Positions 1 through 64,000 are shown, numbered from the stretch's first letter. The stretch is 64,000 bases of DNA from an uncultured cyanobacterium (GCA_963793265.1 CAWBZI010000006.1:256001-320000); one strand, 5' to 3'. Program-made: numbers and translations. The notes: generated by a model from the letters alone, not told the origin.

Positions 1-55
1 AGGGACTTCAGATCTGGCTCCCTTCTCCTTAGGGAGAAGGGTTGGGGATGAGGGC
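1..55. repeat. Cyanobacterial REP-like palindromic dispersed repeat (CCCTTCTCC-ttag-GGAGAAGGG followed by TTGGGGATGAGGG)
   Basis: Perfect 9-bp stem at 20-28/33-41 followed by a G-rich tail; lies just downstream of the U32 gene stop. Confidence 0.7.
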
Positions 56-84
56 TTCGGTGTGTTGGCAAACTGCGATATCTC

Positions 85-2640
85 TTACCGACGGCTCTTT
101 TCTAGGGTGCCTCGGGTGACGCCAAGCTGACTGGAAAGATTAAGACTTTTCCACAAGTCGCTGCCGCTGATCTCTCCTGATAAAAGCTGTTGATAGGCCG
201 CTAGCGTACGGGCTACCTGCGCTGCTGGTTCGTTTAAAAACTCGATTCTGAAGTGGCGCGCGCCTTTGCTAACTAAAAGTGGAAGAAATTCTGCGCCAGT
301 TTGGGCGCGGCCATTAAAGAGCGTGTTGCGACAGCCTGCGTCGGCTTTGAGGATATGTTCGGTGTTGGCACGATCGCGCAAAGCCACCTCATGCGTATCG
401 CAAGGCCGTCCGCAGTTTGTAAAATCTGTTCCTTCTGATAAAAACGCACAAAAAACGCAGTGCTCCATATGGAACATAGGCATATGCTGATGAATGGTGA
501 TATCGAACCACTGAGGCGGCGCAGTTTCTAACAAGTCTTGAAGCTGCTGTACGTTGAGATCGTAAGAGGCACTGAGCCTTTCGAGGTTGAATTCTCTTTT
601 AAAGTAGTCGGCGGTGATAGGGTTGGCGACGTTTAGTGAGAAGTCTCCAATGCAGCGATCGTCTCTAAAAAAAGCAAGCTGATCATAATTGCGAATCAAA
701 TACCCGTCTGCACCCGCTTTACGCACCTGCTCCAAAATGTAGTATTCGCTAGGCTTGGTAATACGCGGTGGGGCAATGAAAATCTGAGTGGTAGGGCGAT
801 CGCTTCGCTCCATCTTTTCTTTTGCCTGTTCTACCGCATCACGGTAACGAACAGGATTTTCAAACTCGCAGTAGATTGTTTGAACACCCGCTTCTAGAGC
901 TGCCTCAAGCTGAGCTAAAGTACGCACTAAAGGAATGAGCTGCGGTTCGGCTTCTTGTTGAGGGCCAATCTCAGGTAACAGATCGCGATGAGAGGCATGG
1001 GAATTGATTGTCCACGCTTTAGGCTGTGATCTTACAGCATCTAGCTGTCCTGTCAGCTCTCGACGAAGCTGGTTGAGCGCGCTAACCGGCAGCATCAGCT
1101 CACCTTCTAAATGATTCTTGAGTTCAAGCAGCTCAAAGGCGGTATTGCCGAGCCGGGCAAACTGTTGAGTTAATTTCTCAGTCGTTAGCGGCTTATTACG
1201 CGCGAAGACAAGCTGAGTTTCGGTGGTTGCCTGAACGCGGTTGCCTTGTTCATCGGAGGCGATCGCCCGCAAGCCTTCTCCCGCGCTGCCAAACACTTCA
1301 ATCGTAATTGCCCGCTTAAACTTTGGCTGCTCGCCACTGTAGGTTTGGCGCAGCGATTTATCTAGTTCAGGGTCACTGGTTTTCCAGAGGCGATCGCCCA
1401 CCCGCACCCGGCTCAGATCCACATCATCGCGGCCAAAGCTCACCAAAGTCTCTTTTCCCGCCTGCACCACGCCATACAGCCGCCCGCCCTGCTCATCATC
1501 AGGATTACCCGTATCAATCACCACACCATCGCCCGGCTTTACTGGCACCCGTGGCTTGATCGCAATCTGACTTTCTCGCTTATGCTGACGAATTTGCGAA
1601 ATCTCTCCAATATACGCGCCTCGTTTTTTACCAAAGCGCGCATGAACCAAAGCCTGGTTATCAATCCCTTGAAACCATCCTGTCGAAAGCCCGCGAGAAA
1701 AAGCCATATCTAAGGCATAGCGCTCATCGGCAGTCGGCGTATAGGCGGCTTTTGCCCGACGAAAGCTGATATCTACAGGTGAGACAGGTAGAGAGTCCGA
1801 AAGGGTATCTACAGCGCGATCTAAAGCCTGGCGATACACCCGCGTGACGTTCGCAACATATTCAGGCGTTTTTAAGCGGCCCTCTATTTTTAGGCTAGTG
1901 ACGCCTGCCTGGATAAGATCGGGAACGACCGGGAGCCCGGAAAGATCTTGTGGGCTTAGGAGGTAGGCGCGATCGCCCAGTTCCACCTTTTCACCATCCG
2001 CAATCAGCTCATACGTCATCCGACAGGCTTGAGCGCACTCCCCCCGATTAGCCGAGCGTCCGCCCAGCGACTCGCTCGTAAGGCACTGCCCCGAATACGC
2101 CACGCACAGCGCCCCGTGCACAAATGTTTCTAGCGGCAGTGAAACCCGCTCTTGCTTAAGCTGCCGCTGAATTTTGTTGATTTCCTTGAGCGAACATTCA
2201 CGCGCGAGCACCACCAAATTGCAGCCAAGCGACTGAGCAAACTTAACGCCCGCCGCCGAAGTTATCGTCATCTGCGTAGACGCGTGAATGGGGAAATTAG
2301 GTGAAAGGTGACGAATGAGACGACAAATGCCAATATCTTGAACAATGGCCGCATCTACGCCTGCAGCCATGATGGTGCGTAGGTAGTGTGCGATCGCCTT
2401 CAGCTCTTTTGGAAACGCCAGCGTATTAAGCGTGATATAGCCCTTCACGCCCCGCCCGTGCAAAAAAGCCATCAGCGCAGGCAAGTCATCTACCGTAAAA
2501 TTATGGGCTCGCATCCGCGCATTGAACTTATCCAAGCCGAAATAAATCGCATCTGCGCCATTTTCTACCGCTGCTTTAGCACTCTCCCAGCTTCCAGCAG
2601 GCGCAAGGAGTTCAGGGATCGCGAGGGCGGTAGATTTCAT
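85..2640 (-). CDS. U32 family protein, long RlhA-type (23S rRNA hydroxylation) with DUF3656 C-terminal region
   Basis: PELLAPAG start, HASTQM, Fe-S cysteines in HGALCVAYSGQC...RGECAQAC, LKIEGR motif; 851 aa. Confidence 0.85.
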   Translation of the reverse strand: MKSTALAIPELLAPAGSWESAKAAVENGADAIYFGLDKFNARMRAHNFTVDDLPALMAFLHGRGVKGYITLNTLAFPKELKAIAHYLRTIMAAGVDAAIVQDIGICRLIRHLSPNFPIHASTQMTITSAAGVKFAQSLGCNLVVLARECSLKEINKIQRQLKQERVSLPLETFVHGALCVAYSGQCLTSESLGGRSANRGECAQACRMTYELIADGEKVELGDRAYLLSPQDLSGLPVVPDLIQAGVTSLKIEGRLKTPEYVANVTRVYRQALDRAVDTLSDSLPVSPVDISFRRAKAAYTPTADERYALDMAFSRGLSTGWFQGIDNQALVHARFGKKRGAYIGEISQIRQHKRESQIAIKPRVPVKPGDGVVIDTGNPDDEQGGRLYGVVQAGKETLVSFGRDDVDLSRVRVGDRLWKTSDPELDKSLRQTYSGEQPKFKRAITIEVFGSAGEGLRAIASDEQGNRVQATTETQLVFARNKPLTTEKLTQQFARLGNTAFELLELKNHLEGELMLPVSALNQLRRELTGQLDAVRSQPKAWTINSHASHRDLLPEIGPQQEAEPQLIPLVRTLAQLEAALEAGVQTIYCEFENPVRYRDAVEQAKEKMERSDRPTTQIFIAPPRITKPSEYYILEQVRKAGADGYLIRNYDQLAFFRDDRCIGDFSLNVANPITADYFKREFNLERLSASYDLNVQQLQDLLETAPPQWFDITIHQHMPMFHMEHCVFCAFLSEGTDFTNCGRPCDTHEVALRDRANTEHILKADAGCRNTLFNGRAQTGAEFLPLLVSKGARHFRIEFLNEPAAQVARTLAAYQQLLSGEISGSDLWKSLNLSSQLGVTRGTLEKSRR

Positions 2641-2815
2641 GGAGTCTCAAGTGGCGCAAGCTGCGCGTATGGGGCCTACTACAAAGTCTATATCAAACAC
2701 CTGAGGCGTTGGCCTAATACTAAAGGCTTGAGTCGGTGACCGTTACTCCGTAGAATCAAAGGGCATGTGTTGAATTGAAAAAAGCACTCTCAATAAAGAG
2801 ACATTAGGAGAAACT

Positions 2816-3769
2816 ATGGCTGAGCGTCCAATCATCGTTGGCATTGTGGGCGATAGCGCCGCTGGAAAAACGACATTAACACGTGGTATCGCGCAAGTGC
2901 TAGGTGAAGATAACGTTGTAGCCATTTGCACCGACGACTACCACCGCTACGACCGCAAGCAGCGTGCCGAGATGGGCATCTCAGCGCTTGATCCTGAGTG
3001 CAACTATATTGATATTATCGAGCAGCACCTACAGGACTTGAGAAACGGTAAATCCATTCTTAAGCCAATTTACAACCACACCACAGGCGGCTTCGATGCT
3101 CCCGAATACATTCAGCCTAAAAAGTTTGTGATTGTAGAAGGACTGCTGGGCTACTCTACAAAAGCGGCTCGCGACGCCTATGACGTAAAAGTGTACTTAG
3201 CACCGCCGGAAGAGCTACGGGCAAAGTGGAAAATTAAGCGCGATACTCGCAAGCGCGGCTATACAGAGGAGCAGGTAAGAGAAGCCCTACGCAAGCGTGA
3301 GCCTGATTCTGAAGATTTTATCCGACCTCAGCGTCAGTGGTCGGATGTGATTGTTTCTTTTGTGCCGCCTAGCGATGAGGGCGAAGACAAAAACGATTTG
3401 CTGCTAGATGTAAAGCTGGTGCTGCGCCCAACGCTGCCTCACCCTGATTTTACGAACATTCTCAACGATAAGGGCAATGACTTAGGCGATGCTATTCGTC
3501 TGTTGCTCGATCGCGATATGGGTAAGCCGGTAGATGTGCTCTCAGTAGACGGTCATGCGACTGAAGAACAGGTGCAGCAGCTAGAACGGATTCTATGTAA
3601 TGAGGTGCCGTATCTGGGTCAGTTCTGTAGCTTGGAGGGCAATCAGGATGTAGGTAAGGTGGTTGGGACGACAGGGGAAACGCTGCAAAGCTATCCGCTG
3701 GCGCTGACGCAGTTGTTGATTACCTATCACATGCTGAAGGCTGTGGAGCGGACGCGGAAGGTGAAGTAG
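2816..3769 (+). CDS. Phosphoribulokinase/uridine kinase family protein (non-canonical PRK paralog)
   Basis: P-loop GDSAAGKTT, DDYHRYDR, KPIYNHTTG, KIKRD..RG; AGGAG RBS upstream. Confidence 0.8.
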   Translation: MAERPIIVGIVGDSAAGKTTLTRGIAQVLGEDNVVAICTDDYHRYDRKQRAEMGISALDPECNYIDIIEQHLQDLRNGKSILKPIYNHTTGGFDAPEYIQPKKFVIVEGLLGYSTKAARDAYDVKVYLAPPEELRAKWKIKRDTRKRGYTEEQVREALRKREPDSEDFIRPQRQWSDVIVSFVPPSDEGEDKNDLLLDVKLVLRPTLPHPDFTNILNDKGNDLGDAIRLLLDRDMGKPVDVLSVDGHATEEQVQQLERILCNEVPYLGQFCSLEGNQDVGKVVGTTGETLQSYPLALTQLLITYHMLKAVERTRKVK

Positions 3770-3793
3770 GTGAAGCGGTAATGTATGGGCGTG

Positions 3794-3822
3794 ATAGGGG
3801 CGTAGCAGTGCTGTGCCCCTAT
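3794..3822. repeat. GTAG-family REP-like hairpin or terminator between convergent genes
   Basis: ATAGGGGCGTAGCA-g-TGCTGTGCCCCTAT inverted repeat with G-U pairs. Confidence 0.55.
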
Positions 3823-3895
3823 GGGGCTCGATTTAAAGAAGTCGTAGGAACCATCGTCGTATCTGATTCTTCAATAGCACCGACAGCGCGACAGC

Positions 3896-5467
3896 CTATT
3901 CAGCTTTTTCGAGAAGTGAGAGTAAGCCTGATGATTCTTTGAGGGTAACCAAGCTGTTGGCGCAGAGAATGCCAGAAGCGGCGACTGCCGGGACACCAAT
4001 ACCAGGGAGCGTACTGTCACCTACTCGATAAAGACCTTTTATCGGCGTTTTGCAGCTTGGGAAACGGCCTTCTTTTGCTGAAATTGCAGGGCCGTAGGTG
4101 CCTTGATAGCGGCGTAGGTAGCGGCTGTGGGTCAGCGGCGTACCGATTAGCTGTAGCTCAATGCGACCCTGCACATCAGGAATAATTCTCTCCACCGCCC
4201 GAAAGAGCGTTTCAGCTTTCTCTCTCTTTTTCTGCTCGTATTGTTCATCTTTGGCCCAACCCTCATAGGGCTCTAGCGTGTAGGCGTGTACGGTATGATA
4301 GCCCCCTGGGGCCTGCTGCGGATCGAGCACGGTAGGAATAGAAACCATGCAGGTGTTGCCTGGCACGGTGACATCTACCTCGCTATTGTGAACAACAACA
4401 TGGTGAATCGGAACGTCCTCTAATCCTTCAGCGCGGATGCCTAAGTGAAGATGCATAAAGCTATCGACAGCGGGCGTGTTTAGAGACTCAGTGCGGTAGT
4501 CGGCAGGGAGATCTGACGGGTCGAGGAGATGGCTGTAGGTGTCCCAAAGGGTAGCGTTAGAGATGACGGTAGGGGCCATGATGCGATCGCCCCCCTTCAA
4601 TAAAACGCCTTTAGCCACCCCGTCCTCAGTCAAAATCCGATCGACATGAGCATTCAGTCTTAGCTCGCCGCCCCACCGCCGAAGCCCACGCGCCAAAGCA
4701 TCGACAATCGCGCCACTACCGCCCACCGGATAGTCAATCACCGACTGCGCGCGCTCACCAAACATAAACGCCATCTCAGGGGCCACCGTTTCCTCGCACT
4801 TCATTCCTGACAGCAAAAAACACTCTAAGTCCAACAGGCGCTTCAGCCAGGGATCAAGGCTGCTGATATCCGCTACTTTATCCATTACTTCGGCCATAGA
4901 GCGGCCCAGATCTGGCAGATTAGGCAACATCTGTGTCATTGCCCCCGGATAGCGCCGCAGCAGCAAGGGCAGTAGCTTCAAATCAGCCCGTAGCGCCAAA
5001 GTCGGAATCGCTTTGAGCGGCGCGTAAATCTTCAGCAGTCGAGCTTCCAAATCTGCTAAATAACTGGCCGCACCGGGGCTAAACTTTTCAACCGCCTGCC
5101 GGTACTTTTCGCCATTTCCATACACAGGCAACGTGCCTTCGGGAAAGTGATAGTAGCCAAACGGATCGTAAGGCACCGCGTCCAGGGTTTCACCTAAAAC
5201 CGCTAGCACCTGGCTAAGTGGATTAGCCCCATTCGCGTCAGCTAAACCGCAGTAAAAGGAGGGGCCAGAGTCAAAAGTGAAGCTTTCGCCCTGGCTAGCG
5301 CTCTGGCTGGTCTTTTGAGCCGGGCGGGTGAACGAATGCGCCGCACCGCCTGCGATCGCATGACTTTCGCAAACAATCGTTCGCCTGCCATAGCGGGCCA
5401 GTAGCGCCCCAGCGACCAGGCCACCCAGGCCGCTACCAATCACAATTACGTCTGTAGTACTCTGCAT
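3896..5467 (-). CDS. FAD-dependent oxidoreductase, phytoene desaturase/carotenoid isomerase family
   Basis: N-terminal GSGLGG dinucleotide-binding motif, FDSGPS, C-terminal GDSTLPGIGVPAVAASG. Confidence 0.8.
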   Translation of the reverse strand: MQSTTDVIVIGSGLGGLVAGALLARYGRRTIVCESHAIAGGAAHSFTRPAQKTSQSASQGESFTFDSGPSFYCGLADANGANPLSQVLAVLGETLDAVPYDPFGYYHFPEGTLPVYGNGEKYRQAVEKFSPGAASYLADLEARLLKIYAPLKAIPTLALRADLKLLPLLLRRYPGAMTQMLPNLPDLGRSMAEVMDKVADISSLDPWLKRLLDLECFLLSGMKCEETVAPEMAFMFGERAQSVIDYPVGGSGAIVDALARGLRRWGGELRLNAHVDRILTEDGVAKGVLLKGGDRIMAPTVISNATLWDTYSHLLDPSDLPADYRTESLNTPAVDSFMHLHLGIRAEGLEDVPIHHVVVHNSEVDVTVPGNTCMVSIPTVLDPQQAPGGYHTVHAYTLEPYEGWAKDEQYEQKKREKAETLFRAVERIIPDVQGRIELQLIGTPLTHSRYLRRYQGTYGPAISAKEGRFPSCKTPIKGLYRVGDSTLPGIGVPAVAASGILCANSLVTLKESSGLLSLLEKAE

Positions 5468-5476
5468 ACGGCTATT

Positions 5477-5938
5477 TTAAGCACACTTTGCAGGCATTAG
5501 CGTACGCTCAATATCCGACAAATGCTGCACAACAGTCGCTTCCTCATCGGGCGCAATATTCGTCAGCGTTTGTAAGCGCCAGTCATTAGCACTACGCAAT
5601 TCGCTCAGCTCCTTTTGAATCTTTTCCTTTTCGCGCTGCTTTTCGCCTTCTGCTAGCGTTGCAGCAGACTCTACTTCTGCTAAGCGCTGGTTGAGCAGGT
5701 CTGCTTCGCGCTCGGCAAAGGCAAGGGTCGCCTCAATCTGCGCTTTTGCACCACCTGATTTGACCACTGAATATACTTCCATCAGGCGGTAGTAGGCGTT
5801 GAGATAGGCTTCGTCGCCCTTGGGCAGGGTAGTGTGCAAATTACTGCGTATGCTGGCGGTTTTTTTACGCTGCCGCCACCAGTCGAGCAGTAAAGGAATG
5901 GAGATGCTATTGATGTTAGAAATCGTGCTTATGGACAT
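5477..5938 (-). CDS. Hypothetical helical/coiled-coil protein
   Basis: 153-aa ATG ORF ending 9 bp before the next gene on the same strand; charged helical composition. Confidence 0.6.
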   Translation of the reverse strand: MSISTISNINSISIPLLLDWWRQRKKTASIRSNLHTTLPKGDEAYLNAYYRLMEVYSVVKSGGAKAQIEATLAFAEREADLLNQRLAEVESAATLAEGEKQREKEKIQKELSELRSANDWRLQTLTNIAPDEEATVVQHLSDIERTLMPAKCA

Positions 5939-6208
5939 TTGTTATCTTCTCAACTGAACGTATAGCCGAACGTATACCGGGGGTTGAGACGATCATCAGA
6001 AACTATGATTTTTATATCGGTACTTATATTAGAACGCAATCTTCGGTTATGGAGCTTGTCACAAAAAGAACTTACAAAAGCAAACATACGAGGGAATGCT
6101 GCGCAGCTTTGAGAAAGCTGCCGAGTGCTCTGGCATCCTGTAGGCTTAGAGTAGGGATAGTAGCGGTTCAAAGACATTGGATAAAAGGGCGCGGCCTTTT
6201 TAAGACTC

Positions 6209-6970
6209 ATGGCACTCAAAGCAGCTTTGTTTGGTTTTAACGGCATCATCATCAATGACGAAGACATTCGCCAAACGTTGAGCGGCCTGATCCTTCAGGA
6301 TGAAAACCTGCGGCCTAATCCCGATGATTATCATGATGTGTGTTTGGGGCGGAGCGATCGCGCCTGCCTGAAGGCGCTACTCATCCAAAGGGGCCGCACC
6401 GTTTCACCTGAAGCTTTGGATAAAATGCTGGCCAAAGAAACGGCGACCTATGAAAACTGGCTGGCCGATCTAGAAAAGCTACCTATCTATCCTGGCGTGG
6501 AGGATCTGATTTTTCGCTGCCGGGCCGATCAGGTGAAGATGGCGATTGTAACGGGCGCTGAAAGGCAGCAGGTGATGCAGGTGCTAGATAAAGCAGAGCT
6601 GACTGAGCACTTTGCAGTGGTGGTGGCAGGTGATGATATTTCGGTGGAGGGGAGTAAGCCCGCGCCGGATGGGTTTGTTGAGGCGATCGCGCAGCTAAAT
6701 AAAACCTACCCCGAATTGCAGCTACAGCCAAACGAGTGTATCGCCATTGAAGACTCTTTTACTGGAATTACAGCCGCTAAAAACGCGCAGGTGCCAGTGG
6801 TCGGCGTAGCGCACACCTATCCAAATCATATGCTGCAAAGGCGAGCAACCTGGGTAGTTGACTATTTACGAGAGATTAATTTTGACTGGATTGGAGAGAA
6901 GTTTGGCAGGGGCCGGGTAACTGAAAGTTCTGAGCCTGAGACAACTTCTGAGGAAGCTGAAGAGAGCTAG
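6209..6970 (+). CDS. HAD-superfamily hydrolase (beta-PGM/CbbY-like), with degenerate motif I
   Basis: LFGFNGIIINDE (the catalytic Asp of DxD appears replaced by Gly), SKPAPD, IEDSFTG. Confidence 0.75.
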   Translation: MALKAALFGFNGIIINDEDIRQTLSGLILQDENLRPNPDDYHDVCLGRSDRACLKALLIQRGRTVSPEALDKMLAKETATYENWLADLEKLPIYPGVEDLIFRCRADQVKMAIVTGAERQQVMQVLDKAELTEHFAVVVAGDDISVEGSKPAPDGFVEAIAQLNKTYPELQLQPNECIAIEDSFTGITAAKNAQVPVVGVAHTYPNHMLQRRATWVVDYLREINFDWIGEKFGRGRVTESSEPETTSEEAEES

Positions 6971-7003
6971 ACTACACACAGTAACCATCGGCAAAGGAAA
7001 GTC

Positions 7004-7798
7004 GTGATGCCTTCACCATTTCCAGGAATGAATCCATATTTAGAAAATCCTGAACTGTGGCCAGAAGTGCATAGTCGGCTAATTGTGACGCTAGCAGATA
7101 GCCTAAATCCACAGCTTATTCCAAAATACAGAGCGGCTATTGAGCGCAGAGTATATACATTGGATGGAAGCGACTCTTTGCTAGTTGGGATTCCTGATGT
7201 GACTGTGAAGCGCCGGAAAGGTTCTGGCACTAGCCAAAGCAACGTTGCAGTGATGGCCTTACCAAGCAGCCCGGTTAAAGTGCAAGTGCCGATGCCGATT
7301 GAAATTCGCGAAAGCTATTTGCATATCAAAGAGATTGCTACTGGGGAAGTGATTGCGGCGGTAGAAGTACTCTCACCAACGAATAAGCGAGTCGGGAAAG
7401 GCCGAAGTGCTTACGAAGAGAAGCGTAGGGACGTACTTAGCAGCCGCACTCATCTAATTGAAATTGACTTGCTTCGGAACGGTGAAGCAATGACCGTTTT
7501 AGCGGGTGGGCTTAAGAGCGACTATCGTGTTTTAGTTAGCCGCAGCGAGCAACGCCCTCAGGCCGATCTATACGCATTCAACTTGACTGACGAAATGCCT
7601 TCATTTCCAATACCTTTGCAGGTAGAAGATAAAGATCTTGTTGTTGATCTTTTTAGTCTCATTGATCAGGTTTATGAGCGGGCGGGATATGAGGTTGTTA
7701 TTGACTACGATAAACCGCCTGTGCCACCGCTTGGAGGTGATAGCGCTGCGTGGATGGATGAGCTGTTGAAAGAGAAAGGGCTGAGAGCAAAAGGGTAA
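7004..7798 (+). CDS. DUF4058 family protein
   Basis: MPSPFPGMNPYLE start, EVLSPTNK, LIEIDLLR motifs. Confidence 0.85.
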   Translation: MMPSPFPGMNPYLENPELWPEVHSRLIVTLADSLNPQLIPKYRAAIERRVYTLDGSDSLLVGIPDVTVKRRKGSGTSQSNVAVMALPSSPVKVQVPMPIEIRESYLHIKEIATGEVIAAVEVLSPTNKRVGKGRSAYEEKRRDVLSSRTHLIEIDLLRNGEAMTVLAGGLKSDYRVLVSRSEQRPQADLYAFNLTDEMPSFPIPLQVEDKDLVVDLFSLIDQVYERAGYEVVIDYDKPPVPPLGGDSAAWMDELLKEKGLRAKG

Positions 7799-7864
7799 AG
7801 TCTTGTATTTCTATCGTAATTTCTTTTGGCAGGAGCGTAAGGCTTTACGCTCTCCGGCTGATAT

Positions 7865-9340
7865 TCAAGTCGCTGTCGGCAAATTCTCTGAGCTGACCGA
7901 GACATCAGAATGCACTTTCGCAATCTCTTTCGGGTCGCCAATCGTCTCTTTAATTTCAGTCTGCAATCGCTCTAGAGTAGAATCAGCTTTCGCCTTCGCT
8001 AAGATATCTTGCATAACCGTATTAACGCCCTGTGGCCCCCACGTGCAGCCCTGTTGCAAATAGCGTTTTGCCGCCTGACCCACCGCGTAAGTGCCATAGC
8101 CTGCGGCCCCGGCCTGCGCGGTCATGGCCCCAGCGTAAGCAGTGAATCCTGAAAAGCTTTCAAAGGCGCTCCAAATCGCCGCTCCACTTTTACCAAAGCC
8201 TAAGATTAAGCTGGTGCCAAACTCGCTGAGGAGTAAAGTGCCTGAGCTGCGAATAATAGACTGCCATAGCGTACTGGCCTCAAAGCGCGTCATTGGGAAG
8301 CCATAAAGGCGGGAGAGCGCGCGAATCATTACGATATCGGAACCGATGCCGCCGAGCATGTCGATAATAGCAATGGGGTTTAGAGAAACTGCGATCGCCT
8401 TATACTTCGCATACTGCCATATCAACTCATCTGCATTCACCTGATTAAGCGCCGTTGTCTCCTTTGCCAAGTTCTGTTCAATTACACCCGCCTGCCGCAA
8501 AGCATTAAGCGCAATCAGCGTCGGCCCTTCTTCTCGCACAATCTTCAACAAAGATGCCCTCAGCGGCTCTATCAGCGCAGGCGGACTCTCCCATTCCTCA
8601 GTTGTGCGACCATCAGGCCACTCCACCCGCACCTGAATCGGCGTCGGCTCAGCCGAAACCATCACAATCTCATCGACTAACCTTGCGCCCTGCGGCAGCT
8701 CGGATTTGTCCTCTGCCTTTTGCCATAGCGCCTGCAAGTTTTTCGCCACAGAATTTCTATCCGCATCTGGATAAAGATCTACTTTATTAAACACAAGCAG
8801 CAGCGGCTTCCGCGTCGCATAAAGCTGTTGAAGTGCGAGATATTCAGTTTGGGTCACATCGCCAGATACAACAAACAAAATGAGATCTGCCTGCTGAGCC
8901 ACTTCTTGAGCGACTTCACCTCTTGATTGGCCTTCTATCTCATCAAGACCAGGGGTATCTATTAGCTCTAGCTTGAGCGTACTTTTTGTCTCGGCACCGT
9001 CTCTATCGGGGAGCCAATACACCGAACGCGGCCATTGGGTAACACCGTTTAGAGGGCCAGTTTCTAAAACTTTTTCCTCCATCAAGGCATTGATAACCGC
9101 CGACTTTCCCCGGCTCACGAGCCCGAACACCGCCACTCGCAGCAGCGAACTGTCAAGCTTATTGAGCAAAGTCGTGAGCTGATCGATACCCGCCTTCACC
9201 GCTGCCTGACGACTGATCTCCTGAGCATCTAGCCGCGTTACTTTTAGCTGCGGGATGTAGCGATCTATCGCCTGGCGCAGGCTAGTGCGGGCCTGTTCGA
9301 CTAGAGGATTTAGCGGTTTGACGGAATTTGCTTTCGTCAT
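7865..9340 (-). CDS. GTP-binding protein with DUF697 (YcjF-like) C-terminus
   Basis: G1 GLVSRGKS, G3 DTPG, G4 NKVD; hydrophobic DUF697-type tail. Confidence 0.8.
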   Translation of the reverse strand: MTKANSVKPLNPLVEQARTSLRQAIDRYIPQLKVTRLDAQEISRQAAVKAGIDQLTTLLNKLDSSLLRVAVFGLVSRGKSAVINALMEEKVLETGPLNGVTQWPRSVYWLPDRDGAETKSTLKLELIDTPGLDEIEGQSRGEVAQEVAQQADLILFVVSGDVTQTEYLALQQLYATRKPLLLVFNKVDLYPDADRNSVAKNLQALWQKAEDKSELPQGARLVDEIVMVSAEPTPIQVRVEWPDGRTTEEWESPPALIEPLRASLLKIVREEGPTLIALNALRQAGVIEQNLAKETTALNQVNADELIWQYAKYKAIAVSLNPIAIIDMLGGIGSDIVMIRALSRLYGFPMTRFEASTLWQSIIRSSGTLLLSEFGTSLILGFGKSGAAIWSAFESFSGFTAYAGAMTAQAGAAGYGTYAVGQAAKRYLQQGCTWGPQGVNTVMQDILAKAKADSTLERLQTEIKETIGDPKEIAKVHSDVSVSSENLPTAT

Positions 9341-9364
9341 AAATTAGCTAGCAGCGAAGGTGGG

Positions 9365-10807
9365 TTAAGCGGCAGTTGCTTTAGCCTGTGGCAGGACAGG
9401 CAAATGAGTCAACGCCTGATCGACAAAGCCTTTGAGTGCTGAGGTTTGCTTGGCGGCTTTGAAGAAAGCTTGGAGGCGATCGCCCATTTCACTAAAGGCA
9501 AACTGTCGCTGCTCAGGCGCAAGCAAACTCTGTTCTGCAAAGAAGTCAATTAGGCTAATGCCCACCATACGAGTAAGATAAGCCGCGCTCACACCCTGCA
9601 AAGCGCCCCCGGCCACATAGGTCGCCGCGTGAGTTTTGAGCAAGCTGCCCAATGCCTGCGTAGAGAGTTCAACAAGACCGAGCTTTACAAGTAGCTCAGC
9701 TAGGGTACCTGCCGCCGTTTTGGCCTGATCTAAAGAGAACTTTTGGCCGTATACCGCGCCCAAGTCCACGATCATTTGCGCATTAATAGCAGTAGAAGCG
9801 AGTAGATCTAGGCTAGGTAGAGGGCTCGCAAACGCACTGCCTGCTGCGATCCACTGCATTTGTTCTACAAGCGGCATTGCCTTCTGTCGGCGCTGAGCGT
9901 TCAACAACTGCTGAGTCTCTAACAACAAGGCTTTGGCCTGGCGAAGCGTGGTAGTCATTACAAGCTGCTGCACTTCGTTTTCGACTAAATGATTTAGCCG
10001 CTCAGTCAATGACGCAAGCTGTGGTGCAGGCTGTTCGGTAAATTCTTCTATCTCGCCATTTTCTTGATGGCGGCGGACTTTGATTGAATTGGGTTTGGCA
10101 GCGATCGCACTCACCCCAATCCCCAAATCTTCCACGCGCGTTTGAATGCGAGCCACCACCGACTGACGATCCAAAGGCGCAAGCTGATCTTGCTTGTTAA
10201 AGACTAGCTGAGTTCTATAGCCCGCTTTTAGCAAATCATGAATGCGCTGTAGCTCAGACTGTGTAAGATCGGCAGAAGTAACAAAAAGAACAAGATCGCT
10301 ATCCGTAGGCGGTAAAGTCTCTTCACCTGCCACTTCTACAATAGAAGTCACGACGGGCTGATCGGACTGTCGCTTTTCGTTCAGTTGCGAGACTAAAGCC
10401 GTTTTGCCGGTAGATTTGTTACCGACCACAGCGAAATTCAGCGATTCTCTGTCAAGATTTGTAAGGAGAGATGCGATCGCTTCCTTTTGCTCCTTTATTT
10501 GCGACCAAATCGGTGCGTCGGCCTTAGTATCCTCCGGCAGCTCCGCCTTTAGCATCTCTAAGCAGCTTTCTATTTTTGTAATAACCGCTTCAACAGCGGA
10601 TTTATCGACCGGGCCTAGCGCCTGCGGAGCTTCAAATTTGATAGTAGAGGGATTGCGTTGCTTGAGCCACCATAGGCCGGAGCCGAGAGCGATCGCGCCC
10701 AGCATCGTAGAGCCGTCTGCCAAGGGAGCATGTCCCACAATGTTCATCAGCCCTAAACTGGCTGATAGACCTAAACCACCGACTAAAATAGGACGCTTCA
10801 GTTGCAT
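9365..10807 (-). CDS. DUF697 domain protein with degenerate GTPase domain
   Basis: GNKSTGKT and NKQD present, no DTPG; SPLPSLDLLA DUF697 motif; N-terminal TM segments. Confidence 0.7.
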   Translation of the reverse strand: MQLKRPILVGGLGLSASLGLMNIVGHAPLADGSTMLGAIALGSGLWWLKQRNPSTIKFEAPQALGPVDKSAVEAVITKIESCLEMLKAELPEDTKADAPIWSQIKEQKEAIASLLTNLDRESLNFAVVGNKSTGKTALVSQLNEKRQSDQPVVTSIVEVAGEETLPPTDSDLVLFVTSADLTQSELQRIHDLLKAGYRTQLVFNKQDQLAPLDRQSVVARIQTRVEDLGIGVSAIAAKPNSIKVRRHQENGEIEEFTEQPAPQLASLTERLNHLVENEVQQLVMTTTLRQAKALLLETQQLLNAQRRQKAMPLVEQMQWIAAGSAFASPLPSLDLLASTAINAQMIVDLGAVYGQKFSLDQAKTAAGTLAELLVKLGLVELSTQALGSLLKTHAATYVAGGALQGVSAAYLTRMVGISLIDFFAEQSLLAPEQRQFAFSEMGDRLQAFFKAAKQTSALKGFVDQALTHLPVLPQAKATAA

Positions 10808-11000
10808 GAATTGATTACCGCGATCTGCTGCTTTTATTGTATAGAGTCTGGCGGAATGTAGGAAGTAGTGAGAACCGGGCTATGGCTTCAACGAAGTCAG
10901 CATATCGGGTACGGTGCAGATTTGAAAGCTGACTAGCGGCTGCGTTACGCAGTTCGATATCGCGGTAACCTTTAGCCAAAATTTACAAAAAACCTTTCTT

Positions 11001-12335
11001 ATGGCACTACCTAACTTTGTTCAAGGCTCCCGACTGCAAAGTCTCGTCAACTGGCTAGCGCGTCCTTACGACTTTTTAGATAAGTGCGCTGCTACCTATG
11101 GCGATATTTTTACTGTCCACTTTTCAGGCTTTCAACCGCTGGTGATGCTGAGTAATCCGCAGGCAGTTAAGGATGTTTTTGCACTGGATACGAAAGATTT
11201 TGATGCTGGCAGAGGTAACAATATACTGTTGCCTTTGTTAGGCAATAATTCTTTGCTTTTGTTGGATGGCGATCGCCACAGGCGCGAGAGAAAGCTGCTG
11301 ATGCCGCCGTTTCATGGGGCAAAGGTGAAGGCTTACGGTGAAACCATTTGCCAGATTGCCGAAGAGATTTGCCAGCAGTGGCAGCCGCAGCAGACTATCG
11401 TAGCGGGTGAGGTGATGCCAGAAATTACGTTGGAGGTGATTCTTCAGACTGTTTTTGGCTTGAGGGAGGGCGATCGCTACGAACAGCTCAAAACGCTATT
11501 AATCAGCCTTCTAGATTTAACCGGCTCACCGCTGAGTTCTAGTCTGATCTTTTTCAAATGGCTGCAACAAGACTGGGGAAGCTGGAGCCCTTGGGGAAAA
11601 GTCGTGCGACAAAAGCAGCAGATATACGATTTGTTGCAAGCAGAGATTGACGAGCGACGAGAACAACAGAATTTTGCGGGCGATGATGTGCTAAGCCTGA
11701 TGCTATTGGCACGTGATGAAGACGGTGAGCCGATGGCGGATATGGAGCTTAAGGATGAGCTGATGACAATGCTGGTAGCTGGGCACGAAACGACTGCTGG
11801 GGTGCTGAGCTGGACGCTGTATTGGGTGCATAAACTGCCGGATGTGAAAGCTAAGCTGATGGCGGAGTTAGAGGCTTTGCCAAAAGGGGCGGATGCAATG
11901 GCGATCACATCCCTTCCATACCTCACCGCAGTCGCCTCAGAATCCCTACGGATGTATCCAATCGCACCTATTACCTCACCGAGAATATTGAACAACACCG
12001 TTACCATCAACGGCCAAACTTTCGAGCCCAATACCTTGATTGCTCCCTGCATTTATTCCATTCATCACCGCGAAGACCTTTATCCTGACTCTAAAGAATT
12101 CAGGCCCGAAAGATTTTTAGAGCGACAGTTTTCACCCTCAGAGTTTCTTCCCTTCGGTGGCGGCAATCGGCGCTGTATCGGATATGCACTCGCTAAGTTA
12201 GAGATTAATTTGGTGCTGGCAACAATCCTGACAAATCACTCTCTAAAGCTGGCAAGTGATGAGGCGGTTAAGCCAAAGCGAAGAGGTGTTGTGATAGCGA
12301 CTAATAACGGTGTGCCTTTAGTAGTCGAGTCCTGA
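11001..12335 (+). CDS. Cytochrome P450 (CYP110-like)
   Basis: AGHETT I-helix, ESLR (ExxR), PERF, FGGGNRRCIG heme-Cys motif. Confidence 0.92.
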   Translation: MALPNFVQGSRLQSLVNWLARPYDFLDKCAATYGDIFTVHFSGFQPLVMLSNPQAVKDVFALDTKDFDAGRGNNILLPLLGNNSLLLLDGDRHRRERKLLMPPFHGAKVKAYGETICQIAEEICQQWQPQQTIVAGEVMPEITLEVILQTVFGLREGDRYEQLKTLLISLLDLTGSPLSSSLIFFKWLQQDWGSWSPWGKVVRQKQQIYDLLQAEIDERREQQNFAGDDVLSLMLLARDEDGEPMADMELKDELMTMLVAGHETTAGVLSWTLYWVHKLPDVKAKLMAELEALPKGADAMAITSLPYLTAVASESLRMYPIAPITSPRILNNTVTINGQTFEPNTLIAPCIYSIHHREDLYPDSKEFRPERFLERQFSPSEFLPFGGGNRRCIGYALAKLEINLVLATILTNHSLKLASDEAVKPKRRGVVIATNNGVPLVVES

Positions 12336-12375
12336 TAGGGTTTAGAGTGATCTTGCGATCGCACAAGGCGTATTC

Positions 12376-13251
12376 ATGAAAACAGACAAAGACAACAAGT
12401 GGCTTAGCTGGTATCAACAGTTTGATAAAAGCCACGGTGGAAAGGCGCGTCAGCAGTGGTATAGCGAAACCACTCAGGCGTATCGATGGGCGCGGCCAAC
12501 CTACCCCAAGTCGCTGGTTGATCGCGCTGTAAGCCAGTCTCATTTGTCACAAAAAAGTTCAATCCTAGAAATGGGCTGTGGCCCTGGAATTGCGACGGCA
12601 GCTTTGGCAGCGAAAGGTTTTCGCGTTCAGGGTGTGGAGCCTAGTACGGCAGCTTGCAAGCTAGCGGCAAAAGCTTGTAGGGAATATGGCGATCGCGTCA
12701 AAATCCATAACAGCACCTTTGAAGACTATCCGCTAAACAACCAACAGTTCGATGCAGTCCTAGCAGCCACCTCCTTTCATTGGATAGCGCCAGATGTAGC
12801 CTGCGAGAAATCAGCAGCGGCGCTCAAACCCAATGGAGCGCTTATTCTACTGTGGGCAACTCCACCGCAGCCGGATGCAGAAATCTACGAGTATTTGCAG
12901 CCAGTATACGAACAGCACGGCTTAGCTGAAATGGGCCATGAGCAGCAGCGTGATCAGGCTTACTACCAGGGAAACTTTGAGCGCTTCGCAGACATTGTTA
13001 GCAGCTCGGGCTACTTTCAGCCCACGCCCGTTGCGGTAGAAGCCCATCACTCTATCTATAGTATTGAAAAGTACTTAGCGCTTCTAAGCACGCTCTCTGG
13101 CTATATTGCTTTAGAGCCGCAGCAGCGAGAAGATCTGCTGGAGAACTTAGGCGATCGCCTCACCGAAAAGCTAGAAACGGGTGCACTCGAAACAACCCAC
13201 TGGTTCGCCCTGCAAGTATCGCCTTTAGCACCTGAGCCTCAAACCATCTAA
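12376..13251 (+). CDS. Class I SAM-dependent methyltransferase
   Basis: LEMGCGPG motif I, AATSFHW. Confidence 0.85.
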   Translation: MKTDKDNKWLSWYQQFDKSHGGKARQQWYSETTQAYRWARPTYPKSLVDRAVSQSHLSQKSSILEMGCGPGIATAALAAKGFRVQGVEPSTAACKLAAKACREYGDRVKIHNSTFEDYPLNNQQFDAVLAATSFHWIAPDVACEKSAAALKPNGALILLWATPPQPDAEIYEYLQPVYEQHGLAEMGHEQQRDQAYYQGNFERFADIVSSSGYFQPTPVAVEAHHSIYSIEKYLALLSTLSGYIALEPQQREDLLENLGDRLTEKLETGALETTHWFALQVSPLAPEPQTI

Positions 13252-13374
13252 GGCTTTGTAAAACAAAGTACTCCTTTGCAAAACATGACAATTAGTTATT
13301 TTCTGATACTGATGCGGCTTTGATATGGCAGCATGATCCATGGAAGTCAGCCCCGTTTGAGACACGTCAGCTAA

Positions 13375-14349
<975 letters not shown>

Positions 14350-14364
14350 GGAACGCCGAAGTGC

Positions 14365-15126
14365 ATGTTTGATTATTCGCTTTGCCAGCGGGTGTCGCCA
14401 ACTAGGGCGTGGACGCTGGTAAGTAGTACGCTGCTCTTTGCGTTTTCTCGGCCTTTAATATTGCTAGCGGTGGTGGTGGTCTTCGCTAGCCTGCCATGGT
14501 TGTTAAACCGATCGCGATGGAAAAAGCCAGTGGCGATCGCAAGCATTACCCTATCTGTCATCTATCTTATCGGCATCTCTCCGCTTATCAGCACGTTAGG
14601 CAATCGACTGCTGGTGAGCTTTGTGCCGCCTGATGATGGCGAGAAGGCAGATGCGATTGTGATATTAGGACGCGGGGAACAACAGAATGAGGTGCGATCG
14701 CGTATTGCCGGAGAGCTATGGCAGGCCAAACGAGCACCCGTCATATTCCCGAGCGGTCGCAAAGATGCGCTTGCAATGCAGCAGATTATCAAAGAAGAGT
14801 TTCCTAAAGCTGTTGTAGAAGGCGAGCCGTGTTCTTTAACCACCGATCAAAATGCAGAATTCACAGCGGCGCTGCTGCGTCCAAAGGGGATAAAGACCAT
14901 TATATTAGTCACCGATCCGCCGCATATGTGGCGATCGCTCCTCACCTTCGAGAGCTTTGGCTTTAAAGTCATTCCTCATTTCAGCCCACTATCAACAGCC
15001 ACCAACCCCGTTAAAGAACGCTTTCTAGTCATTAGAGAAAGTTTGGGCCTGCTGAGCTATGGCCTAATGGGCCGGTACTCATCTCGCGACGTACCACCGC
15101 CATCTGTTATCTACGAAGACGAGTAG
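14365..15126 (+). CDS. YdcF/DUF218 family protein
   Basis: DAIVILG, SLTTDQNA, LVTDPPHMWR motifs; N-terminal TMs. Confidence 0.8.
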   Translation: MFDYSLCQRVSPTRAWTLVSSTLLFAFSRPLILLAVVVVFASLPWLLNRSRWKKPVAIASITLSVIYLIGISPLISTLGNRLLVSFVPPDDGEKADAIVILGRGEQQNEVRSRIAGELWQAKRAPVIFPSGRKDALAMQQIIKEEFPKAVVEGEPCSLTTDQNAEFTAALLRPKGIKTIILVTDPPHMWRSLLTFESFGFKVIPHFSPLSTATNPVKERFLVIRESLGLLSYGLMGRYSSRDVPPPSVIYEDE

Positions 15127-15223
15127 CATTTCTTGAGAAAATTGCCAGAGTAACTATTTATACATCGGTCAAACCATCTTCTTAAATCGGGAACCGTAGC
15201 TTGATGTCTATAGCTGACGAACC

Positions 15224-15811
15224 ATGCAGGCTGCTGAACCCATTGCTTTTAATAACGAGCTAACCAGTTCGCTAGAAAAACTCATCATTAATAATCCCGA
15301 CTTAGACGCATTGGAATCAATGCTCACCGACTTCTTGAAAGAAATGGTGAGAGAAAGTAAGTCAGCAGGCATTGTTCTCGATGAAAGTAACAAATTTTTC
15401 ATTCGCTGTGCGCCTGAGAGCTGGGATCAGCTTCCTTTTCAAAAAACTTGCGATCGCTGGACAAAAAGTAAGCGCATTGTCTTATTTGAATTCTTCAACT
15501 TCTCAGACCGGCTTGAGTTTAAGCTGACACTTGGGCCAGGAGAGAAAGCCAACAAACAGGTTGTTTTTGATGCGATAAAAGCATTAAAAAAATCAGACTC
15601 TCTCAGTAGCAGATCTAATAACAGTAAATTCATCAACAGCACTTTAAAGGCAGATGGATTTAGCCCTATTATTCAGCATGAGGTTCTTGCTCACTTAGAC
15701 TATTTAGAAGAAGATTGGGATGGTATACAGCAAAAAATTAAAAGGTTTTGGGATGAAATGCTCTCTGGTGAAATGAGGAGGATTCAGCAGGCCGTGCTTG
15801 GAGTTGAGTAA
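15224..15811 (+). CDS. Hypothetical protein, possibly an internally deleted PD-(D/E)XK nuclease-family remnant
   Basis: AT-rich 195-aa ORF; N-terminal LEKLIINNPDLDALESML and C-terminal LFEFFN..RLEFKLTLGPG resemble the two ends of such proteins (from memory). Confidence 0.45.
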   Translation: MQAAEPIAFNNELTSSLEKLIINNPDLDALESMLTDFLKEMVRESKSAGIVLDESNKFFIRCAPESWDQLPFQKTCDRWTKSKRIVLFEFFNFSDRLEFKLTLGPGEKANKQVVFDAIKALKKSDSLSSRSNNSKFINSTLKADGFSPIIQHEVLAHLDYLEEDWDGIQQKIKRFWDEMLSGEMRRIQQAVLGVE

Positions 15812-15823
15812 CATATAAGTTAC
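15808..15823. promoter_or_regulatory. Candidate TA autoregulatory operator GTAAC-N6-GTTAC
   Basis: Perfect 5-bp inverted repeat 10 bp upstream of the toxin start codon. Confidence 0.5.
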
Positions 15824-15833
15824 CGTTATAGAT

Positions 15834-16166
15834 ATGAGGACAGTAGAATACGTAAAACAGGATGGCACCAACCCTTTTCAGCAATGGCTTAATAAGCTAG
15901 ATAGGACAGTCATTGCCAAAGTTCAAGTTGCCAGGGCGCGTTTAGAATCCGGCAATACATCGAATATTAAATGGTTTAGCGGAATTGGTGAGTATCGAAT
16001 CAACTGGGGGCCAGGTTACAGACTGTATTTAGCTCAAGATGGCGACGAGCTTATTGTTTTATTTGGCGGAGGTACAAAGAAAACCCAAAAATCAGATATT
16101 CAAAAAGCTATAAAGCTGAGACAGGAATACAAAGCTCGTAAAAGGAAGGGAAATGAAAATGAGTGA
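15834..16166 (+). CDS. Type II TA toxin, RelE/ParE superfamily (addiction module killer, HI1419-like)
   Basis: PFQQWL..L, GN....KW..GIGEYRI.WGPGYRLY, LFGGGTK..Q..DI. Confidence 0.88.
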   Translation: MRTVEYVKQDGTNPFQQWLNKLDRTVIAKVQVARARLESGNTSNIKWFSGIGEYRINWGPGYRLYLAQDGDELIVLFGGGTKKTQKSDIQKAIKLRQEYKARKRKGNENE

Positions 16167-16572
16167 CCGATTGCAAAAACATGATTCGACTACGTATGAT
16201 ATCAACGGCCTACCATTGACAACTGATGGACGTGAAGTATTTGCTCAGCAAGTTCAGGGCGACCCTGAGCTAGCTATTCTTTTGATGAGCGAAGCCATTA
16301 GCCTTTGTATAAATGGTGAACCTGATGTGGCTAGAATTATGCTAAGGGATCTGGTGAATGCAACTATTGGCTTTGAAGAACTTGCGCAGAGAACTGGAAA
16401 GCCTAGCAAAAGCCTTCATCGTATGCTATCAGCTAGAGGCAACCCAACTATGGATAATTTGATAGCGATTATCGGTGTGCTTCGTATTCATCTAAAAGTG
16501 GAAGAATTCAGCGTTACGCCTACTGCCTCTGAAGCTATCTGTGAGCCTGCGAGCGCCTCTCCTGCGAGATAA
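16153..16572 (+). CDS. Type II TA antitoxin, HTH (HI1420-like)
   Basis: LRDLVNATIGFEELA..TG.PSKSLHRMLSARGNP motif; overlaps the toxin gene. Confidence 0.85.
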   Translation: MKMSDRLQKHDSTTYDINGLPLTTDGREVFAQQVQGDPELAILLMSEAISLCINGEPDVARIMLRDLVNATIGFEELAQRTGKPSKSLHRMLSARGNPTMDNLIAIIGVLRIHLKVEEFSVTPTASEAICEPASASPAR

Positions 16573-16611
16573 GATACTGCCATGTAGAAAATTGAAAAAG
16601 GAAATTAGGGC

Positions 16612-16914
16612 ATGATTCTCGAAGTCGCAGTTCTAGACGTTAGGCCCAAGCAAAGCAAAGACTTTGAGACAGCATTTTCCCAAGCCCAAGCTATCATTTC
16701 TTCGATGCCAGGCTACGTTAGCCATGAGCTGAACCGCTGCATAGAAAACCGCGATCGCTACATTCTTTTAGTCCGCTGGCAAACACTTCAAGATCATACT
16801 AAAGGGTTCCGAGGCTCTACTAAATATCAGCAATGGAAGAAATTGTTGCATCACTACTACAACCCGTTTCCGAACGTTGAACACTATGAGAACGTATACG
16901 AAGGTAAGCGATGA
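16612..16914 (+). CDS. Antibiotic biosynthesis monooxygenase (ABM) family protein
   Basis: MILEVAVL.V..., PGY..HEL.RC.E, W.T..DH..GFRGS..YQ.W. Confidence 0.88.
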   Translation: MILEVAVLDVRPKQSKDFETAFSQAQAIISSMPGYVSHELNRCIENRDRYILLVRWQTLQDHTKGFRGSTKYQQWKKLLHHYYNPFPNVEHYENVYEGKR

Positions 16915-16936
16915 ATCTAATGAATGCGACTTCTAG

Positions 16937-17599
16937 CTACAGCAAACCCCGATAGCGAATAAACAACAACAGCGCCGCCCACGATCCAAGCGCAACCTTT
17001 ATCGCCACTAAAATATTAAGCAGTGGAATCCAGCCGCCGCTCGTCAGCGTGCCAAGGTTGCCATAGGGCAGCTCTAGCCCAATTAAAATCAGCGCGGCTA
17101 GCACGATAAAAATTAAAACCGAGATTTTTTCTAAAGTAGCCGCGTGCCAGCGCTTATATAGCGCTTCCATACTCGGCAAAGACGTGGTGATCGCCACTAG
17201 GCCAATAGCTGTACCGCCTGCAACGCCCGCAGCAAAACCACCGCCGGGGCTGAGATGACCGCGAATAGCTAGCTCTATGCTGACTAAGGCTGTGATAGTT
17301 GCGCCGATTTGCGCTAAGACAACAGAAGGGTGATCGCTGAATGAGTGGAGCGTGGTGGTGGGCTGTTCATCAGAGAGCAAAAAGCGAACCCCCATTATCG
17401 CAATTGAAAATACAACAACTTCAAAAAGCGTGTCGTACAGGCGGTTTCTAAAGATAATGCCAGAAACCGCGTTCGGAACGCCTGTGTCTTGCACAACCAT
17501 TTGAACGATTGATAGGTCGAAAGCGTCTGGTGCAAAGTTTGGAAACACCAGCATTTTGATGAACAGCGCCACGCCAGCGGCTATGTAGATCCACTTCAT
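16937..17599 (-). CDS. mnhB: Mrp/Mnh Na+/H+ antiporter subunit B
   Basis: PNAVSGIIFRNRLYDTLFEV and GHLSPGGGF motifs. Confidence 0.85.
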   Translation of the reverse strand: MKWIYIAAGVALFIKMLVFPNFAPDAFDLSIVQMVVQDTGVPNAVSGIIFRNRLYDTLFEVVVFSIAIMGVRFLLSDEQPTTTLHSFSDHPSVVLAQIGATITALVSIELAIRGHLSPGGGFAAGVAGGTAIGLVAITTSLPSMEALYKRWHAATLEKISVLIFIVLAALILIGLELPYGNLGTLTSGGWIPLLNILVAIKVALGSWAALLLFIRYRGLL

Positions 17600-18162
17600 G
17601 TCGGAACCTCCTTAGAAAGATCTGTTGGGGGGTTAGGCCGAGGATGAGAAGAAGGTAGCTGGATGTAGCCAACAGTTGCCAGATCTGGCGGTAGTCCTGA
17701 TTGCAAAATTCGGTAGAGGTGGTTGACTCGGGTGTCTATCAGGAAGGGGTGCGATCGCAAACAAATGGTATGCACATCCCGGCTCATAAGCGCCGCCTTT
17801 AGTTCTTCAGATGACGCATAGGAAAGCACTTCAAGCCGAAGATGGTGAGGGGCGATCGCAAGCTGAACAGGCGAGAGCAGCGTTTCGTCAAACACGGCAC
17901 ACTCACTTTTGATCACCCCTAGTTTCATCGTCATAGACGAGCGCACCGTAATCGAATACAGCGTAATCGAAAGCATCGTGCCCACTAAGGCTTCGGTTAG
18001 GGCAATATCGGCCGCGCCAAAGAGCGTGTAAGTGAGGGCAGCGATCGCCCCCAAAACGCCGCGAATCACCATCGCTCTATAAGGATTCGTTTGCAGCACC
18101 ACCAAACCCGCCGAGAGTGGCAGCAGTGCGACCAAAGACAATACCAACAAGTTTTCAGGCAT
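17596..18162 (-). CDS. Mrp subunit, DUF4040 domain (MrpA C-terminal-like)
   Basis: GAADIALTEALVG motif; operon context. Confidence 0.8.
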   Translation of the reverse strand: MPENLLVLSLVALLPLSAGLVVLQTNPYRAMVIRGVLGAIAALTYTLFGAADIALTEALVGTMLSITLYSITVRSSMTMKLGVIKSECAVFDETLLSPVQLAIAPHHLRLEVLSYASSEELKAALMSRDVHTICLRSHPFLIDTRVNHLYRILQSGLPPDLATVGYIQLPSSHPRPNPPTDLSKEVPT

Positions 18163-18490
18163 TTTGCTCTCCAGAATTATTGTGAGCGTTACTGTGGAAG
18201 CTGTCGTAGTAGCAGTAGGCTAAAACATAGCTCAACACCGTATTCCACATCGCCAAAGAAAATAGCGCCAGCACCAGCAGCGGCCACTCTCTTGGAATTT
18301 CAACCAGCAGACCGGCAATAATGCTCATAGAGCCGAGCGTATCGGAAACAGAGAGGCTATGTAGCTTAAATAAAACAGAGCGGCGCTTGCCAACAGCCGC
18401 AATATCGAGCAAAGGCGCTGAGCCCCAGAGCCAAAATACGGCCCCCACTGCAAAACAAAACGTGCTGACGACTGTTCTTAAAATATCCAT
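18155..18490 (-). CDS. mnhG: Mrp/Mnh antiporter subunit G
   Basis: KLHSLSVSDTLG motif, 3 TMs. Confidence 0.8.
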   Translation of the reverse strand: MDILRTVVSTFCFAVGAVFWLWGSAPLLDIAAVGKRRSVLFKLHSLSVSDTLGSMSIIAGLLVEIPREWPLLVLALFSLAMWNTVLSYVLAYCYYDSFHSNAHNNSGEQNA

Positions 18491-18494
18491 TGTC

Positions 18495-18824
18495 TTAAAC
18501 CTCCCGCTCTGAATTAAGCCTTTGCAAATTGAGTCTTCTCAAGATATGAGCGAGCAGCATCAGCGACGCATTGCCCACGCTCAAAATCAGCACGCCCACC
18601 AAACCAACCATCCAGTCATCTCGCCAAACAGAAATTACCAAAATGATTACGGACGTTTTGGTGGAGATACTGGTAAAAGACAGTAGTTTCGACCAAACCC
18701 CCTCTAGCGGAGCCCGAACTAATAATGTGCTACCCACACGTCTTTGGGGCCTACACGCCTCTTGAAAAAGGCTATAGATAGGCATCATCAGCGCGATGGA
18801 CATTGCAATCAATAGCCAAATCAT
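18495..18824 (-). CDS. Mrp/Mnh antiporter subunit F-like
   Basis: Small 3-TM protein between mnhE and mnhG. Confidence 0.6.
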   Translation of the reverse strand: MIWLLIAMSIALMMPIYSLFQEACRPQRRVGSTLLVRAPLEGVWSKLLSFTSISTKTSVIILVISVWRDDWMVGLVGVLILSVGNASLMLLAHILRRLNLQRLNSEREV

Positions 18825-19237
18825 GGTTTTCTCCTGGGGCCAACGCTATGAACAATATATTCACCGCAGCCTGTACCATCGGTTGAATAGTCTACGACAA
18901 TTGTTTTAGGCGTAAAAGTAATTAAAAAGATGTCTAAAAAGATTAGTCCCCGCGTTTGCCGGTGTGGAATTCGCTCGATTACAATGTCTTCTTCGGTGTG
19001 GGGGTCTAGCATCATTTCAATCGCTTCTATATAGGCTCTGGGAATGGCGATCGCAATCTTCCAGAGCATATTTGCCCATTCTTTCCATAGCGGCACAGAT
19101 GCTTTATCAGTAAGGCGATCGCTCAACTGAGGCAATAGCAAGGCGATCACAACGCCAATCGTTATATTCGCCCAACTGGTATCTGCGGTTAGCAAAAACC
19201 AGAGCGTGAGCTTAAAGGCAATATCAAAGACTCTCAT
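18821..19237 (-). CDS. mnhE: Mrp/Mnh antiporter subunit E
   Basis: LITFTPKT motif; ATG at 19237 overlaps the upstream stop (ATGA). Confidence 0.8.
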   Translation of the reverse strand: MRVFDIAFKLTLWFLLTADTSWANITIGVVIALLLPQLSDRLTDKASVPLWKEWANMLWKIAIAIPRAYIEAIEMMLDPHTEEDIVIERIPHRQTRGLIFLDIFLITFTPKTIVVDYSTDGTGCGEYIVHSVGPRRKP

Positions 19238-20706
19238 GGCAGCGTCCACCAAAATAGAAACAACAGTACAAGGCTCATAGAGCCAATCAAATGCTCAAGA
19301 TTTTCAGGCGCGTGAGATAGCTGAATGCGCTTTGCGATCGCTGCTTTTTGAAAGAGACTATGCAGCAACCAGCCGCCGCCAGCCGTAGCAAAAGCCTTTA
19401 CTAAATTGTTGACGGTGTAGACTTCAGGCTGTAAGGCGCTGATAAAAACCAGGCTAACTAGCGATAGCGCCGCCGCTATCCAAAAGCCTCTCGTAAGCTG
19501 GGAGGCCACCTTTCTAGAAAACGGTAAAAAGATAAACTTACCCATCACCGCAGCCGTCCCCACCGCAGCGACATTCATCGCTACAGACTGCCAGCCGCTC
19601 AGCTGATCTAGCGTTAGGGCTTTCGCGTTAAAGCCTGCTAGCACCGGAATTCCACAGACAGACAGGCTCGCGCCTGTCACCACCGCCCAGTGAGAAAAGG
19701 GTAGAGGCGATCGCTGTAATTCATCAAACTGACGGCTCGGCAAATTGCCCACCGACAAAAACAGCACGACCTTTGCTAGCCCATGAGTCAGTGCGTACAG
19801 TCCAGCCGCAGCAGGAGCAACCAGCACAAATCCCAACTGCGAAATCGTGCTCCAGGCCAGTGTCCGCTTGGTGTCTTTTTCGAGCAGGGCGCAGCTCGTG
19901 CCCAATATGGCCGTGCCCACGCTGAAAAGTTGCAGCATCGGCCCAATCTCTTCAACCAGCAGCGCGCAGCGTACCAGCGGAAAAATGCCTGTTTTCACCA
20001 CCGCGCCAGAGAGCATCGCAGAAACCGGCGTATCCACTTCGGCATGGGTGAGCGGTAGCCAGAGGCCAGAGACAAAAACACCGCCTTTGGTGAGTAAGCC
20101 TAGTGCGATAAGTGCGATCGCTTCTCTTGGCGCGTTGCTCAGTCCTTCAAAGGCAAAAGAATGATTAGCCTGATAAACCAGCACCGCCCCCATCAGGTAG
20201 AACAACATAGCCGTGTTGCTCACAAACAAATAGCGCAGGCCCACCCAAATATTACGATCTTTGCGCGGATAGACAATCAACAGAAAAGCGGCCACGCCAA
20301 TCACTTCTAGCGCTACATACAAACTCATAAAGTCTGCGCAGATAAAAATAGAGTTCATGCAGCCGTGTAGCACCGTCACCTGAGCAAAAAAGAACGCTGT
20401 CTTATCGCTCACCGCTCCTGTTCTCGGCCAGCAGTAAGACACAACGGCCATCGTCACCAGCGCATTCATTAAAATGAAATAGCCGCTAAGCGAATCAGCC
20501 ACTAGCGTCACGCCAAAGCTATCGATAAGCTGAAGGTTAGTAGGGGCAAATACAGCAATTCGATATAGTCCATAAACAGCTGAAATCGCAGCCATGCTGG
20601 CTGTTAGATATCGATCTAGCTGAGGTAGCAGATAAACGCTGAATCCCAAAAATAAGGGCAGCGCTATCCATACCACCGTCACCGCACCCAAAGCGTCAGT
20701 AATCAT
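19234..20706 (-). CDS. mnhD: Mrp/Mnh antiporter subunit D (NdhD5-like)
   Basis: Polytopic membrane protein; LYVALEV, WLPLTH....PVSAMLSG, KRTLAWSTISQLG. Confidence 0.85.
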   Translation of the reverse strand: MITDALGAVTVVWIALPLFLGFSVYLLPQLDRYLTASMAAISAVYGLYRIAVFAPTNLQLIDSFGVTLVADSLSGYFILMNALVTMAVVSYCWPRTGAVSDKTAFFFAQVTVLHGCMNSIFICADFMSLYVALEVIGVAAFLLIVYPRKDRNIWVGLRYLFVSNTAMLFYLMGAVLVYQANHSFAFEGLSNAPREAIALIALGLLTKGGVFVSGLWLPLTHAEVDTPVSAMLSGAVVKTGIFPLVRCALLVEEIGPMLQLFSVGTAILGTSCALLEKDTKRTLAWSTISQLGFVLVAPAAAGLYALTHGLAKVVLFLSVGNLPSRQFDELQRSPLPFSHWAVVTGASLSVCGIPVLAGFNAKALTLDQLSGWQSVAMNVAAVGTAAVMGKFIFLPFSRKVASQLTRGFWIAAALSLVSLVFISALQPEVYTVNNLVKAFATAGGGWLLHSLFQKAAIAKRIQLSHAPENLEHLIGSMSLVLLFLFWWTLP

Positions 20707-21068
20707 GACGTGTAGCTCTCCTCAATCTCATGGCAGTCCAACGTTGGATTGTCTTTAGAGAGTTTCATTACGCCCACTAGCATGAGCGCTTGAATAGAAA
20801 AGCCGATGACAATAGCAGTTAGAATCACCGCTTGAGGCACCGGATCGGCATAGGCTACCGCTTCGAGACTCGCCGCTTCAATACTCTCAGGAGACACTGC
20901 AATCGGCGTGGCGATACCCGTACGAGAGGCGATCACCACATAATAAGCAATCACCCCCGTGCTCATCACGTCCATGGCGATTGTTTTCATCACTAAATTT
21001 TTCTTGAAAATAATGCCAAAGAATCCGAAGAAAACAGTGGCAAACACAAACGCTTCTAAAACAGGCAT
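20703..21068 (-). CDS. mnhC: Mrp/Mnh antiporter subunit C
   Basis: DPVPQAVILTAIVIG motif. Confidence 0.9.
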   Translation of the reverse strand: MPVLEAFVFATVFFGFFGIIFKKNLVMKTIAMDVMSTGVIAYYVVIASRTGIATPIAVSPESIEAASLEAVAYADPVPQAVILTAIVIGFSIQALMLVGVMKLSKDNPTLDCHEIEESYTS

Positions 21069-21137
21069 GAGTTCTATCTAAACGTAAGGGCGCAAAAGAT
21101 GCGCCCAGTATAATAATCTCGTCATTTCGTCGCAACT

Positions 21138-22817
21138 TTAGGCGTAGGCAGCGGCCATCCCAGCAGTGTCATTCTGTTGAATAGCGCTAGCGGCTGATGC
21201 GATCGCCTCACGCCTTCTGGCACAAGCATACTGCGGCGCAATCAGCTCAAATACGCCCAAATCTTCCAGCCGCTTTTTCGTCTGACCGGTCGCCCCCGAA
21301 ATAAACACGTGGCGTCCTTTCTCGACCGCCTCTTTCACCGCATTTTCTACCGCCAAAGAAGCCGTCACACCTAAGTGAGGCACACCGCTTAAGTCAAAAA
21401 CAATCGCATCACAGGCCCCAATCGCATTGTGCTCACGAGAGATTGCTTTGGCCACGCCAAACAGCATCGGCCCGCTCAAAGAGAACAACAGCAGCCGCCC
21501 TTTTGCCTCATCCAAAAAGCGCTTTTCGTCTTCACTTAGCGCCACCGCATCGTCAGCATCTGTAATCGTTTGCACCGACTCAGACTGCAACAGACTCATC
21601 CGCTCAATCGTCAGCACGTTCGCAACAAATACACCAATACCCACCGCCGCAATCAAGTCCACCAGCACCGTCAGCAAAATCACGCCGTACATAATCAAAG
21701 CCCCTTTTACAGAAACCTTGTGCGCCCGCTTCAAAAAGTCCCAGTCAATAATATCGACCCCAACTTTTAGCGCAATTCCTGCAAGCACCGCTAGCGGAAT
21801 CGTTTCTGCCAGGTTTGCCGCGCCCAAAATCACCACCAGCAAAACCCCGGCCCGAGTCAGCCCCGAGAGCGCCGTTCTACCGCCCGATTGAATATTTACC
21901 ACCGTGCCCATCGTGGCCCCGGCCCCCGGAATGCCGCCAAACAAACCCGACATAATATTGCCGAGGCCCTGTCCAATCAGCTCCTTATTAGAGTTGTGCT
22001 CCGTGCGCGTCAGGCTATCGGCCACCATCGAAGTTAGCAGCGCATCAATACAGCCCAACATCCCGAGTACAGCAGCATCTACCATCATAAGCTGGAGCTG
22101 ATCGCCACTGAATGTAGGCGTTTGAATAGCCGGAAAGCCCATTGGGATCTCGTTAATTCTGCGAATGTCTATCCCTGGAAACAAGAACAAAGAGAGCATA
22201 GTGCCTGCAATCAGGGCAACCAACTGAGGGGGCACCAGCTTTTTAAAGCGAGCGGGCATGAACCAAATAATAGCCACCGTAATTACGGCCAACGCAGTCT
22301 CAGCGGGCTGAATATTACTTACCAGATCAGGAATTGCTGCCAGCGTGCCCGTGATACCGCCAGATGGACTTGCCTGCCCTAAAAAAGGAGCAATCTGCAA
22401 AATCACTAAGATAATACCGATCCCAGACATAAAGCCGGAAATTACGGTGTAGGGCATCATCGTTACGTACTTGCCTAGCCGCAGCAGACCAAACACAATC
22501 TGGAACACCCCGGCCATCATCACGACGGTAAAGGCCATCGCCATACCATTGTCAGCATCGGCAGCAATCAGGTTAGCGATGACCGCGGTCATGACAACCG
22601 TCATCGGGCCAGTCGGCTCAGAAATTAAGGTAGGCGTGCCGCCGAAGAGGGCTGCAAAAAAGCCGATTAGCACCGCGCCCCATAGGCCCGATACCGCGCC
22701 CGCGCCCGAGGCGACGCCAAAGGCTAAGGCCATAGGCAAGGCAATCACAGCCGCCGTAACCCCGCCAAATAGGTCACCTTTTACGTTTCTAAGATTAATT
22801 CGGTTTGTTATCTGCAT
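21138..22817 (-). CDS. bicA: SulP/SLC26 Na+-dependent bicarbonate transporter with STAS domain
   Basis: MQITNRI.L.N.KGD.FGG.TAAVIALPMALAFG, SEPTGPM, GAGATMGT; C-terminal STAS; heads the mnh operon. Confidence 0.88.
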   Translation of the reverse strand: MQITNRINLRNVKGDLFGGVTAAVIALPMALAFGVASGAGAVSGLWGAVLIGFFAALFGGTPTLISEPTGPMTVVMTAVIANLIAADADNGMAMAFTVVMMAGVFQIVFGLLRLGKYVTMMPYTVISGFMSGIGIILVILQIAPFLGQASPSGGITGTLAAIPDLVSNIQPAETALAVITVAIIWFMPARFKKLVPPQLVALIAGTMLSLFLFPGIDIRRINEIPMGFPAIQTPTFSGDQLQLMMVDAAVLGMLGCIDALLTSMVADSLTRTEHNSNKELIGQGLGNIMSGLFGGIPGAGATMGTVVNIQSGGRTALSGLTRAGVLLVVILGAANLAETIPLAVLAGIALKVGVDIIDWDFLKRAHKVSVKGALIMYGVILLTVLVDLIAAVGIGVFVANVLTIERMSLLQSESVQTITDADDAVALSEDEKRFLDEAKGRLLLFSLSGPMLFGVAKAISREHNAIGACDAIVFDLSGVPHLGVTASLAVENAVKEAVEKGRHVFISGATGQTKKRLEDLGVFELIAPQYACARRREAIASAASAIQQNDTAGMAAAYA

Positions 22818-22837
22818 ATTTCAGCCCTCTTCCGGGC

Positions 22838-22884
22838 ATAGACTAAATGCTATGAAAAATTTTATTCCATTGATTCAAGTCTAT
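22838..22884 (-). promoter_or_regulatory. NdhR/CcmR (LysR) operator: ATAG-N8-CTAT at 22838-22853 plus degenerate ATTG-N8-CTAT at 22869-22884
   Basis: Exact consensus match 20 bp upstream of bicA, a known NdhR target. Confidence 0.75.
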
Positions 22885-23190
22885 TCTAAATCCGTCATAG
22901 CCTCTTATAGGAAGATGTAAACATTTATAATGTCAGCCAAAAAAAATCCTGATAGGTGGATCTATTTATAGTGCGAAGAAAGTGGGCTAGCCCTATATCA
23001 GTAACAGGCCCAAAATTTTATACCAGCTTCATACACAGCATCCTGACGGCAGAATTTTTGATTGGAAGTGGTAAAAAGTGCCAAAAAAGCGACGATGTTG
23101 AATTCAACTATTCCTCCTCTATAGACCGCAAGCCTCACGTTTGTACGCTTGCCTTCAGGTCGAGATAGAAGCTGCTGATAATCACTACTT

Positions 23191-25419
23191 ATGTCTACCT
23201 CTTCAAAACGACCCTCTGAGCAATCATTTGAGCAATCCCCTAGCAGTCGCAATCAGCAATCAGCTAACTTTTCTGAAATTGAAAGAACCCTAACCCCCAT
23301 CATTAAAGATTCTAAGAAGGTTACTGAAGTTCTTAAGAAAATTCGGAAGTGGACGAATGGAGAACCCTTCTTAACGCAGCTCATTAGCAGCTACGTCATC
23401 AAGTGTGCCGACCAGATAGGTGAGGAGATAGCCGCTACTATCGTGGATGGCATTGTCGAGGTCAAAATAGTTAAGAACTGGGAAAAGAACGCGGCGTCTG
23501 TTCATCTCAATAAAGTTTGTGAGCCGCTTGTAAATTACAGCATTAGAGATGCTCTTTTAATTTCGTATATTCAGATCCTGCAAAGAGGCGCGATCGCCTA
23601 TACGCAGAGCAGTGAACAGGAAGTCTTGATAAGTTCTGGGCTGGTCACACTCAAAGACGGACAGCTCAAAGTTGCCAATGCCATCTATACAAAAGTTTTT
23701 GATCTGAGCTGGGTAGAGACGCTGCTGCCAGGGATTACTCGGCCTGTCTCTATTGTCTCAACAACTTCAGCCAGCAAAATGCCGCGGTGGCGCAGCCTCT
23801 CCTATAGAGAGTCACGCGGGCGGCTACTGGCGGCTGTGGGCCTTTTTACAGGGTTAACGCTGCTTGCTGTGGCAGCTTACTTCAGCCTGATTGAGAAAGT
23901 AGGCCCAACGAGCGAAAATTCCGCGCCACTGACCACAAGTTCTGAAGAGATAGCGGCTGAGGCTATTGCGCCCTCAAAAGCTGGACAAACGCTGACTCAG
24001 CTCACGCTACTAGGTGATACTTTTAGCGGCTACAGCACTTTTCGTAATACCGACTTTCAGTCTGTGCTAAAAGAGACGGGTATTGAGATTAACTACGGCA
24101 GTGAGTTTGATCAGACGCTTAGAGTTCAGAAATTGAATCAGGGCGAAGCAGACCTCATAGTGACGACGCTTGACCAGTTTTTGCAGCAGCAGCCCAAAGG
24201 CAAAATTGTTGGCTTGATAGACCGCACAGTGGGCGCTGACGCTGTGGTTTTGAACACAAAACGCTTCCCTGAACTTAAGTCCTTACTGGATTTGGAGGCA
24301 GTCGTACAAAGTGCAAAACAGCAGGGCAAAACGCTGGGTATCGCCTATGCAACCGATACGCCTAGTGAATATTTAGCAATGGTGCTAGACGCCCAGTTTG
24401 ATACCTTTGACCTATCAAACTTTCAACTTGAGCCAGCAGCCGATGCCTCAGAAGCCTGGGCGCTCCTGCAAAACCCAACGAGCAATATAGCGATCGCAGT
24501 TCTTTGGGAGCCCTACGTCACCCAGGCCCGACAAAAGGGCTACAGCGTCGTGCTCTCCAGCGCCGACGTGCCTAATACTATCGTCGATGTGATTGTGGCT
24601 TCTGATAGATTAATCGCGTCTAATCCAGATGTGATCTCACGATTTTTAGGAAATTACTATCGACGCATTGACGCCAACGCGAGAGACGCCACACAGCTTC
24701 AAACGCAAATTGCTGAAGACGGCAACCTCTCGGTGAGCAATGCGGTCACGATTATTAATGGCATCAGTTTCTTTACCGCAATTGAAACTCAAGCGTGGAT
24801 GAACGAGGGTATTTTGTCTCAGCGGATTGGCGCAACGGCGGCTGTTTTGTCATTGGCCAATCGACTAAAACCCGCCCAGCTAGAGCGCGTCACAGCGAAT
24901 ACAGACGCTTTTTACACATCACAATTTGTCACTGAAGCAGCCAGCAATACTCAAACCCTCATTGATCTTATTCGAGCCGATAACCCCGCTCTAGCAGATA
25001 AGCTAGCCGGTCAAGGAGATGCGACTACCGGCCCTGACGTTTCGGCTGCGCAAATTCAGCAGGCCGCTGATATTGGGAACCTAAAGGTTCGGGGCGAAGT
25101 TAGCTTTACGGCGGGGGCAGCAGAGCTAACAGTAGCAGGCAAGCAAACACTTGATCGGCTAGCAAGCGAACTCAAAGCATTTAACGGACAAAGCGTTGCC
25201 CTTCGAGTGATTGGTCATACCTCTCGTACGGGAGAGGCTGCTCTCAATCAGCAGCTAAGCGAAGAGCGGGCGCGCGTTGTCGCGAACCACCTAAAGGGTA
25301 CGGGGGTGACGATGAATATCTTGTCTGAAGGAAAAGGGTTTAGCAGTCCCCTGCCCAATGTTGATCCGGCTGCTGCTCAAAATCAAAGAACTGAAATTAG
25401 ACTGGTGCGGGTCGAATAA
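23191..25419 (+). CDS. Membrane protein: N-terminal AAA_35-associated helical region, one TM, periplasmic SsuA/THI5-like substrate-binding domain, C-terminal OmpA domain
   Basis: WTNGEPFLTQ...SGLV...LKVANAIY.KVF; TM near aa 213-235; D.FSGY, D.TVGADA, WEPY; IGHT.......NQ.LSE.RA..V, NQR.EI. Confidence 0.7.
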   Translation: MSTSSKRPSEQSFEQSPSSRNQQSANFSEIERTLTPIIKDSKKVTEVLKKIRKWTNGEPFLTQLISSYVIKCADQIGEEIAATIVDGIVEVKIVKNWEKNAASVHLNKVCEPLVNYSIRDALLISYIQILQRGAIAYTQSSEQEVLISSGLVTLKDGQLKVANAIYTKVFDLSWVETLLPGITRPVSIVSTTSASKMPRWRSLSYRESRGRLLAAVGLFTGLTLLAVAAYFSLIEKVGPTSENSAPLTTSSEEIAAEAIAPSKAGQTLTQLTLLGDTFSGYSTFRNTDFQSVLKETGIEINYGSEFDQTLRVQKLNQGEADLIVTTLDQFLQQQPKGKIVGLIDRTVGADAVVLNTKRFPELKSLLDLEAVVQSAKQQGKTLGIAYATDTPSEYLAMVLDAQFDTFDLSNFQLEPAADASEAWALLQNPTSNIAIAVLWEPYVTQARQKGYSVVLSSADVPNTIVDVIVASDRLIASNPDVISRFLGNYYRRIDANARDATQLQTQIAEDGNLSVSNAVTIINGISFFTAIETQAWMNEGILSQRIGATAAVLSLANRLKPAQLERVTANTDAFYTSQFVTEAASNTQTLIDLIRADNPALADKLAGQGDATTGPDVSAAQIQQAADIGNLKVRGEVSFTAGAAELTVAGKQTLDRLASELKAFNGQSVALRVIGHTSRTGEAALNQQLSEERARVVANHLKGTGVTMNILSEGKGFSSPLPNVDPAAAQNQRTEIRLVRVE

Positions 25420-25533
25420 GATACTTCTCATTAATTAAATACTTTTACAAATCACACTGATGACAGATCAAACCTTCCTGCACTCTGCCTTTTTATAGAA
25501 GGGTAAGCCGCTAAAAAAATATAGGACATCCCC

Positions 25534-25965
25534 ATGAGCCAAGCTTCTTCCACAGTAGGAACTGTCTCTGCAAACACTTCACCGAACACTTCACTGGCCA
25601 TGCCCACGGCTATTCAACAGTATTTTGATACGGTCAACGACAAGGCATTTGAACAAACAGCAGCGCTTTTTAGTGAAGCGGGTGAGCTAGTGCCGCCTTT
25701 TGAAAAGCCGATACAGGGGAAAGAGGCGATCGCACAATACCTCACAAAAGAAGCCAGCGATATGACCTTTCATCCTTCAGAATGCACACCTGCCGAAGAG
25801 CAAACCCCAGATAGTCACACCTTTCTAGTCAAAGGGAAAGTCAAGAACTCACTTTTCTCAGTCAATGTAGGCTGGCAGTTCGATCTTAATAGCGTTGAGG
25901 AAATTACGTTTGTGAAAGTAAAGCTACTCGCCAAGCTAGAAGAACTGCTCAAGCTCAATCGCTAA
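25534..25965 (+). CDS. Orange carotenoid protein C-terminal domain homolog (CTDH, NTF2-like)
   Basis: YFDTVN, L.PPFE.PI.G.EAI..YL, G.V...LF.VNV.W.F.LN, V.LLA...ELL. Confidence 0.85.
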   Translation: MSQASSTVGTVSANTSPNTSLAMPTAIQQYFDTVNDKAFEQTAALFSEAGELVPPFEKPIQGKEAIAQYLTKEASDMTFHPSECTPAEEQTPDSHTFLVKGKVKNSLFSVNVGWQFDLNSVEEITFVKVKLLAKLEELLKLNR

Positions 25966-26223
25966 AGAAAAGCTGACAAAAAGTCTTTGGAAACGAAAGG
26001 ATGATGCATGACTCGTCCAGACGTAAGAGACAACCGAATGTTCTGTTCTAACCTTTGAAGGTAGAAATCATTTGGTATCTATCACTACTATAAATGTACC
26101 GGCGGAAAGGCGTTTGTCTAAAGCGCTTCGCACTTAAGGAAGCCATTTTTACAGGCTACGCATAGCAGCGGTGAGTCGTTGCTATATCCACCGCCATTGA
26201 ACGCATTCATAGAGAATTATTTT

Positions 26224-26709
26224 ATGCCTATTTCAACTTCCACAGCCGATCAAAGCAAGCATGATGCTTCTGACTACACAGATGATTTTGCAGAGTACAA
26301 AGAGCAGTTCGGCAAGCTAAGCGCTGACGACAAACTTACTACGCTCTACAAAATCTACGATGGCTTGGGCGATAGCAGGATCGAAAACCCTGATGACAAC
26401 AAAGAGTCTGACAGTTCTTCTGAGCTATACAACCAGCTCAAAGACAAATCTCAAGACGATCAGCTACAGTTCATGCGTGACGCGCTCTCTGGCTCTGACA
26501 ATGCCCTAACAGGCCAGTACAATGAGCTATCTGATACTACAAAAATCGCACTGTGGTACCGCCTTGCTCAAGGCATGGATAAGAACGATGTTGTCGGGCT
26601 ACCTTCTGACTACAGCCTGTCTGATGAAGGCAAGGATTTGGTCAGCAAAATGAATAGCAATAGTTTCGAACAAAGCTACATTTTTGTTCGCGATGTTGTC
26701 GTTGGCTAA
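26224..26709 (+). CDS. Helical carotenoid protein (OCP N-terminal domain homolog), divergent and acidic
   Basis: F..LS.DDKL..LY, QLQFMRD, Y..LS...K.ALWYRLAQGM...V..P.DY.LS, FEQ. Confidence 0.75.
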   Translation: MPISTSTADQSKHDASDYTDDFAEYKEQFGKLSADDKLTTLYKIYDGLGDSRIENPDDNKESDSSSELYNQLKDKSQDDQLQFMRDALSGSDNALTGQYNELSDTTKIALWYRLAQGMDKNDVVGLPSDYSLSDEGKDLVSKMNSNSFEQSYIFVRDVVVG

Positions 26710-26744
26710 ATTGAGCCCTCTGCAAGCCTACTTATAGCGGTTAG

Positions 26745-26812
26745 GTCTAGTGAGGCACAGCCTTTAGGAGAGTTCTCCTGAGCGTAGCTGTACTTTACTA
26801 GACTATTTTTTT
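26745..26812 (+). terminator. Long hairpin followed by a T-tract after the HCP gene
   Basis: GTCTAGTGAGGCACAGC pairs with GCTGTACTTTACTAGAC, inner AGGAGA/TCTCCT stem, then TATTTTTTT. Confidence 0.7.
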
Positions 26813-26939
26813 GTCCGCGCGCATATGCCGATCCCATGACGGTTGATACCTACCTAAAGACGGAACACAACGCATCGTTGAGGTTGCTAAAACGGAATTA
26901 TCAAGAAATGTATATCTTATACGTCAAGAGGAATCAAAT

Positions 26940-27152
26940 ATGCTTCCACCTGGAGCACACGAGTTTATACTTACCCTGAAAAACGGCATTTGGTCGGTAG
27001 GCACTGCTTCCTGGCTTTTTGGCATTTCAGACAGAACAATCGCGGCTCTGATGGATGGCTATCTTTCTGCGCTTGATATCGTACAGCTATTTACAGCCGC
27101 TTTCTTTTTCGTAAGCTGGCTATTTCTAAAGCCAATGAGGCGACAGGTTTAA
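26940..27152 (+). CDS. Small hypothetical membrane protein
   Basis: 70-aa ATG ORF with GAGG RBS and two hydrophobic segments. Confidence 0.65.
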   Translation: MLPPGAHEFILTLKNGIWSVGTASWLFGISDRTIAALMDGYLSALDIVQLFTAAFFFVSWLFLKPMRRQV

Positions 27153-27276
27153 GGGCTGACTCTGATATCTATCTTCAGAGTCACTTGAGAGCGCAATACG
27201 TCTCTCATTTGAGCAAGGAAATCAAAAGAGAAAACCATTTAGATTATATGGGTTACACAATCTAAGGAGGACACAC

Positions 27277-27765
27277 ATGGCAGTCCGCTATTTCTCACTT
27301 GCAGTTGGCTTTATCTATACGCTTATTGGTCTTTTAGGATTTTTTCCTAGTTTCGTTACCCCGTCTCAGTCAATTCCCGAAATCATGACGTTGGTAGGCT
27401 CAGGCACTACTGCTGGATTCGGCTATCTCTTTGGGATATTTCCAGTCACCACGTTCACTAACATCGTTAATATCGTTGTCGGCATCATTGGTATCGCTGG
27501 CTTTTTGGGGACAGAGCCCGGCGCTCGCATTTTTTCTGATGCGCTAGCCGTATGGTTTGGTTTACTAACGCTGTTGGGGCTGTTGCCTGTTGCCAACACT
27601 ACATTCGGCCTAATGCCTATTTACGGCGCTAGCGTCTGGCTCCACCTGGCCACCGCCGTTTTGGCCGCTTACTTTGGCTTTGCTCGTGACAATGGTCGCC
27701 TGCAAAACGATCCGAATAAGCCTCTAGAAGTCGAGAACCCTTACGGCAACACACAATTTCTATAG
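27277..27765 (+). CDS. DUF4383 family membrane protein
   Basis: GLLGFFP, GYLFGIFPV, FGLMPIYG..VWLH; GGAGG RBS. Confidence 0.75.
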   Translation: MAVRYFSLAVGFIYTLIGLLGFFPSFVTPSQSIPEIMTLVGSGTTAGFGYLFGIFPVTTFTNIVNIVVGIIGIAGFLGTEPGARIFSDALAVWFGLLTLLGLLPVANTTFGLMPIYGASVWLHLATAVLAAYFGFARDNGRLQNDPNKPLEVENPYGNTQFL

Positions 27766-27789
27766 ACGTGGGTTAAAAAGTTAATAGCG

Positions 27790-27826
27790 AAAGGGGGGCA
27801 GATAGCAAATATCTGCCCCCCTTTTT
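27790..27826. terminator. Bidirectional intrinsic terminator
   Basis: Perfect 15-bp inverted repeat AAAGGGGGGCAGATA-gcaaa-TATCTGCCCCCCTTT between convergent genes. Confidence 0.85.
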
Positions 27827-27856
27827 AGATTATCGTACAGGCAAGAAAAACGATTC

Positions 27857-28456
27857 TTATGACGCGGTAGCGAACTCAGAAGAAATTTGCTTGAATTCAA
27901 AACCCGTACCGCCTTGCGCAGTCGGAATGCTATAGACAAGCTGATCAAAGTCTTGAGGTGTCTCTGTAGATGGGTTGTCAGGAATGACAAATCCTTTAGG
28001 TAAAAAAGTACCTCTGTGTTCAGGAGAGAGCAACAAGTTATAGGTACTACGACCAAACGGCTCTGCTAAAAAGACTTCTACAGTGCCGCGAATTTCAGTC
28101 TCAGCGTTCTCAACAACCGTTCGATCGGCGACGTTAGGTTGCAAAATGAACAAACCTGTATCTCTTGGCTGAAGCCGAATGCTATAAACTTGGCTATCGG
28201 GCGTGTTAGTTGCAGGCAGCACCCTGTCGTTGAGTCCGTTCACATCCCAAAAGGCGAGCAGTCCGGCGGCGGAGAGATCAGGATTTTGGGCGCGGAAGTT
28301 GATATTCAAACGGAAGTCGTCGCGATCGCTCAAATTCGCAATCGATAAAAAGTAGCCCTGAATAACCGTACGGCCTGCGCCTAGAATATCGGCTCTGGGC
28401 TGTACCAAAGGCTTAACCAACAGTTCAAAGTTAGAAACAACGGCTGAAATGGCCAT
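27857..28456 (-). CDS. Hypothetical protein (beta-rich)
   Basis: ORF with likely start at ATG 28456 (MAISAVV); FELLVKP...R..IQGYFL.I.N; no recognised family. Confidence 0.65.
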   Translation of the reverse strand: MAISAVVSNFELLVKPLVQPRADILGAGRTVIQGYFLSIANLSDRDDFRLNINFRAQNPDLSAAGLLAFWDVNGLNDRVLPATNTPDSQVYSIRLQPRDTGLFILQPNVADRTVVENAETEIRGTVEVFLAEPFGRSTYNLLLSPEHRGTFLPKGFVIPDNPSTETPQDFDQLVYSIPTAQGGTGFEFKQISSEFATAS

Positions 28457-28665
28457 GATAAAACGCTCTTTAAGTGTAGTGTGCGATATGAACAAGAGCA
28501 GCGTTTGGTGAACCCCGGCTGTTGTTCATGTTGCTATACTGGCTCAGACAAAGAGAAAGAACAGTACCCGCAGGGGTAGTCATATTCGCAGAGAAAATGG
28601 CAGAAAGCAGCTAAAAAAGACTGATAGGACAGTAGCAATTAAAAACCTCTGTGGTTCTTATAATT

Positions 28666-29652
28666 ATGCCAGCTTCTCCTGTTCTTACCTTTCGCTTTCA
28701 ACCCCACTCTCATAGCTGGGTAGCCCTACACCCTCAGCCCAAAGGTGTTATTCAATTTATTGGTGGAGCCTTTTTTGGCACCTATCCAACCTTGTTCTAT
28801 CGCCGGTTACTCAGGCACTTTTATCATTCTGGCTACACCGTTGTTGCCCTCCCCTTTCGCTTTACCTTTAGCCACTGGTCTATCGCGCTCAACTTGCTTG
28901 AAGAACACTATGCCATCCGCAAGTCAATGATTGAAGCGGCGGGCCGTCTGCCAAACTACCAAACAGATGTTTACTTAGACGCTGCTAATTATTACTGGGT
29001 GGGCCATAGCTTAGGCTGCAAATATATTGCGCTGCTAGAGCTGTTGAGCAATCCACAGGAAATCTTTTCGGACTACTGCGATGATATTGGCATTGACGCT
29101 GAGCAGTGGAAGATGATTGAGCGATCGCTTCAACAGCTAAGCACAACCCTGCGCCACTTAGAAACCGACGTTCATAAAATGACTGGAAAGTCCGTCAACT
29201 ACGGCCAACCTTCCATCTGGCATGAAGTGTCTTTACTACTCGCCCCTGCCATCACAGATTTAGACGGCGCGATTCCGCTCAAATCCCTAGAGCGTCTTTT
29301 TAGCAAAGTGCTTGCCGTCTGTCCAACCGTAGCGCAAACACACGAACTCATTGGGCGTAGCGAGCTTTTTAACCTGACGCACCTGATTCAATTTTCAGAC
29401 GATGCGATCGCCCGCCCCACCTGCCAAAAGCTCATTCAAGAACAGCCTAACATCACCCACGCTTCGCTCCTGGGCAAGCACTTAGCCCCGCTAGGCTGGA
29501 AAAACGAACCTGCAAACTTGCTTGAAACCATCGCAACGGCCCAACTGACGAGACTACGGCTCTCCTTGCAAAAAGAAGCGTCTGTTGTGACAAGAGAACT
29601 ATCAAAAGAATCCATAAGAAAAGAGAGCATGGCCGCAACTACGCTCTCTTGA
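28666..29652 (+). CDS. DUF1350 family alpha/beta hydrolase
   Basis: FIGGAFFG..P...Y, GHSLGCK nucleophile elbow. Confidence 0.8.
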   Translation: MPASPVLTFRFQPHSHSWVALHPQPKGVIQFIGGAFFGTYPTLFYRRLLRHFYHSGYTVVALPFRFTFSHWSIALNLLEEHYAIRKSMIEAAGRLPNYQTDVYLDAANYYWVGHSLGCKYIALLELLSNPQEIFSDYCDDIGIDAEQWKMIERSLQQLSTTLRHLETDVHKMTGKSVNYGQPSIWHEVSLLLAPAITDLDGAIPLKSLERLFSKVLAVCPTVAQTHELIGRSELFNLTHLIQFSDDAIARPTCQKLIQEQPNITHASLLGKHLAPLGWKNEPANLLETIATAQLTRLRLSLQKEASVVTRELSKESIRKESMAATTLS

Positions 29653-29679
29653 TGGATCTTCAGAACAACCACAGGTGGC

Positions 29680-30156
29680 TTAAGTCGCTTTTATCAGCAC
29701 TAAGTCACCTTCAACTTTCGCCTCATAAGTACCTAGCGCCTCAGTCGCAGGCCCCTCAATCACCGCACCATCGGCACTAAACTTGGAGCCATGGCAAGGA
29801 CAGGCAAACTCACCCTCTGCCCACGCCACGCTACAGCCTTGATGAGTACACATAGAATCTAATGCAATCACGCCCTCTGCATTGGCCGGATCGCGAATAG
29901 CCACCACTGGCCCAGCAATAAAGCTTTTGGACGAAAGCGAACCCTCAGCATCTAGCTCAGCAACAGTGCCGAGTGCGGCAAATCCATCGTCACGAATGCT
30001 GCTATCAACTTCTTCAGCGGCGGGCGCTGTGTCCAAGTCCGCGTCAACCGCAGGGGCTTCCGCCGTTTCAGAAGATCCGCAGGCAGCTAAGGCCACTGGC
30101 AGAGAAGTTGCAACCAGTCCTAGCCCAACAAAGTTTAAAAAGTCTCGACGTTTCAT
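29680..30156 (-). CDS. Rieske [2Fe-2S] protein, PetC3-like Tat-exported lipoprotein
   Basis: MKRRDFL twin-arginine motif, LAAC lipobox, CTHQGC and CPCHGS boxes, GPA. Confidence 0.9.
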   Translation of the reverse strand: MKRRDFLNFVGLGLVATSLPVALAACGSSETAEAPAVDADLDTAPAAEEVDSSIRDDGFAALGTVAELDAEGSLSSKSFIAGPVVAIRDPANAEGVIALDSMCTHQGCSVAWAEGEFACPCHGSKFSADGAVIEGPATEALGTYEAKVEGDLVLIKAT

Positions 30157-30195
30157 CCTAGATTCACTCCTCTCAATTATTAGATGAATTTGGGC

Positions 30196-31911
30196 TTACG
30201 AATTTGAGCTAACAATTGCCTCGGGAACAGCCGCCTTTGCAAACCATCCCTTATAGCGCGCAGTCGCCGCTAAAACAAACAACAAATCGGCTCCGACGAC
30301 AGCCGCGATCGCCCACTCAGATCCGCCCGTGCCAAAGCCGTAGCTATGCAAGCCCGTACCTAGCACAAAGTTTACGCCATACCAGGCCATCAGCACCGCA
30401 TTAAAGGCCACAACGCTTGCCACGCTAATGCCAAAGTTGCCGATCCAGCCGACTAAACGACCGTGCAGCGGAACCAGATAACACAGCAGCGCAATCAAAG
30501 CCCATGTCTCTTTAGGATCCCAGCCCCAGAATCTTCCCCAAGAGAAGTGCGCCCAAATGCCGCCTAAAATAATGCCAGCGGTTAGCAGCAGTACGCCCAC
30601 TTGCAGCACGTTGTAGTTAAGCTGAGAGAGCAGTTGAATACGCGCCCTCGCCTGTGGAGAAAACAGATAGCTGCCGAGCGCAACGTGCCCGATCCCTAAC
30701 GCTAAAGCAAAACTTGCGTAGCTCAGCGCGATAGTCGGCACGTGAATGCTTAGCCAAAAGTTATCTCGCAAAACCGGGACTAACGGTGAAATGCTCGGGT
30801 CTAATACAGCCGGTAGGCTGTCTGCGAGAACTAGACACATCACCGACAGCGGGGCTGCTGCTAATAGATAGTATTTGGCGCGGTAGATGAGTTCAAAGGA
30901 AAGGGCGATCGCAGAAATTCCAAACCCAACCCAAACCACCGACTCGTACATATTTGTCACAGGCGGACGGCCCGCGACCTGCATTCGCAGCCAAAAGCCA
31001 TAGCTCTGCACGGCCACACCTGCCACAAATAAACCCATTGAGCCCCAGTAGAGTTCTAGCGGCTTTATCCACAGCGTCAGCAGCATTGCGACAAAGGCTA
31101 AAGCGTAGAGCTGCCAGGCTTTTGCAAAGGGATGGAAGTGATTGAAAAAGACTTCTTGCCGCATTGCGCCGCTCACCGGATACACGGTTGGGCTGAGCTG
31201 TCGCAGTCCGCTTTGCAATGATTCAGCCAGCGGGGTGAGCATCGGCAAATGATCGCTCCCTGAGAAGAAAGTTTGCTTCATGATCGTAAAGCTCGCGATG
31301 AGAGGAGAAATCGCTTCGGGGGCGTATAGCGACTGCGCTTCGCTAATGCCCATCCACTTTCCTTTAGGGTCGGTGGGGTGAGGAACGATAGCGATCGCAT
31401 TGTCGTCCACCATTTCTAGCATGAGCGTAAGGCGGTCTTCTAGTGCGATCGCCTCGCGCTCATCCCGGCTTATTTCTTCCTCGGCCAAATCTTTTCGGTG
31501 CGCTTCTCTGACCACTTCACCCAGCGCTTTATTGGTCATCAGCGTTTGAAAGGAGAAATACTTTTGGTCGGGATCTACGCCGATAATCTCCTTCAGCGGG
31601 CGATAGCTAAAGAGCACGAAATTCTCTTCATTCCAGTTGCGATTGTTTAGCCACAGCGATAAAAAAGTCTCCATAGAGCCCTCTTTTACACCATTGCGAT
31701 TATAGGTGGTCGCGCCGTGAATTTTAGCGACTGTCTCTTTAGCGATCGTATCCAGCGGCTTTTTGCGCCCGCCCTGCTGCACCACCATGGTTTCTAACGG
31801 TTCTAAAGGCGAGTGTTGAAACTGGGTAAGCGGAAGGGCAATCAGTAATAGACCCAAACAGAGGCCCACTAGGAACTTTATACTTTCAAACTTTGCAATT
31901 TTCATCAGCAT
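30196..31911 (-). CDS. ccsA: System II cytochrome c synthase CcsA with long N-terminal periplasmic extension
   Basis: WWD motif WAHFSWGRFWGWDPKETW, WLSIH, GLHSYG, P.TN.YES; N-terminal GRKKPLDT; start overlaps the ccsB stop (TGATG). Confidence 0.9.
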   Translation of the reverse strand: MLMKIAKFESIKFLVGLCLGLLLIALPLTQFQHSPLEPLETMVVQQGGRKKPLDTIAKETVAKIHGATTYNRNGVKEGSMETFLSLWLNNRNWNEENFVLFSYRPLKEIIGVDPDQKYFSFQTLMTNKALGEVVREAHRKDLAEEEISRDEREAIALEDRLTLMLEMVDDNAIAIVPHPTDPKGKWMGISEAQSLYAPEAISPLIASFTIMKQTFFSGSDHLPMLTPLAESLQSGLRQLSPTVYPVSGAMRQEVFFNHFHPFAKAWQLYALAFVAMLLTLWIKPLELYWGSMGLFVAGVAVQSYGFWLRMQVAGRPPVTNMYESVVWVGFGISAIALSFELIYRAKYYLLAAAPLSVMCLVLADSLPAVLDPSISPLVPVLRDNFWLSIHVPTIALSYASFALALGIGHVALGSYLFSPQARARIQLLSQLNYNVLQVGVLLLTAGIILGGIWAHFSWGRFWGWDPKETWALIALLCYLVPLHGRLVGWIGNFGISVASVVAFNAVLMAWYGVNFVLGTGLHSYGFGTGGSEWAIAAVVGADLLFVLAATARYKGWFAKAAVPEAIVSSNS

Positions 31912-33806
31912 CAACGACCCGAAAAGACGTTCAATAAAGGAATTTCAACTGGCACTTTTTCTACTTCTGCATCGGTAAGGACATCTGCTTCAGCACTGGC
32001 TTTAGCATCAACAGACTTCGACGGTTTCTTGAACTTCTTAGCCAAAGCACGACCGTAAAACATTGTCGCCACGCCCACAATCACCATGGTCGAGCCTAGC
32101 CAGGTAAGGCCGGTCACCCACCAGGGCTCTCGCTTTACCTGCAAGGTAGACTGGCTCAAGTCGCCTGGATTCCAAGACGCTTGGGCAATCTTCCAGCCCT
32201 TATACCAGGTGGGGTGGTTCATCCAGACGCGACGATCAGCGCGATCGCCCGAATGGGGATCAGTTAGCGACACCGCACTCGTCCACATCGCTACAGACTC
32301 ACTCCCCTCGTTGCGATCCACAATAAAATCATTCAGCTTCAGACTAAAAGGAAGCTGCAAAAGCTTGGGGCTAAACGCCACAAACCAGTCACCGCCCGCC
32401 TGACTAATTGTTGTCGGCTCGCCCCAGGGCACCCACACCGGCTCGCCTTGAGCCTTTAAATTCGTTAAGTCTGTTGCACCTACCGAACCGGATGAAACCA
32501 ACAGCGCAGGCTCTCCTTGTCCAGGCATCGCATCATCTGGCAAAGGCACCACTTCGCGTTTCACCTGTGCCTTACGCACCACTTCAGCTAGGGTCACCTC
32601 AAAATCAGCCCACCCAGGCGTCACCGAATCACCAACTGCCAGAGCACCTGACTTAAAGCCTTTAGAAGACTTCGCTGCATAGTGCAACTCGCCCGCAGCA
32701 TCGACCACGACTCGAAAGAAAGCATCCGGCTCAGCAGCGGCAGCCGTCACGCTATAGGCCACCTCAGCCGCAATCGGCTCGCCCGAAATTTGCGTGCGAA
32801 TTGGCTCAAAGCTTGGATTGCCAAATACAAACCAGCTCTCAACAGACTCGCCTTCAGCGACAATAAGCTGCACCGCCGGGTTGTTTAGCTGCTCAGAAGC
32901 ACTCACCGGCTGACGGTTTCCATCCAAGCGAAAATCAGGCCAAAAGTCTTTCACTTCTAGCGCCAGCGTTTTACCCTTCGCCGTCAGCTCAATCGGCGCT
33001 TCTAATGTTTGAGCGGGTTGCAACCTTCCGGCAACGTCCACCCGCTCACGCTTTCCTTGCCAGGCAACCTCTATTTCTCCCCACTGGGCTGCTTCAGCCG
33101 GTTCAGCAGAAGCCGTTAGCAGTTGGGCTAAGTCTTCTTTCGTATCAGCTTTAGCAATTTGCAGCTCAGCCGGGCCGACATTTATCTTCTCATAAGCAGC
33201 AGGAGCCACCGCTAGCCACCGCTCTAAAGACTGACCCATGCGATCGCTCTTCAGCACCAGTCGCACCGCCGGGTTCTCAACGCTGCCACCCTCTTCAAAC
33301 CGCACAGTCTTAATCGTACGGCTGCTATAGCCCAGCAGAGACATTCCGCCGATTCGATTGGGCACAACCGTCCCATCCGCCTTAATAAACAGAGAAGTTC
33401 GCTGCGGCATTTCACCGGGCGCGGCCACCTCAATCAAATCACCTTCTACTCGCAAAGTACTTACCGCTCCAGCGTCAGTGCGAGCTAAGAGCATTCCTTC
33501 TACGCTCAAGTGAATGACTGCTGCTGAGCCTGCAATAATCACGATCAGGCCCCAGTGAGTAATCGCAAACCCTATTTTACGCGCACCTTTCCAGGGATAG
33601 CGAGATAGGGTTGAAAGGCCAAGGTTGAGAGCCAACAGAAACATAAGCCCGCCAAACCAGGGGCTTTTATATATTTCTTGTTGAACAACAGCAGAGCCGA
33701 CTTCGGATTCGTAGAAGGTTGCGCCGATGAGAATGAACGCGATCGCCCCCAGCAAAGGCACCGCCAGCTTGATAGAGCCTAGAAACTCAGTAAGTTTGAC
33801 CGTCAT
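31911..33806 (-). CDS. System II cytochrome c biogenesis protein CcsB/ResB-like
   Basis: LGS.KLAV.L...GATFYES, IY.SPWF, conserved TM His in THWGLI, F.L.L.DF, MNHP...GW...Q.S, C-terminal TM. Confidence 0.85.
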   Translation of the reverse strand: MTVKLTEFLGSIKLAVPLLGAIAFILIGATFYESEVGSAVVQQEIYKSPWFGGLMFLLALNLGLSTLSRYPWKGARKIGFAITHWGLIVIIAGSAAVIHLSVEGMLLARTDAGAVSTLRVEGDLIEVAAPGEMPQRTSLFIKADGTVVPNRIGGMSLLGYSSRTIKTVRFEEGGSVENPAVRLVLKSDRMGQSLERWLAVAPAAYEKINVGPAELQIAKADTKEDLAQLLTASAEPAEAAQWGEIEVAWQGKRERVDVAGRLQPAQTLEAPIELTAKGKTLALEVKDFWPDFRLDGNRQPVSASEQLNNPAVQLIVAEGESVESWFVFGNPSFEPIRTQISGEPIAAEVAYSVTAAAAEPDAFFRVVVDAAGELHYAAKSSKGFKSGALAVGDSVTPGWADFEVTLAEVVRKAQVKREVVPLPDDAMPGQGEPALLVSSGSVGATDLTNLKAQGEPVWVPWGEPTTISQAGGDWFVAFSPKLLQLPFSLKLNDFIVDRNEGSESVAMWTSAVSLTDPHSGDRADRRVWMNHPTWYKGWKIAQASWNPGDLSQSTLQVKREPWWVTGLTWLGSTMVIVGVATMFYGRALAKKFKKPSKSVDAKASAEADVLTDAEVEKVPVEIPLLNVFSGR

Positions 33807-33917
33807 GAAAAGCAACACTCACGCTAATGTCTTGGTTAGCTGACACCTCCCGTACAAAATACAACTAAGGAGATACGCAGAAACACGCATCTGTATAGTT
33901 GTTCGATTAACAAACTA

Positions 33918-33943
33918 TTTTTTGTATCGAAAGTTGCAAAAAA
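33918..33943. promoter_or_regulatory. NtcA/CRP-like palindrome TGTA-N8-TGCA flanked by T6 and A6 runs, upstream of ccsB
   Basis: TTTTTTGTATCGAAAGTTGCAAAAAA; one mismatch to GTA-N8-TAC; no canonically spaced -10 found. Confidence 0.45.
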
Positions 33944-34238
33944 CGACTAAGTTATTCTTTTTTCACATTCCACGATTCTACATTTTGCATAACAAGCCCT
34001 AAGCCAACCTTTGTTTTTCTTATCCTATCGCAGACATAGATCCCTTACAGCGCAATCAATACAGCCATCAAAGAAGGAAATAAAACAGCAATTCACATAG
34101 CTTTTCCTCGAAAACGGACAATACTATAAAATCATTCAATCAGAAGGTTCGTTCGCTTGCAGCAACATAAATAAATCAACAGACGAATGCAATTGTTGCA
34201 CAGGCATGATGCGAAAATCGAGAAACTTTCTCTTGTTT

Positions 34239-34281
34239 TGTAACCAAAAGCACAAACACGAATAAGCTACCCACCTACGGT
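34239..34281 (+). promoter_or_regulatory. Class II NtcA-activated promoter candidate: GTA-N8-CAC, N22, TACGGT
   Basis: GTA 34240-42, CAC 34251-53, exactly 22 nt spacer, TAN3T box at 34276-81; about 120 bp upstream of the globin ATG. Confidence 0.6.
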
Positions 34282-34402
34282 TTGAGTTGTGAACTACGTA
34301 AATAGACGGATTTCGCAAAAGAATCTCATCAAGAGCCTCTAGAGCATATTTATTAATTCAGTTTTACAGTTTTGTAGTTCCTTTTTATGGAGTCTCTCAA
34401 GC

Positions 34403-35539
34403 ATGTCTTTAAATGTAGAGCTTTTAGAGCAGAGCTTTGAGCTAGTCAAGCCAAAGGCTGACGAATTCACCAGCAGCTTTTACAACAACCTATTCACCGA
34501 CTATCCAGCATCGAAGCCACTGTTCGAGCATTCGGATATGGGCAAGCAACAACAAATGCTCAAAGGTGCCCTGGTCATGGTGGTTGAAAACCTGAGAAAG
34601 CCCGAAGTGCTTAGCAAAGCGCTCAAAGGCTTAGGCGCTCGTCATGTAAAGTATGGCGCGCTACCTGAGCACTACCCTTTGGTCGGCAACAGCTTACTCA
34701 AAACGCTGGGCCAGTATGCAGGCGATGCCTGGACGCCTGAGCTAAAAGACGCTTGGGTAGGGGCCTATGGCGCGATTACTGAGCTGATGCTAGAAGGTGC
34801 TGACTACTCGAAGCAGGCCGTTGCGCTAGAAGCCGTTGTGCTAGAAACGATGCCGCCTGTACCGCCCGCAGCGGTCGGATCTTCGATGACTGATGTAGAA
34901 CCAGTGCTTACAGAACCAGCGCTTACAGAACCAGAAGCAGAAGGACTTAAAGTAGAGCTTTTAGAGCAGAGCTTTGAGCTAGTCAAGCCAAAAGCTGACG
35001 AATTCACCAGCAGCTTTTACAACAACCTATTCACCGACTATCCAGCATCGAAGCCACTGTTCGAGCATTCGGATATGGGCAAGCAACAACAAATGCTTAA
35101 AGGTGCCCTGGTCATGGTGGTTGAAAACCTGAGAAAGCCCGAAGTGCTTAGCAAAGCGCTTAAAGGCTTAGGCGCTCGTCACGTTCAATATGGCGCACTG
35201 CCTGAGCACTACCCTTTGGTCGGCAACAGCTTGCTCAAAACGCTGGGCCAGTATGCAGGCGATGCCTGGACGCCTGAGCTAAAAGACGCTTGGGTAGGGG
35301 CCTATGGCGCGATTACTGAGCTGATGCTAGAAGGTGCTGACTACTCGAAGCAGGCTGTTGCGCTAGAGCCCCCGGTCGTAGCTGCTGTTCCTAAGCCTGA
35401 GCCAGTTGCGGTGACAACAGAGCCACTAGCGTCATCAGAGTCTCAAGAGTCTGTAGAGGGCATCGATAACAAAACGGCGGCTGGCATTATTGGCGGTTCT
35501 ACGGTGCTGCTCACGCTCATGCTACTCATCCTTCTTTAA
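34403..35539 (+). CDS. Tandem double globin (flavohemoglobin-like single-domain globin x2) with C-terminal membrane anchor
   Basis: Each domain has FY (TyrB10), PLF (PheCD1), QQQML (GlnE7), LGARH (HisF8), YG..PEHYP.VG, AW..AY; tail AAGIIGGSTVLLTLMLLILL. Confidence 0.9.
   Translation: MSLNVELLEQSFELVKPKADEFTSSFYNNLFTDYPASKPLFEHSDMGKQQQMLKGALVMVVENLRKPEVLSKALKGLGARHVKYGALPEHYPLVGNSLLKTLGQYAGDAWTPELKDAWVGAYGAITELMLEGADYSKQAVALEAVVLETMPPVPPAAVGSSMTDVEPVLTEPALTEPEAEGLKVELLEQSFELVKPKADEFTSSFYNNLFTDYPASKPLFEHSDMGKQQQMLKGALVMVVENLRKPEVLSKALKGLGARHVQYGALPEHYPLVGNSLLKTLGQYAGDAWTPELKDAWVGAYGAITELMLEGADYSKQAVALEPPVVAAVPKPEPVAVTTEPLASSESQESVEGIDNKTAAGIIGGSTVLLTLMLLILL
34415..35367 (+). repeat. Intragenic direct repeat, 2 x 416 bp (34415-34830 and 34952-35367), about 97% identical
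   Basis: Copies offset by 537 bp; about 11 mismatches counted by eye. Confidence 0.95.
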
Positions 35540-35573
35540 GCGCGTCTAAGCAATAGGTTTAAGCAATAGGCTG

Positions 35574-36254
35574 ATGACAAATCGTTCAAAACCAAGCAGG
35601 AATCACAGCAATAGCCCTGGCAAAAAGAAGTTTGACTGGCGATCGCAGGTTAACTTGAAAGGGGCGATCGCACTCACCTTAGTGCTGTTACTCACCTGGG
35701 TTTCTGCGGCCTTTGCTCTCGAAAACAAAGAGGTCTTCTTGCCCGGTGAAACCTCAGAAGGTCATGCTTTGTTTGAAGCCTCCTGTGCCTCTTGCCACGA
35801 AGGCTTTAAAGCTGTCAGCAACGAAAACTGTACGCGCTGCCATCAGGCCGAACTAGCCGAAGATGTCCATGGCGCAAAAAAGTTTAAAGATCCGCGCTGG
35901 GCCAGCTATCGAGAAAACTTAGAAGTTCTCACCTGCACGGCCTGCCACAACGAGCACGTTCACATGTTCGGGCGCGGCGTACATCTTCAACCCGACCTTT
36001 GCATGGTTTGTCACGAAGAACTCACCACCACTCAGCTCAAGAGCCATGAGGGCTTCGAGGCAGACGGCTGTTGGACTGCCGGGTGTCACAACTACCACGA
36101 CCACCGTACTATCTCGACCGGATTTTTGAGGCAAAATATGGGTGAACCGGCAATGCTACCCGTGCAAAAGCTACCCGATCGCATTGTCACAACAGAGCTG
36201 AAAACCGCGCCAAGCCCCAACCTGAGCAAAGCGTTTTTGGAGGCGGGCACATGA
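35574..36254 (+). CDS. Exported multiheme cytochrome c, 4 CXXCH + 1 CX4CH
   Basis: CASCH, CTRCH, CTACH, CMVCH, CWTAGCH; hydrophobic signal or anchor ending AFA. Confidence 0.88.
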   Translation: MTNRSKPSRNHSNSPGKKKFDWRSQVNLKGAIALTLVLLLTWVSAAFALENKEVFLPGETSEGHALFEASCASCHEGFKAVSNENCTRCHQAELAEDVHGAKKFKDPRWASYRENLEVLTCTACHNEHVHMFGRGVHLQPDLCMVCHEELTTTQLKSHEGFEADGCWTAGCHNYHDHRTISTGFLRQNMGEPAMLPVQKLPDRIVTTELKTAPSPNLSKAFLEAGT

Positions 36255-37111
36255 TCACTCGCCGCACTCAAAACCGGCTAATAAGACTACTAGCCCTGCT
36301 GCTGATTGTTCTTTTCAGCTTAGGCGCAGCGATCCCGGCAGCAGCTACAACTCAAAGTGAGCTTCAGGAGATCAACAAACAGTGGCAAACCAGCGCCCAC
36401 GCGCTCAACGATGTCAACTGTGCTAGCTGCCACCAGGAGAGTGAAACCAAAGCGTTTGTGGCTAATCCTACGCACGAAAGCTGTCAGTCGTGCCATGAGA
36501 ACTCAGTAGACACCTTTTTACTGGGCAAGCACGGCATTCGGCTATACGAAGGAGAATCTGCTTTAACGCCTAAAATGGCTCGGCTTCCGATGAAGCATGA
36601 GGCGTTTGATAAGCAAATGAACTGCAACGCTTGCCACAACGTCCACACCGTCAACACGATGCAAGCCTCAGTCGATGCCTGCCTCACCTGTCATAACGAC
36701 AACCACTCGCTTAACTACAAAAACTCCAAACATGCCAAAGCTGTTTTTGCCAGTCAAGAGACGAGTAAAGGCTCTGATAGCGCGAGCGACTTGCTGCCTC
36801 GGCCTGGCCCTGAAGCCGTCACCTGCGCGACCTGCCACCTGCCGCGCACGGGCACCGAAAAGGCTGACGGCACCACCGTGGTAAAGGTGAACCACAACAA
36901 CACCTACAACCTAAAACCTCAAGATCGCATGGTGGGCGATGTCTGTATGAACTGCCATGGGGTGGAATACAGCTACAACAGTATTTTCGACGAAGCCCTC
37001 GTCGAAGCCAATTTTGACCGACCTCCGACGCTTACTCATCCTTCTTTCGAGTTGATGAGAGCTGCTGAAGCAAGGAGAGCGGGCAATGATTCTGATTCGG
37101 AAGGCCCTTAA
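36251..37111 (+). CDS. Exported hexaheme cytochrome c with HAO-superfamily-like motif spacing
   Basis: CASCH, CQSCH, CNACH, CLTCH, CATCH, CMNCH; Sec signal peptide; ATGA overlap with upstream gene. Confidence 0.9.
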   Translation: MITRRTQNRLIRLLALLLIVLFSLGAAIPAAATTQSELQEINKQWQTSAHALNDVNCASCHQESETKAFVANPTHESCQSCHENSVDTFLLGKHGIRLYEGESALTPKMARLPMKHEAFDKQMNCNACHNVHTVNTMQASVDACLTCHNDNHSLNYKNSKHAKAVFASQETSKGSDSASDLLPRPGPEAVTCATCHLPRTGTEKADGTTVVKVNHNNTYNLKPQDRMVGDVCMNCHGVEYSYNSIFDEALVEANFDRPPTLTHPSFELMRAAEARRAGNDSDSEGP

Positions 37112-37227
37112 GCACAACTTTAAGCTCAACTATCTGAACTTAAAATCAACAGCCTTTCAACAGAAAACTAAAGTGCGTGAAAACGACACGCAGAATGAAA
37201 TTCAAAAAACTTAGGAGACTCATCACA

Positions 37228-37890
37228 ATGGTTATCACGACCTGGCTACAGCGCATTCGCACAAAGACCATGTTTCTATTCGCTTTAGCAGCGGCTATCT
37301 GTTTTACCGCCGTCGCCTGTAGCGGCGGTGGCAGTGGAACGGCTACAGCAACAGGGCCTATGATCGCCCCCGAACTCGTTGCCGACTACATCCACACCGC
37401 TCTCGCCGCCGACCGCACGGCCTACACTAAAAACGTTGTCAACCGCGCCAAAGTACTAGAAGGCAAAGAGAAAGCAGACGGCGTTCTGACCATTGAATCG
37501 ACCGAAGGCTGGCAGCAAACTGACGGCATTCCTCTGCCCGCACAAATGTTCCGCCTCGGCTCTGAAATTGCCAACGAAAACGGCGCTTATACCTACAGCC
37601 TCGTTTCTCCCTGGAATATCAACGACAACCAGGCTCCCAAAGGAGAATTTGAAGCCACATCTGTTGAAACCATGATTGAAACTGGCGAGCCGGTCAAAGG
37701 CTATCAAGAAGTCGCCGGACAGGCGTATTTCTCAGCGATGTATCCTGACTTGGCCGTTGCTGAAGCCTGCGTAACTTGCCACAACACTCACCCTGTCCAC
37801 CTAGAGCGCTACCCCGACAAAGTGTTTGAAATGGGCGACGTTATGGGCGGTATCATCATCAACATCCCCGTTGACAGTATGCCTGGCTAG
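37228..37890 (+). CDS. Tll0287-like/DUF3365 monoheme c lipoprotein
   Basis: AVAC lipobox plus Gly linker, R.AY, LPAQM, YSL.S....N....P...FE, ACVTCH, GDVMGGI; AGGAG RBS before ATG 37228. Confidence 0.8.
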   Translation: MVITTWLQRIRTKTMFLFALAAAICFTAVACSGGGSGTATATGPMIAPELVADYIHTALAADRTAYTKNVVNRAKVLEGKEKADGVLTIESTEGWQQTDGIPLPAQMFRLGSEIANENGAYTYSLVSPWNINDNQAPKGEFEATSVETMIETGEPVKGYQEVAGQAYFSAMYPDLAVAEACVTCHNTHPVHLERYPDKVFEMGDVMGGIIINIPVDSMPG

Positions 37891-37925
37891 AGGAGTCTCG
37901 AAACCCATCCCACTCCCAGCCGACA

Positions 37926-37967
37926 AAATCCCCTCTGGAGGGGTGGCCCGCAGGGACGGGGTGGGTT
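37926..37967. repeat. REP-like palindromic repeat (CCCCTC-tg-GAGGGG...GGGGTGGGTT) inside the operon
   Basis: Short GC-rich hairpin and G-rich tail of the kind seen in cyanobacterial intergenic repeats. Confidence 0.55.
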
Positions 37968-38058
37968 CCGGCAACTCTCACAGCGAACCCGGTTACCCTC
38001 GCTACAAATCTCCTTTCTATCTAGCGCTTTAATAAGAACCAACAGATCGGCAAAAGTA

Positions 38059-38676
38059 ATGAAGCCACAATTCTCTACCCTCATTATTCTGACGCTGGTT
38101 TGCGCCCTACTGCTGGTGCCCTTTGCACTCAGCCCGATCTATCTAGATGCATTGCGCGATCGCTCATTCGAGCTGCACCAGTTTTTACGCGGCGAACTCT
38201 ACAAACAAACCACCGGCTTTGCCTCCTTAGCCCTCGTCTTTGTAGAGATGACCCTCACCATGCGTAAGCGCAGCCGAAGCTGGTCTATTTGGCCCAGCAA
38301 ATGGAAGCTACCAGGGGCCGTGATGATCTGGCGCACCATCCACATTTTTATTGGCACTGCTCTAGTCGCCGTTGTTTTGGTTCACACCCTCGGCTCAAGC
38401 GGTCTTAACTACAACGCCATTTTGCTATGGGTCTTTTTTGGCGTCACGCTCTCTGCCCTCCTCGGGGTCGTCGCTGAAACCGGCGTTTTAGAATCGCCCC
38501 GCAAAATCTTTAATATCGGTAGTAACAAAGTTGTTGAAGGCAAAGCCGTTGGCATCGGCAAAGGTGCTTTGGTGCGTGGAATGCGCGCCGTTTGGCTACC
38601 CTCTCATATCTTTTTAGTGAGCGTGTTCGGGCTCATGCTCGTCATTCACATCTTTTTAGCCTATTACTTTCGCTAG
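38059..38676 (+). CDS. Polytopic membrane protein with two His pairs, putative diheme cytochrome b (ferric-reductase-like TM domain)
   Basis: WRTIHIFIGTALVAVVLVH and WLPSHIFLVSVFGLMLVIH, both H-X13-H within TM helices. Confidence 0.65.
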   Translation: MKPQFSTLIILTLVCALLLVPFALSPIYLDALRDRSFELHQFLRGELYKQTTGFASLALVFVEMTLTMRKRSRSWSIWPSKWKLPGAVMIWRTIHIFIGTALVAVVLVHTLGSSGLNYNAILLWVFFGVTLSALLGVVAETGVLESPRKIFNIGSNKVVEGKAVGIGKGALVRGMRAVWLPSHIFLVSVFGLMLVIHIFLAYYFR

Positions 38677-38688
38677 GGGCAAATCATC

Positions 38689-39174
38689 ATGATCTCAACC
38701 ACCGAAAATCGCAGCGCACTCTGGCGGTTATGGCTAGCCCTGATCGCTATTCTAGTAGCGGTATGGGCCACCCTACTACTGACCCGCCCTGCCGCCAAAA
38801 CTATGAGCATGACACCGCTCAGCGGGCTAATGACTCTGAAGTCGCTTGCCGCTGAGGCCGTCTCCTACGAAGCAGCTTTGGCAAACCAAAAGCCCACTTT
38901 TATAGAGTTCTACGCCGACTGGTGTACAACCTGCCAAAGCACCGCGCCAACCATCCAAAATCTCCATCAGCAGTACAGCGAGCAGATAAACTTTGTCATG
39001 CTCGATATTGACAATCCCAAGTGGGCATCTCAAATTGCCCAATACAAAGCCTCCGGCGTTCCTCAGTTCACGCTCATCGCTGCTGACCAAGCGCCAATCA
39101 ATACCTGGGTAGGCAAAGTGCCTAAGCCTATCTTCACCGAAACGTTCGAGCGACTGCTAGTAGAGAAGCCATGA
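38689..39174 (+). CDS. Membrane-anchored thioredoxin-like thiol:disulfide oxidoreductase (CcsX/ResA/TxlA-like)
   Basis: N-terminal TM, EFYADWCTTC, GVP cis-Pro loop. Confidence 0.85.
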   Translation: MISTTENRSALWRLWLALIAILVAVWATLLLTRPAAKTMSMTPLSGLMTLKSLAAEAVSYEAALANQKPTFIEFYADWCTTCQSTAPTIQNLHQQYSEQINFVMLDIDNPKWASQIAQYKASGVPQFTLIAADQAPINTWVGKVPKPIFTETFERLLVEKP

Positions 39175-39389
39175 CTATTCTTCGCCGGTTTATTCAATTC
39201 CTAGAGTGGCTAGAAACCGCTCAAGACTTCTGCCACTTTCTAGCGCAGCCTACGGGCCTATCGCTAACCGCCGCGCTCCTTCTCTACTGCCCAATTCAGA
39301 TGCTAGGGTGCGATCGCCTCTCAGCTGCAACCCTATCGTGCACCATCGCGCTTACGCTATTTTGCCTATCAGAGCGCCCCGACTTCTAG
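39171..39389 (+). CDS. Small hypothetical membrane protein
   Basis: 72 aa, ATGA overlap with the thioredoxin stop, two hydrophobic segments. Confidence 0.5.
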   Translation: MTILRRFIQFLEWLETAQDFCHFLAQPTGLSLTAALLLYCPIQMLGCDRLSAATLSCTIALTLFCLSERPDF

Positions 39390-39393
39390 CTTT

Positions 39394-41298
39394 CTATGCA
39401 GGCGACGAGTACTGATAAATCAACGCCCCTTTCACCTGCTTCAACTGCGCCCACTGTTCTGTTTGATTGATAAATCGCAGCGCGTAGTCTTGTGAAAGTG
39501 CCATTTCTGACCTGATTAACTGCTCTAGCTGAGGATCGGGCTTGTAGTTTTGGCCCATGCCTTGATAAAAACGTCGGGCGATCGCAATCACGTAAAAAGC
39601 ATGATCACCGAACCGCGCCGCCTCACACCGCACAACATACACCGCACCAATCTCATCGAGCGTCGCAAAATAATCTCCTAACTGTCTGACCTCCTCACTA
39701 GGCAAATCATGGGGAACAAACGACGCTTTATCATTTAGCTTTGCTCGCTCAGCCAGCACCAGATTCCAAACGTTCTCATGCTGCTGCCATCGCTGTTTAT
39801 AAGGTTCAGCCAGTGCAGGCTGCGCTTGATTGAGATAAAGAGAATAGGCAGAGCGACAAGCTGAAACCAACAAAGACGGATCTTTATCTATGACGAATTC
39901 CAGATGAGAAATGCAATCTTTGTTCTGTTGTTCGCTAAGCAAACGACCTAGCCAGTATCGAACCTTTGTATTATTCGGAGCCTCTGCCGCAATCTCTTGA
40001 AAAATAGGTAATATCTTTGCGTTTTCATCGAGCTGTCGAACCAATAAAGCTCTTTTAATTCTCTCTTCTATGGTTAGAGAATTGGCTTTGCTGTTCAGAT
40101 AGTCAAGGCGATCGCGCAATCTCTGCCCCGCTCCATAGCTCATCTTCCAACCCACCGAAATCTCTTTCTTCCACAGCCGATCAAGCTCCTCAGTCAAAGC
40201 ACCTGCATAGTCGCCCAGAAGAGAAGTCGCCCGCTCATCAGATTGAACTAAAACATCAGGAATTTCATACCCCAAAGCGCCTAACCGCTCACTTAAACAT
40301 GGATGCGTAGAAGCATTATCAGTTTGTTGAACCAAACGCAGCGCCAGCCAATCTTTAACCCGAGCAGGTGCTATCGAAGAGGCCAGCGCAACCATCATCT
40401 GAGTGACAAAATCATCCGGCGGCTCCGATGAATCCATCGTCTGACGACGAAAAGCCGGATAAAACTCCTCACTCAACCGCGAACTATTTACTCCCAACCA
40501 AATCAAAGCCTCAGCCTTATGCTGTGCCCCCACAATCTCAGCCGCCCGCCGATCCGCCTCATACTCCTGCGACCTGGCATGAACAAAAGAATACGCTTTA
40601 AAAAACGGCCCATACCAGCTAAAAAAGCGCTTGAACAAAAAGCCCCCACCGCCACGCTCAAACCGCTCAGCCAAATCGTACCAAGTCCGCCGAATTCGAT
40701 AAATCCAAGCGCCTACCTTGCCATCACCACCGCATAAATGCGCCAGCTCGTGCGCCATTACCGCCTCAAGCTGCTGAGGTGAAAGCGCCTGCATCAGCGG
40801 CAGTCCAACCACCAAAATATTCGTTTGCCAGCCAATAAAGCCAAGCTTGGGCAACTGCATAATCCCAGCATTGAGATCGTCGTTAAGAATGACCCGGTTA
40901 AGCTTGGGCGCTTGCAGCTTTAGCGACAAATTATCAAGCATTTCAAATAGCAAAGGCACCTGAGCCCGCTTCAGCTCAACGCCCTTTGGCGGCTTCACCC
41001 AAACAAAAAACAAGCTAGCAAAGCCTATTGCCAGCAGCAAAGCGACCATTCCAAACTGATAGAAGATCTCGGGATTGCCTGCCGCAACTATCAGCCCAAA
41101 TACTAGCCACAGTCCGCCAAATAGCAGCGCGAAAACAATCGCAATATATACATAGCCAAGGCTCGCCAGCCACCGCAAACGCCTGCGATAGTAAGCCGGG
41201 TTCCGCTGCGCTACGATCTCGATTTTTCGCACTAGCGCATCAAACGCCTCTGGGGTCGAAATCTTTCTTTTCTGAAGCTGAGCTAGCCGACGAGCCAT
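39394..41298 (-). CDS. M48 family metallopeptidase with TPR-like C-terminus
   Basis: HELAH zinc motif, EYEAD, THP...R; two N-terminal TMs. Confidence 0.85.
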   Translation of the reverse strand: MARRLAQLQKRKISTPEAFDALVRKIEIVAQRNPAYYRRRLRWLASLGYVYIAIVFALLFGGLWLVFGLIVAAGNPEIFYQFGMVALLLAIGFASLFFVWVKPPKGVELKRAQVPLLFEMLDNLSLKLQAPKLNRVILNDDLNAGIMQLPKLGFIGWQTNILVVGLPLMQALSPQQLEAVMAHELAHLCGGDGKVGAWIYRIRRTWYDLAERFERGGGGFLFKRFFSWYGPFFKAYSFVHARSQEYEADRRAAEIVGAQHKAEALIWLGVNSSRLSEEFYPAFRRQTMDSSEPPDDFVTQMMVALASSIAPARVKDWLALRLVQQTDNASTHPCLSERLGALGYEIPDVLVQSDERATSLLGDYAGALTEELDRLWKKEISVGWKMSYGAGQRLRDRLDYLNSKANSLTIEERIKRALLVRQLDENAKILPIFQEIAAEAPNNTKVRYWLGRLLSEQQNKDCISHLEFVIDKDPSLLVSACRSAYSLYLNQAQPALAEPYKQRWQQHENVWNLVLAERAKLNDKASFVPHDLPSEEVRQLGDYFATLDEIGAVYVVRCEAARFGDHAFYVIAIARRFYQGMGQNYKPDPQLEQLIRSEMALSQDYALRFINQTEQWAQLKQVKGALIYQYSSPA

Positions 41299-41326
41299 AG
41301 GCTTAACGCATATTTCTGCGCTCTAT

Positions 41327-41992
41327 TTAGAACCGCTTAAATGCTAGCAATAATCCATCCCCAATCGGCAAAAGGCTCATCGTCACGCGCTGATCGTCCC
41401 GTACTTTTTCGTTTAAAGCGCGAATTCGTTTTGTTCTATTATCTTTCACTTCCGGGTCAGCAACACGGCCGTACCAAAGCGTATTGTCGATGGCAATCAG
41501 ACCACCAGGACGAATAAGCTGTAGCGATTTTTCATAATAATTGTCGTAGTTGCTTTTATCGGCATCGATAAAGGCAAAGTCAAACGTGTTGCTTTCTGCG
41601 GCGGCAATCAGGCCATCTAAGGTTTCTAAGGCTGGGGCGATGCGAAGGTCTATTTTGTCCTCTACGTTTGCTTTTTTCCAGTAGGAGCGGGCGATCGCAC
41701 AAAAATCCTCACTCACATCGCAAGCCACCACCTTGCCATCATCCGGCAGCGCCATCGCCACCACCAGCGCACTATAGCCGGTAAACACACCCACCTCTAG
41801 CGTCTTTTTCGCGCCCATAAGCTGCACCAGCAGGGCCATAAACTGTCCCTGCTCAGGCGAAATCTGCATTCTCGCCTGCGGGTGGGCCATCGTCTCCCGC
41901 CGCAAATCCGCTAGTACCTCTGCCTCACGTAGCGTAGCCGAGAGCAAATAGTTATAGAGCCGGTCATTAAGGCCGATCGTTTGATTAGACAT
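41327..41992 (-). CDS. Cation-dependent O-methyltransferase (CCoAOMT/COMT family)
   Basis: LEVGVFTGYS, FDFAFIDADK, DN.LW.G, LPIGDG. Confidence 0.9.
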   Translation of the reverse strand: MSNQTIGLNDRLYNYLLSATLREAEVLADLRRETMAHPQARMQISPEQGQFMALLVQLMGAKKTLEVGVFTGYSALVVAMALPDDGKVVACDVSEDFCAIARSYWKKANVEDKIDLRIAPALETLDGLIAAAESNTFDFAFIDADKSNYDNYYEKSLQLIRPGGLIAIDNTLWYGRVADPEVKDNRTKRIRALNEKVRDDQRVTMSLLPIGDGLLLAFKRF

Positions 41993-42008
41993 TCGGTGAA
42001 GTAAAAAA

Positions 42009-42584
42009 CTACGCCGCGCACAGTACGCTGCGCATCGTCTTCATATTACCGGGTAAGTCGTGGCGAATCGCCTGCTCAATTAAAAAACTAGGGACTGGGA
42101 TCAAAGGTGTTGCCTTCACTGAGTAAGTGATGAGTGTGCCTTGGCCATAATCCTCTAACGTAAGATCTGCTGCAAAATCTGAAAAAGTGCCGCGCTCTAA
42201 GCGAAACTGAATTTTTTGGTGGACGGTTTCAATCACCTGAAGGTAAATCTCTACCTGCGCTGAAAACATCAAAAAGGCCCGGCGAGCCACCTGATACAAA
42301 CGGCGCGTCATCGGATGCGTTTTTGACTGCCTTTTGACTTCTAGTACCTGACTTTGGACAATATCAGGAAAGTACTGAACCCACTTGCTATAGTCAGTCA
42401 GCTTTTGCCAGGTGAGCTGTCGCACCATCGGCACGTACATCGTCGCGGTTACCGCTGCCCCTGAGTTCGTGGGCGTCATCGAAATCAAAACGTCGCCTTT
42501 TAATAAAGACTGTTCCTGCTCAGAGGTGACGGTAGCGTGAGCAGAGGGCTGTGCGGCGAGTGTTGAAAGTACTGTCATAGACAA
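42009..42584 (-). CDS. SRPBCC/START (polyketide cyclase-like) family protein
   Basis: W..LTDY..W..YFPD...S, GTF.DF, T...Y.V...P. Confidence 0.75.
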   Translation of the reverse strand: MSMTVLSTLAAQPSAHATVTSEQEQSLLKGDVLISMTPTNSGAAVTATMYVPMVRQLTWQKLTDYSKWVQYFPDIVQSQVLEVKRQSKTHPMTRRLYQVARRAFLMFSAQVEIYLQVIETVHQKIQFRLERGTFSDFAADLTLEDYGQGTLITYSVKATPLIPVPSFLIEQAIRHDLPGNMKTMRSVLCAA

Positions 42585-43016
42585 AAGCGAGCCTAATAAA
42601 GAACCTGAAGTGCGCTAAACAGCGCTTTTGACTAGCCCTGTTAATGGCGCTTTAGCATAGCGTTTTAGAAACTTAGAAATACTTAATTACTAAGCTGGTC
42701 GTTTTATGATCTTCGTCATTATTGCCTAATATTACGGAAGCCACGGTTAAGTGCAGGACAGAAGTCAGTAAACTTTTAGTAAAATTACTGAGTTTGCCGC
42801 CGAGCAGATTCCGTAAAGCAGGCCCCTTGAGGGTGCCCGATTGGCTCCCAAGACGTGCCCTAATTTGCCGGTGTTCCTACCGAAATGAATAAATTTTCTT
42901 GTTTTGACCTGTAGCCCAGCGTTTTCTTATCAAAAAAGAAAAATTGCTGAAGCAAACGGATTCAATCTATCTAAACCTGTAGGACACTATTCACAGCTCT
43001 ATCAACCACAATCACC

Positions 43017-43202
43017 ATGGCTAATCGCTTCCGCCTCAAGCCCGGATCTCAGCTACTCTTATTTTTGGTGTGCTTTACCTTCGGCGTATGGGTGCTGCGC
43101 GGTTTGACGCTGCTCTCGTTTATGCCCGGCATCGTCCTCTATTTGCTAATGTTCGCCTGCCTAGCTGTTTTTATTGTCAACAGCATTCGCTCCATGCGGT
43201 AG
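43017..43202 (+). CDS. Small 2-TM hypothetical protein
   Basis: 61-aa ATG ORF; VWVLRG..LL.F.PG pattern typical of small cyanobacterial membrane proteins. Confidence 0.6.
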   Translation: MANRFRLKPGSQLLLFLVCFTFGVWVLRGLTLLSFMPGIVLYLLMFACLAVFIVNSIRSMR

Positions 43203-44210
43203 CGGGTCATGCGGTAGTGGGCTACGCGGTAGTGGACACGAGGCACTCTTTTTCTCCACCATCGCCCGTCCCACCGTCAAGTTCAGCAGATCTCCGATCA
43301 GCATCACCAAAGATGTGATCCATAGCCACAGCAGCAGCACAATCACACTAGCCACCGCGCTATAAACGAAGTTACCAAAGTGCTGAACGTATAGCCGAAA
43401 CAGTCCAGAAATAATCGCCCAGGAAAGCGCTGCTAGCACCGCGCCCGGCATCAGCGGCTTACCCGGATTCCAGCGACTTGGGCCAAACCGATAGACGAAG
43501 GCAAAAGCCGTTGACATCACGCCCAAGGCCAGCGGCCAGCGGAATAAACTCCAAATAGTCGATACCCAAAGGCCCACATCGCCACGGCTGCGGGCCACTA
43601 GCTCCTGCACAATTAGGTCGCTGACGAAAATCAGGCTTGAGGCCGTTATGAGTAGGGCAATGGTGCCTAGCGTTAGTGCTATCGACACCAGGCGAGCTTT
43701 CCAAAAGGGGCGTCTGCGCAGGGGTGGGATCTGGTGCATTTGGTCGAGCGATCGCATGGCCGCACTCATTGCCCCCGACGACGCCCACAGCGCAAAGGCA
43801 AAACTCACCGAAAACAGCCCTCGGCTCTGGTTCTCCACCACGCTCGTCTCAAAACCATAAATCAGCTCAGGCACCCCACCTGGGGCCACTTCGCCCAGGC
43901 TGGTAATCATTTTGATAAAAGTTGACTTCAGCGGCGCGAACAGACCAATCGCTGTCAAAAAAGCCAGTATTGCCGGGAACAAACCCAGCATGGAGTTATA
44001 CGCCATTTCTGAGGCCAAGCTAGGAAGCCTTTGGCGAAAAACATCGCGCACAACCCAGCGCACGACCTGCCAGTTGATGTGTCTCAAAAATCTGGCAAAT
44101 TCAAACGGCGAAAGGTTACGCCAAATTCGCTCCAACGGCTTTTGCTGGCGGTAGGTGGCGTATATTTTTTTAGAGATCGCGCGGCGATTGGGAGGCAAAA
44201 GCAGGCACAA
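43161..44210 (-). CDS. YihY/virulence factor BrkB family membrane protein (start uncertain)
   Basis: ASEMAY...LGLFP, LWASS, YRFGP, PGA.LA..W. Confidence 0.85.
   Translation of the reverse strand: MCLLLPPNRRAISKKIYATYRQQKPLERIWRNLSPFEFARFLRHINWQVVRWVVRDVFRQRLPSLASEMAYNSMLGLFPAILAFLTAIGLFAPLKSTFIKMITSLGEVAPGGVPELIYGFETSVVENQSRGLFSVSFAFALWASSGAMSAAMRSLDQMHQIPPLRRRPFWKARLVSIALTLGTIALLITASSLIFVSDLIVQELVARSRGDVGLWVSTIWSLFRWPLALGVMSTAFAFVYRFGPSRWNPGKPLMPGAVLAALSWAIISGLFRLYVQHFGNFVYSAVASVIVLLLWLWITSLVMLIGDLLNLTVGRAMVEKKSASCPLPRSPLPHDPLPHGANAVDNKNS
43193..43236. repeat. 3 x 15-bp imperfect tandem repeat (YAYGCGGTAGYGGRY)
   Basis: catgcggtagcgggt / catgcggtagtgggc / tacgcggtagtgga. Confidence 0.8.
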
Positions 44211-44279
44211 AGGGGATCGGACTCTACTTATATAGCCTATTTTGAGCAGGCTTTCTGCTCTCGAACGAGAGGGGATGCG

Positions 44280-45713
44280 CTAGAACTGGAAGTAAATAAA
44301 GGCCGTGTAGCCAACGGGCACGAGCGTCAAAATGACGGCTGCTGCAAAACCATAGCCCACTGCAAATAGTTGATTGGGCAGCTTGGCGAGCGCTTGTGTC
44401 CACACCTGACGCGCGGTGAGCCAGTGCAGAACTGCTAGCACAGCGATGAAGCCTAGAATGCCGATGCTAAGCTGCTGGGTACCGGGCGATCGCAACAGCA
44501 CAAAAGACTTAATTACCGTCATCGCCGTAGCAAAACTCCCCGCTCTGAAAAACACCCAGGTAATGCACACCCAGTAAAAAGTCAGCAGTGCGCCCCACAG
44601 GCTCCACCGATGAACCGCCTTAGCGCCTTTTTGAGATTTAACAAAACCCGCTGAATTCTGCTGAAACTTACTCCATTCCTTATGCGCAATCAGCGCCCCC
44701 CCGTGCAGTGCGCCCCACACCACAAACGTCCAAGCGGCTCCGTGCCACAGCCCGCCTAGCACCATCGTGAGCATGAGGTTGCGGTACGTAAAGAGCGCAT
44801 TGCCCCGGTTCCCGCCCAGTGGAATGTATAGATAGTCCTTGAGCCAGGTGGAGAGGCTGATGTGCCAGCGCCGCCAGAAGTCGGTAATGCTGCTGGCGAA
44901 ATAGGGAAAGTCAAAGTTAAGGCAGAGTTCGTAGCCGAGCAGGCCCGCGCAGGCGATCGCCATATCTGAATAGCCCGAAAAGTCGCAGTAAATCTGCACC
45001 GTATAGCTCAAAACCCCAATCCAGCTACTCAGCGCGTCAAACGCTTCAGGCGCAGAAAAGTAGCGATCCACAATCGGCGCAAGGTTATCTGACACGCAAG
45101 CCTTCTTAAAAAAGCCCACCATAAACAAGGTCAGACAGGCCCGCACGTTCACCTGGCTAAAGCTACGAGCCACATCTAGCTGCGGCAAAAAGTCAGAGGC
45201 GCGCACAATCGGCCCGGCTACCAACTGCGGGAAAAAGGCCACAAAGGTTGCTAAGTCCAGCAGGCTTTTTCGAGGCTGCAAGCGCCCCGCATAAATATCT
45301 AACGAATAGCTCAGCGTTTGAAATGTATAAAAGCTGATGCCCACCGGCAGCACAATATTCAGCGTCACCGCATTCACCGGGAGCCCAGCCCAGCCAAAGA
45401 AGCCCACCGCCGAATCGGCAAAGAAATTCGCATACTTGAAAAAGGCCAGCGCCCCCAGGTTCACACACAGGCTCACCATCAGCCAGTTGCGCTTAGCTCT
45501 AGCGCTCTGCGGTTTTACCAAATTAAGCCCGACCACATAGTCAACCAGTGTCGAACCAATAATCAACGACAGAAACCGCCAGTCCCAAGCGCCGTAAAAG
45601 GCATAGCTACAGGCCAAAATCCAGCCCTTACGCCAGCCGTTATGCCGCAGCGCCCAATACACCCCAAAGACGACCGCAAAGAAGAGAAAAAATCGAAACT
45701 CTGTGAAAATCAT
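44280..45713 (-). CDS. MBOAT family O-acyltransferase (AlgI/PatA-like)
   Basis: LPVGISFYTFQ, FFPQLVAGPI, DFSGYSD, FWRRWHISLS, GLWHGA. Confidence 0.92.
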   Translation of the reverse strand: MIFTEFRFFLFFAVVFGVYWALRHNGWRKGWILACSYAFYGAWDWRFLSLIIGSTLVDYVVGLNLVKPQSARAKRNWLMVSLCVNLGALAFFKYANFFADSAVGFFGWAGLPVNAVTLNIVLPVGISFYTFQTLSYSLDIYAGRLQPRKSLLDLATFVAFFPQLVAGPIVRASDFLPQLDVARSFSQVNVRACLTLFMVGFFKKACVSDNLAPIVDRYFSAPEAFDALSSWIGVLSYTVQIYCDFSGYSDMAIACAGLLGYELCLNFDFPYFASSITDFWRRWHISLSTWLKDYLYIPLGGNRGNALFTYRNLMLTMVLGGLWHGAAWTFVVWGALHGGALIAHKEWSKFQQNSAGFVKSQKGAKAVHRWSLWGALLTFYWVCITWVFFRAGSFATAMTVIKSFVLLRSPGTQQLSIGILGFIAVLAVLHWLTARQVWTQALAKLPNQLFAVGYGFAAAVILTLVPVGYTAFIYFQF

Positions 45714-46813
45714 TGAGCGGCTACCTCACTGAAGTCTTTCGCCAGTAGCCGCGTAAACTCACGCGACCCGGCATCGTTGAGATGATCCGCGTCATAGCGA
45801 TGATCGGTGCGGTATAGCTGCGGGAACCGATTAGGATTTTTGTAGGAGAACAAAGTATCGATGAGCCCTAGCTGCTGCGCTGCTTGAAAGTCCTTGGGTA
45901 TGTGCAGCGACGGCGGCTCTACAAAGATAGGCTCAGCGCCCGCCGCGCGAATTATCTGCGAAATGCGAGCAAGCAGCCTTTGCTTATTAGCGCTCAAATA
46001 AGGATCGCTATCCGGCTCAGCTTGAACGGTACTTAAGGTATCGACCTGCGCTGCGTAAGCCGACTGACTTTGTAAAAAGCTTTGCCGATTAGGATCGGCC
46101 TCATCTGAGAGCGCGTAATAGCCTTCGGTCGCCGTAAACTCAGCAGCAACAGCTTGTTCTTCAGCAGAAAAATCGCTTGGCAATACCTGATTAAATAGTC
46201 TGCCAACGTTGAGCTGCTGATAGAGGAACGGTAGGAAATGGCTGGTGAGTAAGACAGCTTTGCTCGGGAGGGATTCGTCCGAGGTAAGGATGTAGTCGGC
46301 AGCGATGCGTGTGTTTTTCCACGTATGCCAGTACATCGCCCGATGGGTGCGCGCGTTGGGGATCGGTTCGTAGCCTTTATCTAAAATTGACTCAAAGAAA
46401 ACCCACTTCAGGTCTTTAGGCGGGTTGGCTAAAACTTCCTCCAACAGCACGGCGCTGTCAATCGCTCGCATGGCAGGAATGCCGAAGTTGTAGCTGTTAA
46501 TGTCTAGGCCGCTTGATTGCGCTACGGTGTCGAACACTTCAGGGATGACGTGGCTGTAGATTCGGCTAGAGCCAAAAAATAACGTGTTGTACTCGTCTTT
46601 GTGCGCCTGGTAGTAGTCGTATTTGGGGCCGATAAAAACGACGTTTGAAGGAATTGAGGGGCTAGGGATGATTTGATTGAGCAGGAAGGCGCTGGCGATA
46701 AAGGCGATTAGAGCGATCGCACTTTGCCTGGCATAGCCTGTCAGCACACCGACCTTGCGATACCGACGCCTGCGGCTATTCACGGTGGGATTCACCACGC
46801 TACCTAACACCAT
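45710..46813 (-). CDS. SGNH-like periplasmic partner of MBOAT (DUF1574/DltD/AlgJ-like)
   Basis: N-terminal TM, FGSSR, YNFG, C-terminal DADHLN; 4-bp overlap with the MBOAT start. Confidence 0.65.
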   Translation of the reverse strand: MVLGSVVNPTVNSRRRRYRKVGVLTGYARQSAIALIAFIASAFLLNQIIPSPSIPSNVVFIGPKYDYYQAHKDEYNTLFFGSSRIYSHVIPEVFDTVAQSSGLDINSYNFGIPAMRAIDSAVLLEEVLANPPKDLKWVFFESILDKGYEPIPNARTHRAMYWHTWKNTRIAADYILTSDESLPSKAVLLTSHFLPFLYQQLNVGRLFNQVLPSDFSAEEQAVAAEFTATEGYYALSDEADPNRQSFLQSQSAYAAQVDTLSTVQAEPDSDPYLSANKQRLLARISQIIRAAGAEPIFVEPPSLHIPKDFQAAQQLGLIDTLFSYKNPNRFPQLYRTDHRYDADHLNDAGSREFTRLLAKDFSEVAAQ

Positions 46814-47049
46814 CGATACACCGAAGCTCCCGTGCAATAAGTTCTCAAGACGCTGAACTTCTTAAGACGCAGGGCAAAAGCCACAGGTTCCAATAGCTGT
46901 GTCTCAAAAATCTGTCTAGAATCCGACGACAGGGCGGCAATACCTACCTATTTGAGCAGTGAACACCGAATGGCGAAACGCTTAGGCTTTTTTACAATAC
47001 ATACATTACGTGAGCTGTTCTGAAGAAGTGCAGGCAAAGGAGGTAGGGT

Positions 47050-49668
47050 ATGCAGCCTAACGATCCCAATAAATTTACTGAGAAGGCATGGAGTGCGATC
47101 GCCCGCACCCCAGATATTGTCAAACAGGCGCAGCAGCAGCAGTTAGAGCCTGAGCATCTGATGCAGGCACTGCTAGAGCAAGAAGGACTAGCGGCCAGCA
47201 TTTTTCAAAAGGTGGGCGTGCCAGTTAGTGCATTGAGCGATCGCACCACCTCCTTTATTAACCAGCAACCCAAAGTTAACGGCAGCGTCGATTCGGTCTA
47301 CTTAGGCAACAACCTCAACACCCTGCTAGATCGCGCCGACAAGTACCGTAAAGACTTTGAAGACGACTACATTTCTATTGAGCATTTAGTGCTTGGCTAC
47401 GTCAAAGACAAGCGCTTTGGCCAAGGCTTACTCAAAGCATTTAACGTTAGCGAACAGGACTTAAAAAAAGCAATTGAACAAATTAGAGGCAATAACAAGG
47501 TGACGGATCAAAATCCCGAAGGCAAATACGAAGCATTAGAAAAATACGGTCGCGATCTGACAGCCTACGCTCGCGAAGGACGGCTAGACCCGGTAATTGG
47601 CCGGGACGATGAAATTCGTCGCACGATTCAGATTTTGTCGCGGCGGACGAAGAATAATCCGGTGCTAATTGGTGAGCCTGGGGTGGGTAAGACTGCGATC
47701 GCAGAAGGCTTAGCTCAGCGAATTGTCAGAGGTGACGTGCCCGCCTCCTTGCAAGATCGCACCTTAATCTCCTTAGATATGGGCTCCTTAATCGCGGGTG
47801 CTAAATACCGAGGCGAATTTGAGGAGCGCTTAAAAGCAGTTCTCAAAGAAGTCACCGAATCTAGCGGCCAAATCGTTCTATTTATTGACGAAATTCACAC
47901 TGTCGTAGGTGCAGGCGCAAGCCAGGGCGCAATGGACGCAGGCAACTTACTCAAGCCGATGCTGGCTAGAGGTGAGCTGCGCTGCATTGGTGCAACCACA
48001 TTAGACGAGTACCGGCAGCACATTGAGAAAGATGCGGCTCTAGAGCGTAGATTCCAACAGGTGTATGTCGATCAGCCCTCCGTGCCTGATACGGTATCGA
48101 TTCTGCGCGGGCTCAAAGAACGCTACGAAGTTCACCATGGCGTGAAGATTGCCGATAGCGCATTAGTAGCAGCAGCGACACTTTCTACGAGATATATCAG
48201 CGACAGGTTTCTTCCTGATAAAGCGATTGACTTAGTAGACGAAGCCGCCGCTAAGCTCAAAATGGAGATTACCTCCAAGCCTGAAGAATTAGACGAAGTA
48301 GATCGTCGAATTCTGCAAATGGAAATGGAACGACTATCGCTACAAAAAGAAAGCGATCCAGCTTCTATGGATAGGCTTAGCGTACTTGAAAAAGAGCTAG
48401 CGGATCTCAAAGAAGAACAAGGCGAGCTGAGCGCTCAATGGCAGTCTGAGAAAGACACTATCGGCAACATTCAGTCGATTAAAGAAGAGATTGACCGGGT
48501 AAATGTCGAAATACAACAGGCCGAGCGCGACGTAGATCTCAACACTGCCGCTGAGCTGAAGTACGGCACCTTGCCAAACTTGCAGGCGAGCTTAGCTAAA
48601 GCAGAAGAAGCCTTAAGTGAGACTCAAGTGAGTGGTAAAACGCTGCTGCGTGAGGAAGTGACTGAAGCTGATATTGCCGAGATTATCTCCAAGTGGACAG
48701 GTATTCCGCTCAGCAAGCTAGTGGCTTCTGAAATGGAGAAGCTGTTGAACTTAGAGAATGAGCTGCACCAGCGTGTGATTGGTCAAGATGAAGCGGTGAC
48801 GGCGGTAGCTGATTCTATTCAGCGATCGCGCGCGGGCCTAGCCGATCCCGATCGCCCCATGGCCAGCTTCATCTTCCTTGGCCCCACAGGCGTTGGTAAA
48901 ACAGAACTTGGCAAAGCCCTCGCCAGCTATCTATTCGATACCGAAGATGCCATCGTCCGCATCGACATGTCCGAATATATGGAGAAGCACTCCGTCTCTC
49001 GCTTAGTCGGTGCCCCTCCCGGCTATGTAGGCTACGACGAAGGCGGTCAGCTCACCGAAGCCGTCCGTCGCCGCCCGTTCTCGGTCATCTTGTTTGATGA
49101 AATAGAAAAAGCCCACCCCGATGTCTTCAACATTCTGTTGCAAGTTCTAGACGACGGTCGCATTACCGACTCCCAAGGTCGCACGGTGGACTTCACCAAC
49201 ACCATCATCATCATGACCAGCAACATCGGCTCCCAATACATCTTGGATATTGCCGGAGACAACAGCCAATACGACGAAATGAACGCTCGTGTCACCGAAG
49301 CTCTGCGTTCAAGCTTCCGACCTGAGTTTCTCAACCGCATTGATGAAATCATCATCTTCCATGCGCTCGAAAAATCTCAGCTCCGCGACATCGTAAAGAT
49401 CCAAATCAAGCGCTTAGAACGTCGCTTGGAAGATCGCAAAATGGCGCTCAAGCTATCCGACGACGCCCTAGACTTCTTAGCCGACGTCGGCTACGACCCC
49501 ACCTATGGCGCACGTCCGCTCAAGCGAGCCATTCAGCGCGAAGTTGAAACCCAAATCGCCAAAGCCATCTTGCGCGGCGAATTCAACACAGGCGACACCA
49601 TCTTCGTGGATGTCGAAAACGAGCGCCTGGCTTTCAAGCGATTGCCTGCTGAGCTAGTTACCGCGTAA
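47050..49668 (+). CDS. clpB: ATP-dependent chaperone ClpB
   Basis: Two AAA+ modules ([16 protein letters not shown]), coiled-coil middle domain, YGARPL. Confidence 0.97.
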
Positions 49669-49705
49669 GCTTCAAGGTAGTAAGACTCGGCCAGCCTATT
49701 AACTC

Positions 49706-49742
49706 AAGCTCCCTGGCTATAGGGATATAGCTGGGGAGCTTT
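49706..49742 (+). terminator. Intrinsic terminator-like hairpin after clpB
   Basis: AAGCTCCCTGGCTATA-ggga-TATAGCTGGGGAGCTT. Confidence 0.7.
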
Positions 49743-49807
49743 GATATGAGACGAGAACAACAAACTCAGCCATAATAAAGCTACTAACCAATAGTCCACT
49801 AAAGTCT

Positions 49808-50083
49808 ATGACAGCCGCCGAAAAGCTTCACCAGCTCATCCAAACCCTCCCAGAGAACCAGATCAACGAAGTCCTTAACTTTGCCGAATTTCTCCATCAA
49901 AAACATCGCTCTACCAAACCTCATGCGGCTCCTCCTGGAACCCTCACTGGCCTTCGGGGCATCGCCAAGCGATATAATTCAATCGAGAAAATGAGAGGTC
50001 TGCTCGAAACAGATCAACCGGCCCCTACTGACCAAGAGATAGCTGACATGCTAGACGAGCGGCGGATGGAGAAATGTCTCTGA
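49808..50083 (+). CDS. DUF2281-family putative antitoxin
   Basis: I..LP.....EVL.FAEFL..K; immediately upstream of a PIN gene. Confidence 0.75.
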   Translation: MTAAEKLHQLIQTLPENQINEVLNFAEFLHQKHRSTKPHAAPPGTLTGLRGIAKRYNSIEKMRGLLETDQPAPTDQEIADMLDERRMEKCL

Positions 50084-50499
50084 TGAGAGTCTTAATTGAC
50101 ACGAATATTATTTTAGACTTTTTGCTACAGCGCGAGCCATTTTACCAAGATGCGAACTTGCTATTTCAGGCCATTGCAGCAGAGCAAATGGATGGTTATG
50201 TCACAGCGACAACGCTAACTGACATTTTCTACATTGCTCGTAAACTTACTGGCAGCCTCGAACTGGCCAGACAGGCAATTCTAGAAACAATGACTGCTAT
50301 GGACGTTTGTCCAGTAGATCGAACCGTTTTAGAAGCTGCTTTTAATTCCCAGCTTCCTGACTTTGAAGATGCTGTTCAAATCTCCAGCGCGGTCATCCAA
50401 AAGCTAGATGCAATTATAACTCGCGATACAAAGGGCTTTACGAGTTCGCCCATTTCAGTCTTGTCTATTCAAGAATTGCTCTCTCGGGCTAGTCAGTAA
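50083..50499 (+). CDS. PIN-domain (VapC-like) toxin
   Basis: VLIDTNIILD, DFEDA.Q, IITRD..GF; TGATG coupling with the antitoxin. Confidence 0.88.
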   Translation: MRVLIDTNIILDFLLQREPFYQDANLLFQAIAAEQMDGYVTATTLTDIFYIARKLTGSLELARQAILETMTAMDVCPVDRTVLEAAFNSQLPDFEDAVQISSAVIQKLDAIITRDTKGFTSSPISVLSIQELLSRASQ

Positions 50500-50642
50500 G
50501 CAGCCGTTCGCTTTATATCACGAGAGCGTTCTGTATGTCCTTACATACATTCCTGCGTGTCGTTTTATTGACGAGCCCTGCCTTCTGTTACGCAAGTCAA
50601 ACCTGATGGGTAACTTAAAAACGATGTAAAGCTTTCCCAGTT

Positions 50643-51248
50643 ATGAGCGCAATCTCCCCGCAGGCCGAAAGATCCTACACAAACGTTATGGAAAGGCTTG
50701 TTGCCGAAGAAGTTGAGCGCCAGAAAGCGAAACTTCCTCCAAAGCTACGCGAATACATCAAAACGGTTGAGGTAGAAACCTACGCTCTTAATCGCCTGCC
50801 CGCCCTTTATGCCTCTAGTGAAAAAGGCTGGCAAATGCAGTATGAAAAAGCCGCTAAAGCCCATGCCAAAACGGTTGCACAGGCCGTTCGCCAGGGTATT
50901 GCGGCTGTTCAGGTAGATCCGCTACGAGCCTCTCAGCCGTTATCTGTTCGCCAAAACGACGAGTCCGAAGCAATTCTTACCACCTTTCGCAATATGCTTA
51001 ATCAGCCAGATTTGGGCTGGGAAGACATTTTATACAAGTGCAAGCGCATTTTACTGCCACGCAACCATCCCGACCGCCCGCCGCTTAGAGACGAGTCGCA
51101 GCACAAAGCCTATTGGCAACCTGGCGCATATGGAGGTGCAACAGATTGGGAGAAAACGCAGCAGCGTCGTCATCCGAAAAGAGGTAGTGCCCTTGCCGAT
51201 CAAAAAGAGGGCGCGAAGAACGCTTGGTCAGAGCAGTACAAAATCTAG
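50643..51248 (+). CDS. ComFB family protein (CdgR-like cyclic-dinucleotide receptor family)
   Basis: NVME.LV.EEV, YALNRLP.LYASS..GW, AV..DP. Confidence 0.8.
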   Translation: MSAISPQAERSYTNVMERLVAEEVERQKAKLPPKLREYIKTVEVETYALNRLPALYASSEKGWQMQYEKAAKAHAKTVAQAVRQGIAAVQVDPLRASQPLSVRQNDESEAILTTFRNMLNQPDLGWEDILYKCKRILLPRNHPDRPPLRDESQHKAYWQPGAYGGATDWEKTQQRRHPKRGSALADQKEGAKNAWSEQYKI

Positions 51249-51291
51249 ACTTTGTTCTGTTCTAGATCTGAAGGCTATTGGTCTTAAGAGC

Positions 51292-52512
51292 TTAGATTCT
51301 ATCCAAACCCAAATCTTTCATACCTTGGCGAATGCGATCGCCCCCCATCGGATCTTCTTTTTCTATCAGCGCGATCGCTCTCTCAAATGCCCGCTTACTC
51401 TCCGGCAGCTTACCTAGCTTAAAGAGCACCACCGCCAAGTTTTGATAGGCCGCGCCATAGTTAGGATCAAGGACAATCGCATACTCATAGGCCCGCAGCG
51501 CAGGCTCTAAATATCCTCTAGCCCGATGCACCACGCCTAAGTTGAAGTAGGTAATCGGCTGCTTCGGATCAATCCGCGCTGCCACCTCATACTGCGATAG
51601 GGCCCCCGCCAAATCACCCTTCATTTTTAGCAGTGCGCCCAGGTTTAGATGCGCGCCTAGCTTTAGTCTGCCAGCGATTGGGAGTGCGATCGCCTTGCGA
51701 TAGTCCGCCTCAGCCGTTTCGATCTGCCCTAGATGCCGTCGCGCAATCCCTAAGTGGTAGTGCAGCTCATACTGCGTCATCGGATCAAAATTGCCTGAGC
51801 GTAGCGCTAGGGTGAGCGTTGAGATCGCCTTTTCCCACTCATCGCTCTGCGTATACAGCGCCCCCAGCTTATTGGCCATATAGGCGTCTTGCGGATGCGC
51901 CTGAAAATGCGCTTCCATAATCCGCCGCGCCCGAGCCAGCTTGTCTTTGGCCGCCACCTCAGTCACGCTATAGCCCGTATGGTCAATCGCCACATCGCCA
52001 AACTGCGCCACCTGCCAATGCTTTTGTGCCGACAGCAACGCCTCTACGCTCTCATCTACACTCTCGTGATAGGGCCGAATAAACTTGAGCTGTTCATGAT
52101 TGCGAAATAGCCGCGACACCATCGTATAGGGCGACTGATTCGCCCCAATTTCTCGGCGCATCATCGTCACCATCAGCAGATCGGCTGGGTCAACCTGGCC
52201 CAAAGGCTTCTCTTTTTTAATTGACTGGATCAACTGTCGTCCCGCCTGCGTCAGCGTCTCATCCGCATCCAGTATCAAAATCCAGTCTTTCGTCGCCCGA
52301 TCAAGCGACACATTACGAGCGTGAGCAAAATCATCGCCCCAAATCAAAAAGTCTACCTTCGCCCCAGCCGCTTCCGCAATCGTCGGCGTCGCATCCCCCG
52401 AGCCGGTATCGATCACCACCATCTCATCAACCAAATCTTTCACACTCGCCAAGCATCGAGGCAGATTTTTCGCCTCGTCTTTTACAATCATGCAAAGGCT
52501 GATGGTGGCCAT
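51292..52512 (-). CDS. GT2 glycosyltransferase with TPR repeats
   Basis: ISLCMIVKDE, DTGS.D.T, FA.ARN, LDADE; C-terminal TPRs. Confidence 0.9.
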   Translation of the reverse strand: MATISLCMIVKDEAKNLPRCLASVKDLVDEMVVIDTGSGDATPTIAEAAGAKVDFLIWGDDFAHARNVSLDRATKDWILILDADETLTQAGRQLIQSIKKEKPLGQVDPADLLMVTMMRREIGANQSPYTMVSRLFRNHEQLKFIRPYHESVDESVEALLSAQKHWQVAQFGDVAIDHTGYSVTEVAAKDKLARARRIMEAHFQAHPQDAYMANKLGALYTQSDEWEKAISTLTLALRSGNFDPMTQYELHYHLGIARRHLGQIETAEADYRKAIALPIAGRLKLGAHLNLGALLKMKGDLAGALSQYEVAARIDPKQPITYFNLGVVHRARGYLEPALRAYEYAIVLDPNYGAAYQNLAVVLFKLGKLPESKRAFERAIALIEKEDPMGGDRIRQGMKDLGLDRI

Positions 52513-52587
52513 GGCTGCTAGTATCTCTGGTGTTAGTGCCTTGCTATGATATAGCTGCTAGCGACTTGTATCAGCTATCAATCAGTA

Positions 52588-54000
52588 CTAGGTAGACTGC
52601 TCTAATAAAGACTTCGCCCGCTCTAGCGCTATATTCACTTGCTTAAAGCCGGTACCGCCTGCGCTATTGCGAGCAGATACCACCTGGGCAGGGGCGATCG
52701 CCTCATAAATATCCACCTCAAACGCCGGGTGCAAATCCTGCCATTCTTCCAAACTCAAATCCTTCAGCAGCTTACCTGCTGCCAAAGACGTTTTCACCAC
52801 CTTACCGACCAGGTTATAAGCCTCACGAAACGGCACGTCTTTAGTCACTAAATAGTCCGCTACATCTGTTGCATTAGAAAAGTCTTCAGCCACCGCCTGA
52901 TTCAGCCGCTCTTTGCGAAACGTAATGCCCTCTTGCAACAAAATTGTCATCGCCTCCAAGCAGCCCGACACCGTTTTCACCGTATCAAAAATGGCCTCTT
53001 TATCTTCTTGCAAATCTTTGTTGTAAGCCAGCGGCAAGCCTTTCATCATCACCAGCAGCCCCTGCAAGTGCCCAAACACGCGGCCCGTCTTCCCTCTCAC
53101 CAGCTCAGGAATATCAGGATTCTTCTTCTGCGGCATAATGCTCGATCCAGTTGAGCAAGTATCGCCTAAGGTAACAAAGCGAAACTCTTCAGACGCCCAG
53201 AAAATAATCTCTTCTGATAGGCGCGACAGGTGCACCATAATCAGGCTCGCCGCCGCTGAGAACTCAATCGCAAAATCTCGGTCGCTTACCCCGTCCAAAC
53301 TGTTGTGGTAGATGTCATCAAACCCCAACAGTTTGGCCGAATAATGTCGATCGATTGGAAATGTCGTCCCGGCTAGTGCGCCACTGCCTAGCGGCGAAAT
53401 ATTAACTCGCTTGAGCACATCACCTAGCCGAGCCCAGTCCCGCTGCGTCATTTCAAAATAGGCCAGCAGATGATGTGCCAAACTCAACGGCTGCGCTCTT
53501 TGCAAATGCGTATAGCCAGGAATGAGCGTTTCAACATTCTCATCAGCAAGTGCAACAATTGCCTGCTGAAAGCCCTTGATTTTCTCTCGAATCTGTTCAA
53601 TTTGCCCGCGCAAATATAGCCGCAAATCTGTGCCTACCTGATCGTTCCGCGACCTGGCCGTATGTAGCTTCTTCCCGCCTGCTCCAATCAGCTCAATCAG
53701 CCGGTGCTCCACGGCAAAATGGACATCTTCTTCGTCCACACCCGGATTGAACTGACCGTTGCGGTATTCAGTGCGAATGGTTTCTAGTCCTGAAACAATT
53801 TGCTCGCATTCAGTATCGGAGAGAATGCCGACTTTGTTGAGCATTTTGGCATGGGCTACAGAGCCGGTTAGGTCACATTCTAAAAGCTGAATGTCGAAGC
53901 CGATACTGGCGTTGAACTGTGCGATCGCTGGATGCAGCGCTGATTCAAAACGTTGGCTCCAGGTTTGACCTGGGGCCTGACTTTGGGTCTGAGTCTCCAC
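52588..54000 (-). CDS. argH: Argininosuccinate lyase
   Basis: [31 protein letters not shown]. Confidence 0.97.
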
Positions 54001-54110
54001 TATTCGCTCACGCTCCTACATACCGATATTGCAGAAGGCATGTCTCAAAACACACCTAAGCTCACCATACATTAGCAGCTTGCGAGAAAATGCGATCGCC
54101 TCTGGTCACC

Positions 54111-54326
54111 CTAACCGTAAGAAGAAAATGACTTAAAGGCGTAGCCAAGGGCCACCCCAATCAGCATCGCCCATAGCTGTCCCGACTCATAAAAGCCACC
54201 CAGCATATTGCCTGTCGTTCCAATCAAATCTTGGTCAAAATACTGCCCAACTACAGGCGTCCCAATCTGGCTGCTAAGCGTTGCAGATGTCTCAAGCTGC
54301 GCCGAGTAAAATTCAAAAGGTTCCAT
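54111..54326 (-). CDS. Small hypothetical membrane protein
   Basis: F.ESGQ.WA...G..LGY.F...SYG C-terminus typical of a small cyanobacterial family; ATG at 54326. Confidence 0.6.
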   Translation of the reverse strand: MEPFEFYSAQLETSATLSSQIGTPVVGQYFDQDLIGTTGNMLGGFYESGQLWAMLIGVALGYAFKSFSSYG

Positions 54327-54477
54327 ACTTTTCCGGGGTGCTTGCGTTTGCAAAAATATCTAGTAAGACACCCAACAACGTACCCATAGCCCTCGACAGA
54401 TGTAACAGATAGACCAACTATTTTTGACGTCTGTCAATATTGATGGGGGCGTCATGGTCATGCGCCCTCCGGCTGAG

Positions 54478-55950
54478 CTAAACGCCCAAGGGTAAGCTAC
54501 AGGAAAGCTGTCTAAACTCCGCCTGCTGCGTCACGCGCATCACCACCAGCGTCGTATCGTCTTCCGCCTCTCGATCCGAGCCAACAAAGCGCTGAAGCAT
54601 CGAAAACAAATACTCCAAAATATCATCAGAGCTAGGCAAGTTTCGGCAGGCCCACGAAAAAGACTCAATCAAATTGTCTTCATCAAACCGCTGTCCGCTG
54701 CGATCAGAAGCTTCTGTAAAGCCATCTGTGTAGTAAATCACCGTATCGCCAGGCTGTAACTGCACCTGATTTTCTTGATAGCGCGTGTCCATATCAAGAC
54801 CTAGCAGCATACCGTCAGCGTCTAATCGAACTATCTGACCCGTTGCAGCCTGCCACAGCAGCGGCGGGTTATGGGCGGCGTTTCCATACGAAAGCACCTG
54901 CGTTCGCGGATCGTACTGCGCGCAAAACAGCGTCACAAACCGATTTGAGCTTTCTAAGTCAGTCCGCATCACCCAGTTAAGATGCTGTAGCAGATGACTC
55001 GGCGAATGACTGTTAAGCACCTCAGCTCTGAGCATTCCTCTCAGCATCGTCATCATCAAACCCGCCGGAACGCCTTTGCCCATCACATCGCCAATCGCAA
55101 AGTTCCAGGGTTGCTCTCTTGAAGCCGGGTCTTCGGGTTTTCTAAGCTGCTCGTATGTCGTCGGAATAAAATCGTAATAGTCGCCGCCTACCTTATTGGC
55201 CGTATTGCATCGAGCGGCCAAATCGACCCCTTCAATCGTCGGACACTGACGGGGCAATAGCTGCGCCTGGATCTCAGCACCTAACTCTAGCTCTCGATCC
55301 ATTCTTTCTTTATGCCGCAGCTCGTTCGTCAGCTCGTTGTTTTCAATCGCAACTGCCGTTTGGTCAGCGACTAAGCGCACCAGCTTTTGTCGAGTTTCGC
55401 TCCAGGTATAGTCACCTTCCTGGCTAAACACATACAGCCGACCACGCTCCACGTTCTGCACGATAATTGCCGTGCCAAATATTTGACAATTAGCCCCTAA
55501 ATACTTCCCTGCCTGACGATCTAGCGACATCATTGTTGCATGGGTAATCGCCATTGCCTCTTCCGCCGTTGCCCGAGAAGAGGCAATCGTTGCCGTAATT
55601 TGGCGGGTGGCCATCTCTAGAGCCAGGCGTACGTCTTGACAATCACCCGTGCCCGCCGTTTCGTTGACACAGTGAATCTGCTCTAGCCGCAGCTGGCCGT
55701 CGGGCTGAAACATGACCAAAGCGCCGCCCGAAGCATCGGTAACGCGACTGGCGATCATCGGAATAAGTTCTAGAAACTGACTGAGGTTGTTGAGGCTACG
55801 AAGCGCGAAGCCTAGCGAACCCAAGAGATCCTGAATTTTTGACTGCTCTCGTTGTAGCCGAGAAACCAACTCTCTCAAGGCGTAGACAGAAGTGCTGTTG
55901 GGTACCGCGGAAGGGTGAGTCAAAGTGGGGTGGGGTAGCGAGTTTGGCAT
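54478..55950 (-). CDS. GAF + SpoIIE/PP2C (RsbU-like) phosphatase
   Basis: VGGDYYD, GDVMGKG, NAAH.PP, YTDG, DDTT. Confidence 0.9.
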   Translation of the reverse strand: MPNSLPHPTLTHPSAVPNSTSVYALRELVSRLQREQSKIQDLLGSLGFALRSLNNLSQFLELIPMIASRVTDASGGALVMFQPDGQLRLEQIHCVNETAGTGDCQDVRLALEMATRQITATIASSRATAEEAMAITHATMMSLDRQAGKYLGANCQIFGTAIIVQNVERGRLYVFSQEGDYTWSETRQKLVRLVADQTAVAIENNELTNELRHKERMDRELELGAEIQAQLLPRQCPTIEGVDLAARCNTANKVGGDYYDFIPTTYEQLRKPEDPASREQPWNFAIGDVMGKGVPAGLMMTMLRGMLRAEVLNSHSPSHLLQHLNWVMRTDLESSNRFVTLFCAQYDPRTQVLSYGNAAHNPPLLWQAATGQIVRLDADGMLLGLDMDTRYQENQVQLQPGDTVIYYTDGFTEASDRSGQRFDEDNLIESFSWACRNLPSSDDILEYLFSMLQRFVGSDREAEDDTTLVVMRVTQQAEFRQLSCSLPLGV

Positions 55951-56277
55951 AGCGCTTCTGCTAGGAACTGGGTGACGACTTCTCTGATGAATGAGAATTT
56001 GAAGGAGAGAGACACCTAGACTGCATGGAAGAACGTGAGTGGTAAAGGATAGAACTTATGAGTTGCTTTAGTTCGGATTAAGTAAACCCAGCTAGCACGG
56101 CGTAACTGTCAAAATTAGCCATCACGATAGCATCTCGTTGGTATGAGTCAAGCATCTGTAGCAATAGATCAGCTAAATACCGCAGATAGTTATCAAAGTT
56201 CGTCACTTTTATATGTACGCACAGCGTTTGCTTGCAGACGTGAGTCAATCGTGAGAGTACGACAGGCTAAGGCTGTC

Positions 56278-57108
56278 TTATGCTTTTGGCTTATGCATCT
56301 TCTGAGGCACCTTTTGAGATAGCGATCGCCTGCAAAATCGAATCACCTCACTAATAACATCAGTCTGCCGGGGATAGCTCACGACCGGGCGCTGAATCAA
56401 AACCAAGCGAATGCCCAGTTCAGCGGCCACCTGCCTTTTAGTATCTTCACCACTAGGACGACCAGAGGCTTTGGCCACCACCCGCGAGATCCGCCACTGC
56501 CGCCACAGCGCTTTTTCTAACGCAGGTGATACTGGGGGCCGAAGGGCGATGATTTCTGACGGGGCGAATCCGGCAGCGAGGGTGCAGGCGATCGCATCAG
56601 CAGAGGGCAGTATCCTAGCAAATAGTCGCGAAGTTTGCCGTAAAGTTGCAAACCGAGATAAATATCTATACCCCAAAGTGAACAAAACTCTCTGGTGGCA
56701 AAGCAAATCGCTCTCTAGTAAAGAATCAATAGAATCGACAAAAACTACGGTATCGTCCGCTGCCTGCTCACAGCTCGAACCAGTGCTAGAAAGATTAGAG
56801 CGCTCGTAGCGGAGGTAGGGAATAGGCGGTGTAAGCGACTCAGCGAGTGTGATCGCCTGCCGAGACACCTCACAGGCAAACGGATGCGAGGCATCTAAAA
56901 TACATTCAATTTGCTGCTGCTGAACGAACGCGCTCATCGCCTCAGGCGTCAGCTTCCCGACGCGCACCTGAGCTGTTGGGTCATATAGCGCTTTGGCCGC
57001 AGCGGTTGTGACGGTCACCACGTAAGGCATTTTTTGGTCGGACAGGGCGATCGCGAGTTCGGCACTTTCACTTGTGCCACCAATTAGCCAAACAGATTTT
57101 AAGGCCAC
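56278..57108 (-). CDS. cobK: Cobalt-precorrin-6A reductase
   Basis: IGGTSE, DASHPFA, RYER, RILP, KASG, IQRP. Confidence 0.88.
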   Translation of the reverse strand: MALKSVWLIGGTSESAELAIALSDQKMPYVVTVTTAAAKALYDPTAQVRVGKLTPEAMSAFVQQQQIECILDASHPFACEVSRQAITLAESLTPPIPYLRYERSNLSSTGSSCEQAADDTVVFVDSIDSLLESDLLCHQRVLFTLGYRYLSRFATLRQTSRLFARILPSADAIACTLAAGFAPSEIIALRPPVSPALEKALWRQWRISRVVAKASGRPSGEDTKRQVAAELGIRLVLIQRPVVSYPRQTDVISEVIRFCRRSLSQKVPQKMHKPKA

Positions 57109-57830
57109 CGAATCTTGTAGAGGTGAAACAGCTCGCCGCTCTGCTGCTTAACGATCTTTGCACCAACGGTTTTGATCAGCGCCTGCCATGCGCTCAAATC
57201 CTCTAAAAACACGTCTGCGCCCAGATACGTCTCCAAGATCGCCCAGTTCTCAGCCAGCTCTTGCTCAGGATCAATTACGTCGAAGACTAAAAAACCGCCC
57301 GGTTTTAGCAGTGGCTTCACCGCCTCCATCACAGCCTGCCAGTAGTCGAGTGAGTAATAGCAGCTAAAGCCGGTTGCGATCGCCATATCAAAACGCTGCG
57401 GCGGATAGTCGAGCAAATGAGCTGGGCCTTTCTTCACGCCTTTAAACAGCTTAGAGTCGAGCTGAGGCCCACGCTGATGCAGCGTTTTAACCGCAAAATC
57501 GCTAATATCCTGGCCGTGAAACAGCGCCTGCCAGCTTTTCCACTCATAGATCAAAAAGCTAAAGCCGCAGCCCAAATCTAAGCAGTGCTGATTTTTCTTC
57601 GGCTTGGCAATTTCCCAAAAAGGCGAGGCAATCCGTGAGTTCAGCGAGCCCGCTGCCCAATCGCGAAAAACAGGCATCGCCTCGACCTCTTCAGGCAGCT
57701 CGAATGATTTGCCCTCGTATTCTGCATCGAATCTTTGGGCCGTTGAAGCGATCGCACTTCCCCAGGCCGCAGACTTATCGTCATTAAGCACATCGCCTAG
57801 CAGAGACAATCCTTTTGGCGGTTTACTCAT
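57099..57830 (-). CDS. Class I SAM-dependent methyltransferase
   Basis: LDLGCG motif, LKPGG. Confidence 0.82.
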   Translation of the reverse strand: MSKPPKGLSLLGDVLNDDKSAAWGSAIASTAQRFDAEYEGKSFELPEEVEAMPVFRDWAAGSLNSRIASPFWEIAKPKKNQHCLDLGCGFSFLIYEWKSWQALFHGQDISDFAVKTLHQRGPQLDSKLFKGVKKGPAHLLDYPPQRFDMAIATGFSCYYSLDYWQAVMEAVKPLLKPGGFLVFDVIDPEQELAENWAILETYLGADVFLEDLSAWQALIKTVGAKIVKQQSGELFHLYKIRWP

Positions 57831-58012
57831 TTCGAGCCCTTAATAGCTTTTGAAAAGTTGCGGCGATAAGATTTGTTGCTGATTAAAAAGACAGGCCAAA
57901 GCAACGTCAAAGACAATCGACGTGAGCTGAAGTCAGTACGATTAAAGCCCGTCCAGAACTTCCAAACGCCGATGCCATAGGCAATCAAAAGAATCGGAAT
58001 CACAATTTCCAT
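57827..58012 (-). CDS. Small hypothetical membrane protein
   Basis: Y..G.WKFW.GF.RT.F, LLWP, YR.NF; GGAGG RBS; 4-bp overlap with the next gene. Confidence 0.75.
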   Translation of the reverse strand: MEIVIPILLIAYGIGVWKFWTGFNRTDFSSRRLSLTLLWPVFLISNKSYRRNFSKAIKGSK

Positions 58013-58192
58013 AAAACATTTCCTCCTTGGAATAGTTGAGTTAGGCCCACTTGGGGTCTAATTAAGGTCTACTGGGGCTCTACTGCTTTATACATCAATA
58101 TCGTTGGGGCTGAATACGGTCAAATACAGAGTTTGTAGCACTGCTATAAGATGTCAGAAAATCGCTTTTAATAAAACGCTCGGAGAGTAACG

Positions 58193-60736
58193 ATGCGCGC
58201 AGTTCTTATGGCAGGTGGCTCAGGCACCCGGCTCAGGCCCCTCACCTGCGATTTGCCCAAACCGATGGTGCCTGTGCTCAACCGCCCAATTGCCGAGCAC
58301 ATTATCAACCTGCTCAAACGCCATCACATCACCGAAATCATCGCCACTCTATTTTATCTGCCCGATGTCATGCGCGACTACTTTCAAGACGGCAGTGACT
58401 TTGGCGTGCAGATGACCTACGCGGTCGAAGAAGATCAGCCTTTGGGTACGGCTGGCTGCGTCAAAAACGTAAGTGATTTGCTTGACGAAACTTTCTTGGT
58501 GATTAGCGGCGATAGTATTACCGACTTTGATTTGCAAAAGGCGATCGCCTATCACAAACAAACCGGCTCAAAAGCAACCCTCGTCCTCACCCGCGTTCCT
58601 AACCCGATCGAATTCGGTGTGGTCATCACAGATTCCACTGGCCGAATCGTTCGCTTTCTCGAAAAGCCCTCAACCAGCGAAGTTTTCTCGGATACCGTTA
58701 ATACTGGCACCTACATTCTAGAGCCCGAAATCCTAGACTACTTACCCACTAATCGCGAGCAAGACTTTTCCAAAGATCTATTCCCTCGCCTACTCGAACG
58801 CGGCGAGCCCATATACGGCTATGTAGCCGAAGGCTACTGGTGCGATGTTGGCCACCTAGACGGCTATCGCGAAGCACACTACGACGCGCTTTACGGCAAA
58901 GTACAAATCGACTACGCCTACCCCGAAAAAACCACGGGCATCTATGTTGGCAACAACTCTTTTGTGCACCCAACCGCCAGCATTGCTGCACCTGCCATCA
59001 TCGGAGATAACTGTCGCATCGGGGCAAGAGCCGTGCTTGGCCCAGGCACGGTCATTGGCGATAACGTCACCATCGGCAGCGATGCCAATCTCAAAAGACC
59101 GATCGTCTGGAACGGCGCGGTCGTTGGCGAAGAAGCGCATCTGCGCGCCTGTGTGATTGCCAGAGGTACGCGCGTCGATCGGCGGGCACATGTGCTAGAA
59201 GGCGCAATTATTGGCCCCATGTCTACGGTAGGCGAAGAGGCAAAAATTAGCCCTGGTGTGAGAGTATGGCCCAGCAAAATTATTGAAGCGGGTGCCACAC
59301 TCAACATCAACCTGATTTGGGGGCAGACGGCGCAGCGTAACCTGTTCGGGCAGCGGGGCGTTTCTGGCCTGGCTAATGTAGATATTACGCCGGAGTTTGC
59401 CGTCAAGCTCGGTGCGGCCTATGGCTCTACCCTCAAGCCCAATACCTCGGTGGCGGTTTCACGCGATCAGCGCAGCATTTCGCGGATGGTTTCTAGATCA
59501 ATTATTGCCGGACTGATGTCGGTTGGTGTGAATGTGCAAAACCTGGAAGCCGTTTCAATTCCAGTTGCTAGAAATGTATTGCCGACACTGCATGTCGCAG
59601 GTGGTATTCATGTAAGACTGCATCCCAATCGCTGCGATTTCATTCTGATTGAGTTTTTTGACGAGAGCGGCATCGATATTGCTAAGGCCAAAGAAAAGAA
59701 AATAGAGGGCGCTTACTTTAAAGAAGACCTGCGCCGCGCTCAAGTTCACGAGATTGGCTCTGTTAGCTATCCCAGCGGCCTTGTTGATATCTATACCACT
59801 GCTTTTGAAAAAAATCTGAACGCAGAATCTATTCGTAACAGCAAGTCTAAGGTGGTAATCGACTACGCCTACGCCCTCTCAGGCGCGGTGCTGCCTCAGA
59901 TACTAGGCAAATTCGGCTGCGATGCGGTTGTACTCAATGCCAGTCTCAGCCACACGGCCCCTTCAACGGCTGAGCGAGAGTCGCTTTTGGGTCAGCTTGG
60001 CCAGGTCGTTCATGCATTGCAGGCAACCTTTGGCGTGCAGGTATCGGCCAATGGTGAGCAGCTTGTGCTGGTCGATGAAGTGGGAACGCCCATTCGCGGC
60101 GAAACGCTTACAGCGCTGATGGCGCACATGATTTTGACGGCCAATCCGCAGGGCACGGTGGTGGTGCCGGTGAATGCGTCGGGATCGATTGAGGCGATCG
60201 CCCGCCGTCACGGTGGCAAGGTCATCAGAACCAAAGCCAATCCCACCGCGCTCATGGAAGCGTGTACCCATCACAACAAAGCGCGTCAAAACGTCGTGCT
60301 CGGCGGCAGCGGTGATATGGGCTTTATTTTTCCGCAGCTTCACCCTGGCTTCGATGCGATGTTCTGTATCGCTAAGCTAATTGAGATGCTGCTAATTCAG
60401 GAGCGATCACTGGGCCAAATCTGGGAGGAACTGCCGCAGATTGCCCATCGCACCCAAACAATCCGCTGCCCCTGGACGATCAAAGGCGCGCTCATGCGTT
60501 ATCTTGTAGAAACCCATTCAGCCGAGCATTTAGAGCTGATAGACGGCGTAAAGGTGATCGATCCAGACCGGCAAAACATTCGAGAAAACTGGGTGCTGGT
60601 GCTACCCGATGCCAGTGAGCCGCTGGTTCATATTTATGCCAACAGCGCCGCTCGCGATTGGGTAGATCAGCAGCTCCATGACTATCGGCTGCGGGTACAA
60701 CATTTTATAGAGTCAGAGCAGGGAATTAAGGAATAA
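58193..60736 (+). CDS. Mannose-1-phosphate guanylyltransferase / phosphomannomutase-like fusion
   Basis: MAGGSGTRLRPLT..PKP, LGTAG, EKP, hexapeptide repeats, C-terminal PGM/PMM-like domain (DGVK). Confidence 0.9.
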   Translation: MRAVLMAGGSGTRLRPLTCDLPKPMVPVLNRPIAEHIINLLKRHHITEIIATLFYLPDVMRDYFQDGSDFGVQMTYAVEEDQPLGTAGCVKNVSDLLDETFLVISGDSITDFDLQKAIAYHKQTGSKATLVLTRVPNPIEFGVVITDSTGRIVRFLEKPSTSEVFSDTVNTGTYILEPEILDYLPTNREQDFSKDLFPRLLERGEPIYGYVAEGYWCDVGHLDGYREAHYDALYGKVQIDYAYPEKTTGIYVGNNSFVHPTASIAAPAIIGDNCRIGARAVLGPGTVIGDNVTIGSDANLKRPIVWNGAVVGEEAHLRACVIARGTRVDRRAHVLEGAIIGPMSTVGEEAKISPGVRVWPSKIIEAGATLNINLIWGQTAQRNLFGQRGVSGLANVDITPEFAVKLGAAYGSTLKPNTSVAVSRDQRSISRMVSRSIIAGLMSVGVNVQNLEAVSIPVARNVLPTLHVAGGIHVRLHPNRCDFILIEFFDESGIDIAKAKEKKIEGAYFKEDLRRAQVHEIGSVSYPSGLVDIYTTAFEKNLNAESIRNSKSKVVIDYAYALSGAVLPQILGKFGCDAVVLNASLSHTAPSTAERESLLGQLGQVVHALQATFGVQVSANGEQLVLVDEVGTPIRGETLTALMAHMILTANPQGTVVVPVNASGSIEAIARRHGGKVIRTKANPTALMEACTHHNKARQNVVLGGSGDMGFIFPQLHPGFDAMFCIAKLIEMLLIQERSLGQIWEELPQIAHRTQTIRCPWTIKGALMRYLVETHSAEHLELIDGVKVIDPDRQNIRENWVLVLPDASEPLVHIYANSAARDWVDQQLHDYRLRVQHFIESEQGIKE

Positions 60737-60742
60737 GAGCGT

Positions 60743-61222
60743 ATGAACAATTGCATCTTGATGGCAGAGATTGTAGAAGCGCCTCAGCTACGCTACACCG
60801 CTGATAATCAGACGCCAATTGCCGAGTTTGTAGTGAAGTTTCCAGGCTTGCGTGATGAGGATACGCCTGGGCAGATGAAGGTAGTCGGCTGGGGCAACCT
60901 GGCGCAAGAAATTCAGGAAAAGTATCGGATGGGCGATCGCGTTCTGCTCGAAGGGCGCTTGGGTATGAGCACCGTAGAGCGCCCTGAAGGCTTTAAAGAA
61001 AAGCGCGCCGAAATGACCGTTCAGCGCGTCAGCCCCATTGGCGACTTGCAGGCCATGACGATTGCCGAGCCAACGCCTGTTGCTGCCGGTAAGTTTGTTG
61101 GGACTACTGGGGCTACACCGGCTTCAGCCCCCTCAGCTGCCGCTGTACCTGCTGCCCCTGCAAAGACACCTGTCGCCGCGCCTGCGGCTGATGCGCCTGA
61201 CTACGACGACATTCCGTTTTAA
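60743..61222 (+). CDS. ssb: Single-stranded DNA-binding protein (cyanobacterial SSB homolog)
   Basis: P.LRYT, WG.LA, EGRL, acidic DDIPF tail. Confidence 0.85.
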   Translation: MNNCILMAEIVEAPQLRYTADNQTPIAEFVVKFPGLRDEDTPGQMKVVGWGNLAQEIQEKYRMGDRVLLEGRLGMSTVERPEGFKEKRAEMTVQRVSPIGDLQAMTIAEPTPVAAGKFVGTTGATPASAPSAAAVPAAPAKTPVAAPAADAPDYDDIPF

Positions 61223-61233
61223 TGTAATATCTC

Positions 61234-61251
61234 GCCCCTCTTCGGAGGGGC
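61234..61251. terminator. GC hairpin with cUUCGg tetraloop between convergent genes
   Basis: GCCCCTC-TTCG-GAGGGGC. Confidence 0.6.
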
Positions 61252-61273
61252 ACAAAATTCGAGCGCTTCGCCT

Positions 61274-61597
61274 CTACAGCGAAGTTTCAAACGCTTCACG
61301 ATTCTCAAATATCTGAAACACACGATCCATACTGGTGAGTTCAAAGAGCATTTTCACCTGCGGATTGATTGAGCACACCACCATCTCGCACTCTTGAGCG
61401 CGCACTTTTTTGAGCACCGACACCAGCGTGCCTAAGCCAGAGCTGTCTACAAAAGTCGTATCTTTAAGATCCATCAGCAGCGTTTTAGCGCCTGTATCTA
61501 GGGCGCTATCTACTTGCGTGCGAACTTCTTCAGCCTGGGTGCCATCTAAAACGCCAGAGGGTGCGAGCACCTGAACGGTCATATCTATACTTGCCAT
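61274..61597 (-). CDS. STAS-domain anti-sigma factor antagonist
   Basis: FVDSSGLG.L, LFELT.MD.VF. Confidence 0.9.
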   Translation of the reverse strand: MASIDMTVQVLAPSGVLDGTQAEEVRTQVDSALDTGAKTLLMDLKDTTFVDSSGLGTLVSVLKKVRAQECEMVVCSINPQVKMLFELTSMDRVFQIFENREAFETSL

Positions 61598-61730
61598 AAT
61601 TCACCTAAAGACTTTCTTTGACAATCGGCAAATAGTACCAGTTAGCAAACGGCTAGTCAGCGAACCAGTGAACAAACTACCGGTGGATATACGGATAGCT
61701 TTGCCTGCACTTTATAGAGTTCTGTGTGTA

Positions 61731-62849
61731 TTAGGTATGTTGCCCAAACGCAGGTGAGTAGATATCGCCTACCGTATGGTCTGACCTAATAGTAACGACC
61801 AAACTTGTTTGTGTCTGACAAGTTAATGGCGTAATAAACAGCTCAGGATGCAGCGCTTTCCAAAAATACACCACAAAATCGGCTATTTCCGGATCAGATA
61901 GCCCCGCTCGCCCGGTAGCCTTCATACTGCGCTCGGCTTCTTGACGCCACCTTTGCGATAGGCGATAGTCAACCGGGTTTAACACTATCAGGCTGTCTAA
62001 AAGCGACCATAAGGGAAGGTAGTCTTGCAACCGGCGGTTACTGTCAAGGGCAAACGCGCAATCGGCTGAGGTCAAAATAGGTGCAGGTAGAGCTGTAGGC
62101 TCCTTTGTGAAAAGGGTGTCTGCAACGGGCCGAGTGCCAACTAGCCAGCCTTCAAATAAGAGAATTGTGGGTGCAGGCATTGTGAAGGGAGGGATGCGAT
62201 CGCCCTGCCCACCATACAAAGACTTATCGAACTGCGGCACACTCACCTGCTCGCCTGCTGCCGCCTCTTTTATATCCCTCAGCGTCTTCATCCCCAGTTC
62301 AACATCGTGCGTGCCCGGTGGCCCCCGCCAAATCAGCCTGGGATCTTGCTGCTGAAGCACCTGCCGCTGAGCATAGGTCAAATACAAATCGTCTACTGAG
62401 AGCACAGCCATTCGGTGGCCCAGCGACTTCAGGATAAGCTGCAATATCTTGGTCAGCGTCGTTTTTCCTACGCCCTGCCCACCTAAAATGCCTTGAATAA
62501 AGGGCGCGCCGAGTGTTTTTTGCTGGCTGTCTAACTGCTGCGCCAGTGGCAACCAAAGCCGCCAAAGGGGTACGATCCAGTCGCTCCAATGCCCAGATAG
62601 TATCGTTGAGGCCGCCCCCTCACGCTCAAGCAGTTGAGCAGTTGACTGCAATAGCGATGCCCGCTGATTCAACTGCTCTACAATCATCGCCTGTGCGTTA
62701 TCAGCCGCCAGTTGAGCGGGTGCTATCGGCCAGCCGCCCTTCGCGTTAGCAATTTCCCAGGCAATAAGCTGCTGCTGCTGCGATTCAGAAGGTAGCTGGC
62801 CATCACCCCAAGCGATAACGATGGGCCAAATGTTTTGACTTGCACTCAT
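61731..62849 (-). CDS. Plant-type glycerate kinase (GLYK) family protein
   Basis: GGQGVGKTT, S.DDLY, RGPPGTHD, FDKS..GG.GDR, FEGW..G; likely start ATG 62849. Confidence 0.8.
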   Translation of the reverse strand: MSASQNIWPIVIAWGDGQLPSESQQQQLIAWEIANAKGGWPIAPAQLAADNAQAMIVEQLNQRASLLQSTAQLLEREGAASTILSGHWSDWIVPLWRLWLPLAQQLDSQQKTLGAPFIQGILGGQGVGKTTLTKILQLILKSLGHRMAVLSVDDLYLTYAQRQVLQQQDPRLIWRGPPGTHDVELGMKTLRDIKEAAAGEQVSVPQFDKSLYGGQGDRIPPFTMPAPTILLFEGWLVGTRPVADTLFTKEPTALPAPILTSADCAFALDSNRRLQDYLPLWSLLDSLIVLNPVDYRLSQRWRQEAERSMKATGRAGLSDPEIADFVVYFWKALHPELFITPLTCQTQTSLVVTIRSDHTVGDIYSPAFGQHT

Positions 62850-62856
62850 CTGTCGC

Positions 62857-64000
62857 TTATTTCCACTGAACAAAAACGCTCGCCGCTTCATCTTTGCGCG
62901 TAGCGGCTAGGGTATCGAAATGAGCCACTAAAGGACGTGCTACCTGCTCAAGCGCTTTAAGCGCTGGAAATGTTTGACTTAGCGTAGACGCGATCGCAGG
63001 CCAATCAGCGTAGAGATATCCGCTGTTAGGCTGAGGCAGTGAAGCGACGGACTGGGAAAACCGCTGAGCGCTTAACAGCGAGTCTTGTAGGGCAAGTAAG
63101 GCACTTTCCATCGCAGATAGAGAGCTTGCGAAAATTTCGTAGTTCTCTTGTTGTAGATGCAACCCTAGTATTTCTGTTTCTAAACTACTGGCAGGCGATC
63201 GCCTAGACGATCTGCCTGGGGCCGAAGCTTTGAAACGAGTCCAGGCGATCGCCTCATCCTCTCCAATCGCCACGGGCACCGCACTATAGCCCTTCGCTTT
63301 AGCAGCCTCATCCAGACCTTTAACGCCATCAGAGACTCTTGAAACAGCCAGAATCCAATCGTCGCTGCCAGCCTTGAGTTTGCCTAGCGCATAGTCTTTG
63401 CTAGCCCAATTCCACAGAGAAAGCGGTTCAAGCTGAAGAAAATTAGGGAGCAAAGTATCGGACAAACCGGCTTCAGACAGCGCAGGCGCTAGTCGGCTGA
63501 AGCCTTCGCTTGTCAGCGCCAGCGTACTATTGGCCGGTAAAAATTTCAGCGCAGCAGAAGGCCCATTGAAAAGCGAGCTTTCGTTTTTCCTATCGGTTTC
63601 GCGCGATCGCCCACCACCTGCCCACTGAACATCAGCCATTAATCCCCCCTGCTCAACCTGCAAACCAACCGCCGCAAAGGCATGAGATGAAGCCTCATCA
63701 CCTATCAGTGCAGTATCAACATAAGCCAAACCAATACGCTCATCAGGAAGCCGGTTAACGGCCCGACGATAGGCTCTGTTTTGAGCCAGGTTTGCAGCGG
63801 TCTGAGTTGTGCGAAGGCTGCGGCGTAAAACCCGCACGTCGTTTGCAAAAAGAATGAACTGATCGCCTACCAGCGCACTTGCAGAGGTAATCGCACGATT
63901 GTTTAGCGGCGCATTAGGCGAGCTATAGAGAATACGAACGCCGCTATCCTGCTCGCTTTGAGGTGCATTTCCTAGCAGGCTCTGACGCTGCCAAAAAAGC
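62857..64000 (-). CDS. DUF3352 family protein, 5' end outside the window
   Basis: Frame is open from 62857 to the window edge (LFWQ...ASALVGDQFILFAND.RVLR), LPQPN.GY.Y.DW. Confidence 0.7.
   Translation of the reverse strand, partial: LFWQRQSLLGNAPQSEQDSGVRILYSSPNAPLNNRAITSASALVGDQFILFANDVRVLRRSLRTTQTAANLAQNRAYRRAVNRLPDERIGLAYVDTALIGDEASSHAFAAVGLQVEQGGLMADVQWAGGGRSRETDRKNESSLFNGPSAALKFLPANSTLALTSEGFSRLAPALSEAGLSDTLLPNFLQLEPLSLWNWASKDYALGKLKAGSDDWILAVSRVSDGVKGLDEAAKAKGYSAVPVAIGEDEAIAWTRFKASAPGRSSRRSPASSLETEILGLHLQQENYEIFASSLSAMESALLALQDSLLSAQRFSQSVASLPQPNSGYLYADWPAIASTLSQTFPALKALEQVARPLVAHFDTLAATRKDEAASVFVQWK

Follow-up and report, generated by a model that had tools for sequence, protein, structure and literature searches.

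What is the role of a cyanobacterial gene cluster that combines multihaem cytochromes, a tandem globin and additional cytochrome c maturation genes? The cluster lies at positions 29680–39389 of the window, by which we mean the whole 64 000-nucleotide stretch of DNA analysed here, and no description of such a module was found in the literature searched. Our tentative answer, to which we give a probability of roughly 0.45, is a nitrogen-controlled plasma-membrane redox module that handles NO or related N-oxides.

Layout and distribution of the cluster

Every ORF of the divergent ten-gene cluster described in the initial annotation was found in place. The minus strand encodes a ResB-like protein, a long CcsA-like protein and a PetC3-type Tat-lipoprotein Rieske protein, and the plus strand encodes a tail-anchored tandem globin, two multihaem cytochromes c (5-haem and 6-haem), a lipoprotein resembling Tll0287, the four-His membrane protein, a thioredoxin and a short ORF of 72 aa. 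A recount returned the same total of 12 haem c motifs (5 + 6 + 1), and the reported coupling of junctions corresponds to four-base overlaps between the ResB and CcsA genes (31911–31914), the 5-haem and 6-haem genes (36251–36254) and the thioredoxin gene and small ORF (39171–39174).

The cluster is rare (3 of 400 sampled genomes), and its synteny is kept across 40 cyanobacterial loci. The 6-haem cytochrome is present in all 40 of these, followed by the Tll0287-like and 5-haem proteins (39 each), the membrane protein (38), globin (37), thioredoxin (34), the small ORF (31), ResB (27), CcsA (26) and Rieske (25), the missing genes falling mostly at contig ends. Three rearranged loci (L044, L049 and L050) nonetheless keep the cluster genes together, and the flanking DUF1350 and M48 peptidase genes are not conserved between loci. 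Synteny, togetherness after rearrangement and non-conserved flanks argue for an association beyond chance, so that the neighbourhood survey supports the earlier view of the genes as a conserved unit.

The same cannot be said of the suggestion that the system is specifically cyanobacterial. A core module of membrane protein, 11 haems and haem-Cache protein, with or without globin, recurs in other bacteria: across 44 metagenome loci, 32 have an 11-haem-type ORF, 18 a Tll0287-like protein, 17 both and 11 a globin. Among the 15 non-cyanobacterial loci with scanned flanks, three have clear nitrogen-related neighbours, namely narGHJI (L066), an NrtA-like ABC transporter (L082) and an NIR_SIR/NirD gene (L058), while L072 is ambiguous and the others have none. 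In L066 and L085 the module is preceded by hemerythrin-HHE genes, and in L092 it is followed by a truncated globin with a reductase. No nitrate or nitrite genes occur near the cluster within the window.

Predicted electron carriers and haem sites

The 226-aa cytochrome (35574–36254, plus strand) contains four CxxCH motifs and one CX4CH (CWTAGCH), and the 286-aa cytochrome (36251–37111, plus strand) contains six CxxCH motifs and six extra invariant His; these are the only ORFs with at least three CxxCH in the whole 5.68-Mb genome. When aligned with 15 single-chain 11-haem proteins, the 5-haem protein matches their first half and keeps all its motifs and five extra His invariant; over the whole split cyanobacterial pair, the invariant positions shared with the single-chain proteins amount to all 11 haem motifs plus 11 additional His. 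By these alignments, the two proteins are the N- and C-terminal halves of one split 11-haem wire, an assignment that is new here. The motifs annotated initially thus stand, while the reading of two separate proteins gives way to a single predicted wire with no open catalytic haem. Five-coordinate catalytic haems of the kind found in HAO/NrfA enzymes, recognizable by a missing distal His or by CxxCK, were not predicted among the 11 haems; since each has a conserved candidate distal His, there is no obvious catalytic multihaem site. The N-terminal helix of the 5-haem protein ends in an AxA-type site, and the protein has no match to the NapC/NirT/NrfH-type family PF03264 at E ≤ 0.01. Likeness to the HAO/NrfA superfamily comes from the 6-haem half, whose best solved-structure match, a weak one, is to the HAO-like octahaem protein 6h5l_A (E 1.4e-7), followed by weaker matches to NrfA and octahaem nitrite reductases. 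Unlike HAO/NrfA proteins, the cluster cytochromes have no CxxCK and conserve a candidate distal His for all 11 haems, and because the HAO and NrfA alignments pair different haems, homology applies at the module level only.

The 205-aa membrane protein (38059–38676, plus strand) has five His in total, not four as annotated; four of them (H95, H109, H183 and H197) are invariant in 18 orthologues, in pairs 14 residues apart on two helices. The window protein has no Pfam match and no family match above a curated cut-off (PF01292, 10.4 bits), and structure searches gave no informative match. Weak matches across the 18 orthologues include Ni_hydr_CYTB (cytochrome b561; 17), DUF4405 (16), PepSY_TM (7) and Ferric_reduct (2), with best orthologue E-values of 3.1e-5 (DUF4405) and 1.2e-3. 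In its best 150 relatives, the four positions align as HHHH in 97, and the other 53 are mostly unaligned in the second half; 53 of the 55 relatives of at least 400 aa carry an N-terminal Pyr_redox_2/BFD or FNR-like cytoplasmic NAD(P)H reductase module. A purified DUF4405 protein is described as binding haem b (PMC11334425). With its paired invariant His, weak DUF4405/b561 matches and flavoprotein-fused relatives, the protein appears to be a membrane-spanning dihaem-b electron carrier of the DUF4405/MsrQ-like family, in agreement with the dihaem b subunit proposed at first.

A wire attached to such a carrier might also serve as an outward electron valve or for extracellular electron transfer. 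Ferredoxin or NADPH, via the globin or directly, would feed dihaem b and then the 11-haem wire, and the electrons would reach periplasmic or outer O2, Fe(III), Mn oxides or a partner cell, disposing of surplus photosynthetic reductant at times when a major electron sink, nitrogen assimilation, is stalled. The mostly NOX-like, NAD(P)H-fed fusions among the membrane-protein relatives are consistent with this, as are the 11-haem bis-His chain, typical of periplasm-spanning wires, two proteobacterial loci that pair a Fer2-FAD-NAD reductase and a cytochrome-b-like protein with 4- and 10-haem cytochromes, and the marine benthic, epiphytic or sediment forms that make up most carriers of the cluster. 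The promoter discussed below would suit induction under nitrogen limitation. However, no outer-membrane β-barrel partner (as in MtrCAB-type conduits), porin or surface cytochrome occurs among the genes conserved across the 40 loci, a plain wire would need neither the recurrent haem-Cache protein nor globins, and nar, nrt or nir genes adjoin some relatives; we consider an electron valve unlikely, at about one chance in five.

The Rieske [2Fe-2S] lipoprotein (29680–30156, minus strand, 158 aa) matches PF00355 (46.6 bits), and its best solved match, 5cxm_A (E 1e-20), covers the whole soluble domain. 5CXM is PetC3, a plasma-membrane Rieske lipoprotein of Synechocystis, described as periplasmic, with a low potential of +135 mV, and as disturbing nitrogen-related metabolism when lost (PMC10172866). 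A KRRDF twin-arginine motif, an AAC lipobox and CTHQGC and CPCHGS boxes are conserved; the protein shares with PetC3 the combination of Tat signal and lipobox and a Phe that replaces the bc-type Tyr after CPCHGS. The Tat motif and lipobox, together with the PetC3 precedent, suggest that the protein faces the periplasm. It differs from PetC3 in retaining a Ser that PetC3 lost, so that its potential may exceed that of PetC3, and in its fixed gene neighbourhood, whereas PetC3 has no assigned partner in Synechocystis. Identification as the cytochrome b6f subunit PetC was rejected (NF045928, 65 bits vs an equivalog cut-off of 250).

Rieske, four-His b-type and c-type cytochromes together make up the cofactor set of a bc complex, which raises the prospect of a quinol-linked respiratory branch. 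Here, dihaem b and the Rieske protein would oxidize plastoquinol as a minimal Rieske/cytochrome b analogue in the plasma membrane, passing electrons to the c-haems and, via haem b, to the globin as an O2-reducing end. The PetC3 potential would suit quinol, and the b561 family matches, weak as they are, point the same way. We nevertheless regard this branch as improbable: no cluster protein matches a cytochrome b/b6 family or has the Qo-site motifs of bc1/b6f complexes, the Rieske protein is absent from all 44 non-cyanobacterial module loci, and the relatives of the membrane protein are fed by fused flavoproteins, not by quinol.

The globin (34403–35539, plus strand, 378 aa) matches PF00042 twice, and both halves, 96.9% identical at the DNA level, match the globin part of NF009805, the NO-inducible flavohaemoglobin model (E 1.7e-48). 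Columns that we take, by Hmp numbering, to be TyrB10, GlnE7 and HisF8 are conserved in the orthologues, as in Hmp globin domains. No FAD/NAD(P)H reductase domain is present in the protein (whole-protein NF009805 score 165 vs a cut-off of 432), which is a tandem of single domains with a C-terminal membrane tail found in 18 of 20 orthologues. The tail and the NF009805 match fit the cytoplasm-facing flavohaemoglobin-type globin proposed earlier. In the L049 lineage the globin has shrunk to a remnant, so it must be dispensable there.

The Tll0287-like lipoprotein (37177–37890, plus strand) has a lipobox, one CxxCH and an sCache_heme domain (PF11845, 67.7 bits; cut-off 24.1). Like Tll0287 and other sCache_heme proteins, it is exported and stand-alone and has its CxxCH in the same place. 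The Cys/His ligation of Tll0287 is not conserved: all 17 module-linked members lack a mature-domain Cys beyond CxxCH, their other Cys residues lying in the N-terminal signal/lipobox region. Where Tll0287 and the P. putida protein have a distal Cys, the cluster protein shows two other invariant motifs, LPAQM and MGG. Its gene neighbourhood is conserved, whereas stand-alone members are described as lacking one (preprint 10.64898/2026.02.01.703092).

According to that preprint, Cache haem proteins without Cys bind NO and resemble NO sensors. Both Cache and globin folds are widespread in sensor proteins. The haem-Cache protein and globin could act as sensors of NO, O2 or redox state in the periplasm and cytoplasm, with the haem chain merely poising them; an H-NOX domain is also present in one reductase-fused relative of the membrane protein, and cNMP-binding domains in others. 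Such a sensor would lack a conserved output domain or regulator in the cluster, however, and would be costly, with a synthase of its own and eleven haems in the wire. The preprint also portrays stand-alone Cache haem proteins as redox-like (10.64898/2026.02.01.703092), and we rate sensing as very improbable.

Additional maturation genes and possible nitrogen control

The long CcsA/ResC-like protein (30196–31914, minus strand, 572 aa) has a CcsA-type haem-handling domain, with 102 bits to PF01578 (cut-off 29.9) and WGWDPKE as its WWD motif, and scores 153 bits to TIGR03144, under the cut-off of 187.6. Its overlapping neighbour, the ResB/CcsB-like protein (31911–33818, minus strand, 635 aa), scores 53 bits to PF05140 (cut-off 24.6) over profile positions 198–272 only (75 of 486) and has no NCBIfam match; the gene overlap and this match identify it as the ResB/CcsB partner. 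Housekeeping CcsA (249 bits, C2:796886) and CcsB (217 bits, C1:171312) are encoded separately from the cluster, whose copies share 43% identity over 111 aa and 34% over 92 aa with them, respectively. The maturation machinery claimed for the cluster is thus a second, divergent CcsA and ResB pair beside the housekeeping System II set.

A membrane-anchored thioredoxin (38689–39174, plus strand, WCTTCQ) matches PF00085 (64.5 bits) and, weakly, ResA, DsbE and DsbD-type proteins; its anchor and CxxC are conserved in the orthologue alignment, and it likely holds apocytochrome cysteines reduced. The hydrophobic, Cys-rich 72-aa ORF (39171–39389, plus strand) had no family match in profile searches. From their families, the ResB-like, long CcsA-like and thioredoxin proteins would make up a second System II synthase set that attaches haem to the three exported proteins; the thylakoid cytochromes would presumably be matured by the housekeeping set. 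CcsA/ResB-type genes are absent from the module outside cyanobacteria, so location (plasma membrane vs thylakoid), not motif, may explain the extra set.

Between the two operons, a conserved box (TGTATC-N6-TGCA, 33923–33938, no strand assigned) on the ResB side occurs in 11 of 27 intergenic regions. Ahead of the globin gene lies a candidate NtcA-type activated promoter (34240–34281, plus strand; GTAACCAAAAGCAC, 22 nt, TACGGT). The NtcA class II consensus was taken to be GTA-N8-TAC followed, about 22 nt further on, by TAN3T, and this architecture is predicted in 27 of 27 cyanobacterial loci, against a mean of 2.3 and a maximum of 6 in shuffled sequences and 1.5% of upstream regions genome-wide. 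The sites mostly read GTA-N8-CAC, with CAC for the consensus TAC, and are perfect in 3 of 27; on the ResB side, none of the 27 loci shows a promoter of this kind. The genome has an NtcA gene and five other CRP-family genes, one of which could instead be the regulator. Nitrogen control, as first suggested, is therefore plausible.

Co-occurrence with nif, one of the checks put forward initially, was not seen. Among 24 same-genus genomes, three have both the cluster and nifD, 12 the cluster only, two nifD only and seven neither; in other families the cluster is missing from many genomes that have nifD. No NOS is encoded in the window's own genome. This co-occurrence table weakens a reading in which the membrane-tethered globin supplies O2 to the reducing chain and so protects nitrogenase by O2 scavenging under nitrogen limitation. 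The nif-linked cyanoglobin of Nostoc is a precedent, and the NtcA-type promoter and the nifD gene of the window's own genome would fit, but with cluster and nifD so uncoupled we consider O2 scavenging highly improbable.

A candidate N-oxide module and its relatives

Taken together, the ten genes may encode a single redox module situated in the plasma membrane and periplasm, with a chain of haem and iron–sulfur proteins that probably conducts electrons from one side of the membrane to the other; we infer its protein contacts, localisation, electron direction and substrate as follows. The 5-haem and 6-haem proteins would jointly form the 11-haem wire, each of its haems having a conserved His as putative second ligand. 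The haem-Cache lipoprotein, without the Cys ligand of Tll0287, would likely be a small-molecule or end site, and the Rieske lipoprotein a higher-potential entry or exit point. Electrons would pass through the membrane via the DUF4405/MsrQ-like dihaem b protein, with the tail-anchored globin at its cytoplasmic face. The donor in other bacteria would be the fused NAD(P)H flavoprotein, and in cyanobacteria probably ferredoxin or the globin's own reductant. The compound handled may be NO or a related N-oxide (hydroxylamine, nitrite), as a product of or feed for nitrogen assimilation, bound or reduced outside by the periplasmic haems, with the globin as a putative intracellular NO dioxygenase. The N-oxide substrate is suggested by gene context, the nar/nrt/nir neighbours noted above, and the promoter ahead of the globin operon leads us to propose that the module is switched on with nitrogen assimilation. 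Other links with nitrogen or NO are the match of the globin to the NO-inducible flavohaemoglobin model, NO binding by Cache haem proteins without the Cys, the metabolic effect of PetC3 loss and the Bradyrhizobium system described below. Counting against the proposal are the lack of an obvious catalytic multihaem site, the small share of loci with nitrogen-related neighbours (none near the cluster in the window), the mostly imperfect NtcA-type sites, the other CRP-family genes, the absence of such a promoter on the ResB side and the reduction of the globin in L049. This proposal retains from the initial annotation the conserved unit, the dihaem-b carrier, the cytoplasmic globin and nitrogen control, and abandons the separate cytochromes and the restriction to cyanobacteria.

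Parts of this module resemble known systems. Wolinella has dedicated System II cytochrome c synthases, NrfI and CcsA1, that adjoin their substrates. In the cluster, too, additional CcsA/ResB-type genes adjoin unusual multihaem substrates, of which one has a non-standard CX4CH, but the host organism offers two target compartments. The membrane protein shares four central His on two helices and weak profile matches with DUF4405, MsrQ-like, PepSY-like and NOX-type proteins, and the NOX likeness extends to the fusion of its relatives to cytoplasmic NAD(P)H reductases. Unlike DUF4405/MsrQ-like carriers, it has five predicted helices and matches below cut-off, and in place of MsrP, flavinylated proteins or siderophores its presumed partners are a haem-Cache protein and the 11-haem cytochrome c.

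Another system, bearing on the N-oxide reading, is NarK-Bjgb-Flp-NasC of Bradyrhizobium, where a single-domain globin and an NAD(P)H flavoprotein are described as detoxifying NO within a nitrate-assimilation operon (PMC4724949). The window cluster differs from that operon in having neither a flavoprotein nor an adjoining nitrate reductase, and a membrane cytochrome b, multihaem cytochromes and a haem-Cache protein are not reported in the available portion of that account. The two systems nevertheless share a globin of the flavohaemoglobin type that has no reductase domain of its own and, on the promoter prediction for the cluster, control linked to nitrogen assimilation, and in the non-cyanobacterial relatives of the module the likeness extends to an Flp/NirB-N-terminal-like flavoprotein fused to the membrane protein and, sometimes, to adjacent nar, nrt or nir genes.

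A conserved ten-gene unit of limited distribution

The ORF list returns the ten genes exactly where the initial annotation had placed them, with the Rieske (29680-30156), long CcsA-like (30196-31914) and ResB-like (31911-33818) genes on the minus strand, separated by a 584-bp intergenic region from seven plus-strand genes at 34403-39389. Pfam and NCBIfam bear out the domain assignments of the cluster proteins, the 12 haem-c motifs were recounted as four CxxCH plus one CX4CH, then six CxxCH, then one CxxCH, and the suspected translational coupling corresponds to four-base overlaps at three junctions. The idea that the cluster brings its own maturation machinery is also supported, as its CcsA/ResB copies have diverged from a separate housekeeping CcsA and CcsB elsewhere in the genome (43% identity over 111 aa for CcsA, 34% over 92 aa for CcsB), and the housekeeping proteins score much better in profile searches. 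The two cluster cytochromes are the only ORFs of this genome with at least three CxxCH motifs. A scan for sigma-70 promoters and terminators found nothing exceeding shuffled sequences. Nothing else in the window is out of the ordinary; upstream lie an operon for an Mrp-type multisubunit cation/proton antiporter (16937-21068) and a gene for a helical carotenoid protein, the N-terminal domain of orange carotenoid protein (26179-26709).

With one genome taken per species, 40 cyanobacterial loci encode an orthologue of the 6-haem protein (58-79% identity), in carriers that include Phormidesmis, Leptolyngbya PCC 7375, Adonisia, Leptothoe, Vasconcelosia, Geitlerinema, Moorena, Hyella, a Pleurocapsales strain and Oscillatoria; beyond these loci, this protein has only weak proteobacterial and Bacteroidia matches. 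The ten genes travel together in every locus on a sufficiently long contig, as expected of a conserved unit, and three rearranged loci still have cluster parts adjoining, while the genes flanking the cluster in the window are not kept elsewhere. The cluster is rare among cyanobacteria: it occurs in 15 of 24 same-genus genomes and, in a first draw, in 0 of 16 from other families, and an even draw of the phylum recovered it in 3 of 400 genomes, from three families. Two further cultured carriers, Synechococcus PCC 7335 and PCC 7376, come from lists of homologues. The 120 best matches of the long CcsA include no named protein from outside the cyanobacteria and so point to no donor lineage. Co-occurrence with nitrogen fixation, one of the associations suggested initially, was not found among the same-genus genomes, of which three have both the cluster and nifD, 12 the cluster only, two nifD only and seven neither. 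This distribution weakens the reading of the cluster as nitrogenase protection, which we consider very improbable. The other suggested association, with NO synthase, fared no better, since a PF02898 match is absent from the genome (98.97% complete). Pentapeptide-repeat protein genes adjoin the cluster in 25 of the 40 loci, rearranged ones included (for example L016:11133-12065, L021:9076-11023, L044:11419-11892, L049:3695-4618 and L050:3602-4525, L-numbers denoting the loci compared), and none lies in the window; this family is abundant in cyanobacteria and its functional tie to the cluster is unproven.

A split 11-haem cytochrome and a putative dihaem membrane protein

Orthologue alignments show six invariant histidines outside the haem motifs in each of the 5-haem and 6-haem proteins. 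Scanning metagenomes revealed single-chain proteins of 436-496 aa with ten CxxCH and one CX4CH motif, 15 of them distinct, whose first half aligns to the 5-haem and second half to the 6-haem protein. Because this alignment keeps all 11 motifs and 11 of the 12 extra histidines (the exception being H177 of the 5-haem protein), the pair is a split 11-haem cytochrome. Every haem has a candidate second histidine, and the protein looks like a wire rather than an enzyme with an open haem. In profile searches of solved structures, the best relative of the 6-haem half was an HAO-like octahaem protein (E 1.4e-7), whereas matches to NrfA-type proteins were weaker and paired different haems. No NapC/NirT domain match was found for the 5-haem half in Pfam, and neither this half nor the membrane protein had anything meaningful among solved structures. 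The AlphaFold2 model of the 6-haem protein has a pLDDT of 43.7. A wire of this kind might also act as an outward electron valve or in extracellular transfer, a rather doubtful reading.

The membrane protein (205 aa) has five predicted helices and four invariant histidines, 95 with 109 and 183 with 197, the members of each pair 14 residues apart, on two helices. It matched no family at or over its cut-off, and over 18 orthologues the recurring weak matches were to Ni_hydr_CYTB (17), DUF4405 (16), PepSY_TM (7) and Ferric_reduct (2). A DUF4405 protein was purified and shown to contain haem b in a 2024 paper, which also likens its four central histidines to those of MsrQ-like and PepSY-like cytochromes (PMC11334425). 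When 1.84 billion representatives were searched in full with an HMM of the membrane protein family, 215 matched at E <=0.001. Among the best 150 of these, the four histidines aligned as HHHH in 97 and the first pair alone in another 40, with substitutions near absent. Relatives of at least 400 aa account for 55 of the same 150 and carry the membrane domain at the C-terminus, behind an N-terminal NAD(P)H flavoprotein module in 53 of the 55 (the other two had no match). This module usually consists of Pyr_redox_2, Rubredoxin_C and a BFD-type [2Fe-2S] domain, the same set as at the N-terminus of NirB, sometimes of cNMP-binding, BFD and FNR-like domains, and once of H-NOX, Pyr_redox_2 and BFD. Fusions to H-NOX haem-NO-binding or cyclic-nucleotide-binding domains besides the flavoprotein reductase are seen in the relatives P0329, P0360, P0362 and P0367.

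Since the reductase directly precedes the first helix in the fusions, the N-terminus of the membrane protein is probably cytoplasmic. Residues 69-88 and 142-178 form strongly basic loops, in accord with this orientation, which would place one histidine pair near each membrane face. The fused topology is the strongest evidence that the protein may pass electrons between the periplasm and a partner in the cytoplasm; a quinol-linked branch, in which a putative cytochrome b and a Rieske protein with bc-type cluster boxes could also take part, appears unlikely beside it. Structure prediction gave a model (pLDDT 63) with generic helical matches only: Foldseek against PDB returned no match at E <=0.001, and VIA wide placed it among unrelated helical bundles (best Z 9.7). 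The ESM Atlas yielded only clusters without names. A complex prediction of the membrane protein with three haems and globin residues 178-378 scored 0.00, which is no verdict either way. The closest membrane proteins from proteobacteria, in the MAG loci L051 and L052, were rejected as close kin, their likeness being confined to one helix (hhalign probability 82-86%; E 0.003 in the genome search). Their operon (L051:4403-9932, L052:4495-10034) encodes a Fer2-FAD-NAD reductase, a 4-haem c554-like protein, a cytochrome-b561-like membrane protein and a 10-haem protein, and is an analogous, only distantly related conduit.

Metagenome contigs scanned with stand-alone relatives of the membrane protein yielded 44 loci. 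An ORF like the 5-haem or 6-haem protein was present in 32, a Tll0287-like ORF in 18, both in 17 and a globin-like ORF in 11; the reductase-fusion form occurred in 20, and eight had none of these, five of them on contigs of <=2.3 kb. Homologues of the Rieske protein, thioredoxin, CcsA, ResB and small ORF were found in none of the 44, so that these five genes are cyanobacterial additions. From these counts, the core of the module is the membrane protein, the 11 haems and the haem-Cache protein, with the globin a frequent extra. In L058, an unfused locus, the genes are arranged as in cyanobacteria, with 28-48% identity. Flanks were surveyed through 64 hand-picked ORFs in 15 of the 44 loci, leaving out module genes and near-duplicate loci. 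Directly upstream of the module L066 carries narG(partial)HJI, a PPIase and a hemerythrin-HHE gene, L082 has NrtA-like binding protein, permease, ATPase and porin genes upstream, and L085 a hemerythrin-HHE gene, also upstream; downstream lie a NIR_SIR plus NirD-type Rieske gene in L058, genes for a monohaem cytochrome c, a truncated globin and a Fer2-FAD-NAD reductase in L092, and a diflavin reductase gene in L081. L072 is ambiguous (ABC permease and ATPase upstream, an MFS gene downstream), and the remaining scanned loci of the 15 have no nitrogen-related flanking gene. A nitrate-assimilation setting of the module is thus confirmed in a minority of loci only. The hemerythrin-HHE proteins (~170 aa) directly precede the reductase-membrane fusion (L066:6873-7391, L085:6863-7372); ORFs of the same size occur at L074:6871-7398 and L090:6860-7369, and two of these four pass E 1e-6.

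Putative redox partners and an NtcA-type promoter

The Rieske protein carries a twin-arginine motif, a lipobox and bc-type cluster boxes, and its best solved match is PetC3 (5CXM). No partner of PetC3 is known. Two papers describe it as a plasma-membrane lipoprotein on the periplasmic side, with an Em of +135 mV and no assigned function, and report that its loss disturbs nitrogen-related metabolism (PMC10172866, PMC12341915). The Tll0287-like protein is a lipoprotein with CxxCH and without the distal cysteine of Tll0287; LPAQM and MGG motifs are invariant in 17 module-linked members from cyanobacteria and elsewhere, and as a single sequence it retrieved nothing in the profile search of solved structures. 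A 2026 preprint describes stand-alone haem-Cache members as apparently redox-active and without informative neighbourhood, and a Cys-less member as binding NO with a slow off-rate (10.64898/2026.02.01.703092). A role of the module as a sensor is a reading that we regard as quite improbable.

The globin matches the globin part of flavohaemoglobin, and lacks the reductase domain; most genomes encode it as a tandem, some as a single globin. Its hydrophobic C-terminal tail is conserved in 18 of 20 orthologues and absent from the ten non-cyanobacterial module-linked globin-like ORFs examined. In the window (34403-35539) the halves are 96.9% identical over 426 nt, against 73-86% in 11 other genomes; because the duplication is old, recent gene conversion in this lineage is indicated. 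In one Pleurocapsales genome (L049:2985-3563) the globin has shrunk to ~50 N-terminal residues in frame with the Rieske gene. In some clusters a further single globin gene follows that of the membrane protein or of the thioredoxin, and one cluster has a ChaN-like haem-binding protein beside the Rieske gene (extra-globin and ChaN-like genes at L043:4591-5139, L050:10801-11331 and L050:2605-3486). The thioredoxin has an N-terminal anchor, a WCTTCQ motif and weak ResA, DsbE and DsbD-type matches.

All 27 ResB-globin intergenic regions contain GTA-N8-NAC, 22 nt (23 in one locus) and TAN3T aimed at the globin, compared with 2.3 on average and at most 6 in shuffled controls. The consensus is TTTnGTAnC-N6-cACAAAA with a downstream TAc..T, and in the window the NtcA-type site lies at 34240-34253 and TACGGT at 34276-34281, before the globin. 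GTA-N8-TAC followed after ~22 nt by TAN3T is the textbook layout of an NtcA-activated promoter. Most of the 27 sites read CAC, not TAC; the strict GTA-N8-TAC is absent from the window's intergenic region and present in that of 12 of the 27 loci. The same relaxed pattern as in the 27 regions precedes 53 of 3444 long ORFs in the genome, which encodes NtcA and five other CRP-family proteins. Its glnN-like gene (C6:928113-930287, outside the window) has a perfect promoter, GTATATGCCGATAC, 22 nt, TACGAT. No NtcA-type promoter faces the ResB operon in any of the 27 loci; on that side, 11 of the 27 share a conserved TGTATC-N6-TGCA box (33923-33938 in the window), and several TGCA-containing repeats also occur in the window's intergenic region.

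A proposed nitrogen-oxide module and known systems

We read the cluster as a plasma-membrane module, and we infer its electron-flow direction, physical contacts and substrate. The extra synthase set and the thioredoxin would serve the maturation of the three c-type proteins at the periplasmic face, as suggested by the PetC3-type Rieske protein and by the absence of such genes in bacteria with one membrane target. The dihaem b would join a cytoplasmic partner to the 11-haem wire, with the haem-Cache protein and the Rieske protein as chain end points. The cytoplasmic donor in other bacteria would be the fused NirB/Flp-like reductase, which cyanobacteria would have lost, tethering the globin to the membrane instead. 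In cyanobacteria, nitrate reductase and nitrite reductase depend on ferredoxin. The promoter, the flavohaemoglobin-type globin and the Cys-less Cache haem suggest NO or a related N-oxide as target, as do the links to hemerythrin, H-NOX and additional globins and the nar/nrt/nir genes that sometimes lie nearby. In its widest form, to which we give a probability of roughly 30%, this reading describes an unrecognised, widespread class of electron transfer from a donor (ferredoxin in cyanobacteria, the fused NirB/Flp-like flavoprotein elsewhere) through the dihaem b and a periplasm-spanning 11-haem wire to a catalytic haem-Cache protein acting on NO, hydroxylamine or nitrite, with the globin doing the matching cytoplasmic chemistry. 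In cyanobacteria it would be the first native multihaem conduit of the plasma membrane, equipped with a synthase for its own membrane, switched by NtcA and turning environmental or self-made N-oxides into assimilable nitrogen.

If true, several points become testable, among them the electron donor of single-domain globins, which usually have none known. Stand-alone haem-Cache proteins, with no assigned role, would gain a gene neighbourhood and the PetC3-type Rieske protein a fixed neighbour set, and the second System II synthase set would offer a handle on the sorting of c-type cytochromes between periplasm and thylakoid lumen. The wider module, with its NAD(P)H-reductase fusions sometimes found by nar/nrt/nir genes, could be overlooked in microbial turnover of NO and N-oxides. 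The full-text literature searched, with subscription journals and bioRxiv supplements outside its scope, did not describe the cluster. Native multihaem wires are taken to be missing from cyanobacteria, hence the work to engineer foreign ones into them for photocurrent (PMC12983203), and a review mentions hydroxylamine reduction to ammonium as a function proposed for the haemoglobins of cyanobacteria (PMC3820574). The components are drawn from known families, and transmembrane haem conduits are a known kind of system, while the composition of the cluster is without characterised counterpart; the nearest characterised logic is that of the Bradyrhizobium Bjgb-Flp system (PMC4724949).
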